NCBI GenBank assembly: GCA_030690175.1 | Contig: JAUYHE010000006.1 | Span: forward strand, 1-42,607 | Reading direction: 5' to 3' | DNA from: a bacterium | GTDB taxonomy: Bacteria > Patescibacteriota > Microgenomatia > Woykebacterales > RBG-16-39-9b | Length of the DNA stretch: 42,607 nucleotides | Part shown: piece after piece, positions 1 to 42,607 of the stretch | Layout of the letters: each line of letters begins with the position of its first letter | How positions within the stretch are numbered: the stretch's first letter is position 1 | The notes under the pieces: model-generated | The model's database searches: none | What the model saw: only the letters and a program-made list of their open reading frames with translations | Told to the model about the DNA's origin: nothing | Position numbers and translations under genes: made by a program

Positions 1-21
1 AATATCTTAAATTAGTTTATC

Positions 22-51
22 TTGACACCTGGCTAGGTATCTCTGTACACT
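22..51 (+). promoter_or_regulatory. Candidate sigma70-type promoter upstream of the pilin-like gene
   Basis: TTGACA at 22-27, 18-nt spacer, TACACT at 46-51. The -10 element is weak. Confidence 0.3.
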
Positions 52-68
52 AAATATAAGGAAACTCT

Positions 69-884
69 ATGATCCTGCCTGAAAATAGTAAAAAACCTCT
101 GAAAAGTGCCCGTGGGCAAGTGCTCATTTTGTTTCTCCTCGTCCTAGTATTGGGATTGGCAATCGTGGTTTCGGTCGCCTCGAGGACCGTGACTGATATT
201 CGGATCACGACGACCAGTGACGAGAGCAATCGGGCCTATTTTGCGGCTGAAGCCGGAATAGAAGAAGCTTTGAAACAATTACAACTTTCTGGTAGTTTTG
301 CTAGTCCTGTAGAGTTGGACTTCACTAGTTTAAACAACACCACGGCAACAGTTACATCCTCTTCGACTCCAGTATCCGAATACGCTTTCCCTAGTGTAGT
401 AGATAAAGACGACGTAGCCCAATTTTTGTTGAGCGGCTGGACTGGAAGCGCCATTAATATCTGGTGGCAGGAAGATGCTTCTGTCGAAGTCTCGCTTGTT
501 TACCAAAACGGTGCTGCCTACGAAATAGATAAATCCGCCTACGACTCAACAAAATCACCACCAACACCTGGTTTTAGTCCTTCAACGGCAAGCTCAAAAA
601 CTATTGGCACTTTTACCTTTAATCGTTACGAGACTTTTGCTATTGTATCAAGTACTCCACTGCTTCTTCGGGTGAGGACTTTGTATGCAGACAGTGCAAT
701 AGGAATTGAAAAAGCTAACGCGGGCGATCCTGACCTTCCCGGCCAAACCCAGATCGTGGAATCAACTGGAAAAACGGTTTCTGGTGTAACTAGGAAACTG
801 CAAGCTATACGTACCTTTCCCGCCTTATCGAGTCTTTTTGACTACGTCCTATTCAACGGTGGTAGCAGTGCTTTGAGTAAATAA
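69..884 (+). CDS. Pilus-associated pseudopilin-like protein (PilX N-terminal-domain type)
   Basis: 271-aa ORF. A basic N-terminus is followed by one long hydrophobic helix (RGQVLILFLLVLVLGLAIVVSVA) and then NRAYFAAEAGIEEAL, the PilX_N pattern. It lies directly upstream of pilMNO. Confidence 0.5.
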   Translation: MILPENSKKPLKSARGQVLILFLLVLVLGLAIVVSVASRTVTDIRITTTSDESNRAYFAAEAGIEEALKQLQLSGSFASPVELDFTSLNNTTATVTSSSTPVSEYAFPSVVDKDDVAQFLLSGWTGSAINIWWQEDASVEVSLVYQNGAAYEIDKSAYDSTKSPPTPGFSPSTASSKTIGTFTFNRYETFAIVSSTPLLLRVRTLYADSAIGIEKANAGDPDLPGQTQIVESTGKTVSGVTRKLQAIRTFPALSSLFDYVLFNGGSSALSK

Positions 885-984
885 TTAAGGCTAGACTTTC
901 CTTAGCAAATGACATTAAAAATAAGTATCCTAGGGTCTTGTCAGTGACCCTGGCCTTTGTTACTATAATTAAAGAGGGTTTATT

Positions 985-2031
985 ATGCCTGCCCTAAACC
1001 ATATTGGATTGGATATTGGTAGCCACAGTATAAAAGCAGTCCAACTTACCGGCGCGTTTGAGGCGCCTACGTTTGTCGCCGCCGGTCAGATTGATACTCC
1101 ACCTCAAGCTTTTACCCAACCAGGAGACGTAGATAGTGACGAATCTATTGAAGCTGTCGCGGGCGCAATCAAGCTACTTCATAAAGAAGCACATTTTAGC
1201 ACTGATAAAGTGGTAACTTCTCTGCCAGAATCACAAATATTCACGCGTGTAGTAGAACTACCTTCTCTAAAACAATCAGAGATAAAAAACGCTATCAGTT
1301 GGGAAGCCGAACAATACGTTCCGGTACCGATGACTGAGGTAAAACTTGATTGGCAGGTGTTGGGAAATTCTACTACCAGTGGTAAAGTAGAGGTATTATT
1401 GGTAGCCGCTCCCATTAACTTGATTTCGCGCTACTTAAAGATTTTAAAAGCGGCTAATCTCACTCCCCTTAGTCTCGAAACGGAAATAATTTCGGTGGTC
1501 CGCTCCCTTGTCCAAAGAATTGAAGGCGCGCCCACCACGATGGTGGTTAGTATCGGAGCCTCAACTACCGATCTAAGTATTGTCAGTACCGGCCGGATTA
1601 GTTTTACCCGATCGATTGCGACTGGCGGCCACGCCCTGGCTCGAGGGGTGGCTCAGGAGCTAGGTTTTGAACTTGATCAAGCCACCGAATACATGAAAAC
1701 TTACGGTTTGGATCCAAATTCTCTAGAAGGTAAGGTAATGCAGGCGATCAAGCCGATATTTGACGTTATTGTTAATGAGATACGTCGTGTTCTGGCTTAT
1801 TACGCGTCCAAACACCCCAATATACCGGTAAAAAGAGTGGTGATGACCGGCGGTGCGGCCAAATTGCCGGGTTTAGTAGTATATTTAGCGGAAAGTTTGG
1901 GAATCGAAGTCCAAATTGGTAATCCCTGGGAAGGAATTTCTTTACCAAGCCACGCCCAAAATAAATTGATTGAAGAAGCTACTTCTTACGCGGTAGCGGT
2001 TGGTTTAGCTTTGAAACAAGGCGGAGGTTAA
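985..2031 (+). CDS. pilM: Type IV pilus assembly ATPase-fold protein PilM
   Basis: 348 aa with actin-like fold motifs (IGLDIGSHSIKAV, VVSIGASTTDLSIV, MTGGAAKLPGL). AGAGGG lies upstream of the ATG. Confidence 0.85.
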   Translation: MPALNHIGLDIGSHSIKAVQLTGAFEAPTFVAAGQIDTPPQAFTQPGDVDSDESIEAVAGAIKLLHKEAHFSTDKVVTSLPESQIFTRVVELPSLKQSEIKNAISWEAEQYVPVPMTEVKLDWQVLGNSTTSGKVEVLLVAAPINLISRYLKILKAANLTPLSLETEIISVVRSLVQRIEGAPTTMVVSIGASTTDLSIVSTGRISFTRSIATGGHALARGVAQELGFELDQATEYMKTYGLDPNSLEGKVMQAIKPIFDVIVNEIRRVLAYYASKHPNIPVKRVVMTGGAAKLPGLVVYLAESLGIEVQIGNPWEGISLPSHAQNKLIEEATSYAVAVGLALKQGGG

Positions 2032-2032
2032 T

Positions 2033-2614
2033 ATGGCTGAAGACATTAATTTATTGCCAGAAGTTACCGAAGAACAAGTCAAAAAAGCGGGCGGACGACG
2101 CAACGTGAACGTAGCCGCCATCTCTTCGTTGTTAATTGTAGCGGCCATACTGCTTTCTTTATTTGGTTACGAGTTATTTTTATCAAGTAGTGCCAAACGG
2201 ATCGAGTCGCAAACAAAAGCGGCGGAAGAAAATATCGTTTCTCAAAGCCGTAAGGAAATTACGCACCGCCTGCTAGTAGGAAAAATTGAAGCAGCAAGCC
2301 AGTTTTTAGCAAGCGAGCTACCCTATTCCGAGGGGTACAGCCAGCTGATCGAGATTATTAAAAAGAGCGGTTGTGTCCTGACCGAATCTACGTTTAAAAG
2401 TGATGGAGCGTTAACTATCATTGGTGAAGCTAAGACCTCAAGTAATCTTGAGACACTAATTAATCAGTTGACGGGCAAGGAGGCTGCGAAAATATTTGAT
2501 AATGCGAGACTTGTTGATTTGGTTTGGGATAATAAAAATAACTTTTATAAATTTACGATCGACGTAAAATTTTTAAAAAAAGGGATAAAGCCCCAGATCA
2601 GTAGTAATAAGTAA
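2033..2614 (+). CDS. pilN: Type IV pilus assembly protein PilN
   Basis: 193 aa with an N-terminal INLLP motif and a single TM helix. It starts 1 nt after the pilM stop. Confidence 0.65.
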   Translation: MAEDINLLPEVTEEQVKKAGGRRNVNVAAISSLLIVAAILLSLFGYELFLSSSAKRIESQTKAAEENIVSQSRKEITHRLLVGKIEAASQFLASELPYSEGYSQLIEIIKKSGCVLTESTFKSDGALTIIGEAKTSSNLETLINQLTGKEAAKIFDNARLVDLVWDNKNNFYKFTIDVKFLKKGIKPQISSNK

Positions 2615-2619
2615 GAATC

Positions 2620-3360
2620 ATGAAAAATACAAACCTATCACCAATAAAAATCTACATCGTCCCAGTTTTGGTACTTGTTACCACGGTGCTATTGGTACCG
2701 TTGGTTTTCATGCCTCAACTAGCAAGAATAAAGGACAAAAATTTGACCGTAAAACGCGGCAATGATCGACTAACTGCTTTGAACAATAAGATACGCGCCT
2801 TAGGAGCAATAGATGAAAACGAAGAAAGCCTAAAATTAATTGAAATGGAAAATGTGGTACCCTCTGAAAAAAATCTTGATCAACTAATAGTAGGCGTAAG
2901 GAATCTGGCTGCCCAATCTGATCTTAAAGTAATCGAGTTCAAACTGAAACCGGGAAAGGTCGCCACTTCGTCTGCAACAGGTGCAGCCACTAAAAAATCT
3001 AAAACAACCACACCCACAGCGAAAAAGCAGGAAGAAAAGGATAAAACTACCTTCACCTTATCCCTTAATGGCGAACTCGCAAATATAAATAAATTTTTAG
3101 ACCAGATCGAAAAAGTAAAAAGACTACTGGGTATAAACGTAATAACAACTAAAAGAGAAACAAGTGGTACCTATCTTTTTGATTTTGAGGTATTTACTCC
3201 TTTCAAGGGAGTAAAAAGCCAGGGCGATGTGGTAGCCGCCTCCCTACCCTCTTTAACAACCGAACACTTGGGTATATACAATTTCGTTGTCAAATTGGAA
3301 AATTATACAAACGTTTCAATTCCTTTGGTGCCAAAAGGGGTAACCGACCCGTTTAAATAG
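2620..3360 (+). CDS. pilO: Type IV pilus assembly protein PilO-like
   Basis: 246 aa with an N-terminal TM helix, then a coiled-coil-like segment. The call rests on position after pilN and on architecture only. Confidence 0.5.
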   Translation: MKNTNLSPIKIYIVPVLVLVTTVLLVPLVFMPQLARIKDKNLTVKRGNDRLTALNNKIRALGAIDENEESLKLIEMENVVPSEKNLDQLIVGVRNLAAQSDLKVIEFKLKPGKVATSSATGAATKKSKTTTPTAKKQEEKDKTTFTLSLNGELANINKFLDQIEKVKRLLGINVITTKRETSGTYLFDFEVFTPFKGVKSQGDVVAASLPSLTTEHLGIYNFVVKLENYTNVSIPLVPKGVTDPFK

Positions 3361-3416
3361 CATCCTTCGGATGCTGCGTTAACACTAAGTTCGCTTCATA
3401 CCTCCCCCGCTAAGCT

Positions 3417-3477
3417 GGGTCAGTATTCTCGCGTGCTGTGACCACTTCGTCCAGCTGAGCTGGACTTCGTGGGCTAA
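3417..3477 (+). repeat. Copy Y of a recurrent post-stop-codon motif (expanded-hairpin version)
   Basis: GGGTCAGTATTCTCGCGTGCTGTGACCACTTCGT[CCAGCTGAGCTGGACTTCGT]GGGCTAA. It shares the blocks CGCGTGCTG, ACCACTTCGT and GGnCTAA with the minus strand of 35531-35572. The hairpin CCAC...GTGG spans 3442-3472. Confidence 0.55.
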
Positions 3478-3486
3478 ATCATCTGT

Positions 3487-4239
3487 TCACCGATCTCTGC
3501 TTTTTGATCGCTGAAGGAGGTCAGGTCGGATTTTGCGGGTTTTTTCCACCCTCTTTTCCATTCTCCAATTTTCAATTGCCCCGTGGTTTCCAGACAAGAG
3601 TATTTTAGGCGCCTGGCGCCCCTTAAAGCCTTCTGGTCTGGTGTAGACTGGGTAGTCCAGCAATCGGCTCACCTTTCCGTTTAATTTAACCTCGGTGAAA
3701 GATTCAGATAAAGTAGACTCTGCTTCTCCCACAAAACCTGGCAAAAGGCGCGAAACACCTTCGATTACTACCAGGGCAGCCGTTTCCCCACCACTTAAAA
3801 CATAATCGCCGATAGAGATCTGCTCATCAACAAAGAGGTCTTTGAAACGCTCATCTACCCCCTCGTAATGACCGCAAATTAAAATAAACCACCTTTTTTT
3901 ACTAAATACCTCTGCTTTTTCTTGATTGAAGCTCGCGCCCGTTGGGTCTAATAAAATTACTTTGGGTTTAACCCGCAGTCCCCTGGTCCGCCCCTGCGCC
4001 AGAACATTCTTTAAAGCAAGCTCCAATACGTCGGGCTTTAAAACCATACCCGGTCCACCGCCAAAGGGGCGATCATCCACTTGCTTGTGAGTGCCAATCC
4101 CAAATTGTCTTATGTCGTGGACGGTCACGTGGATTAATTTGTTTTTAATTGCCTTGGAAACTAGACTGGTACGTAGTGGGCTGTGGAAAAAATTAGGAAA
4201 TAAGGTCAGGATATCAAAATATAATTTAGGTCGGCTCAT
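3487..4239 (-). CDS. trmD: tRNA (guanine37-N1)-methyltransferase TrmD
   Basis: 250 aa with TrmD motifs GGGPGMVLKP, CGHYEGVDER and SIGDYVLSGGE. Confidence 0.95.
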   Translation of the reverse strand: MSRPKLYFDILTLFPNFFHSPLRTSLVSKAIKNKLIHVTVHDIRQFGIGTHKQVDDRPFGGGPGMVLKPDVLELALKNVLAQGRTRGLRVKPKVILLDPTGASFNQEKAEVFSKKRWFILICGHYEGVDERFKDLFVDEQISIGDYVLSGGETAALVVIEGVSRLLPGFVGEAESTLSESFTEVKLNGKVSRLLDYPVYTRPEGFKGRQAPKILLSGNHGAIENWRMEKRVEKTRKIRPDLLQRSKSRDR

Positions 4240-4480
4240 CAGTTTTATTTTCTTCTAGTAAGTTCAAATAGACCCTTTTGCCTTCCTTGATTGCCTTTAT
4301 CTTCAATAAAGTGCGGATTGCCTTTATTATTCGTCCGGATTTACCAATTATCCTTCCCATATCCTCACTGGCAACAGACAGTGAAATTGTTTGTTGAGGC
4401 CCGTCAGCCTCTTTTTTGACTTTCACCTTCTTGGGGTCAGAAACGATGTTTTTGACTATAAATTCAACCAGCTCTTTCAT
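4226..4480 (-). CDS. KH-domain RNA-binding protein (YlqC/UPF0109 type)
   Basis: 84 aa with the GRIIGKSGRIIKAIRTLL KH motif. It overlaps both rpsP and trmD, as in rpsP operons. Confidence 0.8.
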   Translation of the reverse strand: MKELVEFIVKNIVSDPKKVKVKKEADGPQQTISLSVASEDMGRIIGKSGRIIKAIRTLLKIKAIKEGKRVYLNLLEENKTDEPT

Positions 4481-4706
4481 ACCTTTTGACTAAATCAAAG
4501 ACCGTCTTGGTAGGTTGAGCACCTACCCCCAGCCAGTAACGATAGCGCTCTGTATTTACAACTACTTTAGCCGGATCAACATTAGGGTTGTATTGACCGA
4601 TGATCTCGATATAGCGACCGTCTCTTTTTGCTTGCTTGCTAGTGACCACGATACGGTACTTTGGTTGCTTTTTTGCTCCGGTTCTCATTAATCTTACTTT
4701 TACCAT
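4464..4706 (-). CDS. rpsP: 30S ribosomal protein S16
   Basis: 80 aa starting MVKVRLMRTGAKKQPKYRIVV, the typical S16 N-terminus. Confidence 0.95.
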   Translation of the reverse strand: MVKVRLMRTGAKKQPKYRIVVTSKQAKRDGRYIEIIGQYNPNVDPAKVVVNTERYRYWLGVGAQPTKTVFDLVKRYERAG

Positions 4707-4718
4707 AATTGAGTGTGT

Positions 4719-4747
4719 ATTCTAATTTGTTTACGACCAATTTTCAA
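4719..4747 (-). promoter_or_regulatory. Promoter of the rpsP operon
   Basis: Minus strand: TTGAAA (4747-4742), 17 nt, TAGAAT (4724-4719). There are 12 nt to the rpsP ATG and no SD. Confidence 0.55.
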
Positions 4748-5444
4748 GCGCGATCTTTGCTGCTTCTTGTTCTGCCAACTGTTTACTATTACCCGCTCCG
4801 ACGGCTGCCCTTTTTTTACCCAGGAAAACAGCGGTTTTAAACATCTTAGCGTGGTCGGGGCCGGTTTCCTCTAGGACCCTGTAGAGGGGCGTTACATTAA
4901 GAACCTCTTGCGACTTTTCCTGAAGAAGACTTTTGTAGTCTTTGTAAAGCTTTTTTTCAATTATTTCGGGAAGATAAATAAGAAGGTTTTTTTTTACAAA
5001 ATCGGTTACTTTTTGGGAGCCCAGATCTAGATAAATAGCTCCGATTAGAGCCTCAAATGTGTTGGCTAGGATATATTGTCTTTGACGGCCGCCGGTAGCT
5101 TCTTCGCCCCTGGAAAGATACAAATAAGCGCCTAGTTCCAGAACCGAAGCTGCCTTTGAAAGCATTCGGGCGTTTACTAAAGATGATCGAAAATTGGTCA
5201 AATCACCCTCGGGATGTCGGGGGTATTTTTTGTAGAGATGCTCTGATACGATTAATCCTAGCACCGCATCACCGAGAAATTCCAGCCTTTCGTTGTGGGG
5301 AGATTTTTCATCAGAATGCTCATTTAGGTAAGATCGATGGATAAATGCCATGCGTAGTAACTTTTTGTCTGTAAAATTTAAATTCAGTTTTTGCTCTAAC
5401 TTATTTAAAGTATTATCCATAGATCGCTTCGCGCTCTGTGTCAC
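4731..5444 (-). CDS. rnc: Ribonuclease III
   Basis: 237 aa with the RNase III signature NERLEFLGDAV and a C-terminal dsRBD (GPDHAKMF...AEQEAAKIAL). Confidence 0.95.
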   Translation of the reverse strand: MTQSAKRSMDNTLNKLEQKLNLNFTDKKLLRMAFIHRSYLNEHSDEKSPHNERLEFLGDAVLGLIVSEHLYKKYPRHPEGDLTNFRSSLVNARMLSKAASVLELGAYLYLSRGEEATGGRQRQYILANTFEALIGAIYLDLGSQKVTDFVKKNLLIYLPEIIEKKLYKDYKSLLQEKSQEVLNVTPLYRVLEETGPDHAKMFKTAVFLGKKRAAVGAGNSKQLAEQEAAKIALENWS

Positions 5445-5465
5445 TTCGTTCCTAAAAGTCTTCGG

Positions 5466-5708
5466 CTAACCAATTTGATCTTCAATGAGGTTTAATATAT
5501 CACCGACAGTCTGTAATTTGGGGGATTGTTCTTGGTTGATAGTAATTCCAAACTCCTTTTCGAGTTTGATGATTAAATCAGCGATGCTTAGAGGATCGGC
5601 GTTTAGGTCCTCTTGCAAGTGTGATTCTTCACTTATTTCTGCTTCAACAACACCTAGTTCCGCTGAAATCAATTTTTTTAATTTTTTAAAAATTTCTTCA
5701 GCCGTCAT
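5466..5708 (-). CDS. Acyl-carrier-protein-like protein lacking the canonical DSL serine
   Basis: 80 aa with the ACP four-helix pattern ([24 protein letters not shown]). The canonical D-S-L is D-P-L here (Pro codon CCT at 5594-5592). Confidence 0.75.
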
Positions 5709-6169
5709 TTTTCTCCTTTCTTACTGTGTGGAAGCATTTCCTTTACAACCGTACCCAGTACCCCGTTGACAAATTTTGAAGAGTTTTCACCACCATATTC
5801 CTTGGCTAGTTCTACAGCCTCATCAATCGCTACTTTGGTTGGGACATTTTTGGCAATATAAAGTTCGAAAATAGCGATTCTTAATATCTCCAAATCTACC
5901 TTCGCAATTTGTGAAATAGGCCACTCCGGAGCGCACGTCTCGATAATTTTATCGATTGGGTCTAAATTATCGGTAACCCCACGAGAGATAAAAAGAGCCA
6001 ATTCGCCATCAACTTGAAAGCCCTCTTGGTACGTATCATCAAGATGTACGTGCTCTTTTGTGTCTCTCTTTACAATCTCCTCAATATCTACCGAGTTAAA
6101 ACTCCATTCAAAAAGAGATTGAAGAGATGCCACCCGGGCAAGATGGCGAGGGTCTAATTTCTCTTTCAT
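5705..6169 (-). CDS. nusB: Transcription antitermination factor NusB
   Basis: 154 aa with LRIAIFEL...[26 protein letters not shown], typical of NusB. Confidence 0.85.
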
Positions 6170-6384
6170 TGCTCTTCCTTTTTTACTTTAGTTACCTTTG
6201 CCTTTTGTTTTGGAGCGATTACCAAGTTTTCTTTATAATAACCACAATTTAGACAGGCACGGTGACCCATCCGAGGATTACCGCATTTTGGGCAAGTTGA
6301 TAACCTGATGGGAGAATATCGTTTACTTGCTCGTCTTTTACCACTTCTAGCTCTTGATATTTTTCTTTTAGGTAATGCTGCCAT
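6166..6384 (-). CDS. rpmF: 50S ribosomal protein L32
   Basis: 72 aa with [19 protein letters not shown] and a CxxC...CxxC zinc ribbon. Confidence 0.9.
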
Positions 6385-6395
6385 ACGATTGGATT

Positions 6396-6424
6396 ATTAT
6401 AAGGGCGCTGCCTCGCAGTGTCAA
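6396..6424 (-). promoter_or_regulatory. Consensus promoter of the rpmF-nusB-ACP-rnc unit
   Basis: Minus strand: TTGACA (6424-6419), 17 nt, TATAAT (6401-6396). There are 11 nt to the rpmF ATG and no SD. The -35 starts 3 nt after the recG stop. Confidence 0.7.
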
Positions 6425-6427
6425 TTT

Positions 6428-8443
6428 TTAATCAGGCGTTACAAGAGGCTGCTTTTCCAATCCCTTTCTCAGACTTTTAGTGAAATTAACTTTTTGTTGG
6501 TTAAAAACTAAATTAGCTTCATTTCTGGCGGCGTTGATTAAAGGAAGGTCGGTTAACTCGGCAATTTTAAAGCTAGGTATTCCTGATTGGGCGGTGCCAA
6601 ATATATGTCCGGGACCGCGCATTTTTAAGTCTATCTTCGCTAGTTTCAGACCTAGGTGGTGTTTCTCCAATGAAGAAAGCCTTTCGATCACGTTTTCGGT
6701 ACTGCTTTCAGTAAAAAGCAAACAATACGCCTGCTGGTCACTTCGACCGACGCGACCGCGTAGTTGATGTAGAGACGCTAAGCCAAAGCGTTCTGCCGCC
6801 TCGATCATCATTACGGTGGCGTTTGGAACGTCAATTCCCACTTCGACAACTGGCGTGGCTACTAAAATATTCAGGTTGTTGTCTCTAAAATTTTCCAGGA
6901 CGATCTCCTTTTCGGAATGTTTCATTTTACCGTGCAGCAAGCCAAGTTTTAGATCTGGAAACACCTCTGTTTTAAGGTGACTATATTCTTCCTTGGCTGC
7001 TTTGGCTGTACTTAGCGTTTCCGAAGGTTCAATAATTGGGCAGATAATAAAGGCTTGCCTTTTTTCTAAAATTTTATTTCTCAAAAATTGATATGCTCTA
7101 TTTCTTTTCTCTGGTGGAACAACAAAAGTTTTTATCTTTTTTCTTCCTTGCGGTAGTTCGTCTAGGGTTGAGATATCCAGATCTCCAAATATTACTAAAG
7201 CGAGACTACGTGGTATTGGTGTTGCTGTCATTGTAAGCACGTGGGCCCTTTTTGCTTTGGTACGGAGCAGGGCTCTTTGCTCAACTCCAAAACGGTGTTG
7301 TTCATCGATAATGACCAGCGCCAGATTATCGAAAGTCACATTTTTGGATAAAATCGCGTGGGTGCCGACGATTATATCAAACGGCCCCCTCTTCTTACTA
7401 CTTGATGTTCGAATAGAAAGTTTTACACCCAAAGGAGAAAGGATACTAGTTAGGGTTTTGAGATGCTGCGCAGCAAGGATTTCTGTCGGCGCCATAAAAG
7501 CAGTCTGATAACCGTTGAGGTAAGCAACGTAGGCAGCAATAGCGGCAACCACTGTTTTACCACTGCCAACATCGCCCTGTAGAAGACGGTTCATAGATTT
7601 CCCAGCCGATAAATCGGCTAAAATTTCCTTTATAACTTTGTTTTGAGAAGAGGTAAGGTTGAACGGAAGGTTCGAAATAAGGGTGAGAATCTTTTCCTGA
7701 TGGATATTTAACGGCCTCGCTTTCACTAGTTTCTCCCAGGACGCCTTTCTCTCTATGGCCTGCAAACTAGTTATGAAGATTTCCTCAAATGCCAGGCGTC
7801 TTCGAGCTTGTTTGACTTGTTCTTCACTGTTTGGAAAATGAATTTGCCACAAAGCTTGCCTCTTTGTAATAAGGCTATTTCTAGATCTCGACTCACTTGA
7901 AAGGGTTTCATCAATTTTACCTACTACCATGGGTAACATTTCCTTTATCTTATTTCTTAACCATTTTGATGAAAGCCGGCTTGTTTCTGGATAAATAGGC
8001 ACCAGGCCTTTAGTGTGAAAACCACCTTTTGTACCGGGCTTGTTGAGTAATTCATAATCGGGATTAATTAACGTGGGCTTGTGAGAGAAATAATCAATCT
8101 TTCCAGCTAAGCCAATTTTAGCACCAGGAGTAACTGTTTTTACTAAAAATGGCTGGTTAAACCAAACAGCTTCAATACTTGCTGTTCCATCATTTATTGT
8201 CGCGAAGGTGAGGTTTTTACCATACCTAGTCCGAATATTTTGGATCTGCTCTACTTTTCCGGCTGTAGATACTCTCTCCCCTACTTTTAACGCGTTTATT
8301 TTTACGGGAGTGCCTAAATTCTCGTAACGAAAAGGATAGTGATGAACCAAATCTTCGACAGTCTCTATTTTTAATTTCTTTAGTCGGCTAGTGTGAAAAC
8401 TACCTACTTTTGGGATTTGTCCAATTGGAGTGTTTAGATTCAT
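6428..8443 (-). CDS. recG: ATP-dependent DNA helicase RecG
   Basis: 671 aa with an N-terminal OB wedge region and helicase motifs GDVGSGKT, DEQHRFG and TATPIPR. Confidence 0.95.
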   Translation of the reverse strand: MNLNTPIGQIPKVGSFHTSRLKKLKIETVEDLVHHYPFRYENLGTPVKINALKVGERVSTAGKVEQIQNIRTRYGKNLTFATINDGTASIEAVWFNQPFLVKTVTPGAKIGLAGKIDYFSHKPTLINPDYELLNKPGTKGGFHTKGLVPIYPETSRLSSKWLRNKIKEMLPMVVGKIDETLSSESRSRNSLITKRQALWQIHFPNSEEQVKQARRRLAFEEIFITSLQAIERKASWEKLVKARPLNIHQEKILTLISNLPFNLTSSQNKVIKEILADLSAGKSMNRLLQGDVGSGKTVVAAIAAYVAYLNGYQTAFMAPTEILAAQHLKTLTSILSPLGVKLSIRTSSSKKRGPFDIIVGTHAILSKNVTFDNLALVIIDEQHRFGVEQRALLRTKAKRAHVLTMTATPIPRSLALVIFGDLDISTLDELPQGRKKIKTFVVPPEKRNRAYQFLRNKILEKRQAFIICPIIEPSETLSTAKAAKEEYSHLKTEVFPDLKLGLLHGKMKHSEKEIVLENFRDNNLNILVATPVVEVGIDVPNATVMMIEAAERFGLASLHQLRGRVGRSDQQAYCLLFTESSTENVIERLSSLEKHHLGLKLAKIDLKMRGPGHIFGTAQSGIPSFKIAELTDLPLINAARNEANLVFNQQKVNFTKSLRKGLEKQPLVTPD

Positions 8444-8449
8444 TACTCA

Positions 8450-8557
8450 TTAGCTCGCGCCCAGGGGGATGTACAAAAATGGCAACACGATTAATCCAGC
8501 GATTATGATGATGGTGATTACTACCCAGATCCACTTATTTTTTCTAATAAAATTCAT
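8450..8557 (-). CDS. Candidate 35-aa single-TM micro-protein
   Basis: MNFIRKNKWIWVVITIIIIAGLIVLPFLYIPLGAS. The ATG is 1 nt after the tyrS stop, and its stop is 6 nt before the recG ATG. This ORF is not in the supplied track. Confidence 0.3.
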   Translation of the reverse strand: MNFIRKNKWIWVVITIIIIAGLIVLPFLYIPLGAS

Positions 8558-8558
8558 A

Positions 8559-9761
8559 TTATTTCCAAATAATTTTTACTGACTTCCTCTTACCCACGTC
8601 GATAATAGTTTCGTTACCACTAATTTTTTTAATTAATTCTCGTGGATTGGCAACGAGCCGGCCGTCAACTTTTAAACCGCTGCTGCTTGCTAGTCTTACT
8701 GTTTCTGACACGCTGGAAGTTGCGCCAGAAATAGTAGCTAAAGACGCGTATGAAATAGGTAAAATAGAGCGTGATTGCACGGACGTTTGAACTGTACTGG
8801 TACGCTTCCCTTTTTGAAAAACTCTTTCGAATTCGATCGCGGCGGTTTTTGCGATTTTGTTACCGTTATAAATGCGCACGATCTCGTAGGCTAATTTTTT
8901 CTTAGCCTCCATTGGATTTAGCTCGACCTTTTTAATACTTGATTCAATTTTGCTAATTTCTGCATCGGAAATATCGGTCGCTAATTTCAGATATTTTATT
9001 ATCAAATTATCATTTATTGACATTATTTTACCGTACATATCATTTGGGTCGTTATCGATGTCCACCGTGTTATTGAAGGACTTACTCATTTTTCGGCCGT
9101 CAGTACCCTCCAAAAGTGGAGTCGTGATTACCAGTTTTTCTTTGGTTTTGTATATCTTTACTAGTTCTCGGCCAATGAGCATATTAAAGGTTTGATCAGT
9201 TGCCCCAATTTCTACATCTGCGTCCAAGGCCACACTATCGTAACCTTGTAATAATGGGTAGAGAAATTCCGAAACTGAAATAGGGTTCCCCTTTTTTAAC
9301 CTTTCCTGAAACAAATCCCTTTCCAATAACTGGGCTAGGGTAACGTGACTCACAATTTCGAGGAATTCTCTCGAATTTATTTTGTCCCACCAGGTTGAAT
9401 TATAAGTTATTTTGGGCGGATTGCTTGAAAAGCTAAGAATTTTTTGAACTTGGTTTTTGTAAGTATTGCTGTTTTTGACTATCTGTTCGCTGGTTAACAC
9501 CGGTCGTCGGGTATCTCTGCCAGAGGGGTCGCCAATCGCTCCAGTAAAATCTCCAACTACCAGAGTTACTTTATGGCCAAGATTTTGAAAGCTTTTTAGT
9601 AGCCGCAGCGGCACCGCGTGTCCAATATGAATTTTGGCGCCAGTGGGATCAATACCAAAATAAATCCGCAGTTTACGCCCACTTTTAAGCACTTCTTCGA
9701 GGCTTTCTTTTGATGGATAAATGTGTTCTGTCAACCGAAAAATTTGTGTTAAATCTGTCAT
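8559..9761 (-). CDS. tyrS: Tyrosine--tRNA ligase
   Basis: 400 aa with class I motifs HIGH (HIGHAVPL) and KMSKS, and a C-terminal S4-like domain. Confidence 0.95.
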   Translation of the reverse strand: MTDLTQIFRLTEHIYPSKESLEEVLKSGRKLRIYFGIDPTGAKIHIGHAVPLRLLKSFQNLGHKVTLVVGDFTGAIGDPSGRDTRRPVLTSEQIVKNSNTYKNQVQKILSFSSNPPKITYNSTWWDKINSREFLEIVSHVTLAQLLERDLFQERLKKGNPISVSEFLYPLLQGYDSVALDADVEIGATDQTFNMLIGRELVKIYKTKEKLVITTPLLEGTDGRKMSKSFNNTVDIDNDPNDMYGKIMSINDNLIIKYLKLATDISDAEISKIESSIKKVELNPMEAKKKLAYEIVRIYNGNKIAKTAAIEFERVFQKGKRTSTVQTSVQSRSILPISYASLATISGATSSVSETVRLASSSGLKVDGRLVANPRELIKKISGNETIIDVGKRKSVKIIWK

Positions 9762-9769
9762 ATCTTCAC

Positions 9770-9798
9770 ATATTATCGATTTTTGTGGTATAATACAA
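9770..9798 (-). promoter_or_regulatory. Candidate tyrS promoter
   Basis: Minus strand: TTGTAT (9798-9793), 17 nt, TAATAT (9775-9770). There are 8 nt to the ATG and no SD. It overlaps the divergent PBP promoter. Confidence 0.45.
9786..9794 (+). promoter_or_regulatory. Extended -10 promoter of the PBP gene
   Basis: TGgTATAAT, with 17 nt to the ATG at 9812 and no SD. Confidence 0.5.
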
Positions 9799-9811
9799 CC
9801 TTTGATAAACT

Positions 9812-12343
9812 ATGAATCCTTCTTTTACACCGGTTCCCCCTCGCATTAAAAAAATTCTTTCGCGTCGTAAGTCAAGACGCTGGCGTCTTCGGATAATTAG
9901 CGGTTTAATTACCGCGGGATTCGTTTTTTTGGTTCTTTTTGTTGTCATAGGCATAGTTGCCTTTGGTTTTTTTGCTAGAAACCTGCCATCACCAAATAAG
10001 CTTTCCGAGCGCAATTTTGAACAATCCACCAAGATTTATGACCGCAATGGAGTACTACTTTATAACGTTTTTGGTGATCAAAACCGCACTTTGGTGAAAC
10101 TAGATAAAATACCAAAGGATCTACAACACGCAACCGTGGCTATTGAGGACAGAAATTTTTACAAACACAAGGGATTTGATTTCTTTGGTCTTGCTCGTGT
10201 CCTGAAAGACGCTGTCTTTAAGAAAAAAATCACCGGGGGGTCTACTCTTACCCAACAGTTGGTTAAAAACGCCCTGCTTACACCGGAAAGAACCATTACT
10301 CGGAAGGCAAAGGAATTTATTTTGGCGGTTCAAATAGAGAGACGGTATAACAAAGACGAAATATTACAAATTTACCTAAACGAGATTCCTTACGGGGGTA
10401 CCGCTTGGGGGGCGGAAGCAGCTTCAGACCAATATTTTGGTAAACATGTTTGGGAATTAAATCTGGTTGAAAGCGCGATTTTGGCTGGTTTGCCGCAATT
10501 ACCCACGGTGTATTCCCCTTTTGGTTCAGATCCAGAAGCGTATATAAACAGAACAAAAGATGTATTACGAAGAATGAGGGAGGATAAATATATTACTAAG
10601 GAACAAGAAAAAAAATCTATTGAGCAATTGCCAAAGGTAAAATTTGCTGCTTTTGGTCAAGGTATCAAGGCCCCGCATTTTTCAATCTACGTAAAAAATC
10701 TTCTTGAGCAAAAATACGGCACACAAGTAGTCCAGGAAGGGGGGCTAAACGTAACGACGACGCTTGATCTAAAACTTCAAGACATGGCCCAAAAGGCAGT
10801 TCGTGATCAAGTTGCCGCCGAAGCAAGTTTGCGGGTGGGTAATGGTGCGGCGGTGATTGAAAATGTGAGAACTGGCGAGATCCTAGCTTGGGTTGGTTCG
10901 AAAGACTATTTCGCGAAAGATATTCCGGGCCAATTTGACATTGTATCCCAAGCCATAAGACAGCCTGGTAGTGCCCTAAAACCATTTAATTACCTAACTG
11001 GATTTGAAAAGGGCTACAACCCGGCAACCATGTATTTGGATATTCGTACCGATTTTGGTGGCGGTTATCACCCTGGTAACTATGACGACCGAGAACACGG
11101 CGCTCTCGCCGTCAGGTACGCGCTAGGTAATTCATATAATATACCCGCGGTTAAAATGTTAGCTGTGAACAGCCTGGAGGGGATGCTAGACACTCTAAAA
11201 AGAGTTGGTATTACGACTCTAAATGACCCGTCTCAATACGGGCTTTCACTTACTTTGGGCGGAGGCGCCATTAAATTAAAAGAGCTTACCAATGCCTATG
11301 CTGTCCTGGGTAATGGTGGAAAACTAGTTTCTCCAACAGTTATTTTAAAGGTCACCGACAACGATGGTAGTGTTATCGAAGAATACAAACCACCAAAGAG
11401 CCAAAAGCAAGTTGTCAAGCCAGAACATGCATATCTTATTAATAATATATTATCTGATCCGAGCGCAAAATACGCTGGTTATGGTACTTACTGGGCGGGG
11501 CTACTTAATTTTAGGAAAGATATTGCTGTAAAAACCGGAACAAGCGAGCAAAAAATAGATAACTGGACGTTTGGCTACTCTCCTACCTACGTAATTGGTA
11601 CATGGGTGGGAAACAATGACAACTCGCCCATGCACCCTTCTCTCTCGTCCGGAATTACTGGTGCAGCGCCGATTTATCGCACAATTTCAGCCCAACTTTT
11701 TGCCGATAAAAAAGTTGAGAATTGGGATAGACCCCCTGGTGTCGTAAATGCCCAAGTAGATGCCGTGTCAGGTATGAAGCCTGGAAAGCACAGCGGTCAG
11801 TTAAAAACAGAGGTATTCACGAAATGGCAGGTTCCTAGCCAAGAGGATGATATGCACAAAGAAGTACGGATCTGCAAACCAACTGGACTTCTGGCAAATG
11901 ATTCTTGTGAGGCGGCCGGAAAAGCGACCACGCAGGTTTATTTGGTAATGTACGACCCTTACACCAAAATATTTAGACCGTCCTTCAAGTATTGCCAGCC
12001 CTGCCCACCGACCCAGACAGATCCAAATGTATATACTCCAAAAGCAGATAACCTAACTGTCGTAATTACTACCCCAGAAGATAATGATCATGTTGGTAGC
12101 GCCTTTTCGGTAGTTGCCCAAGTTTCTGGACCAAATAAAATACTAGCCGTTCAGTTTTACCTAGATGATACCCTTAAATTTGAGAAGACGTCCGCTCCAT
12201 ACTCGGTTACTTTTTCAGGGTTATCGCCTGGGGATCACAAAATAAAAGTAATTGCTTTTGATGATGCTGGAGATTCGGTCGAAAAATCAATTGACGTAAC
12301 TGTAGGTGGTGGAGTCCCGCTTCTAACCAAGCCGCCTCCTTAA
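9812..12343 (+). CDS. Class A penicillin-binding protein (glycosyltransferase + transpeptidase) with C-terminal Ig-like domain
   Basis: 843 aa with an N-terminal TM helix. GT51 motifs: EDRNFYKHKGFD, GGSTLTQQL, RKAKEF. Transpeptidase motifs: SALKP, SYN, KTGT. The last ~90 aa look beta-sandwich-like. Confidence 0.9.
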   Translation: MNPSFTPVPPRIKKILSRRKSRRWRLRIISGLITAGFVFLVLFVVIGIVAFGFFARNLPSPNKLSERNFEQSTKIYDRNGVLLYNVFGDQNRTLVKLDKIPKDLQHATVAIEDRNFYKHKGFDFFGLARVLKDAVFKKKITGGSTLTQQLVKNALLTPERTITRKAKEFILAVQIERRYNKDEILQIYLNEIPYGGTAWGAEAASDQYFGKHVWELNLVESAILAGLPQLPTVYSPFGSDPEAYINRTKDVLRRMREDKYITKEQEKKSIEQLPKVKFAAFGQGIKAPHFSIYVKNLLEQKYGTQVVQEGGLNVTTTLDLKLQDMAQKAVRDQVAAEASLRVGNGAAVIENVRTGEILAWVGSKDYFAKDIPGQFDIVSQAIRQPGSALKPFNYLTGFEKGYNPATMYLDIRTDFGGGYHPGNYDDREHGALAVRYALGNSYNIPAVKMLAVNSLEGMLDTLKRVGITTLNDPSQYGLSLTLGGGAIKLKELTNAYAVLGNGGKLVSPTVILKVTDNDGSVIEEYKPPKSQKQVVKPEHAYLINNILSDPSAKYAGYGTYWAGLLNFRKDIAVKTGTSEQKIDNWTFGYSPTYVIGTWVGNNDNSPMHPSLSSGITGAAPIYRTISAQLFADKKVENWDRPPGVVNAQVDAVSGMKPGKHSGQLKTEVFTKWQVPSQEDDMHKEVRICKPTGLLANDSCEAAGKATTQVYLVMYDPYTKIFRPSFKYCQPCPPTQTDPNVYTPKADNLTVVITTPEDNDHVGSAFSVVAQVSGPNKILAVQFYLDDTLKFEKTSAPYSVTFSGLSPGDHKIKVIAFDDAGDSVEKSIDVTVGGGVPLLTKPPP

Positions 12344-12347
12344 CAGG

Positions 12348-14357
12348 CTAATTTGCCTTACCTTCCCGTATTATCACTCCGATTTTGACGAGCTCATCCA
12401 ATACTTGTTTTCTTATTTTTGCAATGTCAGCCTTATCTAAAGTACGACGTTGGGCAAAGTACTCGACACCAAGGAGTACGGCTCGCTTGTTGCCAAGTCT
12501 AGTATCCTCCAGAAGTTCTAAGCTGTAAAAATTTTTACCAGCTGCGGATTTGACGGCCTCATAAACACGCGCAAAAGGAAGGCTGTCGGGTAAAAACAGA
12601 GAAATATTTTCCTTGAGGGTAGGGAATTTGTGGATAGGGTGATAAAAAGGTTGAGTAGACATACTTTCCAGAGAGTCTTGATCTAATTCAAAGGCAAATA
12701 CAGGTGCGGTAATACCTATTTTGTTTAAAATGGTGCCTTCTACATCACCAAAAAAGCCCAATAGTTTAGAGCCAGAAAAAACATTAGCCGAATTCACACC
12801 CAAAGGTCCTTTACTTTCAGTTTTTTCAAACCGAAGGTCAGAAATACTTAGTTTTTTTAAAGCAGTTTCTAAAATCCCTTTAGCCTCTGCAAAATCTCGG
12901 CCGACAAAAACAGCACCAATTTTGTTTGGTTGATAATAAAGATCTGCAGCCTTTTTTTCCTTGGAAAAGACTTTGCCAGTTTCAAACAAAGAAAAACGAT
13001 CAAAATTTGCAACGTTTAAAGCAGCCGCCTCAACAAGTCCGATAAGTAATGTTGGTCGGAGATATTCAAAATCTATTACCAGACGGTTAGATATCTTTAG
13101 CGTTTCTTGCGTGGAGAGACCAAAGTTATCCAGCACTTGTCCACTGGTAAGTGAGCTGGAGTAGATTTCTTTAAGGCCTACACTTGAGAGCGCCTCTTTT
13201 ACCTGCTTCTCAAAATTTATTTGCTGGCTAGTTTCAATTGGTGGGCTACCGACAGGTAAAACCCTTGGAAAATTATTATAACCATAAATCCGGCCAACTT
13301 CTTCGGTGATATCAATTGGATCCTCAATGTCCGTTCTAAAAGTAGGTATTATTACTTTTAATATTTTTTCTTTCGTTGAAGTTTGCTGATTTACTGCAAA
13401 TCCAAGGCGCTTCAAAATATCAATAATCACCGGTCCGCTTATTTTGAGGCCAAGAACGTTTCTAATTAAAGATTCGGGTACTAGTAAGGATCTTTCCCTA
13501 ACCGGATAGTTAACGCTTTTTATAGAGGACGTCAACCGGCCAGAGACTATCGTTTGAATAAGATGTACGCTTCTCTCAAAGGCGTAGCGGTGACCAATTG
13601 GATCTAATTTCTTTTCAAAACGGTTTGAAGCTTCTGACCGCAGCCCTAGAGACGCCGAAGTGCGTCGAATTGAAAGAGGGTCATATAAGGGTACGTGAAG
13701 GACGACGGTTTCTGTACCCGTACTGACCTCGCTACTTTCGCTTCCCATTAGCCCAGCCAGGTCGATTATTTTTTCCTCGTCCTCAATAATGATTGCCCCA
13801 GCAGGTAAATCACGTCCGATACCATCCAAGGTAACAATTTTCTCTCCTTCAAGCGAAGAACGAAGTCGCATTTTCCCCTTGATCTTATCGTAATCAAAAG
13901 CGTGCATGGGTTGGCCAGTTTCGATCATAACGTAATTCGTGACGTCAACGATGTTATTGATACTCCTGACCCCGGATTTTTCGAGTCGAGAAACAAGCCA
14001 AGAGGGCGAGCTACCGACTCGGATGTTATCAATTACACCGAGGCTGTAAAAGGGACAAAGTTTATTTTCAGTTACTGTCAGCTCTACCTTTTTACCATCT
14101 TTACCAATACTGGTATCAGTAAATACGTCTGGAACAGTTAGTTTTTCTTTATAAATAGCCGCTATTTCCCTGGCGACTCCAATGACCGACAAGCAGTCCG
14201 CGCGGTTGGGAGTGATTTCAAAATCAAAAACTGTATCACCAGAAATATTTTCAATACTTTCAACTTTTGTCCCGGAAAGTTGTAAATCTTCAGCAAGACG
14301 CTCCGCTGGATTATTTATTTTTACGAAATCTTCTAGCCAAGAAATAGGTAGCTTCAT
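12348..14357 (-). CDS. pheT: Phenylalanine--tRNA ligase beta subunit (no N-terminal OB tRNA-binding domain)
   Basis: 669 aa with ITPNRADCLSVIGVARE, B3/4 and B5 regions and a C-terminal FDX-ACB-like end. Only ~8 aa lie between the N-terminal helix and the ITPNRADC block. Confidence 0.95.
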   Translation of the reverse strand: MKLPISWLEDFVKINNPAERLAEDLQLSGTKVESIENISGDTVFDFEITPNRADCLSVIGVAREIAAIYKEKLTVPDVFTDTSIGKDGKKVELTVTENKLCPFYSLGVIDNIRVGSSPSWLVSRLEKSGVRSINNIVDVTNYVMIETGQPMHAFDYDKIKGKMRLRSSLEGEKIVTLDGIGRDLPAGAIIIEDEEKIIDLAGLMGSESSEVSTGTETVVLHVPLYDPLSIRRTSASLGLRSEASNRFEKKLDPIGHRYAFERSVHLIQTIVSGRLTSSIKSVNYPVRERSLLVPESLIRNVLGLKISGPVIIDILKRLGFAVNQQTSTKEKILKVIIPTFRTDIEDPIDITEEVGRIYGYNNFPRVLPVGSPPIETSQQINFEKQVKEALSSVGLKEIYSSSLTSGQVLDNFGLSTQETLKISNRLVIDFEYLRPTLLIGLVEAAALNVANFDRFSLFETGKVFSKEKKAADLYYQPNKIGAVFVGRDFAEAKGILETALKKLSISDLRFEKTESKGPLGVNSANVFSGSKLLGFFGDVEGTILNKIGITAPVFAFELDQDSLESMSTQPFYHPIHKFPTLKENISLFLPDSLPFARVYEAVKSAAGKNFYSLELLEDTRLGNKRAVLLGVEYFAQRRTLDKADIAKIRKQVLDELVKIGVIIREGKAN

Positions 14358-14360
14358 TTT

Positions 14361-15332
14361 TTAAAATTGGGTGAGAAATCGCAGGTCGTTCTTGTAGAGA
14401 ACTCTTATATCGTGGATTCCGTACTTAATCATTGCCAATCGATCAAGCCCCATGCCAAAGGCCCAACCGCGGAATTTATCTTGGTCAATTTTGCCGTTTT
14501 TTAACACATTTGGGTGGACCATGCCAGCACCTAGGATCTCAATCCACCCTTTTTCAGGATGAAACACTTCGACCTCAATCGAAGGTTCAGTATAAGGAAA
14601 ATTGTGCCCGTAAATTCTAATTTTAGACTTCTCGCCGAAAAATTTTTTTGCAAAATAATCTAAACTACCTAATAGGTCTGTCATACTCGTTGTCGCATCT
14701 ACTAGCAAACCTTCCAGTTGATAAAAGGACGGTAGGTGGGTAGCATCTGGCATATCGCGTCGGTAAGCTCGGCCGGGAAAAAGAACCCTTACTGGCGGCT
14801 GATGAGTTTCCAAATACCTAACCTGCATATTACTGGTGTGAGTGCGTAGAAGCGTATCTGTATTTATATAATAAGTTTGTTGGACATCTCTAGCTGGGTG
14901 ATCCGGAGGCATATTTAACTTCTGAAAATTATAAAGATCGCTATCAACTTCGGGCCCATCTACCCAACTAAAACCAAGATAGTGAAAAATCGCCTTCACC
15001 TCTTCAATTACTAAAGTGAGCGGGTGCAAACTACCAACGTCGGTTTTTTTACCCGGAGTAGTAACATCTACATCTGGTCTAATTTTTTCTGATTCGGTTT
15101 TGGTTTTATCGGCTAAAACCCTTTCGATTGCTGAGCGGACCTCGGTGACTTTTGATCCAATCCCCCGTCTTTTAGATACAGGAAGTTTTGGAATCTCCTG
15201 AGTGACCCTTACAAGAAAACCGTTCCGGCGACCTAAGTATTTTATACGTAGTTGGTCAATATCTCTGGGAATTTTGACACCCTGCGCTTCCTCGTAAAAA
15301 TTAGAAAGAATTTTATCCAGATCTATCTTCAT
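14361..15332 (-). CDS. pheS: Phenylalanine--tRNA ligase alpha subunit
   Basis: 323 aa with class II motifs (HPLT..., FPGRAYRRD, GAGMVHPNVL, GWAFGMGLDRLAM). Confidence 0.95.
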   Translation of the reverse strand: MKIDLDKILSNFYEEAQGVKIPRDIDQLRIKYLGRRNGFLVRVTQEIPKLPVSKRRGIGSKVTEVRSAIERVLADKTKTESEKIRPDVDVTTPGKKTDVGSLHPLTLVIEEVKAIFHYLGFSWVDGPEVDSDLYNFQKLNMPPDHPARDVQQTYYINTDTLLRTHTSNMQVRYLETHQPPVRVLFPGRAYRRDMPDATHLPSFYQLEGLLVDATTSMTDLLGSLDYFAKKFFGEKSKIRIYGHNFPYTEPSIEVEVFHPEKGWIEILGAGMVHPNVLKNGKIDQDKFRGWAFGMGLDRLAMIKYGIHDIRVLYKNDLRFLTQF

Positions 15333-15343
15333 ATATCACTCTG

Positions 15344-15352
15344 ATTCTATCA
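15344..15352 (-). promoter_or_regulatory. Proximal extended -10 promoter of pheS
   Basis: Minus strand: TGaTAGAAT. There are 11 nt to the pheS ATG and no SD. Confidence 0.45.
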
Positions 15353-15384
15353 TAGTGCTGGTTGAGATTAGAAGGGATTAATCT

Positions 15385-15449
15385 AAAAAAAAATTAGCCC
15401 CAAAATGGGAAGCTCACGCCTGCCCTACATGAGCTCCCCAACTTGGGGC
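15385..15449 (-). terminator. Intrinsic terminator between rplT and pheS
   Basis: Minus strand: GCCCCAAGTTGGGGAGCTCA...TGAGCTTCCCATTTTGGGGC, a long imperfect hairpin (15449-15397), followed by CTAA and T9 (15393-15385). Confidence 0.75.
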
Positions 15450-15461
15450 CAAAAAAACAGT
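15385..15461 (-). ncRNA. Candidate ~75-nt promoter-to-terminator transcript (small RNA or attenuator leader)
   Basis: The predicted +1 is about 15461, 7 nt after TAAAAT. The RNA would consist of U7, a 53-nt hairpin and U9. No family was recognised. Confidence 0.3.
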
Positions 15462-15467
15462 GCATAA

Positions 15468-15496
15468 ATTTTAGCATGGTATGTCAGTGATGTCAA
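15468..15496 (-). promoter_or_regulatory. Consensus promoter firing into the 15449-15385 terminator
   Basis: Minus strand: TTGACA (15496-15491), 17 nt, TAAAAT (15473-15468). Confidence 0.65.
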
Positions 15497-15609
15497 GACT
15501 ATAAGTCTGATATGAGCCAATATTGGCCGTAGAAATCTAGCGAGTGTCAAATATTCTTCGAGTATAGTTAATATCTATCAGTTAGTGATAAACCTAGGAG
15601 ACAAAGTAA

Positions 15610-15957
15610 TTAGGATTTAATTTTGGCCAGGATTTGCTTAAAGGTATCCGGATCAGATAGAGCAATATCAGCTAATATTTTTCTATCCAATGAAATTTCG
15701 GCTTTCTTTAAGCCACCTATAAATTTATTATAAGAAATCTCTTCCTTATTAAGAGCGGCGCTGATTTTGGTTATCCAAAGACTTCTTTTTTGCCTCTTTT
15801 TTTGTTTGCGACCGGCAAAGGCGTACGCACCGGCATGAAGAACAGCCTCTTTAGCGGTTCTCACCAACCGACTCCTCGCGCCCCGATAGCCTTTAGCGCT
15901 TTTAAGAATTTTCTTATGACGTTTTCCTTTGGTTAAACCCTTTTTTACTCTGGCCAT
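15610..15957 (-). CDS. rplT: 50S ribosomal protein L20
   Basis: MARVKKGLTKGKRHKKILKSAKGYRG is the typical L20 N-terminus. The ATG at 15957 is preferred over the TTG at 15969 used by the ORF track. Confidence 0.95.
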   Translation of the reverse strand: MARVKKGLTKGKRHKKILKSAKGYRGARSRLVRTAKEAVLHAGAYAFAGRKQKKRQKRSLWITKISAALNKEEISYNKFIGGLKKAEISLDRKILADIALSDPDTFKQILAKIKS

Positions 15958-15958
15958 C

Positions 15959-16150
15959 TTAGAGTCCAATAAGCCGCTTCATTCTTTTTTTAGCTTTGCC
16001 AACAAGAACGGTTGGTTCTTTTTGGCGTCGGATCCGGCTTTTACTTTTCTTTCTTTTTAGATGCGAAGAATAAGCGTGACCTCGTAGCAGTTTTCCTTTA
16101 GAAGTCACCTTAAACCTTTTCACAGCTGTTTTTTTGGCTTTTTGCTTCAT
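15959..16150 (-). CDS. rpmI: 50S ribosomal protein L35
   Basis: 63 aa, very basic, containing KRFKVTSKGKLLRGHAYSSH. Confidence 0.9.
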   Translation of the reverse strand: MKQKAKKTAVKRFKVTSKGKLLRGHAYSSHLKRKKSKSRIRRQKEPTVLVGKAKKRMKRLIGL

Positions 16151-16156
16151 AAATCG

Positions 16157-16669
16157 TTACCCTTTTTTATACTTTAAACTCAAACTTAAATTTCTACCAA
16201 CTAGTTTTGCCCCCACATCCTTTTCAGCTATATCAACCAGTTTTTCCTCCAGGCTTTTTAAGATTTTATATCCAAATTCGGGATGAATAATTTCCCGGCC
16301 GCCAAATTTTACCGTTAGTTTTACCCTGTCTCCCCCGGACAGGAAATGTCTTGCTCGATCGGTTCTGACCTGCAAATCATGTTCACTCATGAGGGGTCCT
16401 AGCCAAATCTCCTTTGTGGTTGCTTCTTTAGTTTTTCTTTTGGCGACTCGTTCCTTCTTTGCTTCCTCGTATTTAAATTTTTTAAAATCGACTACGCGCA
16501 CTACTGGTGGATTTGCCTTTGGAGCAATTTCAACTAAGTCTAAAGACGCGTCTCGTGCTTTTTCCCGGGCTTCTTGAATAGAAACTATACCTACCTGCTT
16601 CCCTTCTCGATCAATAAGGCGTACTTCTTTGGCAAGGATATTATGGTTGATTCGGTAGAATCTTCCTAT
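16157..16669 (-). CDS. infC: Translation initiation factor IF-3 (non-canonical ATA start)
   Basis: The tracked ORF holds only the C-domain. The same frame stays open upstream and encodes the N-domain (RINHNILAKEVRLIDREGKQVGIVSIQEAREKARDASLDLVEIAP). It is bounded by an in-frame TAA (16675-16673). ATA at 16669 lies 10 nt after GGAGG, with no ATG/GTG/TTG available. Confidence 0.85.
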   Translation of the reverse strand: MGRFYRINHNILAKEVRLIDREGKQVGIVSIQEAREKARDASLDLVEIAPKANPPVVRVVDFKKFKYEEAKKERVAKRKTKEATTKEIWLGPLMSEHDLQVRTDRARHFLSGGDRVKLTVKFGGREIIHPEFGYKILKSLEEKLVDIAEKDVGAKLVGRNLSLSLKYKKG

Positions 16670-16736
16670 TTTTTAGGTTCCTCCTTGGACCTTTGTAAAA
16701 AGAAACTATCCATATTTTAAAAGAATTAGAATGCAT

Positions 16737-16766
16737 AGTCTACCAAACATGGGAGTTCGCTGTCAA
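16737..16766 (-). promoter_or_regulatory. Promoter of infC-rpmI-rplT
   Basis: Minus strand: TTGACA (16766-16761, overlapping the tsaC TGA stop), 18 nt, TGgTAGACT (-10 at 16742-16737). The leader is ~60 nt and carries GGAGG. Confidence 0.5.
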
Positions 16767-17428
16767 TTTAGTTTAGGCTCCTCTTCATTAGAAAATATTT
16801 TCTCGATTTGTTGGACGCTTACTGGACCCTCTCGTAGAATAAGGGGTTTTTTCTTCGTAAAATCAACGATGGTGGATGGAGAAACCCTTTTCAACCTACC
16901 AGCATCGAGTATCAAGTCAACTAATTCTATTTTCTTGTCGTCTAGTTCCACTAACACCTCTTCGACCGAATATGGCGCCTTACGGCCTGATCTATTTGCT
17001 GAAGTTGCGGTGTAGGGTCGTCCCAGCTCTCTAGCCAACAACTTGTTCACAGCCAGAGCGGGTATTCTGATTCCGACGGTTGGTTTTCCACCAGTTAGAA
17101 TCTCGGGGAGCAGACCATCTCTTTTTTTCAAGACGATGGTTAAAGGACCAGGCAAAAATTTATCAGCCAACGCTAGCGACCGTTGGTTTAAAAAAGCGTA
17201 TTTTTTGGCCATTTCGATATCAGCAACAACGATGTGGATAGGTTTTCCCCTGCTTCTTCCCTTGATATCAAATATTTTTTTGATAGCAGACGGATTTGTT
17301 GCATCGGCAGCAAGTAAATAGGCCGTATCAGTGGGACAAATTACTAATCCTCCTTTCTCTAAGATGCGGGTTGCGGTACTTACTACTTTCAGGTCTGGGT
17401 TAGCTGGATCGATAGATATTTTTTGCAT
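16763..17428 (-). CDS. tsaC: L-threonylcarbamoyladenylate synthase (TsaC/YwlC, YrdC-domain)
   Basis: 221 aa with PTDTAYLLAADA, KGRSRGKPI, PGPLTIVL and TATSANRSG motifs. Confidence 0.9.
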   Translation of the reverse strand: MQKISIDPANPDLKVVSTATRILEKGGLVICPTDTAYLLAADATNPSAIKKIFDIKGRSRGKPIHIVVADIEMAKKYAFLNQRSLALADKFLPGPLTIVLKKRDGLLPEILTGGKPTVGIRIPALAVNKLLARELGRPYTATSANRSGRKAPYSVEEVLVELDDKKIELVDLILDAGRLKRVSPSTIVDFTKKKPLILREGPVSVQQIEKIFSNEEEPKLN

Positions 17429-18458
17429 ATTTTCCTAAAGCGGTATAGGTATCGGCTTGGGCAAAAATTTTATTTCTGGGTGTCGGAAAATAATTGTAGA
17501 AGGCGTAACTGGCCACAAAAGCGCCATTATCAGTACACAGCTCTATTGGTGGGATGTAGGTTGGAACTGGGGATTTTTCTTTCAATTGCGAGCGCAGAGT
17601 TTGGTTGGCGGCTACACCACCAGCCAGAAGAAGCGATTTTACCTTATATATTTTCAAAGCCCGCAGGGTTTTCGTTACTAGGACCTCAATTATCGCTGCT
17701 TGGGTTGAAGCAGCTACATCCTCTTTTTTGTAGGACCCAGCTTCCGCTTGTCTTACTACCGCTGTTTTTAACCCACTGAAAGAAAAATCAAAATTTTTGC
17801 TGGCAATCATTGGTCTGGGGAGAGCGACTCTTTTTGGATCGCCGCTTTGTGCTAATTGCTGTATTGCTGGTCCTCCTGGATAGGAAAGACCAATAAACCG
17901 GGCAATTTTATCAAAAGCTTCCCCCGCGGTATCATCCCTTGTTTCGCCTATTAGTCTAAAGGAGTGGTGTCCTTCCATTAAAAATAGGTTGGTATGGCCA
18001 CCTGAAACCGTCAGTACCACTGTCGGAAACTCCGGGAAAGGTTGACCGGAAAGCCAATTGGCATAAACATGGGCAAGGGTGTGAACTACTGGCACAATGG
18101 GTTTATCCCAAACCCAGGCAAGAGTCTTTGCTACTTCCACACCAACTAGTAAACTGCCAATTAAACCCGGACCAACTGTTACTGCAATTGCGTCGAGATT
18201 TTCTCGCGCCCATTTAGTCGCCACGAAGTCTGCTTCAACTGCTTGACGATCATATCCCGCTGCATCAAAAACTGCCCTTTGAATCACTGGTATGATTGAT
18301 TTAGTCTGCTCTCTAGCAGCTATTTCGGGGATGATGCCCCCAGTCTTTGTGTGAATAGAGGCGGAACTTGCATAAATATTAGAAAGTAATTTGGAACCAT
18401 TCTCAACGATTGCCGCTGCAGTTTCGTCACAAGACGTTTCAATGCCTAGAATTTTCAT
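17400..18458 (-). CDS. tsaD: tRNA N6-adenosine threonylcarbamoyltransferase TsaD
   Basis: 352 aa with ILGIETSCDETAAA, HTLAHVYAN, VSGGHT and LAGGVAAN motifs. Confidence 0.95.
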   Translation of the reverse strand: MKILGIETSCDETAAAIVENGSKLLSNIYASSASIHTKTGGIIPEIAAREQTKSIIPVIQRAVFDAAGYDRQAVEADFVATKWARENLDAIAVTVGPGLIGSLLVGVEVAKTLAWVWDKPIVPVVHTLAHVYANWLSGQPFPEFPTVVLTVSGGHTNLFLMEGHHSFRLIGETRDDTAGEAFDKIARFIGLSYPGGPAIQQLAQSGDPKRVALPRPMIASKNFDFSFSGLKTAVVRQAEAGSYKKEDVAASTQAAIIEVLVTKTLRALKIYKVKSLLLAGGVAANQTLRSQLKEKSPVPTYIPPIELCTDNGAFVASYAFYNYFPTPRNKIFAQADTYTALGKYAKNIYRSS

Positions 18459-20245
18459 CTTCGGTCAAAAGATTTTGCTTCCTTTTCAAAGCGGGCCAAC
18501 AACTCTGCTAAAGACACCACCCCCTCATCGCCATTTTGCCAAGAACGAACAGCGACCTGGCGTTGCACTTTTTCCTTATCGCCAACGATTAGCATGTAGG
18601 GTATTTTTTGTAACTGGGCATCGCGGATTTTGGCTTGCATAGTTTCCGAACGATTGTCAACCTCAATATAGAAATTAGCCTTTGTTAACATTTTTTGAAT
18701 ACTTTCTGCATATTCAGCGTGTCTTTCGGCAATTGGAATGACGACAGCCTGCACTGGAGAAAGCCAAAACGGCAAAGCTCCGGCGTAGTGTTCTAAAATA
18801 ATCGCTAGAAAACGTTCAAATGATCCAAGAATCGCTCGATGAATCATAATTGGAGTCGCTCGCCGGCCCCCTTCGTCGATATAAACAGCGTTAAATCGTT
18901 TTGGCATCTGGAAATCTAGTTGAATCGTAGCAAGCTGCCAATTTCGTCCCAAACTATCATCAATATGCAGGTCAATTTTTGGGCCGTAAAACGCACCGTC
19001 CTTTGGCTTCAGAAAGTAAGCGACCTTATTATTTTTCAAAGCCTGCTCCAGACTTTTTTCCGCCTTTTCCCAGACAGATACTTCCCCTAAGGCTTTATCT
19101 GGTTTTGTTGCCAGATAAAAGGTAGGTTTAAAACCAAATGAGTTGAAAACTTCTTTCGCCATCTCGATCGCTTCACTAATTGCATCTCCTACTTGGTCTG
19201 GGGTGCAGAGAACGTGACCATCATCTTGCGAAAACTCACGGACGCGGAAAAGACCATTTAGGGTTCCCGATTCCTCATATCGATGTAAAATATCCAAATC
19301 GGAATATTTAAGCGGTAACTCATTGTGGCTGTGATGGGTGGTGTTATACAAAAGAAGAGTCTCAGGACAGTTCATCGGCTTTAAAGAGTAAGTGTGCTTA
19401 TCAGTATTAAAAACAAACATATCTTCTCGGAAAAGCTCCCAATGACCACTTGTTTCCCAAACCTCTCTTTTGGCTAAGAGCGGAGTAGATATCTCTAGAT
19501 AGCTGTACTTTTTATTAAAAGCGCGAATAAAATCTTTTAGTTTCTGTAAAAGCCGGTGACCTTTGGGGTACCAAAAAGGCATTCCTGGAGCCTGGGGAAG
19601 AAAAGTAAAAAGGCCAAGCTCACTACCAAGACGCTTATGATCTCTTTTCTTTTGCTCTTCCAGGTTGTGCAAGTACTGATCTAATTCCGGTTTTGTTTGC
19701 CAAACGACGCCGTAAATTCTGGTTAGCATCTTATTTTTCTCGGAGCCGCGCCAATAAGCCCCGGCTATAGTCAGCAACTTAAAGTGCCCAATTTTACCGC
19801 TTGAGGCTACATGCGGGCCGCGGCATAAATCTAAGAAGTCTCCTGTTCTGTAATAAGACACTTTCTTTACCTTACCTTTGGCGCTTTTTCCATCTTCAAC
19901 CCCGACATTTGTTTTGTGATCGACATCGGCGGAGCCGGTCTCCTTTATCTGCTCTAAAAGCGCTGCCTTATACAATTGACTCCTTCCCCGCTCCATCTTT
20001 ATCGCTTCGTCGATACCCATTTCACTTTTTTCGAAGGCTAGATCTTGCTTCTTTAACTCGCCCATTGCCGTTTCTATCTTTAGGAGGTCCTTTTCGCCTA
20101 TTTTGACGGGGAGATCGAAGTCGTAGTAGAAACCACTTTTCGTTACCGGACCGATACCAAATTTGGTTTTTGGCCACATTTTATATACAGCGGCGGCTAA
20201 AAGGTGGGCCGCTGAATGCCGTATTATTTCCAAAGAATCGTTCAT
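18455..20245 (-). CDS. thrS: Threonine--tRNA ligase (no N-terminal TGS domain)
   Basis: 596 aa. It starts at the editing-domain block LEIIRHSAAHLL, then RDHRKLG, class II motifs and a C-terminal anticodon-binding domain. Confidence 0.95.
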   Translation of the reverse strand: MNDSLEIIRHSAAHLLAAAVYKMWPKTKFGIGPVTKSGFYYDFDLPVKIGEKDLLKIETAMGELKKQDLAFEKSEMGIDEAIKMERGRSQLYKAALLEQIKETGSADVDHKTNVGVEDGKSAKGKVKKVSYYRTGDFLDLCRGPHVASSGKIGHFKLLTIAGAYWRGSEKNKMLTRIYGVVWQTKPELDQYLHNLEEQKKRDHKRLGSELGLFTFLPQAPGMPFWYPKGHRLLQKLKDFIRAFNKKYSYLEISTPLLAKREVWETSGHWELFREDMFVFNTDKHTYSLKPMNCPETLLLYNTTHHSHNELPLKYSDLDILHRYEESGTLNGLFRVREFSQDDGHVLCTPDQVGDAISEAIEMAKEVFNSFGFKPTFYLATKPDKALGEVSVWEKAEKSLEQALKNNKVAYFLKPKDGAFYGPKIDLHIDDSLGRNWQLATIQLDFQMPKRFNAVYIDEGGRRATPIMIHRAILGSFERFLAIILEHYAGALPFWLSPVQAVVIPIAERHAEYAESIQKMLTKANFYIEVDNRSETMQAKIRDAQLQKIPYMLIVGDKEKVQRQVAVRSWQNGDEGVVSLAELLARFEKEAKSFDRR

Positions 20246-20502
20246 TGCACGTTTTGAGATGGAATTGATTGTAAGATGTTACCGATGAAATCACCGATAA
20301 ATGGAATACTGTGAAGCTTGCTGACCAAAATTATCAAGACTGCGACTATCACTGTAGCTCCCAGTACTGTTCCCAAACCCCAAGCCAGCCCACCTAGAAA
20401 ATTATTTAAAATCACTTTCCAAGTTGAAATATGAATCCGGGTGTGTCCTCGCTGCGATCCTAGCTCGATATATTCTTTTTGCGCGTTATCGTTTTCGGCC
20501 AT
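20242..20502 (-). CDS. Small membrane protein (resembles DUF5665-type proteins)
   Basis: 86 aa counted from the ATG at 20502; the tracked N-terminal extension runs through tRNA-Val. Hydrophobic core FLGGLAWGLGTVLGATVIVAVLIIL. Its stop overlaps the thrS ATG (ATGA). Confidence 0.5.
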   Translation of the reverse strand: MAENDNAQKEYIELGSQRGHTRIHISTWKVILNNFLGGLAWGLGTVLGATVIVAVLIILVSKLHSIPFIGDFIGNILQSIPSQNVQ

Positions 20503-20514
20503 TTCAGAGTCTAC

Positions 20515-20591
20515 TGGTGGGCTGAAGAGGGCTCGAACCTCTGACCTCCGCGATGTCAACGCGACGCTCTAACCAGCTGAGCTACCAGCCC
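20515..20591 (-). tRNA. tRNA-Val (anticodon GAC)
   Basis: Manual cloverleaf: GGGCTGG/TCAGCCC acceptor, loop TTGACAT, GGTTCGAGCC T-arm, encoded CCA. It lies 4 nt after the clpP stop. Confidence 0.9.
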
Positions 20592-20595
20592 AAAA

Positions 20596-21255
20596 TTATT
20601 TTGTAATTTTTACCGGTTCTATGTTAATTGGAATTGGTGGCAATGCGTCCTTCTGAATTTTGGTTACTTGACCTTTGCCCCCTTCCACCACGCCGTCTAT
20701 TATACCGTACTTCTTGGCCTCACTACTAGTCATAAAGAAATCACGTTCAGTGTCTTTCTCTACCTGTTTGATGGGTTGTTTTGCTTCCCGAGACAAAATT
20801 TCGTTTAATTTTCTTTTAAGTTTTAGGATTTCGTCAGCGTGAATCTTAATATCAGTAGCTTGGCCGGAGATTTCGGTCATCGGCTGATGGATCATTATTT
20901 TTGAATTCGGTAGGGCAAAGCGTTTACCGCGTTTACCACCGGCCAAGATCACTGCTGCTCCGGAAGCGGCCATTCCCGCGCAAACAGTTTGTATATCCGG
21001 TCGCACGTATTTCATAGTGTCATAAATTGCTAATGTGCTGTGCACGTAACCACCCGGCGAGTTTATATAAATACTAATATCCTTCTCGCTGTTTTCATTT
21101 TCAAGGTACAGGAGTTCGGCAATGATAATATTTGCCGTTTCATCAGTAATCGCACCGCCAATAAAAATAATTCTTTCTTCAAGAAGCCGGCTGTAAATAT
21201 CATAGGCCCGCTCACCTCTTGGGTCGCGTTTTATAACCATTGGTATCAATTCCAT
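20596..21255 (-). CDS. clpP: ATP-dependent Clp protease proteolytic subunit
   Basis: 219 aa with [21 protein letters not shown] and the catalytic context GMAASGAA. Confidence 0.95.
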
Positions 21256-21265
21256 AACAGGAGGA

Positions 21266-21274
21266 ATTATACCA
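21266..21274 (-). promoter_or_regulatory. Extended -10 promoter of clpP
   Basis: Minus strand: TGgTATAAT, then TCCTCCTGTT (10 nt), then ATG. There is no SD. Confidence 0.55.
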
Positions 21275-21308
21275 GATGCAGGCTAAGTTTTCTAGATTTT
21301 GAATTTCC

Positions 21309-21347
21309 AAAAGAAAAACCCCAGCCAGAGCCGCGTAACTGGGGCTG
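21309..21347 (-). terminator. Intrinsic terminator closing the GC-rich mini-locus
   Basis: Minus strand: AGCCCCAG-(14 nt)-CTGGGGTT hairpin, followed by TTTTTCTTTT. Confidence 0.65.
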
Positions 21348-21377
21348 AAATCGATCTCAAGTGACTTCCGGGTTTCT

Positions 21378-21638
21378 CTAATGAGCGACGGAGACTGGCA
21401 TCGGGCGAGATTCTGGTGGAGTGAACGGAACTCTCCCCAATCTCACCAGATCCATTTGGTGGCCAGTCAACCCTTGCAGATGGTCAAAAAGCTTGGCTTT
21501 CCGCTGCTCCAGGCGACGCCACTTCGGACTTCTGGGATGGATCTTCCCGGATTCAAGCTTCGCTTCGATAATGCCAAACTCTTCTCGATTCGCCCTGATT
21601 AGACGGTCGGTTTTGTCCAGAGAATCTGGAAATTGCAC
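21378..21638 (-). CDS. Hypothetical 86-aa protein in the GC-rich islet
   Basis: The GTG start is preceded by AGGAGG at a 7-nt spacing. The product is charged and helical-looking (LIRANREEFGIIEAKLESGK...RRLEQRKAKLFDHL). No family was recognised, and codon usage is much GC-richer than in the neighbours. Confidence 0.45.
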   Translation of the reverse strand: MQFPDSLDKTDRLIRANREEFGIIEAKLESGKIHPRSPKWRRLEQRKAKLFDHLQGLTGHQMDLVRLGRVPFTPPESRPMPVSVAH

Positions 21639-21639
21639 G

Positions 21640-21795
21640 TCAGGCCCTCCTCGAAGAAACGTCAGTGGTCATTGCCGGTGGAGTGCGGGGTGTTGTTATC
21701 CTTTCGGATGCTAGATCACCCTCAGTCGGTGGCTTGGAAGAACGATTTCGGTTTTCGCCTTGGCCTGTGAGTTCCGGGTCATCGGGATCAAGCAC
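21640..21795 (-). CDS. Possible 51-aa Pro/Thr/Asp-rich ORF
   Basis: GTG at 21795 lies 8 nt after AGGAG. The product is low-complexity, and its stop is 1 nt before the next ORF's GTG. It may be non-coding. Confidence 0.2.
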   Translation of the reverse strand: MLDPDDPELTGQGENRNRSSKPPTEGDLASERITTPRTPPAMTTDVSSRRA

Positions 21796-21851
21796 GGTTG
21801 CCGCTCCTTTCTTACTGATCATCTCTCCGACCGTGGGTATTAGATTTTTAA

Positions 21852-21923
21852 TGGGTTGTGAGGGATTCGAACCCACAACACCCTTGCACAAAACAAGACG
21901 CTCTACCATTGAGCTAACAACCC
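21852..21923 (-). tRNA. Aberrant tRNA-like gene (anticodon position reads UUG; no encoded CCA)
   Basis: GGGTTGTTAGCTCAATGGTAGAGCGTCTTGTTTTGTGCAAGGGTGTTGTGGGTTCGAATCCCTCACAACCCA folds as a cloverleaf. Position 37 is U, pair 50-64 in the T-stem is a U-U mismatch, and ATTAAA follows the acceptor instead of CCA. Confidence 0.55.
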
Positions 21924-21927
21924 AAAT

Positions 21928-22009
21928 TGGAGGTGGTAGGAATTGCACCTGCCTTGCCAGAAGGCGAAGTCCCCATAAGATAAAATCTTCTAATCAGCTT
22001 GGACCTCCA
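21928..22009 (-). other. 82-nt multi-hairpin element closed by a 7-bp stem
   Basis: TGGAGGT (21928-34) pairs with ACCTCCA (22003-09). Three local hairpins lie inside: GGTAGG/CCTGCC, CCTT/AAGG and AAGAT/ATCTT. It does not fit a tRNA (no D-arm). Confidence 0.4.
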
Positions 22010-22015
22010 GGCATC

Positions 22016-22035
22016 AAAAAACCCCCTGGCGGGGG
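22016..22035 (-). terminator. Intrinsic terminator
   Basis: Minus strand: CCCCC-GCCA-GGGGG followed by TTTTTT. Confidence 0.7.
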
Positions 22036-22149
22036 TTCTCGAAAACTTTATTTAAAAATACTTAGGTCGTTTCCCCCGCAACTATTCCCGCCTCCTTAAT
22101 AAGGAGTGCAAAGGACATATTGGTAATAAGGAAACGATATCTACCCATT
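22016..22149 (-). ncRNA. Candidate ~133-nt promoter-to-terminator transcript (leader, small RNA or leaderless 28-codon ORF)
   Basis: The predicted +1 at 22149/22148 coincides with an ATG (22148). That ORF, 22148-22062, encodes MGRYRFLITNMSFALLIKEAGIVAGETT. Internal pairing: TCGTTTCC/GGAAACGA and CTCCT/AGGAG. Confidence 0.3.
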
Positions 22150-22155
22150 GATGTT

Positions 22156-22184
22156 ATTTTAAAAATATAAGTTCCAGCTGTCAA
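22156..22184 (-). promoter_or_regulatory. Consensus promoter of the mini-locus
   Basis: Minus strand: TTGACA (22184-22179), 17 nt, TAAAAT (22161-22156). The -35 starts 4 nt after the upstream gene's stop. Confidence 0.65.
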
Positions 22185-22188
22185 GGGG

Positions 22189-23073
22189 CTACTTTATCGT
22201 TATCGAACCAGCAATGGATTCGATTTGAATGTCTATGCGGGTAAAGACTTTATCAAAATCGCCTGTCTTATAATCTCCATCTTCCTTTTTAAATCGAGGG
22301 GCAATCGCAAGGTTCTTCACTTTTGAGTCTATTTTAATTCTGGCCTCGACCTCCTCTGGTATTGATATTTTTAAGTTTGATGCCTTTGTTTTTATCCGGG
22401 CTCTTGTAGAATAAAGTTTTCCAAATTTTATATTCAAATCAGAGGCTTGCGAATTTACCTCTAAGTAGTCCACTCTTAGAGAGGCTAAATTTATTTGTTC
22501 TTTTGAAGCTACAGTGTTTATTTGAATTTCCAAGGGAATTTGGTTTGTTAAGAACAGATCCGTATTGTTTTTTAAGCTTGAAATAAACGGCAATCCCGGT
22601 GGCGAGCCTTGACTTATTCGGATAATTTTTTGGCCGAAAATTTCTTCCGTTGAAATTACCGGCTTGACAGCCGCCTTGCTAAAAGAGATATCACCGCTGA
22701 TTAATTTACTTGGATCGGGGCCATCCTTGATAGTTAAATTTGTAGCCGGCATGTCAATAAATATTTTTGCTTTAGTTAAGTTACCAAGTGGTTCGGAAAG
22801 TAGTAAGTGCGAAGTCGCTAGTGGGTTTTTAGTAATTGGGTTGACTGCAAAAATAATTGGAATAATGAAAATTATTACCAGTAAAATAATAGTTGTTTTT
22901 AGGGATATAGATTGACCAATTAAATATTCAATTCCGATTAGTATCAGAATTACCGGCCAGAATTTCCACAAGTTATTCCAAATCGACCAGGGCAAGACAC
23001 CAAAATTGTTTAGAAGGAAAACAGCCCCCAAAACAATTAAAATAATTGGCGCAAATCTAAATTTTTTTAGCAT
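22189..23073 (-). CDS. Membrane protein with LiaF-like N-terminal TM region and beta-rich C-terminal domain
   Basis: 294 aa with 3-4 N-terminal TM helices (FAPIILIVLGAVFLLNNFGVLP...) and then a repetitive beta-strand-like region. The family call is tentative. Confidence 0.4.
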   Translation of the reverse strand: MLKKFRFAPIILIVLGAVFLLNNFGVLPWSIWNNLWKFWPVILILIGIEYLIGQSISLKTTIILLVIIFIIPIIFAVNPITKNPLATSHLLLSEPLGNLTKAKIFIDMPATNLTIKDGPDPSKLISGDISFSKAAVKPVISTEEIFGQKIIRISQGSPPGLPFISSLKNNTDLFLTNQIPLEIQINTVASKEQINLASLRVDYLEVNSQASDLNIKFGKLYSTRARIKTKASNLKISIPEEVEARIKIDSKVKNLAIAPRFKKEDGDYKTGDFDKVFTRIDIQIESIAGSITIK

Positions 23074-23081
23074 CTAATTTA

Positions 23082-23110
23082 AGGATAATCTGGAAAACAA
23101 AGGCTGTCAA
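23082..23110 (-). promoter_or_regulatory. Promoter of the LiaF-like gene
   Basis: Minus strand: TTGACA (23110-23105), 17 nt, TATCCT (23087-23082). There are 8 nt to the ATG and no SD. Confidence 0.55.
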
Positions 23111-23127
23111 CGAAATGAAAAAATTAC

Positions 23128-23535
23128 TCACCGCAGCTTCGAGCTTTTAAATTTACCTGGTTGATAAGATTTTAGGCGGACAATTTTAATGCTTTTTAGA
23201 CGATGCCTACGCAAACACCTCTTCAACTTATTTATATTTGGTTTTTGATCATAACCAAGAGCAATTATACTGGGTTTATGGGTTCTAATCGTACGGTAAA
23301 AATTATGGGTACGGCTTCCTAAAATTGCTTTATCTACCAGCGGTGAATTTCTGACACGTCTTGTTCTTGTTTTTTCGGAGTGCTTTGGCGATTTACCTTT
23401 AGCCTCCTTTACAAATTTATCTCGGGCGACGACAACGATTAAGTACTTAGCCAACTTTTTTGCTTGACGGAAGAAATCTAAATGGCCGGCGTGGAGAATA
23501 TCAAAGGTACCAAATACCATTATTCTTCCCATCAA
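23128..23535 (-). CDS. Cytidylyltransferase-fold FMN adenylyltransferase, archaeal RibL-like
   Basis: 135 aa. FGTFDILHAGH (HxGH), VVVARD, VDKAILGS and ALGYDQ blocks match the RibL layout as I recall it. Confidence 0.6.
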   Translation of the reverse strand: MMGRIMVFGTFDILHAGHLDFFRQAKKLAKYLIVVVARDKFVKEAKGKSPKHSEKTRTRRVRNSPLVDKAILGSRTHNFYRTIRTHKPSIIALGYDQKPNINKLKRCLRRHRLKSIKIVRLKSYQPGKFKSSKLR

Positions 23536-24278
23536 ATTTCAATCTCCTGACCATCGTAAGCCACTTGGAAATTTGCTCCTTCCCTCTGAACGTATCCTTC
23601 CAGCTCGCGGTGAGGTAAGGTGCGATGTCCAATGTGGGTAAAGTAAATCTTTTTTGCCTTGAGCGTTTTGCCAAGACTTATCCCCTCCTTAATAGTTTGA
23701 TGGTTGCGAGATTTTATATTTAGCTCTGAACCATCCATAGCGATTAAGTCTGCTCCAGATAGCTCTTCTTGAGTGGCGGACGGAAGGGCTTTGAAATCCG
23801 GAGCCCAAAATAAACGTTTTGTCTTCTCCTTGATAGAGACTCCGAATGAAGACGTGGTGTGGTTTACCCTTAGCAACGACAGTTCTAACCCATCTACAAT
23901 TATTTTTTGGCCGTCCTTTAGAATTAAAATCTCGTATTCTTTGTAGAAAAACAGCTTTTTAATTTTTCGGTAGGTTTCTTCATTGAGAATTACTTTTATT
24001 TTTTCTGAATTGTATATATGGCCTAGGTCCCAAAGACCAAAAGTGTGATCTGGATGTTCGTGACTTATTGCTGCGTATTTAGTTTTAGTTGGATCAAGAC
24101 CAGGAGTTTTCAAATGTTGGTAAGTATCCGGTCCGATGTCGAGTAATAATTTATCGTTGACAATCGCTTGTGATCGGGTACGAGTATCTTTTGGGTCGGT
24201 TGACGAGCAGATTTTATCTTGGCAACCAAGTCTAGGCAAAGGCCAACCAGCGCTAGTTCCCAGAAATTTAATTTTCAT
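23532..24278 (-). CDS. MBL-fold metallo-hydrolase
   Basis: 248 aa with the HEHPDH (HxHxDH) motif and later His/Asp ligand positions. Confidence 0.75.
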   Translation of the reverse strand: MKIKFLGTSAGWPLPRLGCQDKICSSTDPKDTRTRSQAIVNDKLLLDIGPDTYQHLKTPGLDPTKTKYAAISHEHPDHTFGLWDLGHIYNSEKIKVILNEETYRKIKKLFFYKEYEILILKDGQKIIVDGLELSLLRVNHTTSSFGVSIKEKTKRLFWAPDFKALPSATQEELSGADLIAMDGSELNIKSRNHQTIKEGISLGKTLKAKKIYFTHIGHRTLPHRELEGYVQREGANFQVAYDGQEIEI

Positions 24279-25045
24279 TATTTCCTCTTTGAGTACATAT
24301 TAACAATTGGTGTAATTAAATTTACCAGGGCTAATGAGGCGATTAGCGGAGCCTTCATATTAAATAAAGTAAAAGCAACCGCAAAAGTTGCCACCAAAAC
24401 TGAATTCACAATTCTGCCCTTGGCTGTCCCAGCCGCCGTTTGAGGCTCTGGTAGCATCACAAAAGCAAAGAAAAATGGAGAGTAGTCACTTGTGGTGGTG
24501 GTTTTAATTGCTTCAAGACTGATATTGTCGGTAGAGAAAATTAATAAAAGAAAATAAACGGTTAGGAAAATAATTGGTGGCCAAACTCGTCGCAGCTTAT
24601 ACATTACCAAAAGACCCAATATGACAATTATTATTACGTTTGAGGCTCCCCACCACTGGATATTTTGCCCGAATATATAAATCATTAAAAAAATCGCAAT
24701 GTTGGCTGGATTAAAAATGTGCTTGTCACGAAAACGAATAAAATGCTTAGTAAAAAGGGCAATCAAAACTGCTAAACTTATTAAAAATAATGAGGTCGAA
24801 GTTGCTAAAACAACAGGAATAATCGTCGCGGTAATGAGTGCCGAGTCTGGAATACGAACTATTTTTTTCGTAAGAGCGTTTAACAAAAGTTCGCCGATAA
24901 TAGCGACTGTCCAAGCAACTACGATGCTTTTCCAAACAACTTGTATTGGAGTATAAACGAAGGAGACTACTATTAGAACCAAAAGGTAAACAAATAGGTA
25001 CGTCTTGATGGTTAGGCGAGGTCTTAAGGAGTATTTCAAATTCAT
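24278..25045 (-). CDS. Polytopic membrane protein, RnfD/NqrB-like
   Basis: 255 aa counted from the ATG at 25045; the tracked extension crosses tRNA-Leu. HIFNPANIAIF and FFFAFVMLPEPQT resemble the NPA and FFMxTDP blocks of the RnfD/NqrB family. Confidence 0.55.
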   Translation of the reverse strand: MNLKYSLRPRLTIKTYLFVYLLVLIVVSFVYTPIQVVWKSIVVAWTVAIIGELLLNALTKKIVRIPDSALITATIIPVVLATSTSLFLISLAVLIALFTKHFIRFRDKHIFNPANIAIFLMIYIFGQNIQWWGASNVIIIVILGLLVMYKLRRVWPPIIFLTVYFLLLIFSTDNISLEAIKTTTTSDYSPFFFAFVMLPEPQTAAGTAKGRIVNSVLVATFAVAFTLFNMKAPLIASLALVNLITPIVNMYSKRK

Positions 25046-25050
25046 TATTT

Positions 25051-25140
25051 TGGTGCCGAGGGGGAGATTTGAACTCCCACGTCTTGTTAAAGGACACATG
25101 GTCCTAAGCCATGCGCGTCTGCCAGTTCCGCCACCTCGGC
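25051..25140 (-). tRNA. tRNA-Leu (anticodon UAG)
   Basis: 90 nt, type II with a long variable arm, loop CTTAGGA, encoded CCA. Confidence 0.9.
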
Positions 25141-25154
25141 CTGTTTCGCGAGCT

Positions 25155-25163
25155 ATTATACCA
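25155..25163 (-). promoter_or_regulatory. Extended -10 promoter of tRNA-Leu(UAG)
   Basis: Minus strand: TGgTATAAT, 14 nt before the tRNA 5' end. Confidence 0.55.
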
Positions 25164-25181
25164 AATTTAGCCATTTAGTAA

Positions 25182-25949
25182 TTAAATAGACGTTTTTGCT
25201 CTTTCGATTGCCGCATCGTGGGCCGTCAGTTCTAAATTATCATCGATATGGTCAAGACCCACCTCACCGTAGTGGCGCGCTAAAGCCTTTCTAATTAAAA
25301 AATCGGCAAAAAAGGGATTTTTCGGCAAGACCGGCCCGTGTAAGTAACAACCAAAAACATTTCCTTGAAAGGCACCCTCGGCCCGGTCTTCCCCATTGTT
25401 TCCAGAACCCACCAGGACCTTACCAAGAGGATTTGCCTTTTTCCCTAAATAAGTTTTACCGCTGTGATTTTCAAAGCCCACCATCAAATTTCCACCGATC
25501 TTTGGTAACATGCTATTAGTTTCAATGACGATGTTTCCAATCATACGCTGATTGCTAGCAACGGTAACTACGTCAAGCAAACCAATGCCTGGAAGTTCCG
25601 GCTGCGCAAAAGGACGATAATATTGACCCAACAATTGGTAGCCACCACAAATCGCAAAAAACACAGAACCCAGACGAGCTGCTTTCTTTAAATCTTCTTT
25701 TTTGTATTTTATTAAATCGTCTGATACTTTCTTTTGAGCTTGATCTTGACCACCGCCAAAGAAATACAAATCAAATCTGGTGGGGTCCACCTTCTCTTTG
25801 AAATCGATTTCACGAACGGACACACTGATACCTCGCCAACGAGCCCTTTTCCAAATAGTCAAGATGTTGCCTCTATCACCATAAGTGCTCATCTGACGAG
25901 CGTAAAGCCAACCAATTGTTAATTTTGGTTTAGATTCTCCATTTGCCAT
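25182..25949 (-). CDS. gatD: Lipid II isoglutaminyl synthase, glutamine amidotransferase subunit GatD
   Basis: 255 aa, CobB/CobQ-type GATase (FFAICGGYQLLG, YLHGP). It lies immediately downstream of murT. Confidence 0.8.
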   Translation of the reverse strand: MANGESKPKLTIGWLYARQMSTYGDRGNILTIWKRARWRGISVSVREIDFKEKVDPTRFDLYFFGGGQDQAQKKVSDDLIKYKKEDLKKAARLGSVFFAICGGYQLLGQYYRPFAQPELPGIGLLDVVTVASNQRMIGNIVIETNSMLPKIGGNLMVGFENHSGKTYLGKKANPLGKVLVGSGNNGEDRAEGAFQGNVFGCYLHGPVLPKNPFFADFLIRKALARHYGEVGLDHIDDNLELTAHDAAIERAKTSI

Positions 25950-25958
25950 CTCTAATTT

Positions 25959-27341
25959 CTAGTCCTCCCAAAATTGGGTACTGTAACCTCTACGCGCTAA
26001 TATTTTTTTCAGTTTAATCATCGGTGTGTAAGTTGGCAGAATATAGAGCGTATCTCCCTTTGGTACCTCCTCAATTGATGCTTCAAGGGCGGTTTCTAGA
26101 TCAGTTTCTATTTCTGATTCCGCTGCGAGACCAGCGTATTTTAGTCTTAAAGCCATATCCGCGGCTCTGATACCGCTCACGCGAATTTTTTTTAGATTAG
26201 GATCAGTAACAAGATCTTCAAAATCAACATCCCAGAGCCACGAAACATCCCGGCCGTCAGCGATTAGATCGTTGATTGCAATTAACACGTATTTATCATT
26301 TCGGTTTGTACCTAGTAAGCGCAAAATCTCGTTAAATCCAGAAGGGTTTTTTACTAAGGCAATAAATAATTTTTTTCCGTTGACATTTATTCTTTCTGTT
26401 CGTCCAAAGGCAGGGGTAGTCGCGTTTAGCGCCCTTTTGATAACACTTAAATTAATTCCACAGGCGACGGCAGCCGAGACAGACGCAAGAACGTTATAAA
26501 TATTATAAACTCCAGGTAAGGACACATCCAATTCGAAAGTGCCTTTTGGAGTAACTATTCTTGCCTTGAAACCATTTTCCTGGTCTAAATAAACATCACT
26601 AGCGTACACATCCGGTTTGGGTCTTTTTAAACCACAACTAGGACACCTATATTTACCTAGATGCGATAAATAAACCTGATCAAAACGCAGTTCGCTTTGG
26701 CAAGAAATACAACTAGTGAAATCAGCAGCGTGGGGTAGCTTGCCTAGAGAAAGGCCGTCATCTTCAATACCGTAGTAAATCACCTTGGCCTTAGTTGAGC
26801 CAGCCAGGTGTGATACCGAGTGGTCATCACTATTAAGCACAATTGTCGTTTCGGAGTCAAGTTGCAAAAGCGCTTTTTGCCATATTTTCCGAATTTTATC
26901 CACTTCCCCATACCGATCGAGTTGATCGCGGAAAAGATTGTTAAATACGATTACTTTAGGTTCAACGCTTTGGACAGCGATGGGAATCGTGACCTCATCC
27001 ACTTCTAGCAGTGCCAATTTTTTCTTTCTACTGGTGAAGCTAAAATTTTCAGCTAATGTGCCGATCAGGCCCCTTAACAGATTTGAACCGGAGCGGTTGT
27101 GGATAAAATTAATGTTGGCCTCATTTAGTATATTTCCTAGTAACCGTGACGTAGTGGTCTTACCGTTGGTACCAGTAACCAGCAGCGCGCCATCGTAATA
27201 TTTACCGAGCTTTTTTAGGGCGTGAGGATCAATATATTCAGCTGCCAAACCAGGAGCAGCAGTCGCGCCCCCACCAGACAGCCTAATCACCAACCGCAGC
27301 GTCTTAGCGGCTAAAACGGCCGTCATAAGTCTAGCGTTCAT
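25959..27341 (-). CDS. murT: Lipid II isoglutaminyl synthase, Mur-ligase-like subunit MurT
   Basis: TGTNGKTTT P-loop, a Cys4 ribbon (CISCQ...CPSCG) and a DUF1727-like C-terminus. The ATG at 27341 (MNARLMTAVLAAK) is preferred over the upstream TTG. Confidence 0.85.
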   Translation of the reverse strand: MNARLMTAVLAAKTLRLVIRLSGGGATAAPGLAAEYIDPHALKKLGKYYDGALLVTGTNGKTTTSRLLGNILNEANINFIHNRSGSNLLRGLIGTLAENFSFTSRKKKLALLEVDEVTIPIAVQSVEPKVIVFNNLFRDQLDRYGEVDKIRKIWQKALLQLDSETTIVLNSDDHSVSHLAGSTKAKVIYYGIEDDGLSLGKLPHAADFTSCISCQSELRFDQVYLSHLGKYRCPSCGLKRPKPDVYASDVYLDQENGFKARIVTPKGTFELDVSLPGVYNIYNVLASVSAAVACGINLSVIKRALNATTPAFGRTERINVNGKKLFIALVKNPSGFNEILRLLGTNRNDKYVLIAINDLIADGRDVSWLWDVDFEDLVTDPNLKKIRVSGIRAADMALRLKYAGLAAESEIETDLETALEASIEEVPKGDTLYILPTYTPMIKLKKILARRGYSTQFWED

Positions 27342-27348
27342 GAAAGTA

Positions 27349-27377
27349 ATTCTAATATAGTTATTGGTAATTGCCAA
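27349..27377 (-). promoter_or_regulatory. Promoter of murT-gatD
   Basis: Minus strand: TTGGCA (27377-27372), 17 nt, TAGAAT (27354-27349). There are 7 nt to the ATG at 27341 and no SD. Confidence 0.55.
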
Positions 27378-27921
27378 TGAGGGTCATGTAAAAATTGACC
27401 CTAGCTGCCCAATGCGGGTTGGCCGCGTAGCCAGGACCAACTTTCCAGGGTGTTATTTTACCAAGATTTCCCCAACGACTTCTAATTTGGCCAGCTACGT
27501 AATCAGAGGCATTAGACCAATCTTTGAAGTAAGCACTACCGTTACCCCAACCGTATGGGTTGTAGGAGCCGGCCGGCACAGCCTGGCCGTAGGTGGATTC
27601 AACTCCGGTAATCGCCGGAAGAAACCGCCAATCAAGATCATAACGATCGGCAATAACAACTAAGTTGGCTGCTTCTGATTGTAGTGGTGAGCCTTGGGAC
27701 GCCAGAAATTTGGAGAGCCTGCTGGCCCGATCGTCCTTTTTGCCAATTACTTGAACAACAATTTGGTTTGGGCTCTCGTTATATTTTTCTCCAATAGCAA
27801 CACTAGCCCTTTCCTGATACGCGGCTAGATTTTGGGGTTTTTGGATAATTGTGGGGCTAGTCAAGATAGCGGCAGTAACCATAATGACCATGGCAGCGGC
27901 CCGGCTGAAGGTTTTTAACAT
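27361..27921 (-). CDS. Secreted/anchored peptidoglycan hydrolase, glucosaminidase (GH73)-like, paralog 1
   Basis: 186 aa with an N-terminal hydrophobic signal/anchor. LDWRFLPAITGVESTYGQ...SYNPYGWG...FKDW resembles the E-S-x-x-G / N-x-F-G layout of glucosaminidases. Confidence 0.5.
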   Translation of the reverse strand: MLKTFSRAAAMVIMVTAAILTSPTIIQKPQNLAAYQERASVAIGEKYNESPNQIVVQVIGKKDDRASRLSKFLASQGSPLQSEAANLVVIADRYDLDWRFLPAITGVESTYGQAVPAGSYNPYGWGNGSAYFKDWSNASDYVAGQIRSRWGNLGKITPWKVGPGYAANPHWAARVNFYMTLIGNYQ

Positions 27922-27925
27922 GATC

Positions 27926-27947
27926 GCTCCGACCCTAAGGCCGGAGC
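27926..27947 (-). promoter_or_regulatory. Hairpin sequestering the SD of the hydrolase gene
   Basis: Minus strand: GCTCCGGCCTTAGGGTCGGAGC. The 3' arm contains GGAG, 5 nt before the ATG at 27921. Confidence 0.45.
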
Positions 27948-27959
27948 TAATGAAACCAC

Positions 27960-27989
27960 AAAAAAGCTTCCGCCAATGTTTGCGAAAGC
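27960..27989 (-). terminator. Intrinsic terminator located inside a 5' leader
   Basis: Minus strand: GCTTTCGC-AAACATTG-GCGGAAGC (8 bp including one G-U pair), followed by TTTTTT. Confidence 0.65.
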
Positions 27990-27995
27990 GCTAGG

Positions 27996-28024
27996 ATTTT
28001 ACCAGATGTTCCTTTGGATGTCAA
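27996..28024 (-). promoter_or_regulatory. Consensus promoter firing into the 27989-27960 terminator
   Basis: Minus strand: TTGACA (28024-28019), 17 nt, TGgTAAAAT (-10 at 28001-27996). The predicted +1 (27989) is the first base of the terminator stem. Confidence 0.65.
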
Positions 28025-28034
28025 GTATAAGAGG

Positions 28035-28655
28035 CTAATAGGTAGAGTTGGAGATTTCCTCCATGGCTGTATTGACTGCGTACACCCAGGTCGGACTACT
28101 ACTAGAGGTATACTTGGTGGCAATTGTTTCGGGGGTGCTAAGACCGTTATTAACGTAATTTTCCTTAATTTTAGCAGCCACAGTATTTATACCTTTGCTC
28201 CAATTATCAAAGTAAACACCGGCTGTTGCCCCTTTATAAATTGCCCAACCGAAGGGGTTATACGAATCTCGGGGAATTTTCTTACCTAGATTTGATTCCT
28301 GAAAAGCAATTGCTGGAAGCAAACGCCAATCTAGACCATACTGATCAGCAGCCGCGACAAATTCTTTTCCTAGTCCAGTCATCGGTGAAGCGTGCTTAGC
28401 TAGGAATTTATCGACTAAAACCGGTCGTACATCACCACCTTTTACCGCAGCCAAAACAGAACTGAACTGGTTTGACTCATTTTTAATATTTTGCGGTAGA
28501 TCAAACGTATTTTTAGATGAATTAGCCAAAAAAAAGCTTACTTTCAGCGGCGAACTTACTTTTTGGAAAATATTAATTGAACCAAAAATAAAAATAAGCG
28601 TGATAACTACCCAGCCAAAAATGATTATCGGAAGGACGGCAGCTTTTTTAACCAT
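28035..28655 (-). CDS. Peptidoglycan hydrolase, glucosaminidase (GH73)-like, paralog 2
   Basis: 206 aa counted from the ATG at 28655; the tracked extension crosses tRNA-Gly. It has a TM anchor and LDWRLLPAIAFQESNLGK...SYNPFGWA...FDNW, parallel to paralog 1. Confidence 0.5.
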   Translation of the reverse strand: MVKKAAVLPIIIFGWVVITLIFIFGSINIFQKVSSPLKVSFFLANSSKNTFDLPQNIKNESNQFSSVLAAVKGGDVRPVLVDKFLAKHASPMTGLGKEFVAAADQYGLDWRLLPAIAFQESNLGKKIPRDSYNPFGWAIYKGATAGVYFDNWSKGINTVAAKIKENYVNNGLSTPETIATKYTSSSSPTWVYAVNTAMEEISNSTY

Positions 28656-28690
28656 ATTTATTGGTAATCTAAAAAACTTCAACCCAAAAG

Positions 28691-28765
28691 TGGAGCGGGC
28701 GACGGGATTTGAACCCGCGACCTTCTCCTTGGCAAGGAGACACTCTACCACTGAGCTACACCCGC
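28691..28765 (-). tRNA. tRNA-Gly (anticodon GCC)
   Basis: 75 nt, loop TTGCCAA, canonical GG18-19 and TTCAAAT T-loop, encoded CCA. Confidence 0.9.
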
Positions 28766-28779
28766 ATTAGTTGAGGCGA

Positions 28780-28788
28780 ATTATAACA
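28780..28788 (-). promoter_or_regulatory. Extended -10 promoter of tRNA-Gly(GCC)
   Basis: Minus strand: TGtTATAAT, 14 nt before the tRNA 5' end. Confidence 0.55.
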
Positions 28789-28854
28789 CAAATCGCCCTA
28801 AAGTTGACATTTGAAATTTAGCTAGTTTGTCAGAACGCAGAACTCTTTAGCGAT

Positions 28855-28893
28855 CTTAGTCGAAGGAGCAGAACGCGGAGCGATCTATTTGCC
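28855..28893 (-). repeat. Copy Z (diverged) of the post-stop-codon motif
   Basis: Minus strand: GGCAAATAGATCGCTCCGCGTTCTGCTCCTTCGACTAAG. It shares the CGCGTnCTGC, CCTTCG and ACTAAG blocks with copy X and starts 8 nt after the FemX-like stop. A partial internal duplication (CAGAACGC...AGCGATCT twice) lies at 28831-28886. Confidence 0.4.
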
Positions 28894-28901
28894 ATTCTGT
28901 A

Positions 28902-29966
28902 CTAGTCTTCCCAATATCCAGATGTGAGCCTTCTATAATACCTTCTAAGCCTTTCAGCGGCTCTGTAAACGTAGTATTTTGAATTTAGAGGGAAATCCTG
29001 CGCTCGAATATAACTATACTTAAAACCACCAAATCCTCGCTTGAAAAGACTGAACCCATACCAGGGGTGCCCAGGATGGAAATTTTTATCCTTGACCACT
29101 CCCCAGAAATTATAATACTTACAGCCGCGTTTCTTAGCTTCTTTCATGGCCTCCCATTGCAAAGAATACCCTACTGACTGAGCTTCTTTTGTATTTGAAG
29201 CGGCGTGGAGGTAGTAAGTCATTTCTCCATAGAACATAATCATCGCCATCGAAAGAGTAACGTCGCCTTTTTTGGCTACAAAAAGTTTCTCTTGGTCCTC
29301 CTTTGAAAAAATTTCAAACTGTTTCAGATAGTAGTTTTTGGGGTGGTTCACAAATCCTTTTCTGGTGGCGGTTGAGTAAAGCAGGCCGACAAATTTTTTA
29401 GCATCACTCATCTCATTGGAGATCTCCACAGTTATACCCTGCTTAGGCTCGTGGCGAATAAGATAACGCGTAGTTTTACGCATACCGGCAAGCAACTCTT
29501 CTTCTGCTTTATCCAGAGGCAAAAGCCAAGCATCTTCTACCTGGACAAAAGTTACCGCTCCCTTAAAGCCGATTTTGGCAAAAATTTGTCTGTTCTCTTC
29601 TGTGTTTTCAAGCAAGGGATCGATTTTTATAAACGTGCATTTTTCCTTTTCGGCCAAGGTTTTTAACGATTCAAAAAGCACTTCAAATGTTTGGGGGTCT
29701 GTCCAATCAATAAGCGGCCCTCGCGGACAATAAATATAATTGCTAAGCCTGCTCGAATATTTAACCGCCAGGCAAATACCAACCAAACTTCCTTTTTTGA
29801 AAACGCCAAGTCGCCAAATCCGACGCCCAACACTAATATTGAATTTTCCCCAATTCCAGGACTGCAAAAAGGTGTTTGGTGAGTTTGAAAGAGAAAAATC
29901 TTCCCAGGGTTTTTTGTCGTCGATTTCTTTTACCTCATACATACTCATGGAATTAAAATTATTCAA
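28902..29966 (-). CDS. FemAB-family peptidyltransferase (FemX/MurM-like, aminoacyl-tRNA dependent)
   Basis: 354 aa with the layout and motifs of lipid II amino-acid transferases (FLQSWNWGKF..., TTRYLIR, YYLHAAS). It overlaps the DegT gene by 8 nt. Confidence 0.85.
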   Translation of the reverse strand: MNNFNSMSMYEVKEIDDKKPWEDFSLSNSPNTFLQSWNWGKFNISVGRRIWRLGVFKKGSLVGICLAVKYSSRLSNYIYCPRGPLIDWTDPQTFEVLFESLKTLAEKEKCTFIKIDPLLENTEENRQIFAKIGFKGAVTFVQVEDAWLLPLDKAEEELLAGMRKTTRYLIRHEPKQGITVEISNEMSDAKKFVGLLYSTATRKGFVNHPKNYYLKQFEIFSKEDQEKLFVAKKGDVTLSMAMIMFYGEMTYYLHAASNTKEAQSVGYSLQWEAMKEAKKRGCKYYNFWGVVKDKNFHPGHPWYGFSLFKRGFGGFKYSYIRAQDFPLNSKYYVYRAAERLRRYYRRLTSGYWED

Positions 29967-31155
29967 ACTTATTTACAAACTCGACTACCCTGCCCGCTTC
30001 TTCCATAGTCATCCCTAAATAATTAGGTAGATTAAGTGTTTGTTCGGCTGTCCTCTCGGCATTTGGACAAGTTCCTTTTTGGTAGCCGAGTTTTTCCTCG
30101 TCAACACCTTTTGGGTACACCGGCACGTTGTACCAATTACTAAACCAAAAGCGTCTTTTTCTAGCTTCAGCGAAAACTCTAGACGCATCGCGGTGGAGAA
30201 CCACAAAACGCAGATAAATTCCTTCGTGTTCTGGTAGCAACCGGAACGCAGGGTTTTTTATATTTTCAAAATAAAACTTGGCGATTTTCTCCCGATTCTT
30301 GTTGTACTCATCCAAATGATTGAATTCCCCCAAGGCTATTTGAGCTAGTACAGGCGGCATCGCGGCTGGATACCAAGTGGGTTGCTCTCCCCTTTTTTCT
30401 TTTTCACTTATTACTACGTTAAAAAAATCAAAATCATTTAGCTTTTTAATAAATTTGTAGCCGGTTTTGTTGAAGTAAATACGCCGCAGTAGCGCTCGCC
30501 AAGTGAAAAAATTTACAAATTCTTCTGTCAGTCGCGGCAAGGGTAAACTTTTGAGCGCTGCGGTCTCATTAATCGTATTTTTTATCAGGTTCTCGTTTTT
30601 TATGATCAGCGCGCCACCGGCCAGGCTAGAGATCACTTTTTCTCGTCCAAAGGAAAGAATGGCTGCGTCGCCAAACGTGCCTAGCTTTTTACCATTATAG
30701 GTAGCGCCAAGAGCGTGAGCGCAATCCTCAATCAAGTACAGATCGTGTCTTTTAGCGATTTCGGTAAGCTCTTGAAGCGGTCCTGGACGGCCAAAAGTAT
30801 GCTGGACTACGATGGCCTTGGTTTTTGGCGTAATTTTTGCCTCAACCAGTTTCGGATCTATATTTAGCGTTCCCGCGTCTATATCTACGTAAATAGGGGT
30901 TGCTCCAGACCAAATGATGGGGTTTGGCACGGCGTTGCAAGTGTAAGCTTGGATAATTACTTCGTCAGCAGGCCCGATCCCAGCCGCTTTAAGGACTAAA
31001 TAAATAGCGCTTCTTCCAGAATTTACCGGGAAAACACGGAGTCCAAAATAGCTTTCGAGCCTTTTTTGTAGCTGTAGTACTGGATCTAGGCCTTCGTTTT
31101 CGCGAGCGTTGAAAATGCTTTTTGCAATGGTTTTGATTACGTTGATTTTGGCCAT
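29959..31155 (-). CDS. DegT/DnrJ/EryC1/StrS-family PLP-dependent aminotransferase
   Basis: 398 aa with DEVIIQAYTCNAV, IEDCAHALGA and SFGREK (Schiff-base Lys context). Confidence 0.9.
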   Translation of the reverse strand: MAKINVIKTIAKSIFNARENEGLDPVLQLQKRLESYFGLRVFPVNSGRSAIYLVLKAAGIGPADEVIIQAYTCNAVPNPIIWSGATPIYVDIDAGTLNIDPKLVEAKITPKTKAIVVQHTFGRPGPLQELTEIAKRHDLYLIEDCAHALGATYNGKKLGTFGDAAILSFGREKVISSLAGGALIIKNENLIKNTINETAALKSLPLPRLTEEFVNFFTWRALLRRIYFNKTGYKFIKKLNDFDFFNVVISEKEKRGEQPTWYPAAMPPVLAQIALGEFNHLDEYNKNREKIAKFYFENIKNPAFRLLPEHEGIYLRFVVLHRDASRVFAEARKRRFWFSNWYNVPVYPKGVDEEKLGYQKGTCPNAERTAEQTLNLPNYLGMTMEEAGRVVEFVNKFE

Positions 31156-31212
31156 TTTGCTTTGGTTGGATTTGAAAGTTATGATATCACAATCGAGGTA
31201 ATGAACAGAAGC

Positions 31213-31286
31213 TGGCTGCCGGGCTAGGATTCGAACCTAGATAGCGGGATCCAGAGTCCCGCGTCCTACCGTTAGACGACCCGGCA
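31213..31286 (-). tRNA. tRNA-Gln (anticodon CUG)
   Basis: 74 nt, U1-A72, loop CTCTGGA, encoded CCA. Confidence 0.9.
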
Positions 31287-31292
31287 CCGTCC

Positions 31293-31366
31293 TGGCTGGG
31301 GAACCAGGATTCGAACCTGGACTCACGGCTTCAAAGGCCGCTGTGCTACCGTTACACAATTCCCCA
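31293..31366 (-). tRNA. tRNA-Gln (anticodon UUG)
   Basis: 74 nt, U1-A72, loop CTTTGAA (A37), encoded CCA. Confidence 0.9.
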
Positions 31367-31367
31367 A

Positions 31368-31442
31368 TGGTCGGGGTGACACGATTTGAACGTGCGACCT
31401 CACGCTCCCAAAGCGCGCGCTCTACCCCTGAGCTACACCCCG
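31368..31442 (-). tRNA. tRNA-Pro (anticodon UGG)
   Basis: 75 nt, loop TTTGGGA, encoded CCA, 1-nt spacer to the next tRNA. Confidence 0.9.
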
Positions 31443-31490
31443 TTAGACTAGTGAATTATACCAAAGTGAACGTGGGATTTCTAATAGATG

Positions 31491-31576
31491 TGGTGCCGCG
31501 GAGAGGATTTGAACCTCCACAGGATTGCTCCCACTACGCTCTGAACGTAGCGCGTCTACCGTTCCGCCACCGCGGC
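31491..31576 (-). tRNA. tRNA-Leu (anticodon CAG)
   Basis: 86 nt, type II, loop TTCAGAG, encoded CCA. Confidence 0.9.
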
Positions 31577-31586
31577 AAACACGTAG

Positions 31587-31615
31587 ATTTTACCAGATTT
31601 TCCTTGCAGCTTCAA
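31587..31615 (-). promoter_or_regulatory. Promoter of the Leu-Pro-Gln-Gln tRNA cluster
   Basis: Minus strand: TTGAAG (31615-31610), 17 nt, TGgTAAAAT (-10 at 31592-31587). There are 10 nt to the tRNA-Leu 5' end. Confidence 0.6.
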
Positions 31616-31726
31616 TCCAGTTGGTGGTTCGAAAGTCTTCAACAAAGGTCAGCTACGTATATATCCTTATACAATAAGAAATACAGCCTATTTCTGTGTA
31701 GTTTTATCTAACGGTAAATCAAAGGT

Positions 31727-31867
31727 TTAGCCTCCGATTTTAAACACCTTAGTTCCACAAACTGGACAAGTACCTTTCAAGGCTTTTCTACCGTTTTTCA
31801 TGGTAACTTGCTCTGGATTGGAAACTTCTCTTTTTTCTTTACATTTTACGCAGTATGCAGTTGACAT
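31727..31867 (-). CDS. Small zinc-ribbon protein (DUF5679-like)
   Basis: 46 aa: MSTAYCVKCKEKREVSNPEQVTMKNGRKALKGTCPVCGTKVFKIGG, with CxxC...CxxC. GGAGGTG lies upstream. This ORF is not in the supplied track. Confidence 0.65.
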   Translation of the reverse strand: MSTAYCVKCKEKREVSNPEQVTMKNGRKALKGTCPVCGTKVFKIGG

Positions 31868-31918
31868 ATTCTAGATGACACCTCCTTCCAAATAAAGGGT
31901 TGTTCTAATTCTTTGTCT

Positions 31919-31947
31919 ATTATCTTTAATCTCGGCTCGTGTGTCAA
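31919..31947 (-). promoter_or_regulatory. Promoter of the DUF5679-like gene
   Basis: Minus strand: TTGACA (31947-31942), 17 nt, GATAAT (31924-31919). The leader is ~45 nt and has an SD. Confidence 0.6.
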
Positions 31948-31954
31948 ACTTATA

Positions 31955-31983
31955 TTGTTGATTTTTCTTTTGTCCTGTAAAAT
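31955..31983 (+). promoter_or_regulatory. Candidate promoter of the PAP2 gene
   Basis: TTGTTG (31955-60), 17 nt, TAAAAT (31978-83). There are 6 nt to the GTG at 31990. Confidence 0.45.
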
Positions 31984-31989
31984 TTAATT

Positions 31990-32628
31990 GTGAGAGTTAC
32001 ACTTATTTTAGTTTTTCTCGCTTCCTTGGTCGGGTTTTTTCTGACTCTTCTCCTGGTTTCTACCCATCAAACAGATACTTTTGACCGGGCCGGGATCCAG
32101 CTAGTCCAAAGCTTTTCCTCGCCCTTTCTGACGTGGATCATGGTTTTTGTTTCTGCTTTTGGAAACGGAGTCTTTACCGTCTTTACTTTTTTCGCCTTCG
32201 CTTTTGCCCTGCTACTCAAAGGCTACCGCCGGCAGTCTCATTTTAGCTTCCTCATTTGGCTCGCCCTTTTGCTTTCGTGGTTGGCAAAATTGATAATAGC
32301 CAGACCTAGACCAGACGGTTACTTACTTCCCGAAGCCACTCTTCCGTCTGATTTCAGTTTCCCTAGTGGCCACGTGGTTTTCTACACGGTATTTTTCGGC
32401 TTGGTGGCTTTTTACGCGCTTGTCCTACCTGACGTCAGCAAACTCGGAAGAAGCGTTTTACTGATTATTTCGGGATTACTAATTGGTCTGGTTGGCCTTT
32501 CTAGAATCTACCTAGGAGTCCACTACCCGACTGACGTAATCGGCGGATACTTATTGGGACTTCTCTTGCTGGGAGTTCTAGCCGTATTTTATTTTAAATT
32601 TATTCTTCCTAAAGAAAGTGGGGAATAA
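31990..32628 (+). CDS. PAP2-family phosphatase (undecaprenyl-diphosphatase-like)
   Basis: 212 aa, polytopic, with the PAP2 motifs KLIIARPRP, PSGH and SRIYLGVHYPTDV. Confidence 0.85.
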   Translation: MRVTLILVFLASLVGFFLTLLLVSTHQTDTFDRAGIQLVQSFSSPFLTWIMVFVSAFGNGVFTVFTFFAFAFALLLKGYRRQSHFSFLIWLALLLSWLAKLIIARPRPDGYLLPEATLPSDFSFPSGHVVFYTVFFGLVAFYALVLPDVSKLGRSVLLIISGLLIGLVGLSRIYLGVHYPTDVIGGYLLGLLLLGVLAVFYFKFILPKESGE

Positions 32629-32977
32629 AAAGCAGTAGTCCTACGAAGACGGCAAAGATAGACAGCAAAAGCACTGCCGCCGCCGAAACGTCTTTGGCCA
32701 GTCTAGCGTCGGGAAGGAGTTTTTCTTTCACCGCCAAGTCCACGACCACTTCCACCACCGTGTTTAAAAGTTCCGCAACCAGAACCAGGGAGATCGTTAT
32801 AATCAGAATGAGCCACTCGATTCGGGTGAAGTCCAAAAACCAAGCCGCCAGTACTGTCACCAAACCAATAAAAACTTGCAGTTGGAAGTTTTTTTGAGTA
32901 TTCAAAGCGTGAGAAAGACCAGAAAACGCCGTCCGGAAACTTCCCATCCTCGACTTATTGTTGTTTAGCGAATTCAT
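32609..32977 (-). CDS. dgkA: Diacylglycerol/undecaprenol kinase
   Basis: 122 aa with three TM helices and the AELLNTVVEVVVD motif. It overlaps the convergent PAP2 gene by 20 nt. Confidence 0.85.
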   Translation of the reverse strand: MNSLNNNKSRMGSFRTAFSGLSHALNTQKNFQLQVFIGLVTVLAAWFLDFTRIEWLILIITISLVLVAELLNTVVEVVVDLAVKEKLLPDARLAKDVSAAAVLLLSIFAVFVGLLLFIPHFL

Positions 32978-32992
32978 TAGAATATAAGGTAT

Positions 32993-33001
32993 ATAGTAGC
33001 A
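32993..33001 (-). promoter_or_regulatory. Extended -10 promoter of dgkA
   Basis: Minus strand: TGcTACTAT, with 15 nt to the ATG. It is the mirror image of the divergent tRNA promoter. Confidence 0.4.
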
Positions 33002-33016
33002 AAATTAGCCTACTTT

Positions 33017-33025
33017 TGCTACAAT
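33017..33025 (+). promoter_or_regulatory. Extended -10 promoter of the Leu-Val-Phe tRNA cluster
   Basis: TGcTACAAT, 10 nt before the tRNA-Leu 5' end. Confidence 0.55.
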
Positions 33026-33035
33026 ACACTTTCTT

Positions 33036-33122
33036 GCGGACGTGGCGGAACTGGTAGACGCGCAGCCTTGAGGAGGCTGTGGGAGCAATCCTGTGGAGGT
33101 TCAAGTCCTCTCGTCCGCACCA
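33036..33122 (+). tRNA. tRNA-Leu (anticodon GAG)
   Basis: 87 nt, type II, loop TTGAGGA, encoded CCA. Confidence 0.9.
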
Positions 33123-33199
33123 GGACGGTTAGCTCAGTTGGCCAGAGCGCCTCGTTTACACCGAGGAGGCCGCAGGTTCAAGTCCTGCACCGTCCACCA
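33123..33199 (+). tRNA. tRNA-Val (anticodon UAC)
   Basis: 77 nt, loop TTTACAC, encoded CCA. It begins at the base right after the previous CCA. Confidence 0.9.
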
Positions 33200-33274
33200 G
33201 CCGGGATAGCTCAGTGGTAGAGCGTCCGCTTGAAGAGCGGAGCGTGGGCGGTTCGATTCCGTCTCCCGGCACCA
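33200..33274 (+). tRNA. tRNA-Phe (anticodon GAA)
   Basis: 75 nt, loop TTGAAGA, encoded CCA. It begins at the base right after the previous CCA. Confidence 0.9.
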
Positions 33275-33372
33275 CCCTTTAACGGCTCAAACTGTAACTT
33301 GACTGTTGTTTTTCTGAAAGTAATCATTTAAACTCCCCTTTATCCTTATATGAGCAAGGGAGGTGAAAACGC

Positions 33373-33753
33373 ATGATTCGAGGTTTGGAAAGTGTAACTC
33401 TTTTTAGTGAAAGCGCCAAGGATTTGGCCGCCTTTTACCGCGAAAAGGTGGGGTTGAAAACTGGTATTGAAGCCGAAATGGGCGAGGCCGGCGAAGAGAT
33501 GTACGAATTGGTTCTTGGCGACGGTCCCAACCTATACGTAGTCGACCATTCCGTTGTTAAAGGTAAAAATAAAGAACCGGAACGGATCATATTTAACCTA
33601 GAAGTCGATAATATCGAAGATGAGGTAAAAAGGCTGGACGAGGCTGGTATAAAGAAGATTGCGGATACTTATCATGTTGAAGGTTATGGTTATATTGCTA
33701 CATTTGAGGACTTGGACGGAAATTATTTCCAACTAGCTCAAGTCAAAGCCTAA
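33373..33753 (+). CDS. Glyoxalase/bleomycin-resistance (VOC) family protein
   Basis: 126 aa with a beta-alpha-beta-beta-beta style sequence (...YGYIATFEDLDGNYFQL) and a strong SD (GGGAGGTG). Confidence 0.75.
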   Translation: MIRGLESVTLFSESAKDLAAFYREKVGLKTGIEAEMGEAGEEMYELVLGDGPNLYVVDHSVVKGKNKEPERIIFNLEVDNIEDEVKRLDEAGIKKIADTYHVEGYGYIATFEDLDGNYFQLAQVKA

Positions 33754-33789
33754 AATCGGTTCTTTAATTTAAAAGGAGGTGATAAATTT

Positions 33790-33990
33790 ATGACAGACGC
33801 ACAATGGCAAGAAAATAAAGATCACTTGGAAGGACACATCACCTGGCCAGCTACTAAGGAGCAAATTATTGCTGCCTGCAACGACTCTTCTGACGTACCA
33901 GCCGATGTAAAGACGGACGTCCAAAGCAATTTGCCAGACGGAACGTACAACTCTCCTGAAGAGATCAAGAGCGTTTTAGTTACTGGTTAG
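33790..33990 (+). CDS. DUF2795-like small protein
   Basis: 66 aa with WPATKEQIIAAC...LPDGTYNSPEEI, the pattern of DUF2795. SD is AAGGAGGTGA. Confidence 0.6.
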   Translation: MTDAQWQENKDHLEGHITWPATKEQIIAACNDSSDVPADVKTDVQSNLPDGTYNSPEEIKSVLVTG

Positions 33991-34094
33991 TCTTGGCTAC
34001 CAAAAATATAATCACCAGCAGCTGGACTAAGGATTAAGACAAGTCAATTTTAAAGAAAAGCGATCCAGAGATAAATCGAATGGGCCGTTTTTCT

Positions 34095-34376
34095 TTAGTT
34101 AAAAATCGAAGTAGTGTCAAAAGCCCCAGTCAAATAAGCCCCAACAATTACTAATATTACTGTTAAGTACAAAACGCCCATTGCCACCCAGAGTACTTTA
34201 TTAAAAATCTTCGGAAACGCTCGATTCTCCGTTTGACTAGGTTTGGGGGCTTCTTTAGAAATTAGTGTGGAACCTGGTCCCGCAAGTACTAAATCGCCTA
34301 AAAAAATACGGTCGTGTGGACACCAGTAAGTATTACTTGCTTGGGTTGCTTCGTATCCACAGATTGGGCAGTTCAC
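34095..34376 (-). CDS. Zinc-ribbon protein with C-terminal TM helix
   Basis: 93 aa with a GTG start. CPICG...WCPHD is followed by a hydrophobic helix (VLWVAMGVLYLTVILVIVGAYL). Confidence 0.4.
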   Translation of the reverse strand: MNCPICGYEATQASNTYWCPHDRIFLGDLVLAGPGSTLISKEAPKPSQTENRAFPKIFNKVLWVAMGVLYLTVILVIVGAYLTGAFDTTSIFN

Positions 34377-34382
34377 ATTTCT

Positions 34383-34411
34383 ATTTTATACCGTTCTTCT
34401 AACGGTGTAAA
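34383..34411 (-). promoter_or_regulatory. Candidate promoter of the zinc-ribbon gene
   Basis: Minus strand: TTTACA (34411-34406), 17 nt, TAAAAT (34388-34383). There are 6 nt to the GTG at 34376. Confidence 0.5.
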
Positions 34412-34448
34412 ACATCACGCAAACTTGTAATTTTTATTACGAAGAGGG

Positions 34449-35525
34449 CTATTCCCACCGAAAGGTTCTCGAAGCAAGAATATACGCAATTACGGCCCAA
34501 ACAGCCAAGCCTATAAATTGAGGAACGAGGTGGTCAATCGATAAACCCTCGACCGTAATTTTACGTATGGCGGTGTTGAAAAATGAGAGAGGTAGGAGGC
34601 TTACTACCGGCTGAATCCATGACGGTAAGGCGTCAATTGGAAAGAAGGTTCCAGCTACCAAAAATTGAGGCAGAACAAAAAGGTTCGCTACGGGCGCAGC
34701 GGTATTTTCATCATTAGCAATCCCAGCGACAAAAAGCCCAAAACCCAAAAAAGACAGCAACCCAATCACGCTAAGAATTAAAACCTGGGTCAGGGTAAAG
34801 AGGCCATGAACCAAGGTAAATTTAAAGACAAAGACACCGACCAAAACAATTACTAAAGTCTGCAGAAGTACCATCACCATTCTCGAGGCGCCTTGACCCA
34901 GCAAAATAGTCAAACCTTTCGTGGGCGTGGCAAAAATTCGCTTGAGAACTAATGTCTTTTTCAAAAATATTAATCCAAAGGAAGTACTAGTTATTGATGT
35001 TGTCAGAAGGGCGAAACCAATCATACCAGGTAGGAAGAAATCGATAAAGCTAAATTTCCTTCCAGAAACTTCTTCGATATCTAGCTTTATAACCGGATTT
35101 GTTACGTTGGCTAATTTTAGATTAAGTTTATCTACTACTCCAGAGGTCATACTTATTACCGCCGCAGCTTGTTGCGGGTTGGCTTGGGAAATGAAAAGCG
35201 ACGGGCTATTATTTTTATCTATTACTAACACACCAGCCAGACGACCTTGAGAAAGCTGCTCTTTCAGATCTTTCTCGCTCCCCTTTTTTATACTCACCGC
35301 TTCAATACGCGACAGTGCTTGGTAAATTGGACCCGACCCCCTTCCGTCTGGCACACCAATGGTGATGCTAGTTCCGTTACTTCCCAGCAGACCAAATACG
35401 CTGATGAATATGAGCGGGAAGGCAAAACCAAAAAATACAGTTGCTCTATTTCGAAACAGGGCGATAAGGGAGTACAAGGCGATTGAAAAAAAGGGCCTTA
35501 TTTGGTTTGGTGATTTATTTTTCAT
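34449..35525 (-). CDS. ABC-2 type transporter permease
   Basis: 358 aa with one N-terminal TM helix, a large loop and a cluster of five C-terminal TM helices. Confidence 0.85.
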   Translation of the reverse strand: MKNKSPNQIRPFFSIALYSLIALFRNRATVFFGFAFPLIFISVFGLLGSNGTSITIGVPDGRGSGPIYQALSRIEAVSIKKGSEKDLKEQLSQGRLAGVLVIDKNNSPSLFISQANPQQAAAVISMTSGVVDKLNLKLANVTNPVIKLDIEEVSGRKFSFIDFFLPGMIGFALLTTSITSTSFGLIFLKKTLVLKRIFATPTKGLTILLGQGASRMVMVLLQTLVIVLVGVFVFKFTLVHGLFTLTQVLILSVIGLLSFLGFGLFVAGIANDENTAAPVANLFVLPQFLVAGTFFPIDALPSWIQPVVSLLPLSFFNTAIRKITVEGLSIDHLVPQFIGLAVWAVIAYILASRTFRWE

Positions 35526-35530
35526 AATTT

Positions 35531-35572
35531 CTTAGTCCACGAAGTGGTTGCAGCACGCGAAGTATTCGGCCC
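35531..35572 (-). repeat. Copy X of the post-stop-codon motif, inside the ABC operon spacer
   Basis: Minus strand: GGGCCGAATACTTCGCGTGCTGCAACCACTTCGTGGACTAAG. It has a small hairpin CCAC-TTC-GTGG and a longer AGCACGC/GCGTGCT pairing that starts in the ATPase stop codon. Confidence 0.55.
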
Positions 35573-35597
35573 TGAAGTGGCATAAAATACGAGCGTG

Positions 35598-36368
35598 CTA
35601 CTCCTCCCGCAAATGCTTGCCAGTAAGTTGTAAAAATACATCCTCAAGGGTGGCCTTTTTTACTTCCCGTTTCCTCTTAAAACCTGTTGCCAAAAGCTCT
35701 TCAATGAGATCGTGCGGCGTGCCAATTTCTATAATTTTACCCTGATCCATAATAGCAACTCGATCGCAAAGCTCTTCAGCTTCTTGCATATAATGAGTGG
35801 TCAGAATAATCGTTCTCCCCTCCGCGTGAATTTTACGAATTTCTTCCCACAGATTCACCCTCGCTTGAGGATCCAGACCGGTTGTGGGCTCGTCGAGGAA
35901 AATAATTTTTGGGTTATGAATTAAAGTAGTCGCTAGGGAAAAACGCTGCCTTTGTCCTCCGGAAAGTTTTTGCCAGTAAGACTTATTCTTTTCCTCAAGA
36001 GAGAATTTTTTTAGAATTTCAATCGGGTCCCCAATCTCTACTTGATAAAGGCCAGCAAACATTTTCAGCAACTCCACTAGCGTCAAATCAGGATAAAAAC
36101 CCGAGTCTTGCAATTGGACACCGATGCTACTTTTCACTTTCCAAGAGTCGTGCTCGATATCCAGTCCATCGACGATTACTTTTCCAGATGTGGGTTTGCG
36201 CAATGTCTCGATTATTTCCAAGGTAGTGGTTTTTCCGGCGCCGTTGGGACCTAAGAGTCCAAATACCTCCCCTTCCCTTACTTCAAAAGAGATATTATCC
36301 ACCGCTACCAAATCTTCGTAATTTTTAGTGAGATTTTCTACCTGGATAATAGTTCTTGTACCTTTCAT
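35598..36368 (-). CDS. ABC transporter ATP-binding protein
   Basis: 256 aa with Walker A GPNGAGKTT, signature LSGGQRQR and Walker B IIFLDEP. Confidence 0.95.
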   Translation of the reverse strand: MKGTRTIIQVENLTKNYEDLVAVDNISFEVREGEVFGLLGPNGAGKTTTLEIIETLRKPTSGKVIVDGLDIEHDSWKVKSSIGVQLQDSGFYPDLTLVELLKMFAGLYQVEIGDPIEILKKFSLEEKNKSYWQKLSGGQRQRFSLATTLIHNPKIIFLDEPTTGLDPQARVNLWEEIRKIHAEGRTIILTTHYMQEAEELCDRVAIMDQGKIIEIGTPHDLIEELLATGFKRKREVKKATLEDVFLQLTGKHLREE

Positions 36369-36376
36369 AAGAAAAA

Positions 36377-36406
36377 ATTATATAATTAACAGCCGATTCC
36401 TATCAA
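36377..36406 (-). promoter_or_regulatory. Promoter of the ABC operon
   Basis: Minus strand: TTGATA (36406-36401), 18 nt, TATAAT (36382-36377). There are 8 nt to the ATG and no SD. Confidence 0.55.
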
Positions 36407-36430
36407 GATAGATTAAGTAGGGGTGGTCAA

Positions 36431-36517
36431 TGGTGCTGGGAGTGGGACTCGAACCCACAAGGTGTTGCAACCAACGGATTTTAAGTCCGTCGCGTATACC
36501 AATTCCGCCATCCCAGC
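36431..36517 (-). tRNA. tRNA-Leu (anticodon UAA)
   Basis: 87 nt, type II, loop CTTAAAA, encoded CCA. Confidence 0.9.
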
Positions 36518-36548
36518 AAGTTTAACTAACGAGATCAGAAACCACCAG

Positions 36549-36577
36549 ATTATACCAGTTTCACGTTACCCGGACAA
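36549..36577 (-). promoter_or_regulatory. Promoter of tRNA-Leu(UAA)
   Basis: Minus strand: TTGTCC (36577-36572), 17 nt, TGgTATAAT (-10 at 36554-36549). Confidence 0.55.
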
Positions 36578-36595
36578 TGCGCTAGGTATATTTTT

Positions 36596-36604
36596 TGTTA
36601 TAAT
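36596..36604 (+). promoter_or_regulatory. Extended -10 promoter (plus strand) ahead of the split membrane gene and yidC
   Basis: TGtTATAAT preceded by T6. Confidence 0.5.
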
Positions 36605-36658
36605 CGCAAGATTACATCTCGCGGTTAGCAAGATCTAATCGCAAGATTACATCCCGCG
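36599..36658 (+). repeat. Tandem 25-nt repeat containing a -10-like hexamer
   Basis: TATAATCGCAAGATTACATCTCGCG (36599-36623) and TCTAATCGCAAGATTACATCCCGCG (36634-36658) are identical at 23 of 25 positions, with a 35-nt period. Confidence 0.8.
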
Positions 36659-36674
36659 CTTGTTTCTCTATAGA

Positions 36675-37009
36675 GTGATTCTTATCCCCGCTGGCGCCCT
36701 GTTAGTATTCGTGGTAATTATTTTTCTGGTTCTGGTTTTTGGCCCATTTAAAGACGGCCGAACTGATTCTGAAAGTAAGAAGATCGATGAGCAGCAAAAA
36801 AAAATAGCTTGGTTTCAAATATAGATAAAGACTGTGACAGCATTCCAAACGATATCGACAAATACCGATTTGACCACGATAATGATCGAACAGCCGATTC
36901 GAAAGACACCGATAATGACAATGACGGCGGAACATCTGGCGGCTCTTCCGGCGGTAGCTCTGGAGGTTCTAGCGGCGGTTCGAGCAACAAGCCCATACGT
37001 ATTCCCTAG
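36675..37009 (+). CDS. Membrane-anchored Asp-rich (DxDxD, thrombospondin-type-3-like) repeat protein, split by a -1 frame change at an A9 tract
   Basis: Frame A (GTG 36675 or TTG 36660, to TAG 36824) encodes a TM helix (ILIPAGALLVFVVIIFLVLVF). Frame B (open from 36791, tracked as 36809-37009) encodes DKDCDSIPNDIDKYRFDHDNDRTADSKDTDNDNDGG plus (GGS)n. The frames meet at A9 (36796-36804). Confidence 0.45.
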
Positions 37010-37043
37010 ATCTTCGGCTAGAAATAGGCTATCATAGACTACG

Positions 37044-37754
37044 ATGTTTGATCTATTTTATTCTCTTTGGCTGAAAGGCCTCTACCAACCAATCTACAAT
37101 TTAGTTATTTTCACCTACAATATTTCGCCTGGACCCAGCTTTGGTTTAACAATCATCGGTCTGGCTATTCTCATTCGGTTTCTTTTCCTTTATTTTACCC
37201 TTCTTGGGTACAAGCACGAGGAACAACTTGTACAGGTTCAACCCACCATAAATCGGATCGAAAAGGACAACTCCTTGAGTAACAAAGAAAAGCTGGCCAA
37301 AATATCGGCTATCACCAAACCTCTCGGTGTAAACCCTCTTCTGTCATCTTTACCTTTATTTGCGCAGCTAGTTTTCTTAGGTGTCTTATACCAAATAATA
37401 CAGGTAGGGATTTACAGTAATGGGTTTGGGAATTTGTATCGATTCGTTAGTCATCCTGGCGAAATAAACACCCAATTTTTTGGTTTTAATCTAGCCCACC
37501 CAAGCATTTTACTTGCTTTGATAGCAGCTGGTGTGCTACTTACGGAGCGTATCTGGGAGTATAATGAAAAAAAAGAAATTGGCGGTACGTTTGCTCAAAA
37601 ATGGGACCCATTGATTTGGCCCCTCGGTACATTTATAATTTTATTAATACTTCCAAGTGCAAAGGCGGTTTTTTTGATAACATCAGTGGTGTTTTCATTC
37701 GTTATCAAAAGTATTGTTCAAGTGAGCAAACCAAAACCAGCCGGTGCTAAGTAG
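37044..37754 (+). CDS. yidC: Membrane protein insertase YidC (short form)
   Basis: 236 aa with the GLTIIGLAILIRFLFLYFTL helix, the QPTINRIEK...KEKL amphipathic loop and further TM helices. Confidence 0.8.
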   Translation: MFDLFYSLWLKGLYQPIYNLVIFTYNISPGPSFGLTIIGLAILIRFLFLYFTLLGYKHEEQLVQVQPTINRIEKDNSLSNKEKLAKISAITKPLGVNPLLSSLPLFAQLVFLGVLYQIIQVGIYSNGFGNLYRFVSHPGEINTQFFGFNLAHPSILLALIAAGVLLTERIWEYNEKKEIGGTFAQKWDPLIWPLGTFIILLILPSAKAVFLITSVVFSFVIKSIVQVSKPKPAGAK

Positions 37755-37760
37755 ATAATT

Positions 37761-38327
37761 ATGGCTTCTTTTGATCAGTTGGTAATTTCATTTTTAGTTG
37801 ATGAGGTGGCCGGAGGGTTTTTCGCGGACGTGCCACCTGGACACGTGGCTACCATTTACGATCGTATCAGAGGTGTCCGCAATCAAATTTGGGGACCGGG
37901 CTTGCATTTTAAATTACCTTTCATCCAAAAGGCGAAAATCTTTAACGCTCAAACTCTTGAATACACAATCCGAGATGGATTCAATCCTGATATAAATAAA
38001 GAAGCTTTAGCGGATGACGCTATCACCGCCGTAACTGCCGACAACACCCACGTCAAAATTCAAGGCTCAATCCTAGTGCGAATAAATAAAGAAAACGTAG
38101 TCTCTCTTTGGGAAAACATTGGCGAAGATTTTATTTCAAAAATAGTACGACCTGTTTCTCGAAGTCGTATACGCGGGGTAATTTCCCAGGTAACTTCCAA
38201 CCAAATAAATACTCATCGTCACGTGGTAGAGGCGAAAATGAAAGAAATGCTTGAAGCTGAATTTGCTCCCAAAGGCCTCATCGTTGAAAACGTGCTTCTG
38301 TCTGATGTTTCAACCGTGCCCTCGTAA
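37761..38327 (+). CDS. SPFH/Band-7 (prohibitin-like) domain protein
   Basis: 188 aa with PPGHVATIYDRIRGV...GPGLHFKLPFIQKAKIFN, typical of an SPFH domain start. Confidence 0.75.
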   Translation: MASFDQLVISFLVDEVAGGFFADVPPGHVATIYDRIRGVRNQIWGPGLHFKLPFIQKAKIFNAQTLEYTIRDGFNPDINKEALADDAITAVTADNTHVKIQGSILVRINKENVVSLWENIGEDFISKIVRPVSRSRIRGVISQVTSNQINTHRHVVEAKMKEMLEAEFAPKGLIVENVLLSDVSTVPS

Positions 38328-38331
38328 TTTA

Positions 38332-38407
38332 TGGGGTGGCTGACGGGGATCGAACCCGCAACCTCAAGGTCCACAACCTCGTGCTCTGCCATTGAGCTAC
38401 AGCCACC
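38332..38407 (-). tRNA. tRNA-His (anticodon GUG) with encoded G-1
   Basis: 76 nt with an extra 5' G opposite discriminator C, loop TTGTGGA, encoded CCA. Confidence 0.9.
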
Positions 38408-38485
38408 AAGATAAAATAGATAGGAATTCAAAAAGAACAGGAGTATTTTATCAAATTTTTGGGAGAGAATAAAGTTTAGGTGAGT

Positions 38486-39631
38486 TTAATAGTTTACTGC
38501 TGACTGGGCATCAACTCTACCCCAACCAAATTTATTGTCTTTTCCAGAAGTACCAAGATCTTTCGCTGTTTTAAATAAAGCGTTTTCGACTTGATCAGGG
38601 TTATACCCAGAGTGAACACTTCTAACCAGACCAACAGTGGCTGTAACAATTGGAGTCGCCATACTAGTACCAGAAGCGGTAAGATACCCAGAACCTAGCC
38701 AGGAAGAGAAAATTCCAACCCCGGGAGCGGTTATATCTACGCCTTTACCCCGCCCTGAAAAACTAGCAATTCTATCACGTGAATTAACTGCTCCAACTGT
38801 AGTTGAATAGCTTATACAACCTGGCAGAGAAACCCCAGAACTACCGCTATTTCCAGCAGCTACCACCACCAAGACGCCTCTATCTCTGGCGTGCTTTATT
38901 GCAGTTGTCATCTCCGGATAAACGCTGTCGCAAAAACTTTTGTAAAGGTAAGGAGCTCCTGTACCCAAACTTAAATTTACGGCATCTACTCCTGGATCGT
39001 CAGCGTTTCCGGATACCCCATCTGGACCATCTACAACCCAATAAATACCGGCGATTATATCCGTAAAGTAACCCGACCCATATTTATCTAACACCTTTCC
39101 AACTAAAATCCCCACACTAGGAGCCGCTCCTTTTGCACTGGAGTTTACTCCATCCGCAGTAATAATTCCGGCCACATGGCTCCCATGACCATTATCATCA
39201 GTGGGATCCTCATCACCATTGACAAAATCTCTTCCGCCCAAGTAACTTGAGGAAAGTTCGGGGTGAGTATAGTTGTAACCTGTATCCAAAATAGCAACTT
39301 TTCTTCCTTGCCCACTGTTGCCGCTATTTTGAACTAGATTTGCCCTTATCTGGCTATTTGCCCTTGTATCTGTTGCCATTACCCGAATATCCTCCGGCAA
39401 ACCTAGACTTCTAGCAACTGACAAAGGGCATACGAAAGCCTTTATTTCTTTAACCTTTCTTACCTGCCGGCAACCGCTTTGCTCAGCTCTCTGGGCTTCC
39501 TCGCGGCTGTGGGCAAGCAGACGAACCTTTCCTTCACGTCTAACTTTTTGCGTGTTGGCTGATAGAGTACTTACAGAGAAAACCAAAATCAGAAGTGAAA
39601 AACAGACTGGGGTCAAAAATTTTAGCTTCAT
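38486..39631 (-). CDS. Secreted subtilisin-like serine protease (peptidase S8)
   Basis: 381 aa with a signal peptide and the catalytic triad contexts AILDTGY, HGSHVAGI and GTSMATP. Confidence 0.9.
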   Translation of the reverse strand: MKLKFLTPVCFSLLILVFSVSTLSANTQKVRREGKVRLLAHSREEAQRAEQSGCRQVRKVKEIKAFVCPLSVARSLGLPEDIRVMATDTRANSQIRANLVQNSGNSGQGRKVAILDTGYNYTHPELSSSYLGGRDFVNGDEDPTDDNGHGSHVAGIITADGVNSSAKGAAPSVGILVGKVLDKYGSGYFTDIIAGIYWVVDGPDGVSGNADDPGVDAVNLSLGTGAPYLYKSFCDSVYPEMTTAIKHARDRGVLVVVAAGNSGSSGVSLPGCISYSTTVGAVNSRDRIASFSGRGKGVDITAPGVGIFSSWLGSGYLTASGTSMATPIVTATVGLVRSVHSGYNPDQVENALFKTAKDLGTSGKDNKFGWGRVDAQSAVNY

Positions 39632-39638
39632 TAAAAAA

Positions 39639-39667
39639 AGTATAACTTATAGCCGAAACCATGTCAA
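39639..39667 (-). promoter_or_regulatory. Promoter of the S8 protease gene (predicted leaderless)
   Basis: Minus strand: TTGACA (39667-39662), 17 nt, TATACT (39644-39639), TTTTTTA (7 nt), then ATG at 39631. There is no SD. Confidence 0.7.
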
Positions 39668-39678
39668 AACCCTTTATC

Positions 39679-39707
39679 TTGTTCAAGCAGTGGTAATCTT
39701 GTATAAT
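39679..39707 (+). promoter_or_regulatory. Promoter of the tRNA-Gly/tRNA-Arg pair
   Basis: TTGTTC (39679-84), 17 nt, TATAAT (39702-07). There are 13 nt to the tRNA 5' end. Confidence 0.6.
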
Positions 39708-39720
39708 TCCAATGTGTTTT

Positions 39721-39797
39721 GCGCGAGTAGCTCAATTGGCCAGAGCGTCTCCCTTCCAAGGAGAAGGTTGAGGGTTCGAGTCCCTTCTCGCGCTCCA
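39721..39797 (+). tRNA. tRNA-Gly (anticodon UCC)
   Basis: 77 nt, loop CTTCCAA, discriminator U, encoded CCA. Confidence 0.9.
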
Positions 39798-39832
39798 CTT
39801 CACTTTGTTCAAGCGAGGTTCAGTGTAAACGG

Positions 39833-39909
39833 GCGCCCATAGCTCAATTGGATAGAGCGTGTGGCTTCGGACCACAAGGTTGGGGGTTCAAGTCCCTCTG
39901 GGCGCGCCA
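39833..39909 (+). tRNA. tRNA-Arg (anticodon UCG)
   Basis: 77 nt, loop CTTCGGA, encoded CCA. Confidence 0.9.
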
Positions 39910-39953
39910 TCCTAGCGTCTACAATATAATCCCTAGCACTCTCTTTACAAAGG

Positions 39954-39962
39954 TGCTAAAAT
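39954..39962 (+). promoter_or_regulatory. Candidate extended -10 promoter of lon
   Basis: TGcTAAAAT with 8 nt to the ATG at 39971. An alternative TATAAT at 39925-30 would give a 40-nt leader. Confidence 0.4.
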
Positions 39963-39970
39963 AGTTGCAC

Positions 39971-42355
39971 ATGGAGAAAAAAGAAACAAAACACAAACTA
40001 CCTTTGATACCGGTTCGCAATGTCGTCGTGTTTCCGCACGCAACTGTATCTATTTCAATAAAAAGGGATAGATCAGTTAAAGCTCTTGAGGCCTCCTTAA
40101 ACAAAACCAAAACTCTTTTTATGGTCATGCAAAAAAGGCAAGAGGTGGATAATCCCGTCAGCACCGATCTATTTGATGTTGGTACCATCTCAAAAATTAC
40201 TTCGGTTCAGAGGCTTCCCGATGGCGTGATAAATGTTTCTGTGGAAGGAATTACTAAAGCAAAAACAAAAGAATACACGAAAACGGATCCTTTTTTTGAA
40301 GCAGAAGTAGTGGAGACATCAGAACCAGAATACTCTCAAGAAGAACTTGAATCTATTATCCGTCCGGTAGTCGAGCAGTTTCGCCAATCAATTTCTCTTG
40401 GAAAAGCTGTTCCTTTAGACCTAATACCTAGTATTTTTGACTTGTCAAACCCTTACCAGACGGTCGATATGATAATTCTCAACCTAGATCTAAATTCCTT
40501 GGAAAAACAAACCCTTTTGGAAGCGCCAAATTTTAAATCAAGGGTAAAGATACTTACCGAATATTTGTCTAAGGAGATCTCAATCCTCCAAACCGCTCGT
40601 CGCATCCAAGATCAAACCGTTGAGGAAATAGGTAAAGGTGCAAAAGAGGCATTTTTGCGGGAACAGTTAAAAACGATTGAGAAGGAACTTGGTGTCAAGG
40701 AAGAAAAAGAAGAGTTTAGTGATCTCGAAAAGAAAATAAAGGCGGCCGGAATGCCTAAGGAAACCGAGGGAAAATCTCTAAAAGAACTTGATAGACTACG
40801 AAAAATGCACCAATTTTCCCCAGAAGTTTCTTATATCCGAACTTACCTAGATTGGTTGATTGAACTTCCTTGGAATAAAAAATCGGAAAGTAAAATTGAT
40901 GTCAAAGGCGCCGAAAAAATCTTGAATCAGGATCATTACGGTCTTAAAAAGATTAAAGAAAGAATACTGGAATATCTGGCGGTACACAAGTTAACCGGAA
41001 AAATAAAAGGTCCGATTCTTTGTTTCGTTGGACCACCAGGAACTGGTAAGACTTCGGTTGGGAAATCAATTGCGCGAGCGCTTGGCCGCAAATTTGTAAA
41101 AGTTTCCCTAGGCGGGATACGTGATGAAGCGGAGATACGTGGCCACCGTCGTACCTACGTCGGCGCCCTTCCAGGTCGAATAATTCAGGCTATGAAAGAC
41201 GCTGGTACTAGAAACCCAGTCTTTATGCTAGATGAGATCGATAAAGTCGGCTTTGATTTTCGGGGCGATCCTTCTTCAGCTTTACTTGAAGCCTTGGATC
41301 CAGAGCAAAATCACTCGTTTTCTGATCATTATCTAGAAGTTCCTTTTGATTTATCCGCCGTGATGTTTATCACTACAGCTAATATCCTGGATACTATTCC
41401 CGCCCCCCTTCTAGATCGTATGGAAATCATTGAATTTCCTGGCTATACTGAAGAGGAAAAGGCTCGTATTGCTACGGATTACCTTTTACCCAAGCAACTG
41501 GAAGCCCACGGTTTAGACAAAAATAAACTTACGATCAGTAGTGACGCGAAATCAGCCATAATTTCAAAATACACTCGGGAAGCCGGAGTACGTAACCTAG
41601 AAAGAGAACTGGCGGCTATTTGCCGAAAGGTTGCCCGGGCAATTGCCGAGAAGAAAATAAAAAAAACCGAAGTAATAGCCAGAAACTTGCGAAAATATCT
41701 TGGCCCCGAAAAATTTGAACCGTGGGCGACTGAGAAAAAAGACGAGATTGGAATTGCGACCGGACTTGCCTGGACCGAAGCTGGTGGTCAAGTACTTAGC
41801 GTAGAGGCTACGGCCATGCCCGGACGCGGTAACCTGATATTGACTGGCCACCTGGGCAACGTCATGAAGGAAAGTGCTCAAGCAGCCCTATCATACGCCC
41901 GAAGCAAAACTAAGGACCTGGGGATAAAAGAAAACTATTTCAAAGATAAAGATATTCATATTCACGTTCCGGCTGGGGCTATTCCAAAGGACGGTCCTAG
42001 TGCTGGTATTACTATGGCTTCTGCCCTGGTAAGTCTGGTAACAAAGATACCGGTGCGAAAAAGTATTGGTATGACTGGGGAGGTAACCCTGCGAGGAAAA
42101 GTTTTAGAAATAGGCGGCGCCAAGGAAAAGATTTTAGCCGCCCACCGGGCTGGTTTGCGTGAGGTGATCTTACCTAAGAAAAATAAAAAGGATCTGGAAG
42201 AAATTCCACCGAAAGCCCGTAAAGAATTAAAATTTACCTACGTGGACAATATGGACGATGTGCTAGCTCGATCGCTTTTGTCGGACCCCTTCTCCAGAAG
42301 ACAGGAAGAAGACACCAAACCAGCAATATCTCCCCCACCAATGCCTTTTGCGTAA
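39971..42355 (+). CDS. lon: ATP-dependent Lon protease
   Basis: 794 aa counted from the ATG at 39971. It has an LON N-domain, an AAA+ module (GPPGTGKTS, FMLDEIDK) and a protease domain (DGPSAGITMASAL). Confidence 0.95.
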   Translation: MEKKETKHKLPLIPVRNVVVFPHATVSISIKRDRSVKALEASLNKTKTLFMVMQKRQEVDNPVSTDLFDVGTISKITSVQRLPDGVINVSVEGITKAKTKEYTKTDPFFEAEVVETSEPEYSQEELESIIRPVVEQFRQSISLGKAVPLDLIPSIFDLSNPYQTVDMIILNLDLNSLEKQTLLEAPNFKSRVKILTEYLSKEISILQTARRIQDQTVEEIGKGAKEAFLREQLKTIEKELGVKEEKEEFSDLEKKIKAAGMPKETEGKSLKELDRLRKMHQFSPEVSYIRTYLDWLIELPWNKKSESKIDVKGAEKILNQDHYGLKKIKERILEYLAVHKLTGKIKGPILCFVGPPGTGKTSVGKSIARALGRKFVKVSLGGIRDEAEIRGHRRTYVGALPGRIIQAMKDAGTRNPVFMLDEIDKVGFDFRGDPSSALLEALDPEQNHSFSDHYLEVPFDLSAVMFITTANILDTIPAPLLDRMEIIEFPGYTEEEKARIATDYLLPKQLEAHGLDKNKLTISSDAKSAIISKYTREAGVRNLERELAAICRKVARAIAEKKIKKTEVIARNLRKYLGPEKFEPWATEKKDEIGIATGLAWTEAGGQVLSVEATAMPGRGNLILTGHLGNVMKESAQAALSYARSKTKDLGIKENYFKDKDIHIHVPAGAIPKDGPSAGITMASALVSLVTKIPVRKSIGMTGEVTLRGKVLEIGGAKEKILAAHRAGLREVILPKKNKKDLEEIPPKARKELKFTYVDNMDDVLARSLLSDPFSRRQEEDTKPAISPPPMPFA

Positions 42356-42388
42356 AAGACGATTAATATTTCCCGCTACGTTCTTTTT

Positions 42389-42397
42389 TGGTATAAT
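42389..42397 (+). promoter_or_regulatory. Distal extended -10 promoter ahead of tRNA-Arg/Lys
   Basis: T6-TGgTATAATCG. It is near-identical to the 36591-36606 promoter. Confidence 0.45.
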
Positions 42398-42412
42398 CGA
42401 GTGCAACGAGAA

Positions 42413-42439
42413 TTACATCACGCTTTAGCGGGATATAAT
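42413..42439 (+). promoter_or_regulatory. Proximal promoter of tRNA-Arg/Lys
   Basis: TTACAT (42413-18), 15 nt, TATAAT (42434-39). There are 13 nt to the tRNA 5' end. Confidence 0.45.
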
Positions 42440-42452
42440 TTGGTTTGATTTT

Positions 42453-42529
42453 GCCCCTGTAGCTCAACTGGACAGAGCGAACGGCTTCTATCCGTTAGGT
42501 TGGGGGTTCGAGTCCCTCCAGGGGCGCCA
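42453..42529 (+). tRNA. tRNA-Arg (anticodon UCU)
   Basis: 77 nt, loop CTTCTAT, encoded CCA. Confidence 0.9.
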
Positions 42530-42532
42530 TAA

Positions 42533-42607
42533 GGGCCGCTAGCTCAATGGTAGAGCAGATGCCTCTTAAGCATCCGGTTACAGGTTCGAATCCTGTGCGG
42601 CTCACCA
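42533..42607 (+). tRNA. tRNA-Lys (anticodon CUU)
   Basis: 75 nt, loop CTCTTAA, encoded CCA. It ends at the last base of the window. Confidence 0.9.

Follow-up and report, generated by a model that had tools for sequence, protein, structure and literature searches.

Between the LiaF-like gene and clpP, the DNA contains a small GC-rich gene cluster that occupies an identical location in all related genomes of Woykebacteria (candidate phyla radiation) that were examined. It is interpreted here as a vertically inherited operon, specific for the Woykebacteria, in which tRNA-like RNAs are under the control of an attenuator, and not as the scar of an insertion; to this interpretation we assign about an even chance. 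In the window, the term used for the whole stretch of 42,607 nucleotides that was analyzed, the cluster lies on the minus strand and consists of a promoter, a leader with a short upstream open reading frame (uORF) and a terminator, two tRNA-like elements designated TLS1 and TLS2, two small open reading frames designated ORF1 and ORF2, and a second terminator. As to function, our best guess is that the operon is induced by translation stress and produces tRNA-like RNAs together with small proteins.

The existence, conservation, and synteny of the parts were computed on fetched metagenome contigs, and the distribution given here is the one seen in these contigs. Nine distinct lineages of Woykebacteria were fetched, with LiaF identities ranging from 100% down to 48%, and each of them carries the cassette at the junction of the LiaF-like gene and clpP. 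Like the site, the order of the parts is identical across the lineages. The spacing, with 2-10 nt from the terminator to TLS1 and 4-6 nt from TLS1 to TLS2, and the orientation are also kept where LiaF is only 48-66% identical. A scan of the GTDB species representatives with an ORF2 profile gave zero matches, and a scan with the LiaF-like protein gave one irrelevant partial match only.

In every lineage, the G+C content of the cassette exceeds that of the flanks by about 8-10 points (47-53% versus 40-43%). GC3 is also elevated (0.46-0.55 versus 0.34-0.43). In the source genome, positions 21378-21795 contain 54.1% G+C compared to 42.6% in the whole window, a value reached by 0.3% of all 420-nt windows, the others of which all belong to the tRNA cluster near 31200. 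A sequence-only reading of this DNA had listed the parts on the minus strand and described their composition as GC-rich, and both descriptions were confirmed, with each part present at the position assigned to it. This reading offered two proposals, a scar left by an element that was integrated or derived from a phage, or a small accessory module, and named as evidence against them a position common to all relatives, combined with flank-like composition and small ORFs free of coding signal. The common position was indeed found, whereas the composition departs from that of the flanks and a coding signal is present in the ORFs. The accessory module gains support from ORF1 and ORF2, which represent orphan families, while the scar is unsupported as a recent event, with the same site and the same G+C excess being present in all relatives. 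The uORF, the cloverleaf nature of TLS1, the missing CCA of the tRNA, and a deletion of 52 nt in ORF1 had escaped the sequence-only reading.

The promoter is of the sigma-70 type (TTGACA-17-TAAAAT, 22156..22184, minus strand) and begins 4 nt past the stop of the LiaF-like gene; it matches 11 of 12 consensus positions and had been described before as a consensus promoter at 22184-22156. In 9/9 lineages the -35 element TTGACA is invariant, and the -10 element is either TAAAAT or TAATAT. The leader spans positions 22148-22016 and has a predicted folding energy of -45.7 kcal/mol (z-score -3.5). It contains the uORF MGRYRFLITNMSFALLIKEAGIVAGETT (22062..22148, minus strand), consisting of 28 codons plus stop, with the ATG located 7 nt after the -10 element, so that its mRNA would be leaderless or nearly so. 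Since the uORF is not preceded by a Shine-Dalgarno sequence, translation would have to begin on such a leaderless or nearly leaderless mRNA.

An ATG-initiated uORF of 25-28 codons is retained in all seven lineages for which a leader was compared, starting 7-14 nt past the -10 element and ending 0-9 nt past a GCGGGGG motif, while the sequence of the encoded peptide drifts. Among close relatives, the ratio of synonymous to non-synonymous changes is 19:32 in the uORF frame compared to 6:45 and 11:42 when the remaining two frames are read. The uORF substitutions that separate the window from its relatives are without third-position bias (6/10/9), and the chance of finding 27 stop-free codons in random sequence of the same composition is about 0.18 per lineage. 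Repeated or tandem regulatory codons were not identified in the uORF, and the lineages have no more than a loose I-x-(N/K)-M motif in common. The peptides are mildly hydrophobic (GRAVY 0-0.8); a role of the uORF as a hydrophobic type I toxin is unlikely, with a hydrophobic stretch of at most about 12 residues and a poorly conserved peptide.

At the end of the leader, an intrinsic terminator was predicted from the folds, in agreement with the earlier claim, consisting of the hairpin GAGAACCCCCGCCAGGGGG followed by U6 (GAGAACCCCCGCCAGGGGGTTTTTT) at 22016..22040 (minus strand). The terminator sequence ACCCCCRCAAGGGGGTTTTT is conserved in all lineages. Upstream of it, codons 4-7 of the uORF form the 5' strand of a helix designated P1 (UCGUUUCCUU, 22128..22137, minus strand), which pairs with positions 22067-22076 in the minimum-energy fold. 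By this helix, codons 5-7 of the uORF are connected with GCGGGGG. P1 covaries between lineages, reading CGUUUCC/GGAAACG in the window, CGCUCUC/GGGAGCG in L023, and GUUCCCUC/GGGGGAAC in L022. The 3' strand of P1 is part of the invariant G-run GCGGGGGAAACGA (22067..22079, minus strand), which at the same time represents the candidate antiterminator strand. Here, GCGGGGG is invariant in all lineages, even in L024, where the uORF reads another frame over the motif. In folds of the nascent RNA, the G-run pairs with the 5' arm of the terminator, CCCCCGC, in 7/7 lineages, while the full-length leaders of the same number of lineages fold as P1 plus terminator. The two pairings are mutually exclusive in the predicted folds. 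Because the antiterminator strands are invariant, they are unable to show covariation.

Thus, in seven lineages the predicted folds contain a terminator and a mutually exclusive antiterminator that uses a segment a ribosome could occlude, and the leader is a probable leader-peptide transcription switch with the layout of a ribosome-dependent attenuator. The search for a promoter-like site between the terminator and the downstream RNAs gave no result. For the L023 leader, the nearest Rfam families were Leu_leader and Phe_leader, with 18.8-21.7 bits against thresholds of 50-55. When Rfam was searched with the leader, TLS1, and the ORF region of the window, only the tRNA passed the gathering threshold, all other matches having at most 19 bits and E values of at least 0.4.

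In the mechanism proposed here, the conserved promoter would start transcription at, or very close to, the ATG of the uORF. With no ribosome on the uORF, or with a ribosome that has run to the stop, GCGGGGG would be sequestered by P1 or by the ribosome, and the hairpin at 22040-22016 would terminate transcription. A ribosome stalled early in the uORF would instead cover the 5' strand of P1 and free the G-run, which could then pair with the CCCCCGC arm of the terminator, so that RNA polymerase would read through. Read-through is predicted, as are the start and the termination of transcription, and would give rise to a single transcript containing TLS1, TLS2, ORF1, and ORF2. The putative physiological signal would be translation stress.

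The first of the downstream RNAs, TLS1, is located at 21928..22008 (minus strand) and was identified as a cloverleaf tRNA-like RNA by a covariance model, R1, built from the relatives only. A multi-hairpin element had been noted here before with a length of 82 nt; the element is present, whereas its length is 81 nt (22008-21928). R1 matches it over its full length with 29.9 bits (E about 4e-6), the sole match of this model in the window. In the R1 alignment, 92% of the pair cells are paired, compared to 47-63% in slid controls, and three compensatory pairs are found. TLS1 contains the acceptor arm GGAGGU/ACCUCC with A3-U70 as pair 3-70, the T arm GGCAGG-UGCAAUU-CCUACC, and a central arm with a GGGGAC loop, and is devoid of an anticodon loop and of an encoded CCA. 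Folded alone, it is unremarkable (z -0.5). The acceptor and T arm are nearly invariant across the Woykebacteria lineages, which points to a specific partner. The copy in the window is the weakest member of the family (29.9 bits versus 40-106 bits), and its D-like hairpin is degenerate. With no Rfam family matched, TLS1 is classified from its sequence and predicted fold as a new RNA family, absent from Rfam.

TLS2 (21852..21923, minus strand) is likewise a cloverleaf tRNA-like RNA. Rfam (RF00005, 57.2 bits) and ARAGORN, which reports it as tRNA-Gln(UUG), agree with the tRNA-like gene noted before at 21923-21852; the accompanying statement that no family was recognized for any part was wrong for this part. 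The non-canonical features of TLS2 were computed in comparison with the other tRNAs. Of the 17 tRNAs that the window contains, 16 are followed by an encoded CCA; TLS2 alone is not, its 3' end being followed by TTAAAAAT. Its anticodon loop UUUUGUG (UUG) carries a U at position 37, its T stem contains a U.U mismatch, and its acceptor has G1-C72, G3-C70, and A73. The canonical tRNA-Gln(UUG) of the genome, at 31293-31366, differs from it with U1-A72 and G73. In relatives, the anticodon at this position is GAA (L002 group) or GAU (L021), and the elements of L018, L022, and L023 are devoid of an anticodon loop. The forms identified at this position include a 105-nt long-arm form and minihelices of 43-46 nt, the one of L022 carrying G3.U70, A73, and CCA.

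Of the features expected for a decoding tRNA-Gln, the cloverleaf was found, while an encoded CCA, the Gln acceptor identity with a purine at position 37, and a conserved anticodon were not. Because of the missing CCA, U37, the T-stem mismatch, the wrong acceptor identity, and the varying anticodon, TLS2 is judged from its sequence not to be a decoding tRNA. A tmRNA or permuted tmRNA was also considered and rejected: ARAGORN reported none, the match to RF04321 has 13.9 bits against a gathering threshold of 47 and overlaps the tRNA, and G3.U70 is absent. Depending on the genome, tRNA scanners label TLS2 as tRNA-Gln, tRNA-Phe, or tRNA-Ile, and such calls should be left out of the tRNA repertoires and codon-capacity inferences for these genomes.

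In both elements, the constraint would be kept on the "top half" only, which is formed by the acceptor and the T arm. This half of a tRNA is the part recognized by RNase P, RNase Z, and the CCA-adding enzyme. TLS1 and TLS2 are probably excised as stable RNAs, a processing that would also free the ORF1-ORF2 mRNA.

Two small ORFs with Shine-Dalgarno sequences and GTG starts at 21795 and 21638 had been described before, and both were recovered. ORF1 (21640..21795, minus strand) encodes an acidic, proline-rich protein of 51 amino acids, with AAAGGAG located 7 nt upstream of the start. Relatives retain the AAAGGAG sequence and a start codon (as GTG, TTG, or ATG), and synonymous changes are enriched in the ORF1 frame. 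The family consists of nine proteins, and the pI of ORF1 is 4.8-5.4. In the source genome, 52 nt have been deleted around 21667, which truncates and frame-shifts the C-terminus, so that the most conserved C-terminal motif is missing from this protein; the deletion is also present in an independent Logan assembly, and relatives contain 61-64 amino acids. ORF2 (21378..21638, minus strand), with GAGGAGG upstream of its start, encodes a basic protein (pI 10.2) of 86 amino acids. In frame, ORF2 differs from L010 by 23/18/43 at the three codon positions, and its relatives carry a 12-nt in-frame deletion. The AlphaFold2 model (pLDDT 82) is a helical hairpin with helices at residues 7-29 and 38-68. 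Among 1.84 billion representatives, the ORF2 family comprises three clusters at 50% identity.

ORF1 and ORF2 were found only in metagenome-assembled genomes of Woykebacteria, and searches of both in Pfam, PHROGs, PADLOC, and NCBIfam gave zero matches. For ORF2, no match was found among the PDB sequences, a Foldseek search of the PDB gave generic hairpins only (E 0.6 or worse), and the fold search of BFVD was likewise empty. The best of these non-significant structural matches is the tRNA-binding arm of seryl-tRNA synthetase. ORF2 would most plausibly be a nucleic-acid-binding partner, possibly of TLS1 and TLS2. Judged by the computed coding signatures, both ORFs are real orphan genes under purifying selection across the clade. 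One large structured noncoding RNA covering the GC-rich ORF region was rejected, with fold z-scores of -0.5 and +0.5 on the two strands and a clear codon periodicity of the substitutions, by which a coding sequence is preferred. The cluster ends with the second terminator noted before, a predicted intrinsic terminator at 21309..21346 (minus strand) with an 11-bp stem followed by a U-run, which persists across the clade, with an insertion into its stem.

Downstream of the tRNA-like RNAs, the protein cargo differs between the deeper lineages and consists of ORF1 and ORF2, a 74-aa ORF, a possible 25-aa basic peptide, or a zinc-ribbon protein, with a size of only 0.3-0.9 kb. When hhalign was used to compare ORF2 with the ORFs that L023 and L024 carry in its place, the probability was below 1%, giving no homology. 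With the downstream proteins not kept in deeper lineages, the conserved function may reside in the RNAs alone. In the source genome, the module looks partly eroded in TLS1 and ORF1.

This erosion, together with the free variation of TLS2, would also fit a row of unrelated neighbours that form no functional unit. Here, the leader would be a stand-alone gene for a small protein or sRNA, as might be suggested by the strong terminator directly after the uORF and the mild hydrophobicity of its peptides, TLS1 and TLS2 would be decaying duplicates of tRNAs, and the ORFs would be ordinary orphans. However, order, spacing, and orientation are conserved at the LiaF distances given above, and the near invariance of the acceptor and T arm of TLS1 is unexpected for decaying pseudogenes. 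In addition, the downstream parts are without a promoter of their own, and the complementarity of G-run and C-run is kept in all lineages, so that we regard chance neighbours as unlikely.

For the origin of the cluster, an integrase or recombinase was sought throughout the interval and was not found. The search for flanking direct repeats revealed a single repeat of 11/12 nt (21841-21852 and 21293-21304), which is A/T-rich and not reproduced in other lineages (shuffle p 0.15-1.0), and no empty LiaF-clpP site exists among the nine lineages, all of which are occupied. Four scans of viral contigs, on the level of proteins and DNA patterns, gave no relatives, and BLAST against phage genomes gave generic tRNA similarity only. 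A phage or plasmid origin was rejected on the basis of the phage BLAST, the viral-contig scans, PHROGs, and BFVD, all of which were without relatives. None of the marks of a mobile element or prophage, namely, an integrase, att repeats, and empty sites, was identified. Since an integrase, reproducible repeats, and viral relatives are missing and the site is the same, the cluster looks inherited and not recently inserted.

An ancient integration hotspot would place the insertions further back, with the tRNA-like genes as former attachment sites, the GC-rich downstream regions as decayed elements, and the ORFs (ORF1 and ORF2, and others in L022-L024) as leftover cargo. The GC-rich cargo begins right behind the 3' end of a tRNA-like gene, the direct repeat brackets ORF1-ORF2 in the window, and GC3 is elevated. 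Against this stand the findings on integrase, repeat, viral relatives, and empty sites described above, the small size of the cargo, and the purifying selection on ORF1 and ORF2 across the clade, and we consider a hotspot quite improbable. The one fact that keeps it alive is the variation of the cargo in deeper lineages.

Very unlikely is a toxin-antitoxin-like pair under uORF control, comparable to E. coli toiL-topAI-yjhQ, with ORF1 as an acidic disordered antitoxin, ORF2 as a basic toxin, and the tRNA-like RNAs as co-transcribed passengers or RNA antitoxins. In its favour are two small genes with translational coupling, acidic followed by basic, a narrow patchy distribution with replaceable cargo typical for such systems, and the precedent of an operon of this kind controlled by uORF-sensed translation stress (PMC12121999). 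Against it, Pfam, PADLOC, and NCBIfam gave no toxin or antitoxin family, ORF2 is a plain helical hairpin without an enzyme-like fold, and the loss of the "antitoxin" C-terminus next to an intact "toxin" is expected to be lethal for a classical type II pair.

Within the inherited, attenuator-controlled operon preferred here, TLS1, TLS2, and ORF2 might form a tRNA-mimic ribonucleoprotein, unique to Woykebacteria, induced by translation stress and switched on by stalling on the uORF, an extension that we regard as speculative and rather doubtful. The targets of such a particle would be ribosomes, tRNA-processing enzymes, or tRNA-targeting factors, for which it could serve, for example, as a decoy, rescue factor, or sponge, and the replaceable cargo of other lineages would represent alternative partners on the same RNA platform.

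Among known systems, uORFs that sense stalling control hflXr, msrD, yxjB, and the toxin-antitoxin system TopAI-YjhQ (PMC6310831, PMC10314930, PMC6851288, and PMC12121999). Like these leaders and those of trp, leu, and pheA, the locus contains a short 5' ORF with its stop beside a strand of dual pairing, this strand can pair either with the upstream P1 segment or with the 5' arm of the terminator, and the peptide drifts while the ORF and the pairings persist. Unlike leader-peptide attenuators, it contains neither tandem regulatory codons nor a Shine-Dalgarno sequence, and tRNA-like RNAs and orphan mini-proteins are located downstream instead of biosynthetic or known resistance genes.

Mixed tRNA-mRNA units are represented by thrU-tyrU-glyT-thrT-tufB and secG-leuU. 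In the tyrT transcript of E. coli, a tRNA is combined with the ncRNA rttR and the small protein Tpr (PMC3141248). The locus resembles such units in having tRNA-shaped RNAs and a small-protein mRNA on one predicted transcript, the mRNA ends of which would be set by excision with RNase P and 3' nucleases; it differs from them in that its RNAs are not normal decoding tRNAs and that the unit sits behind an attenuator. In TLS1 and the minihelix forms of TLS2, the acceptor is stacked on the T arm and the anticodon is dispensed with, as in the tRNA-like domain of tmRNA and in aminoacylatable minihelices. However, the mRNA-like domain, pseudoknots, and tag ORF of tmRNA are absent, and with A3-U70 in TLS1 and G3-C70 in TLS2 of the window, the identity pair of alanine minihelices is also absent. 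TLS2 shares the cloverleaf and the canonical D and T loops with canonical tRNA-Gln(UUG), and is set apart from it by the missing CCA, U37, G1-C72/A73 in place of U1-A72/G73, and an anticodon that is not conserved.

The genomes of candidate phyla radiation bacteria are tiny, and few regulatory RNAs indeed have been described for these organisms. Should the attenuator function in the proposed way, it would represent a rare case of leader-peptide control in these bacteria. We know of no other attenuator that controls tRNA-like RNAs, so that, to our knowledge, control of this kind would here be placed upstream of such RNAs for the first time. The locus appears to combine a ribosome-sensing attenuator, two tRNA-shaped RNAs freed from decoding, and lineage-specific mini-proteins.

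The segment that separates the LiaF-like gene from clpP is best explained as a vertically inherited, lineage-specific operon, in which a ribosome-sensing attenuator would gate two tRNA-like RNAs and orphan small proteins; in the genome of the window, this cassette is partly eroded. The parts listed in the sequence-only reading were all recovered, each on the minus strand. For the promoter, TTGACA-17-TAAAAT (22184-22156), 11 of 12 positions agree with the consensus, and the leader closes with a GC-rich hairpin and a U-run in its last 25 nt (22040-22016). It is followed by the supposed 82-nt element, designated TLS1, which was measured as 81 nt (22008-21928), by the tRNA-like gene TLS2 (21852-21923), by ORF1 (21795-21640) and ORF2 (21638-21378), both with a GTG start and a well-spaced Shine-Dalgarno sequence, and by a second terminator (21346-21309). 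The statement that no part belongs to a recognisable family held for the rest of the segment, in which Rfam identified nothing at any family threshold, but not for TLS2, which scored 57.2 bits as a tRNA in Rfam and was called Gln-UUG by ARAGORN. The GC-richness was also confirmed: the ORF region has 54% G+C versus 42.6% for the window, in which only the tRNA cluster near 31200 is as GC-rich.

The comparison loci were contigs encoding relatives of ORF1 or ORF2, and loci anchored by LiaF-like orthologues of the neighbouring gene product. Seven close homologues of ORF2 were identified, including one from Candidatus Woykebacteria, and when 1.84 billion representative proteins were searched exhaustively with a profile, its family comprised only three 50%-identity clusters; the nine relatives of ORF1 are all encoded on the same contig set. 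The LiaF anchor gave three deeper Woykebacteria loci, L022, L023 and L024, at 66%, 61% and 48% LiaF identity. Comparison of the interval from the LiaF-like gene to clpP, as proposed from the sequence, showed some version of the cassette in each of the nine distinct lineages, and no empty site was seen among them. The window sequence is matched at 100% identity by an independent Logan assembly across 2478 nt, including the cassette. Beyond the leader terminator, the interval has 47-53% G+C, versus 40-43% in the remainder of each contig. This anomaly is partly due to amino-acid composition (GC1/GC2 of ORF1, 0.60/0.62) and partly to a modestly raised GC3 (0.46-0.55 versus 0.34-0.43). One LiaF-like protein (P0013), 71% identical to that of the window, carries the NCBI label 'Candidatus Nanoarchaeia archaeon'; its source genome is probably mis-binned or mislabelled. 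The contig of Woykebacteria RBG_19FT_COMBO_43_10 (L001:6262-9150) contains 496 N and has no called genes at the expected positions of clpP, DUF5665 and thrS.

The leader has a predicted fold of -45.7 kcal/mol (z -3.5), far stabler than shuffled controls. In all seven lineages with a leader, it contains an upstream ORF (uORF) of 25-28 codons with an ATG start, located 7 nt past the -10 element in the window and 10-14 nt past it in the other lineages. The peptide drifts, reading MGRYRFLITNMSFALLIKEAGIVAGETT in the window, MKTARFLITNMFLVLLIKEQEQTAGETR in L002, MKRARFLITNMFLVILIKGQEQTAGETR in L018, MKITYFHITNMFLVALFKGQERFAGETR in L021, MRNYCSLSIIKMAVSPLFGGDLAAGELV in L022, MRFYRSLINKMAGSLIFVGGTWHAGER in L023 and MTKKSSVLSLVLTKLLVVGAKRLRG in L024. 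What is kept is the ORF itself, a start near the 5' end, and a stop 0-9 nt beyond an invariant GCGGGGG (the G-run). Since the L024 uORF reads the G-run in another frame, this motif is constrained as RNA. Among close relatives, the ratio of synonymous to non-synonymous changes is 19:32 in the uORF frame versus 6:45 and 11:42 in the remaining two, and L002 and L007 differ at two uORF positions, both synonymous, one of which disrupts a pair of the helix described below. Over longer distances, no third-position bias was identified in the uORF. This pattern agrees more closely with a regulatory uORF than with a functional peptide.

Codons 5-7 of the uORF can pair with the G-run in a helix, P1, whose strands covary (CGUUUCC/GGAAACG, CGCUCUC/GGGAGCG and GUUCCCUC/GGGGGAAC). 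The G-run, which occurs a single time in each locus and has no second copy in the whole window, also complements CCCCCGC, the C-run that forms the terminator's 5' arm. For full leaders, the predicted fold was P1 plus the terminator, and for leaders cut before the 3' arm of the terminator it was the pairing of G-run and C-run, in seven of seven lineages. A construction like that of a ribosome-dependent transcription attenuator is the best-supported interpretation of these predicted folds. No promoter-like site was found between the leader terminator and the downstream RNAs, so that transcription of TLS1, TLS2 and the ORFs should depend on read-through. Among Rfam families, the L023 leader was closest to leucine and phenylalanine leaders, far under threshold, which is a hint and does not amount to family membership.

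By comparative analysis, TLS1 is a conserved tRNA-like RNA of an undescribed family. In the relatives it folds as a clear-cut cloverleaf (z -2.9 for L002), with an acceptor stem GGAGGG/CCCUCC, a short, covarying D-like hairpin (UCCU/GGGA, UCCC/GGGA, UGC/GCA, UCCCGAU/AUCGGGA), a long central arm in which a conserved YGGGGRC motif replaces the anticodon loop, and a T arm GGCAGG-UGNRAYU-CCUACC, the stem of which has a conserved C.A mismatch and the loop of which, with U as its first and A as its fifth nucleotide, follows the general T-loop motif. It carries A3-U70 and a discriminator A, and no CCA is encoded. A covariance model built from four relatives only, excluding the window copy, recovered that copy at full length (29.9 bits, E about 4e-6), as well as copies in L023 (43 bits) and L022 (40 bits); there was no second copy in the 42.6-kb window and nothing convincing in L024. 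Standard pairs occupy 92% of pair cells in the model alignment versus 47-63% with slid partners, and compensatory changes occur at three pairs, including the U-A of the window at acceptor pair 6. Divergence is greatest in the copy of the window, whose D-like hairpin retains just two pairs and whose T arm is preceded by an insertion of 5 nt. Inside this copy, a weak antisense promoter-like site lies on the plus strand (21954-21981, TTGCCA-16-TAAGAT, 9/12), the -35 element of which arises from this window-specific insertion.

TLS2, judged from its sequence features, is no ordinary tRNA gene. Whereas the other 16 tRNAs of the window encode CCA, TLS2 does not; it has U37, a T-stem mismatch, and G1-C72/A73 where the two canonical tRNA-Gln genes of the genome have U1-A72/G73. 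With 17 tRNA genes, the window is very dense in them, with clusters at 31213-31576 and 33036-33274. At the TLS2 position, the L002 group has a cloverleaf with anticodon GAA, L021 one with GAU, and L018 (Woykebacteria RBG_16_44_10) a 105-nt long-arm cloverleaf with a 6-bp D stem ending in GCCA, which was called by neither ARAGORN nor Rfam. Acceptor/T-arm minihelices of 43-46 nt occupy this position in L022 and L023, and L024 has a single 73-nt tRNA-like RNA with an ACCA end (32.5 bits on RF00005). The 43-nt minihelix of L022 (5165-5207), with G1-C72, G2-C71, G3.U70, A73 and an encoded CCA, shares the full alanine identity set with tmRNA and tRNA-Ala minihelices; this set is not conserved in the other lineages. 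Conservation at this position is confined to the acceptor/T-arm half, which suffices as a substrate for RNase P, RNase Z and the CCA-adding enzyme. This suggests that TLS1 and TLS2 are excised from the read-through transcript. The excised RNAs might be stable tRNA mimics or serve chiefly as processing punctuation.

The substitution pattern indicates that ORF1 and ORF2 are real genes. ORF2 differs from its L010 counterpart by 23/18/43 changes at the three codon positions, a bias missing from the other two frames, and some relatives have a 12-nt in-frame deletion. The protein is basic (pI 10.2), has a conserved loop, SGKIHPRSPKWRR, and is predicted with good confidence (pLDDT 82) to fold into a hairpin of two helices (residues 7-29 and 38-68). 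Its structural neighbours are generic hairpins, led by the seryl-tRNA synthetase arm that binds tRNA (E 0.6), a likeness which is suggestive and not evidence. ORF1 is acidic, proline-rich and probably disordered, and in the relatives ends in a conserved motif, LEG-x-ERE-x-NR-x-RWGM-x-D. In the window, this motif has been lost through a 52-nt deletion, and the frameshift it causes brings the end of ORF1 to 1 nt ahead of the ORF2 start. In L018, within the same region as the long-arm RNA (2400-2932), an extra 131-aa orphan ORF (2537-2932) has a stop overlapping the ORF1 start.

In the deeper lineages the cargo beyond the tRNA-like RNAs differs: L023 has a 74-aa ORF, L022 possibly a 25-aa basic peptide, and L024 (5178-5441) an 87-aa protein with a zinc-ribbon-like CPKCPSC...HCPYDDC, matched only weakly and below threshold by PknG_rubred, followed by two small ORFs. 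None of these proteins has detectable similarity to ORF2. What the lineages keep in common is thus the promoter together with the putative uORF attenuator and the tRNA-like RNAs, whereas the proteins are replaceable. An ancient integration hotspot might also accommodate exchanged cargo; it is the less likely reading, and no integrase or recombinase was found at the cassette. An accidental neighbourhood of unrelated genes is likewise less likely, with the core retained across lineages. Less likely, too, is a uORF-controlled toxin-antitoxin pair, which would suit two adjacent small ORFs behind a uORF.

The insertion or phage scar considered in the sequence-only reading is not supported as a recent event, given the missing integrase, viral relatives and reproducible repeat, and the shared site and composition. 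PHROGs, the BFVD fold library, four viral-contig scans and a phage genome collection gave no match beyond generic tRNA similarity. The only feature hinting at insertion, an A/T-rich 11/12-nt direct repeat (21293-21304 and 21841-21852; minus-strand ATTAAAAATCTA and ATTCAAAATCTA), flanks ORF1-ORF2, one copy directly after TLS2 and the other directly after the operon terminator; it was not reproduced in any other lineage and is therefore probably due to chance. Without insertion hallmarks, and with the G+C excess in all lineages, the composition is an old property of the locus that the lineages share. Downstream, clpP has its own promoter (21266-21294, TAGAAA-17-TATAAT, extended -10 TG), with CTGRTATAAT conserved in all relatives, and is thus independent of read-through from the cassette. 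The stretch separating clpP from the DUF5665 gene contains only tRNA-Val in the window and in the relatives other than L022, whereas L022 (6128-7512) has there a GIY-YIG domain gene, an opposite-strand 87-aa ORF and a peptide deformylase gene. The 105-aa DUF5665 ORF (20242-20559, listed with a TTG start) overlaps tRNA-Val(GAC) (20515-20591) by 45 nt; since gene calls in the relatives range from 76 to 105 aa, the gene probably starts past the tRNA.

The cassette combines known kinds of parts in an undescribed way, with TLS1 as an undescribed RNA family. For TLS1 and TLS2 as processing punctuation, the mixed tRNA-mRNA operon tyrT-rttR-tpr of E. coli (PMC3141248) provides a model. The proposed logic of the leader has known relatives in classical amino-acid operon leaders, from which it differs in that neither a run of regulatory codons nor a Shine-Dalgarno sequence was found in it. 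A second known class with similar logic is formed by the stalling-sensor uORFs described upstream of hflXr, msrD, yxjB and the TopAI-YjhQ toxin-antitoxin pair (PMC6310831, PMC10314930, PMC6851288, PMC12121999).

What the first reader, a model, noticed from the sequence alone, without database searches (positions are those of the whole stretch)
36639..37009. Gene split by a -1 frame change exactly on an in-frame A_AAA_AAA slippery tract
Frame A encodes a plausible N-terminal membrane anchor and runs ...GAT GAG CAG CAA AAA AAA ATA..., stopping 7 codons later (TAG 36822-24). The -1 frame is open from 36791 and encodes an Asp-rich DxDxD repeat domain plus a (GGS)n tail ending at 37009. The junction is a run of nine A (36796-36804). 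In the zero frame it reads A_AAA_AAA, the classical X_XXY_YYZ heptamer for -1 ribosomal frameshifting. A runs of nine or more are also known hot spots for transcriptional slippage and for phase variation. A -1 shift gives one ~110-aa anchored surface protein (...EQQKK-NSLVSNIDKDCDS...). The alternatives are programmed recoding, a phase-variable surface protein (A9 off, A10 on) or a homopolymer assembly error.
Basis: partly seen in the sequence, partly recalled or inferred. Interest (0 to 1): 0.6.

Follow-up and report, generated by a model that had tools for sequence, protein, structure and literature searches.

The report
Poly-A frameshift in a yidC-leader gene
A small membrane-protein gene just upstream of yidC in a groundwater Woykebacteria (candidate phyla radiation) genome is broken by a two-base expansion of a run of A's; this is an ordinary slippage mutation rather than programmed recoding, because relatives and other samples carry the same gene intact.

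Summary
There is an A9 run at 36796-36804. ORF A (36660-36824) and the -1-frame ORF B (to 37009) are two halves of one gene.

The reading as recoding is not supported. Two other Woykebacteria lineages (L010, L012-14) carry an uninterrupted 187-189-aa orthologue at the same place, directly upstream of yidC. These orthologues hit the window in two frames that abut at the A run. The junction peptide QQKN(S/T)L is invariant and is encoded by A5 (L010) or by an in-frame A7 (L012). Contigs from two unrelated metagenomes show A7 (in frame) in the window's own gene. The window and an independent contig from its own study both show A9. No frameshift stimulator is present.

So this is a real +2 slippage mutation: a null allele, or at most a leaky one. 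Assembly error is unlikely. True phase variation remains possible but untested, because no raw reads or RNA data were available.

The protein has an N-terminal membrane anchor, thrombospondin-type-3-like Asp-rich repeats and a conserved ...P(I/L)x(I/V)P-stop end. The family is patchy among relatives. It meets the published in-silico criteria for YidC-monitoring arrest peptides. That is an untested lead and the most interesting by-product of this check.

The parts
36596..36604 (+). Extended -10-like element TGtTATAAT, the first -10 of a promoter module shared with other loci.
   Evidence: Read. The same module lies upstream of tRNA-Arg at 42384-42438 and directly on yidC in relative L004.
36603..36672 (+). 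35-nt tandem duplication of the module piece ATCGCAAGATTACATC(Y)CGCG. It places 20 nt between the -10-like TCTAAT (36634-36639) and the start codon.
   Evidence: Two exact 16-mers at 36603 and 36638. Alignment with the orthologue promoters, where TATAAT is 5-7 nt from the ATG.
36660..36824 (+). ORF A: the 5' half of the gene in frame 0. It runs from TTG to TAG 36822-24 and gives 54 aa (a transmembrane helix at about residues 5-28, then a charged linker ...EQQKK).
   Evidence: Hydropathy up to 3.2. Best codon-usage frame of six. Aligns with residues 1-48 of the orthologues.
36796..36804 (+). A9 tract, the site of the frame change. The in-frame ancestral form is A7 (CAA AAA AAT = Q K N).
   Evidence: A9 also in the X2 contig. 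A7 in the X6 and X8 contigs. L012 has an in-frame A7 and L010 has A5.
36803..37009 (+). ORF B: the 3' half in the -1 frame. It encodes NSLVSN, three Asp-rich DxDxDG-like loops, (GGSS)4, KPIRIP and TAG.
   Evidence: Best codon-usage frame. The four GGSS repeats use different codons, including both TCN and AGC serine codons. Aligns with residues 47-189 of the orthologues.
36833..36887 (+). Cluster of strain differences (36833, 36842, 36867-8, 36887), all non-synonymous in frame B. The window allele has Cys and Arg where the other allele and both orthologues have Gly.
37030..37046 (+). TATCAT, then 8 nt, then the ATG of yidC. This is a -10-like element in leaderless geometry, homologous to TATAAT-9 nt-ATG of yidC in L004. 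It could let yidC be expressed independently of the broken gene.
37044..37754 (+). yidC (membrane insertase), the downstream gene of the operon. It starts 34 nt after the stop of the small gene.
   Evidence: Pfam 60KD_IMP, E 1.3e-16.

Best explanation
The locus is one gene, the first gene of the yidC operon. It encodes a small membrane-anchored protein with thrombospondin-type-3-like, probably calcium-binding, Asp-rich repeats.

In the window's lineage a synonymous codon arrangement (CAA AAA AAT) made an in-frame A7 run. Replication slippage then lengthened it by two bases to A9. Translation therefore leaves the conserved frame after ...EQQKK and stops seven codons later, giving a 54-aa membrane stub without the repeat domain. 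This is a spontaneous frameshift allele (null or nearly so) that is polymorphic in nature. It is not a programmed recoding site.

Shown: the gene is conserved and uninterrupted in relatives. The frame break is at the tract. Both A9 and A7 alleles exist. There are no frameshift stimulators.

Inferred: a minority of full-length protein may still be made, because bacterial RNA polymerases slip efficiently on runs of 9 A (PMC5009743). Adding one A to the mRNA restores the frame. Also inferred: yidC can be expressed from its own TATCAT promoter in leaderless geometry, which would make loss of the upstream gene tolerable.

It is unresolved whether the allele is on its way to loss or is a reversible 'off' state.
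For: - Uninterrupted orthologues lie directly upstream of yidC in L010 (189 aa) and L012-14 (187 aa).
- Read with A7, the window protein aligns end to end with them at 58% and 53% identity, and QQKN(S/T)L is invariant across the junction.
- tblastn of the orthologues hits the window in two frames, 36672-36800 and 36797-36940, at E 1.6e-19 to 8e-22.
- The junction DNA is A5 in L010, an in-frame A7 in L012 and A9 in the window.
- A9 is reproduced in an independent contig (X2, depth 10, 0 gaps) on a different SNP haplotype.
- A7 occurs in contigs from two other studies, X6 and X8. Both changes are exactly -2, the in-frame length, whereas -1 would be the commonest slippage error.
- Other A9 tracts show no length difference in X1 or X2: one in frame inside RNase III at 4987-4995, one intergenic at 15385-93.
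- Signs of decay in the window allele: Gly to Cys and Gly to Arg at positions that are Gly in the other allele and in both orthologues; a TTG start where orthologues have ATG; and a 35-nt duplication that spoils the leaderless geometry.
- No RNA structure follows the tract.
Against: - Only assembled contigs were available, not raw reads, so tract-length heterogeneity within a population is unknown.
- The A7 contigs are at depth about 2. The X8 contig may derive from one duplicated fragment.
- ORF B is still fully open (68 codons), so the lesion is recent or some selection persists.
- The best-holding run, X1, has no contig over 36651-36842. This could hide heterogeneity.
- No RNA data hold the locus, so rescue by slippage is inferred only.
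Confidence: 0.78

Rival explanations
1. It is a true contingency (phase-variable) locus. The poly-A tract is kept because reversible slippage (A7 on, A8/A9 off, A10 on) switches a surface-exposed protein on and off within populations of this episymbiont-type bacterium.
For: In-frame and out-of-frame tract lengths both occur in near-identical sequence backgrounds. The tract lies in the 5' half of a gene for a membrane-anchored, probably exposed, protein. A9 sits on two SNP haplotypes. The gene is patchy among relatives and variable in repeat number, as expected for a dispensable surface protein.
Against: A 7-9 base poly-A run is at the low end for high-frequency switching. The tract arises from ordinary Gln/Lys/Asn codons and is A5 in one orthologue. 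Both strains of the window's aquifer are 'off', which shared ancestry explains equally well. The window allele also carries substitutions at invariant Gly residues and a weak start codon, which fits decay better. No within-sample mixture could be shown.
Confidence: 0.13
2. It is programmed recoding. The A9 allele is the normal gene, and the full-length protein is made by -1 ribosomal frameshifting on A_AAA_AAA or by programmed transcriptional slippage. This would give a fixed ratio of the 54-aa product to the 116-aa product.
For: There is a perfect X_XXY_YYZ heptamer in frame 0. Nine A's is the length at which bacterial RNA polymerase slips efficiently, as in Thermus thermophilus dnaX (PMC5009743). 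ORF B is still open. A9 is present in two strains.
Against: Orthologues encode the protein in a single frame with A5 or A7, and A7 alleles of the same gene exist. There is no downstream hairpin or pseudoknot (z +0.3) and no SD-like stimulator upstream. In E. coli, A_AAA_AAA is much less shift-prone than A_AAA_AAG (PMC5009743). An essential gene (RNase III) carries an in-frame A9 in the same window, so A9 is not reserved for recoding here.
Confidence: 0.04
3. It is a homopolymer sequencing or assembly error. The real genome has A7 or A10 and an intact gene.
For: Homopolymers are error-prone. A7 contigs exist in other samples. The best-holding run, X1, has no contig across the tract.
Against: A different assembler on a different run gives A9 at depth 10 with no gaps. 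That run carries a different SNP haplotype, so it is not the same data. The difference from the in-frame form is two bases, not one. No other homopolymer differs between the window and the X1/X2 contigs over 23 kb.
Confidence: 0.05

Closest known systems
Frameshift alleles and pseudogenes at homopolymeric tracts, and phase-variable (contingency) genes in bacteria (for example PMC2831843, PMC1891110)
   Same: A coding-region homopolymer changes length by slippage and throws the reading frame. In-frame and out-of-frame alleles coexist in nature. The gene encodes a membrane or surface protein.
   Different: The tract is poly-A of only 7-9 bases. Reversible high-frequency switching has not been shown. 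The organism is an uncultured candidate-phyla-radiation bacterium, for which my literature search listed no paper combining phase variation with the candidate phyla radiation.
Non-programmed rescue of frameshifted genes by transcriptional slippage on long poly(A) tracts (Buchnera, Blochmannia) and Thermus thermophilus dnaX slippage at a run of nine (reviewed in PMC5009743)
   Same: A run of 9 A on the coding strand, where adding one A to the mRNA restores the frame. The genome is small and moderately AT-rich.
   Different: No transcript data exist here. The tract is not conserved, and intact alleles exist. Any rescue would be incidental.
E. coli dnaX-type programmed -1 ribosomal frameshifting (A_AAA_AAG with an upstream SD and a downstream hairpin)
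   Same: A lysine-codon heptamer in frame 0, with a short zero-frame extension ending in a stop.
   Different: No stimulators, no conservation, and the heptamer ends in A rather than G. The orthologues are single-frame.
Sec/YidC monitoring substrates (MifM, CliM, ApcA and the 'NSP-stop'/'NAP-stop' classes; PMC10987492, PMC13183943)
   Same: A small unannotated ORF directly upstream of and co-oriented with yidC. It has an N-terminal transmembrane segment, a spacer longer than 30 aa, a conserved C-terminal motif ending in Pro followed by the stop codon, and a patchy phylogenetic distribution.
   Different: No translation arrest has been shown. No SD-sequestering hairpin is present, and yidC has no SD. 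The middle of the protein is a conserved repeat domain rather than a free spacer. In the window the ORF is broken.
Thrombospondin type 3 (TSP_3, PF02412) calcium-binding repeats
   Same: Repeated DxDxDG(I/V)xD loops. Orthologue L010 scores E 3e-5 against TSP_3 and E 0.008 against thrombospondin-1 (1ux6).
   Different: The score is just under Pfam's cut-off (24.1 vs 25 bits). The window's shortened three-loop version does not reach significance (E 1.4). The protein is a tiny single-pass membrane protein.

Membership tests
Programmed -1 ribosomal frameshift site | Slippery heptamer X_XXY_YYZ in the zero frame | tested here: met
   A_AAA_AAA at 36797-36803 in frame 0.
Programmed -1 ribosomal frameshift site | Stimulatory element: a downstream hairpin or pseudoknot 5-9 nt after the site, and/or an upstream SD-like sequence | tested here: not met
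   Folds of 36805-36870 and 36805-36900 are no better than shuffles (z +0.31). There is no GGAG, GAGG or AGGA upstream of the tract.
Programmed -1 ribosomal frameshift site | The frameshift arrangement is conserved in orthologues | tested here: not met
   L010 and L012-14 encode the protein in one frame with A5 or A7. A7 alleles of the same gene exist.
Transcriptional-slippage recoding or rescue | Run of at least 9 A or T | tested here: met
   A9 at 36796-36804. The length threshold is from PMC5009743.
Transcriptional-slippage recoding or rescue | Heterogeneous transcripts (A10 and so on) from an A9 template | not testable with these tools
   No RNA run holds the locus. Three metatranscriptomes gave zero depth.
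Simple-sequence contingency locus (phase variation) | Repeat tract inside the ORF whose length variants switch the frame, with both states found in natural isolates | tested here: met
   A9 in the window and X2; A7 in X6 and X8. The A7 evidence is at low depth.
Simple-sequence contingency locus (phase variation) | High-frequency reversible switching within one population or clone | not testable with these tools
   Only Logan contigs were served, not raw reads. X1 has no contig over the tract.
Simple-sequence contingency locus (phase variation) | The tract is maintained or over-long compared with orthologues | tested here: inconclusive
   A5 in L010, A7 in L012, A7/A9 in the window species. There is some lengthening but no long conserved tract.
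Sec/YidC monitoring substrate (arrest peptide), in-silico criteria of PMC10987492 | (i) A small ORF of unknown function directly upstream of and co-oriented with yidC | tested here: met
   The stop lies 34 nt (window), 7 nt (L010) and 22 nt (L012) before the yidC ATG. There are no significant Pfam or NCBIfam hits for the whole protein.
Sec/YidC monitoring substrate (arrest peptide), in-silico criteria of PMC10987492 | (ii) An N-terminal signal or transmembrane segment | tested here: met
   Kyte-Doolittle 19-residue mean up to 3.2 over residues 5-28. The hydrophobic block is conserved in the orthologues.
Sec/YidC monitoring substrate (arrest peptide), in-silico criteria of PMC10987492 | [quoted passage not shown] | tested here: met
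   KPIRIP-stop (window), QPLRIP-stop (L010), KPIPVP-stop (L012-14) and the remnant RPIPVP-stop (L008). Only 3-4 lineages are available.
Sec/YidC monitoring substrate (arrest peptide), in-silico criteria of PMC10987492 | (iv) A spacer longer than 30 aa between the localisation signal and the C-terminal motif | tested here: met
   About 85 aa in the window form and about 155 aa in the orthologues.
Sec/YidC monitoring substrate (arrest peptide) | [quoted passage not shown] | tested here: not met
   Only the structural part could be tested. There is no stable structure between the stop and the yidC ATG (z about 0), and yidC has no SD. Stalling itself is not testable here.
Thrombospondin type 3 repeat (PF02412) | A match to the family profile above the curated cut-off | tested here: inconclusive
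   L010 orthologue: 24.1 bits, E 3e-5, against a cut-off of 25. L012: E 0.0047. Window form: E 1.4.

The most novel reading that the evidence does not exclude
The conserved family has an N-terminal membrane anchor, an acidic TSP3-like spacer and an invariant ...P(I/L)x(I/V)P-stop end, and it sits immediately upstream of yidC. It may be a YidC/Sec 'monitoring substrate' of Woykebacteria, a termination-stage arrest peptide like the NSP-stop and NAP-stop classes. It would be the first from the candidate phyla radiation. The A7/A9 tract would then toggle this feedback loop, or the coupling of yidC translation to it, between strains.
Probability: 0.12. Interest if true: 0.65.

Novelty: new member of a known kind. 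Interest (0 to 1): 0.33.

Why it matters
On its own the finding is an ordinary homopolymer frameshift. It is useful mainly as an annotation correction: the two small ORFs should be recorded as one disrupted gene, not as a recoding site.

It also shows that strains of one uncultured groundwater Woykebacteria species differ by an on/off lesion in a membrane-protein gene. That is the raw material of phase variation, in a group for which my search turned up no report of it.

The by-product may matter more. The check uncovered an unannotated, patchily distributed gene family at the head of the yidC operon. It meets all four published sequence criteria for Sec/YidC-monitoring arrest peptides. That gives a concrete candidate to test in a phylum-level group where regulation of membrane-protein insertion is unknown.

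Tried and rejected
The rest of the genome could not be searched for paralogues or for other split genes.

**Direct searches with the small protein found nothing**
- The search for homologous proteins, whole protein and region 1-80: no hit.
- Exhaustive phmmer of ORF B: only 4 spurious repeat-protein hits.
- Metagenome and viral contig scans: no hit.
- Phage DNA search: no hit.
- Exact look-ups of ORF A and ORF B: no hit.
- For a while this made the gene look like an orphan. Low complexity and word-based candidate selection were the cause. The orthologues were found only through synteny with yidC.

**Interim idea dropped**
- I first read about 354 nt (36676-37029) as a young insert relative to L004. 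I dropped this once L008 remnants and the L010/L012 orthologues showed that the gene is older and has been lost repeatedly.

**Negative results**
- RNA data: none hold the locus.
- Rfam: only the neighbouring tRNA.
- A MifM-style SD-sequestering hairpin: none.
- Similar DNA elsewhere in the window or in the fetched loci: none.
- NCBIfam and PDB sequence searches of the window form: nothing significant.

**Claim I decided not to make**
- I considered calling the gene 'hypervariable' because of its SNP cluster. I rejected that as unproven, because similar SNP clusters between the same strains occur elsewhere, for example at 4834-5048 and 6465-6512.

Full report
**1. The observation**

The window holds nine A at 36796-36804. 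In frame 0 the codons are GAG CAG CAA AAA AAA ATA GCT TGG TTT CAA ATA TAG. ORF A (TTG 36660 to TAG 36822-24, 54 aa) therefore carries the heptamer A_AAA_AAA at 36797-36803.

The -1 frame is open from 36791 and runs to TAG 37007-09. It encodes NSLVSNIDKDCDSIPNDIDKYRFDHDNDRTADSKDTDNDNDGGTSGGSSGGSSGGSSGGSSNKPIRIP. One extra A, or two fewer, joins the frames.

The tract itself is not unusual. The window has three A/T runs of 9 or more, against about six expected from a first-order Markov model. One of them (T9 at 4987-4995, which is A9 on the coding strand) lies in frame inside an intact RNase III gene.

What is beyond chance is that two coding halves meet at the tract. Codon usage makes frame 0 the best of six frames over 36678-36797 (+0.36 bits per codon) and the -1 frame the best over 36803-37006 (+0.16). 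Real genes of the window score 0.23 +/- 0.09 and off-frames -0.68. The four GGSS repeats are written with different codons, including both TCN and AGC serine codons. That points to constraint at the protein level.

**2. The organism and the neighbourhood**

The best-matching public runs are groundwater metagenomes. The closest named relative of the adjacent yidC is Candidatus Woykebacteria (candidate phyla radiation).

The gene sits between a tRNA-Leu gene on the minus strand (36431-36517) and yidC (37044-37754; Pfam 60KD_IMP). A Band-7 gene follows yidC.

Upstream lies a promoter-like module: TGtTATAAT, then CGCAAG, then ATTACATCYCGCG and more. The module recurs ahead of tRNA-Arg at 42384-42438 and sits directly on yidC in relative L004. 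An earlier first-reader note (e1-3367729) had pointed to it.

Only about a third of the window's genes have an SD-like tetramer. Many have a -10 box 7-10 nt before the start codon, which is leaderless geometry.

**3. Orthologues settle what the two ORFs are**

Direct searches with the small protein failed. Its low-complexity composition is the likely reason. Synteny succeeded where those searches failed.

Starting from a list of YidC homologues, I fetched their loci. Two further Woykebacteria lineages carry an uninterrupted gene directly upstream of yidC:
- L010 924-1493: 189 aa, genome GCA_040876265.1, YidC 75% identical.
- L012/L013/L014 915-1478: 187 aa, YidC 73% identical.

Read with A7, the window protein aligns with them from first to last residue at 58% and 53% identity. 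Shared features are:
- the hydrophobic N-terminus (R.I..(I/L)PAG.AL...);
- the junction peptide QQKN(S/T)L;
- the DxDGD and DHDNDG loops;
- a Gly/Ser/Asp-rich tail;
- the last residues, (K/Q)P(I/L)(R/P)(I/V)P.

tblastn of the orthologues against the window gives two matches in different frames: residues 5-48 on 36672-36800 and residues 47-94 on 36797-36940. They abut at the A run, with E 1.6e-19 and 8e-22.

The junction DNA is CAA CAG AAA AAT in L010 (A5), CAA CAA AAA AAC in L012 (A7, in frame) and CAG CAA AAA AAA A in the window (A9). The conserved state is therefore a single reading frame. The long A run is a by-product of Gln-Lys-Asn codons.

**4. Is A9 real, and do in-frame alleles exist?**

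Only Logan contigs were available, not raw reads.

*A9 is reproduced.* In run X2 (same study as the best holder X1), a 541-nt contig at depth 10 covers 36698-37238 with no gap, so it carries A9. It differs from the window at five positions, all in ORF B. It therefore represents another strain and another assembler.

*A7 occurs elsewhere.* In X6 (another groundwater study), a 239-nt contig covers 36736-36929 with two bases missing at 36796, which is A7. In X8 (a freshwater sediment study), a 151-nt contig covers 36670-36820 with no mismatch and the same two bases missing. Both contigs are at depth about 2. The X8 evidence may stem from one duplicated fragment, because X8 holds almost nothing else of the genome. 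Even so, two independent samples both show exactly -2, the length that restores the frame, rather than -1, the commonest slippage error.

*Controls.* X1 contigs are identical to the window over many kilobases. No other homopolymer differs in X1 or X2, including the two other A9 runs.

I conclude that A9 is real in the window's population and that intact A7 alleles exist elsewhere.

**5. Tests for programmed recoding**

- No RNA structure follows the tract. Folds of 36805-36870 and 36805-36900 are no better than shuffles (z +0.31).
- No SD-like sequence precedes it.
- The same review says bacterial RNA polymerase slips with high efficiency on runs of 9 A or T.

Incidental production of some A10 transcripts, and hence some 116-aa protein, is therefore plausible. 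It is inferred only, because three metatranscriptomes held nothing of the locus.

Together with the single-frame orthologues, this rules out a conserved, programmed frameshift for practical purposes.

**6. Signs that the window allele is decaying**

At 36833 and 36887 the window has Cys and Arg. The other allele (X1, X2, X6) and both orthologues have the Gly of the DxDGD and DxDxDG loops. At 36867-8 the window has Arg where the others have Pro or Ser. At 36842 the window keeps the ancestral Ile.

The start codon is TTG, where the orthologues have ATG placed 5-7 nt after a TATAAT box (leaderless). In the window, a 35-nt duplication of the module puts 20 nt without an SD between the -10-like TCTAAT and the TTG.

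yidC keeps its own TATCAT-8 nt-ATG, homologous to the yidC promoter of L004. It need not depend on the upstream ORF.

ORF B still has no stop codon, so the lesion is recent. SNP clusters of similar density occur elsewhere between these strains, so I do not claim that this gene is exceptionally variable.

**7. What the gene is**

The product has one transmembrane helix at about residues 5-28 and a charged linker. It has three Asp-rich loops in the window species and about eight in the orthologues, followed by a flexible Gly/Ser tail.

The L010 orthologue matches Pfam TSP_3 at E 3e-5 (24.1 bits against a cut-off of 25) and thrombospondin-1 (1ux6) at E 0.008. The shortened window form does not reach significance. 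A membrane-anchored, calcium-binding, thrombospondin-type-3-like repeat protein is the best description. The function itself is inferred.

The gene is patchy:
- Absent upstream of yidC in L002/3, L004-L007, L009, L011 and L015-L020.
- Reduced to a remnant in L008, where both ends survive (RMIIIPAGA... and ...RPIPVP-stop) but the frame is disrupted.

**8. An unplanned lead**

The family satisfies the four sequence criteria that Fujiwara et al. (PMC10987492) used to find Sec/YidC-monitoring arrest peptides:
- a small unannotated ORF upstream of yidC;
- an N-terminal transmembrane segment;
- a conserved C-terminal motif;
- a spacer longer than 30 aa.

Its motif ends in Pro followed by the stop codon. 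So do the experimentally confirmed NSP-stop and NAP-stop classes, which stall with the stop codon in the A site.

Against the lead: there is no hairpin between the stop and the yidC ATG. yidC has no SD. The middle of the protein is itself conserved. I rate this reading at about 12%.

**9. Verdict**

The locus is a conserved gene broken by a +2 expansion of an in-frame A7 tract. It is a natural, polymorphic frameshift allele, not programmed -1 frameshifting and very probably not an assembly error.

The available data cannot tell whether the tract works as a reversible switch. A per-read count of tract lengths in the source runs would decide.

Noticed in passing
window 36596-36676 and 42384-42438; L004 866-922; L012 about 860-915: A conserved promoter-like module (TGnTATAAT, CGC..G, ATTACATCYCGCG, ..., TATAAT) stands in front of unrelated genes in Woykebacteria: yidC or its upstream ORF, and tRNA-Arg/Lys. 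In run X1 it reaches 100-170x summed contig depth against about 11x for the genome, so many copies or many organisms carry it. In the window a 35-nt piece is tandemly duplicated, and the minus strand of 36598-36675 folds into a strong hairpin (-27.3 kcal/mol, z -4.6).
   Followed up: partly
L010 924-1493; L012 915-1478; window 36660-37009; L008 about 1882-1970: An unannotated gene family at the head of the yidC operon. It has a transmembrane anchor, TSP3-like Asp-rich repeats and a conserved (K/Q/R)P(I/L)(R/P)(I/V)P-stop end 7-34 nt before the yidC ATG. It is patchily distributed and meets the published in-silico criteria for YidC-monitoring arrest peptides.
   Followed up: partly
window 4987-4995 (minus-strand gene 4731-5444): An A9 run on the coding strand lies in frame inside an intact RNase III gene. 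A8 runs also lie in frame in yidC (37567-37574) and in other genes. Long A runs in coding sequence are tolerated in this genome.
   Followed up: partly
window 36651-36842 in run X1: The best-holding run has 11x contigs that end at 36650 and resume at 36841. None of the sampled 31-mers of 36690-36860 is present, although both flanks are identical to the window. This could be an assembler artefact next to the high-depth module, or real heterogeneity in this stretch. It remains unexplained.
   Followed up: partly
window 36929 onward in run X6: The A7-bearing X6 contig diverges from the window after 36929. It continues ...VKNEKDPHHD... in frame B instead of the GGSS tail. This suggests variation in repeat number or in the tail between close relatives. 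The orthologues have about 70 more residues of repeats.
   Followed up: no
window 37030-37046; L004 915-933; L009 178-196; L011 about 1470-1503: Where the upstream ORF is absent, yidC sits 8-9 nt behind a TATAAT box (leaderless geometry). Where the ORF is present (L010, L012), yidC has neither an SD nor a clear -10 and may depend on translational coupling. The window has both the ORF and a TATCAT box.
   Followed up: partly
window 20515-42607: Seventeen tRNA genes lie in 42.6 kb, interleaved with housekeeping genes. Several are in tight clusters (31213-31576, 33036-33274).
   Followed up: no

Follow-up and report, generated by a model that had tools for sequence, protein, structure and literature searches.

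The window analysed here, a stretch of 42,607 nucleotides (contig JAUYHE010000006.1, assembly GCA_030690175.1) from a member of the Patescibacteria (CPR) with a genome of 0.7 Mb and 43% GC, carries ten genes in which a promoter-like -10 hexamer stands directly before the start codon, and their identities were confirmed by Pfam as Peptidase_S8, MurT, LiaF-like, ABC_tran, Lon, TyrRS, ClpP, L32, PheS and S16. At the S8 protease gene (39629..39667, minus strand), TTGACA (39667-39662) is followed after 17 nt by TATACT (39644-39639) and then, across the 7-nt spacer TTTTTTA, by ATG (39631-39629); this geometry has p = 0.0016 in a chance test in which a combined -10 plus -35 or TGn score was set against 20,000 random intergenic positions, and an independent promoter scan gave it 11 of 12 matches. 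The N-terminus of the protease, as read from its sequence, resembles a signal peptide, and a Parcubacteria S8 homologue (L004) shows TAAAAT-N6-ATG. An S8 orthologue in G010, a complete genome of the same family, was considered and rejected, the best match being only 33% identical, which limits the comparison at this gene to distant homologues.

On the plus strand, lon (39954..39973) has an extended -10, TGcTAAAAT (39954-39962), 8 nt before the ATG at 39971 (p = 0.0055), which overlaps the right arm of a CIRCE-like inverted repeat, of the HrcA heat-shock operator type, at 39933-39959. The repeat, CTAGCACTC-N9-AGGTGCTAA, differs by three mismatches from the consensus TTAGCACTC-N9-GAGTGCTAA, is visible at lon in most of the 17 family genomes (16 genera) used for comparison and, given its position at the promoter and the presence of an HrcA gene in the genome (PF01628, 67 bits, contig C19), qualifies as a putative CIRCE/HrcA operator. 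The nearest named relatives of the Lon protein are found in Saccharibacteria-, Levyibacteria-, Roizmanbacteria- and Daviesbacteria-type CPR genomes, at 54-59% identity.

The remaining sites all lie on the minus strand. The ABC ATPase gene (36366..36406; p = 0.0016) has TTGATA-18-TATAAT (36382-36377)-N8-ATG (36368), a geometry not conserved in G010 according to the orthologue comparison, and the LiaF-like gene (23071..23110; p = 0.0055) has TTGACA-17-TATCCT (23087-23082)-N8-ATG (23073), the corresponding gene of G010 showing TGgTAAAAT-N7-ATG. At murT (27339..27377), which has TTGGCA-17-TAGAAT (27354-27349)-N7-ATG (27341), the promoter falls within the 3' end of the co-directional gene that precedes it (stop at 27361), and the G010 orthologue begins at the aligned Met with TGcTAAAAT-N7-ATG. 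Extended -10 boxes precede clpP (21253..21274; p = 0.0016), where TGgTATAAT (21274-21266) is separated from ATG (21255) by a pyrimidine-rich N10, and pheS (15330..15352; p = 0.0055), with TGaTAGAAT (15352-15344)-N11-ATG (15332) and a weaker box in G010, TGtTATTCT-N7-ATG. The two ribosomal protein genes are rpmF (L32; 6382..6424; p = 0.0001), with TTGACA-17-TATAAT (6401-6396)-N11-ATG (6384), and rpsP (S16; 4704..4747; p = 0.0055), with TTGAAA-17-TAGAAT (4724-4719)-N12-ATG (4706), the -35 of which falls in the final codons of the co-directional gene located 24 nt upstream; rpsP of G010 has TTGAAA-18-TAAAAT-N8-ATG. The weakest of the ten, tyrS (9759..9798; p = 0.14), reads TTGTAT-17-TAATAT (9775-9770)-N8-ATG (9761), and its geometry is not kept in the G010 orthologue. 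An additional candidate, TTTACA-17-TAAAAT-N6-GTG (34374..34412, minus strand; p = 0.005), precedes a 93-aa ORF (34095-34376) of low coding score which may or may not be a gene.

All ten of these geometries had been described beforehand, and a coordinate check of the window found each of them exactly in place. A Shine-Dalgarno (SD) site is missing from all of them, none of the 4-mers GGAG, GAGG, AGGA, AAGG or GGGA being present in the stretch 3-13 nt upstream of the starts. Nine of these sites score at p <= 0.0055, that is, within the top 0.6% of random intergenic positions, tyrS being the exception, and the binomial probability of at least nine such sites among 48 starts is 6e-12. The preliminary description went further in two respects, each of which had to be narrowed. 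It called the genes operon-first, a label withdrawn for murT and rpsP, since these lie only 19 and 24 nt, respectively, behind a co-directional gene and are cases of internal promoters. It also classed all ten as leaderless, whereas the 10-12 nt spacings at clpP, rpmF, pheS and rpsP imply leaders of 2-5 nt rather than zero, and for these four genes short-leader is a better term than strictly leaderless.

Start codons and the anti-Shine-Dalgarno sequence

The possibility raised at the outset that the start codons had been misassigned, the true starts lying downstream with SD sites, was not borne out. The Pfam domains of the ten proteins start at residues 1-13, the N-termini of orthologues coincide with the assigned starts, and no alternative in-frame start of the ten genes carries an SD site, the only ones upstream being a TTG inside the promoter of murT and a TTG two codons up at lon. 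Starts fixed independently, by reciprocal-best-hit orthologues with co-linear N-termini in this genome and G010, have the box at 13 of 53 genes here and at 15 of 53 in G010, compared with 2-5 expected, and box presence is correlated between the two members of a pair (odds ratio 4.7, p = 0.03). Start-codon bias was rejected as evidence: the start-adjacent-box class uses ATG more often than the remaining operon-first genes do (p = 0.004), yet shows no difference in this from operon-internal genes (81% versus 74%, p = 0.3).

The 16S rRNA belonging to this genome, for which an intact anti-SD had been suggested as a check, has a canonical 3' end, reading GGATCACCTCCTT on contig C28, and helix 45 and the 3' end of this gene match those of a relative (G005) exactly over the aligned stretch, the anti-SD being canonical in all sampled relatives as well. 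SD motifs are enriched 4-11 nt upstream of starts in operon-first and operon-internal genes alike, and from the retained anti-SD together with this positional enrichment it follows that two initiation modes coexist, as initially proposed. Loss of the anti-SD was considered on account of a second 16S, on contig C25, which ends GGAATATCTCTTTTA without CCUCC, and was overruled by the C28 gene and its match to G005. Contig C25 is probably mis-binned or foreign, because its 16S is 72% identical to every 16S of the family and the two of its proteins that find a match in G010 share about 36% identity with it, where orthologue pairs whose starts coincide have a median of 60%. An alternative SD of AGAGA type, matching the C25 tail, shows no positional enrichment upstream of starts.

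Start-adjacent boxes in the genome and its relatives

A histogram of the distance from the -10 hexamer to the start codon, proposed earlier as a check, gives a sharp peak at 6-11 nt that in this genome is confined to operon-first genes: a strict -10 box is found at this distance in 58 of 328 operon-first genes, compared with 16.2 expected (p = 8e-16), while operon-internal genes have 10 compared with 7.4 expected, which is not significant. The excess amounts to approximately 13% of all operon-first genes and 25% of those with validated starts, gene and start calls being crude. For exact TATAAT the enrichment in this range is about 7-fold. Of the class boxes, 48% are accompanied by a -35 that matches in at least 4 of 6 positions, compared with 15% genome-wide (p = 2e-9), and 33% by TGn, compared with 7.7% (p = 3e-8), an enrichment which argues that the start-adjacent boxes are real promoters; they are of sigma-70 type, with a TTGACA-like -35 located 16-18 nt before the -10 or with an extended TGn -10. 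Only one of the 58 class genes also has a 4-mer SD. A strict -10 and a 4-mer SD are both absent from approximately 62% of operon-first genes, a figure obtained from crude calls in which some starts are certainly wrong, and the two named modes therefore do not cover most genes.

The signal is at least as strong in G010 and in another family of the same class, and weaker or absent in other CPR lineages. In G010, 108 boxes lie at 6-11 nt compared with 24 expected (p = 1e-35). The same pipeline finds no peak in three of six other CPR genomes, which indicates that the method does not itself create the signal. The matches could in principle be chance AT-rich sequence, or an AT-rich translation enhancer by the start codon, given the AT-rich character of the upstream regions and a chance expectation of about 16 among the 58 members, but this reading, which we regard as highly improbable, is already contradicted by the lack of a peak in operon-internal genes of this genome, by the co-occurrence of the boxes with -35 and TGn elements, by the three CPR genomes without a peak, and by other permutations of A3T3, which show little or no comparable enrichment except for shifted or variant -10 forms (ATAATT, TAATAT), the only ones to combine clear enrichment with more than a few sites.

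The geometry is also kept in orthologues across the family, where rpmF, lon and clpP retain -10-N7-11-ATG in many of the 16 genera although the surrounding sequence has changed. TATAAT-N7-11-ATG precedes rpmF in 11 of the 17 genomes, many of them with TTGACA at -35 and with spacings that cluster at 7 and 10 nt; clpP has TATAAT-N8-11-ATG, mostly after TG, in six family genomes (including G000); and a TANNNT box lies 6-10 nt before the ATG of lon in about 12 of the 17, in most cases as TGCTAAAAT or TGCTAATAT 7-10 nt upstream. The clpP and lon genes of other family genera are leadered, in some cases with an SD site or an upstream ORF. The observation that all three proteases of the window (clpP, lon and S8) fall in the leaderless class is anecdotal, the link between proteases and initiation mode is not significant, and a protease-specific rule was rejected, involving as it does only three genes, of which clpP and lon are leadered in other genera.

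Leader lengths, transcripts and initiation

We consider it likely that these are genuine sigma-70-type promoters placed against the start codon, yielding leaderless or near-leaderless mRNAs alongside SD-led ones, and that the arrangement is a property of the lineage. In these promoters, of the form TTGACA-17-TATAAT or TGnTATAAT, the -10 hexamer ends 6-12 nt before the start codon, which leaves no room for an SD site; with a spacing of 6-7 nt the transcript would begin at the A of AUG, and with 8-12 nt it would begin 1-5 nt upstream. Translation would then proceed by 5'-end-dependent initiation of the leaderless type, through the 70S ribosome and IF2-fMet-tRNA, while downstream operon genes and a comparable share of operon-first genes would use ordinary SD pairing with the intact anti-SD. 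The arrangement would be a trait of the lineage rather than of the window, involving some 13-25% of operon-first genes here. Where transcription starts and how these messages are translated are both inferred. In 49 species the start site centres on the position 7 bp downstream of the -10 (PMC12641261), leaderless genes have as their accepted signature a TA-like box some 10 nt upstream of the start (PMC3160421; PMC6028130), and a review describes 70S ribosomes as binding an AUG located at the 5' end or close to it (PMC9031893). In tRNA genes the same -10 consensus stands 10-14 nt ahead of the mature 5' end, and in no case nearer, which agrees with transcription starting no more than about 10 nt from the box.

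The closest competitor, which we hold to be rather unlikely, accepts the promoters as real and supposes that most members have a 5' UTR of 2-6 nt and are translated independently of SD in another way, for example through an unstructured 5' end or by 30S subunits that bind close to the 5' end, instead of the classical 70S leaderless pathway. With a start site usually 7 nt after the -10, it would accommodate the spacings in this genome, which are spread flat across 6-11 nt without a peak at 6-7 nt, the four window sites out of ten at 10-12 nt, and several rpmF spacers of 10-11 nt that end in ...TCGT or ...TCGAT immediately before ATG, read by us as a possible pyrimidine-purine (CG) start step 2-3 nt upstream. 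In G010, however, the distribution is sharper and peaks at 6-7 nt (spacings of 6, 7, 8, 9 and 10 nt occur at 31, 24, 18, 20 and 11 of 502 genes), and the base at -1 is enriched in pyrimidines (0.64-0.67 compared with 0.48-0.55), as would be expected if the A of ATG were itself a start site. Moreover, leaderless-rich bacteria also show many starts 'very close to' the AUG, as reported for Deinococcus deserti (PMC4007540). A stricter notion, that pyrimidine-only spacers force initiation at the A of ATG, was rejected as a general rule: it holds at clpP orthologues, but the purine fraction of spacers is 0.34-0.54.

A reading in which expression relies mainly on longer transcripts, produced by read-through or by promoters further upstream, and the start-adjacent promoters are minor or conditional appears improbable. 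It applies above all to murT and rpsP, which could be read from the transcript of the gene lying just upstream; lon has a second TATAAT 39 nt upstream, and in G010 operon-internal genes also have the box (33 compared with 7.5 expected), which indicates that internal promoters are common. Against it, most class members either have 50 nt or more of free sequence upstream or border on a divergent gene or a tRNA gene. What orthologues conserve is the start-adjacent box, the upstream TATAAT of lon was not seen in the lon upstream regions of close relatives, and there is no SD site to serve a long transcript.

Beyond the preferred reading of start-adjacent promoters as a lineage trait, a broader one can be offered only tentatively, and we put its chances slightly below even: leaderless-type initiation may be a principal and evolutionarily labile mode in one CPR branch (this family and at least one other of the class) beside an intact SD system, with rpmF, lon and clpP being leaderless in some genera and leadered with SD in others, the switch at clpP apparently having come about by duplication of its 5' end. 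There, the old leaderless start appears to survive as a conserved, structured uORF before the now-leadered gene. If true, this would be the first documented case for Patescibacteria and a natural series for the study of conversion between initiation modes, leaderless and leadered states of one gene from genus to genus being comparative material on how such modes evolve. In practical terms, gene finders that assume SD sites would misplace starts in these genomes, as in the TTG-extended ORFs of murT and lon. For the uncultivated CPR with their reduced ribosomes, about one fifth of operon-first genes built for a leaderless-type start with the anti-SD kept constrains models of translation and complements the published anti-SD loss in Parcubacteria.

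Comparison with known systems

We found no paper in the literature on leaderless initiation in CPR, Patescibacteria or Saccharibacteria. The mRNAs of lambda cI and Tn1721 tetR are the model leaderless messages; in contrast with them, many of the sites described here predict a leader of a few nucleotides. The mechanism proposed here, recognition of a 5'-terminal AUG without SD, is shared with the leaderless transcripts of mycobacteria and Deinococcus (PMC3898074, PMC4007540, PMC4633059). The Parcubacteria without anti-SD (Tsurumaki et al., RNA 2022, PMC9297842) belong to the same phylum and likewise have reduced ribosomes and an implied SD-independent initiation, but CCUCC is not lost in the present genome, whose own 16S keeps GGATCACCTCCTT and whose SD motifs are enriched. 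Genes without SD are also shared with the Bacteroidetes-type non-SD genomes (GeneMarkS-2 group B), in which every gene, operon-internal or not, has before it an A-rich motif that cannot be a promoter (PMC6028130), unlike the -10 consensus with -35 or TGn found here, which in this genome is confined to operon-first genes.

The nearest counterpart is GeneMarkS-2 group C (Actinobacteria, Deinococcus-Thermus; PMC6028130), or the TA-led genes of Zheng et al. 2011 (PMC3160421), where the same Pribnow box stands 6-10 nt before operon-first starts without SD, operon-internal and the remaining operon-first genes use SD, and the two modes coexist in one genome. The differences are that those are high-GC phyla with a bare TANNNT, whereas the small genome of moderate GC studied here belongs to the CPR/Patescibacteria and has the full TATAAT consensus, often with TTGACA or TGn, and a broader spacing (6-11 nt), and that the class appears to take a smaller share, about 13-25% of operon-first genes by crude gene and start calls, compared with 25-50% of transcripts there. 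What is described extends a well-known mechanism, that of the mixed leaderless and SD genome type of group C, to a further lineage, and no new principle is involved.

Promoter geometry and start codons in the window

The genome bin that includes the window (as its contig C49) comprises 690 kb in 67 contigs, with a GC content of 43% and the standard genetic code, and judging from gene content and relatives the host is a member of the candidate phyla radiation (CPR, Patescibacteria). In a preliminary description, ten genes of the window were proposed to be operon-first and transcribed as leaderless mRNAs. At the S8 protease gene, the sequence reads TTGACA, 17 nt, TATACT, TTTTTTA and ATG (39667-39629, minus strand) as claimed, with 11 of 12 matches in an independent promoter scan. 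The geometries at murT, the LiaF-like gene, the ABC ATPase gene, lon, tyrS, clpP, rpmF, pheS and rpsP were likewise all recovered at the positions given, and the gene names were upheld (Peptidase_S8, MurT, LiaF-like, ABC ATPase, Lon, TyrRS, ClpP, L32, PheS and S16). Shine-Dalgarno (SD) sites are lacking as well: an SD-like tetramer 3-13 nt upstream of the ATG is found at none of the ten.

Sites were scored by -10 matches plus either -35 or TGn, with 20,000 randomly drawn intergenic positions of the genome as background; nine of the ten gave p <= 0.0055, and nine such sites among 48 starts have a binomial probability of 6e-12. The geometry is also present at tyrS, but its score is weak (p = 0.14) and it is not conserved in G010, a complete genome of the same family. 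By spacing, murT (gap 19 nt) and rpsP (gap 24 nt) are not operon-first, their promoters sitting within the 3' end of the upstream gene.

Wrongly annotated starts had been named in the preliminary description itself as a possible refutation; Pfam starts, alternative starts and G010 orthologues all favour the annotated ATGs. The Pfam domain begins at residues 1-13 in L32, S16, Lon, the LiaF-like protein and ClpP, the S8 protein has a signal-peptide-like N-terminus, and no SD site was found at downstream in-frame starts of the ten genes. Upstream in-frame starts exist only at murT (a TTG within the promoter) and lon (a TTG two codons before the ATG), and the G010 orthologues of murT, the ABC ATPase gene, clpP, rpmF and rpsP start at the aligned methionine. 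Independent validation was obtained from 53 reciprocal best-hit pairs between this genome and G010, with co-linear N-termini and operon-first in both: a -10 box lies 6-11 nt before the start in 13/53 (this genome) and 15/53 (G010), against 2-5 expected, and its presence is correlated within pairs (odds ratio 4.7, p = 0.03).

Genome-wide distribution and conservation

Genes (748) were called with a simple codon-usage model in which the longest ORF was always taken, so that the motif cannot bias start choice; operon-first genes (n=328) were those separated from the upstream gene by at least 50 nt, or by at least 30 nt if divergent, and a strict -10 box was TANNNT with at most one mismatch to TATAAT. 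The histogram of box-to-start distances, suggested earlier as a check, has an excess at 6-11 nt in operon-first genes only: spacings of 6, 7, 8, 9, 10 and 11 nt occur in 13, 10, 8, 10, 8 and 9 of the 328, compared with about three genes per position farther upstream. This amounts to 58/328 against 16.2 expected (p = 8e-16), whereas operon-internal genes (n=273) have 10 boxes, not significantly above the 7.4 expected. Exact TATAAT is enriched about 7-fold per position at 6-11 nt, and of the 19 other arrangements of its letters, clear enrichment based on more than a few sites is limited to shifted or variant -10 forms (ATAATT, TAATAT). The 58 boxes look like promoters in their upstream context too, with a -35 of at least 4/6 matches at 16-18 nt in 48% (15% for such hexamers across the genome, p = 2e-9) and TGn in 33% (7.7% genome-wide, p = 3e-8).

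In G010 (915 kb, a different genus) the peak is sharper, spacings of 6-10 nt occurring in 31, 24, 18, 20 and 11 of 502 operon-first genes, and the 6-11 nt interval holding 108 boxes where 24 are expected (p = 1e-35). The identical pipeline was applied to 200 kb from each of six further CPR genomes: the excess is 16% of operon-first genes in G022, which belongs to the same class but to a different family (p = 9e-6), and 7-8% in G072 and G062, while none was seen in the 200 kb each of G080, G052 and G044, which double as negative controls for the method.

Among the 17 genomes of the family, which represent 16 genera, TATAAT-N7-11-ATG precedes rpmF in 11, often with TTGACA 17 nt ahead; in the others, one of them with a clear SD site, the box lies farther upstream. 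At lon, a TANNNT box 6-10 nt upstream of the ATG is found in about 12 of the 17, mostly as TGCTAAAAT or TGCTAATAT at 7-10 nt, the remainder having longer leaders and one a clear SD site, and clpP has TATAAT-N8-11-ATG, mostly with TG in front, in six genomes counting this one. At these three loci the geometry is retained and flanking sequence has diverged, the pattern that selection on the geometry would predict. A distant S8 homologue from Parcubacteria has TAAAAT-N6-ATG. The earlier remark that all three proteases of the window are leaderless was given no weight, since leaders precede clpP and lon in other genera of the family.

Predicted transcription starts and the Shine-Dalgarno system

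Across 49 species with mapped start sites, the distance from the -10 box to the transcription start centres on 7 bp; the sole CPR species among them, Nanosynbacter lyticus, varies more, perhaps for technical reasons (PMC12641261). At spacings of 6-7 nt (S8, murT) the transcript would begin at the A of AUG or 1 nt before it, and at 8 nt (LiaF-like, ABC ATPase, lon, tyrS) the strict 7-bp rule predicts a leader of about 2 nt. The claim of leaderless mRNAs has to be softened for four of the ten (clpP, rpmF, pheS and rpsP; 10-12 nt), where a 2-5 nt leader would make them near-leaderless rather than strictly so. With this amendment, we regard the leaderless or near-leaderless reading as quite probable.

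The tRNA genes of the genome have the same -10 consensus 10-14 nt ahead of the mature 5' end, never closer, from which RNase P leaders of only about 4-8 nt are predicted. This calibration agrees with transcription starting no more than about 10 nt past the box, and shows that promoters in general lie directly against their products. One example, TTGTTC-17-TATAAT in the stretch 39679-39720 ahead of tRNA-Gly (39721), lies back to back with the S8 promoter within 90 nt. The base preceding the start codon is a pyrimidine at a frequency of 0.64-0.67 in operon-first genes with the box at 6-11 nt, versus 0.48-0.55, a weak fit with transcription starting on the A of ATG in a pyrimidine-purine step.

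The anti-SD, whose integrity had been proposed for checking, is intact: the 16S 3' end on contig C28 (C28:1-70) reads GGATGGATCACCTCCTTTCT, an exact match to the relative G005 over the aligned stretch, and 3' ends are canonical in every relative sampled. Loss of the anti-SD, as suggested by the first 16S match (C25:7150-8101, minus strand, outside the window), which ends in GGAATATCTCTTTTA in place of GGATCACCTCCTTA and lacks CCUCC, was rejected given the canonical C28 end and the foreign look of C25. This 16S has only 72% identity to all family 16S genes, and the two C25 proteins with a G010 match share about 36% identity with their counterparts there, whereas orthologue pairs whose starts coincide have a median of 60%. 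C25 was therefore probably mis-binned and comes from an organism of Parcubacteria type lacking the anti-SD; its 16S tail fits the anti-SD-less Parcubacteria reported by Tsurumaki et al. 2022 (PMC9297842).

GGAG, GAGG and AGGA peak 4-11 nt upstream of operon-first and operon-internal starts alike, which is in line with an intact anti-SD, and the SD sites cited earlier are present, including AAGGAGG (16686-16680) before the probable ATA start of infC. This apparent non-canonical start lies at 16669 (minus strand); the GTG at 16501 chosen by the ORF finder would cut off the conserved IF3 N-terminus. By strict criteria, about 18% of operon-first genes have a start-adjacent -10 box, 20% an SD site and 62% neither, examples in the window having neither box nor 4-mer SD being 6428-8443 (minus), 9812-12343 (plus) and 29959-31155 (minus). 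Many of the 62% must have miscalled starts or weaker signals, and part may represent a third, unrecognised initiation context. A ribosomal protein S1 homologue (C40:3766-4830, minus strand) aligns with only about positions 4-349 of the rpsA model (516 positions), scoring below its cut-off, as in nearly all 17 family genomes; it resembles the short form of S1 found in Gram-positive bacteria and may bear on the handling of leadered mRNAs with weak SD sites.

Putative regulation at lon and clpP, and known systems

The lon promoter is surrounded by a CIRCE-like inverted repeat, CTAGCACTC-N9-AGGTGCTAA (39933-39959, plus strand), with the -35 within the loop and the -10 (TAAAAT) overlapping the right arm. 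No other good CIRCE match occurs in this genome, and the arrangement recurs in most of the 17 family genomes (loci L204-L220); with an HrcA gene also present on contig C19, lon is probably under HrcA heat-shock repression.

In five family genomes (loci L188, L197, L198, L199 and L202 of G004, G016, G002, G009 and G011, respectively) clpP is preceded by an upstream ORF (uORF) of 13-25 codons copying its first 8 codons (M-D/E-L-V-P-M-V-I). In four of the five the uORF start (ATG; ATT in L202) is 10 nt past a TATAAT-like box, which is the leaderless position, with TGn ahead in three; at L197 the uORF has a GAGGA of its own, the box lying about 40 nt upstream. Codons 5-9 of the uORF are covered by a conserved hairpin with three compensatory pairs, and ahead of the real clpP comes a purine-rich stretch resembling an SD site. 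The arrangement looks like the outcome of a 5' duplication that converted a leaderless clpP into a leadered gene, possibly uORF-regulated.

Start-adjacent promoters are a real, conserved, lineage-wide feature, and the probable mechanism behind it is well understood. The accepted computational mark of a leaderless gene in bacteria is a TANNNT box lying about 10 nt ahead of the start (Zheng et al. 2011, PMC3160421); full-text searches found no paper on leaderless genes in CPR, Patescibacteria, Saccharibacteria and similar groups. Genomes mixing this signature with SD-led genes form 'group C' of GeneMarkS-2, to which 1028 of 4769 bacteria belong, for the most part Actinobacteria and Deinococcus-Thermus (PMC6028130). 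The present genome has the sequence features defining this class, and its predicted leaderless share is at the low end. What is new is the lineage; the gene organisation itself is of an already known kind.
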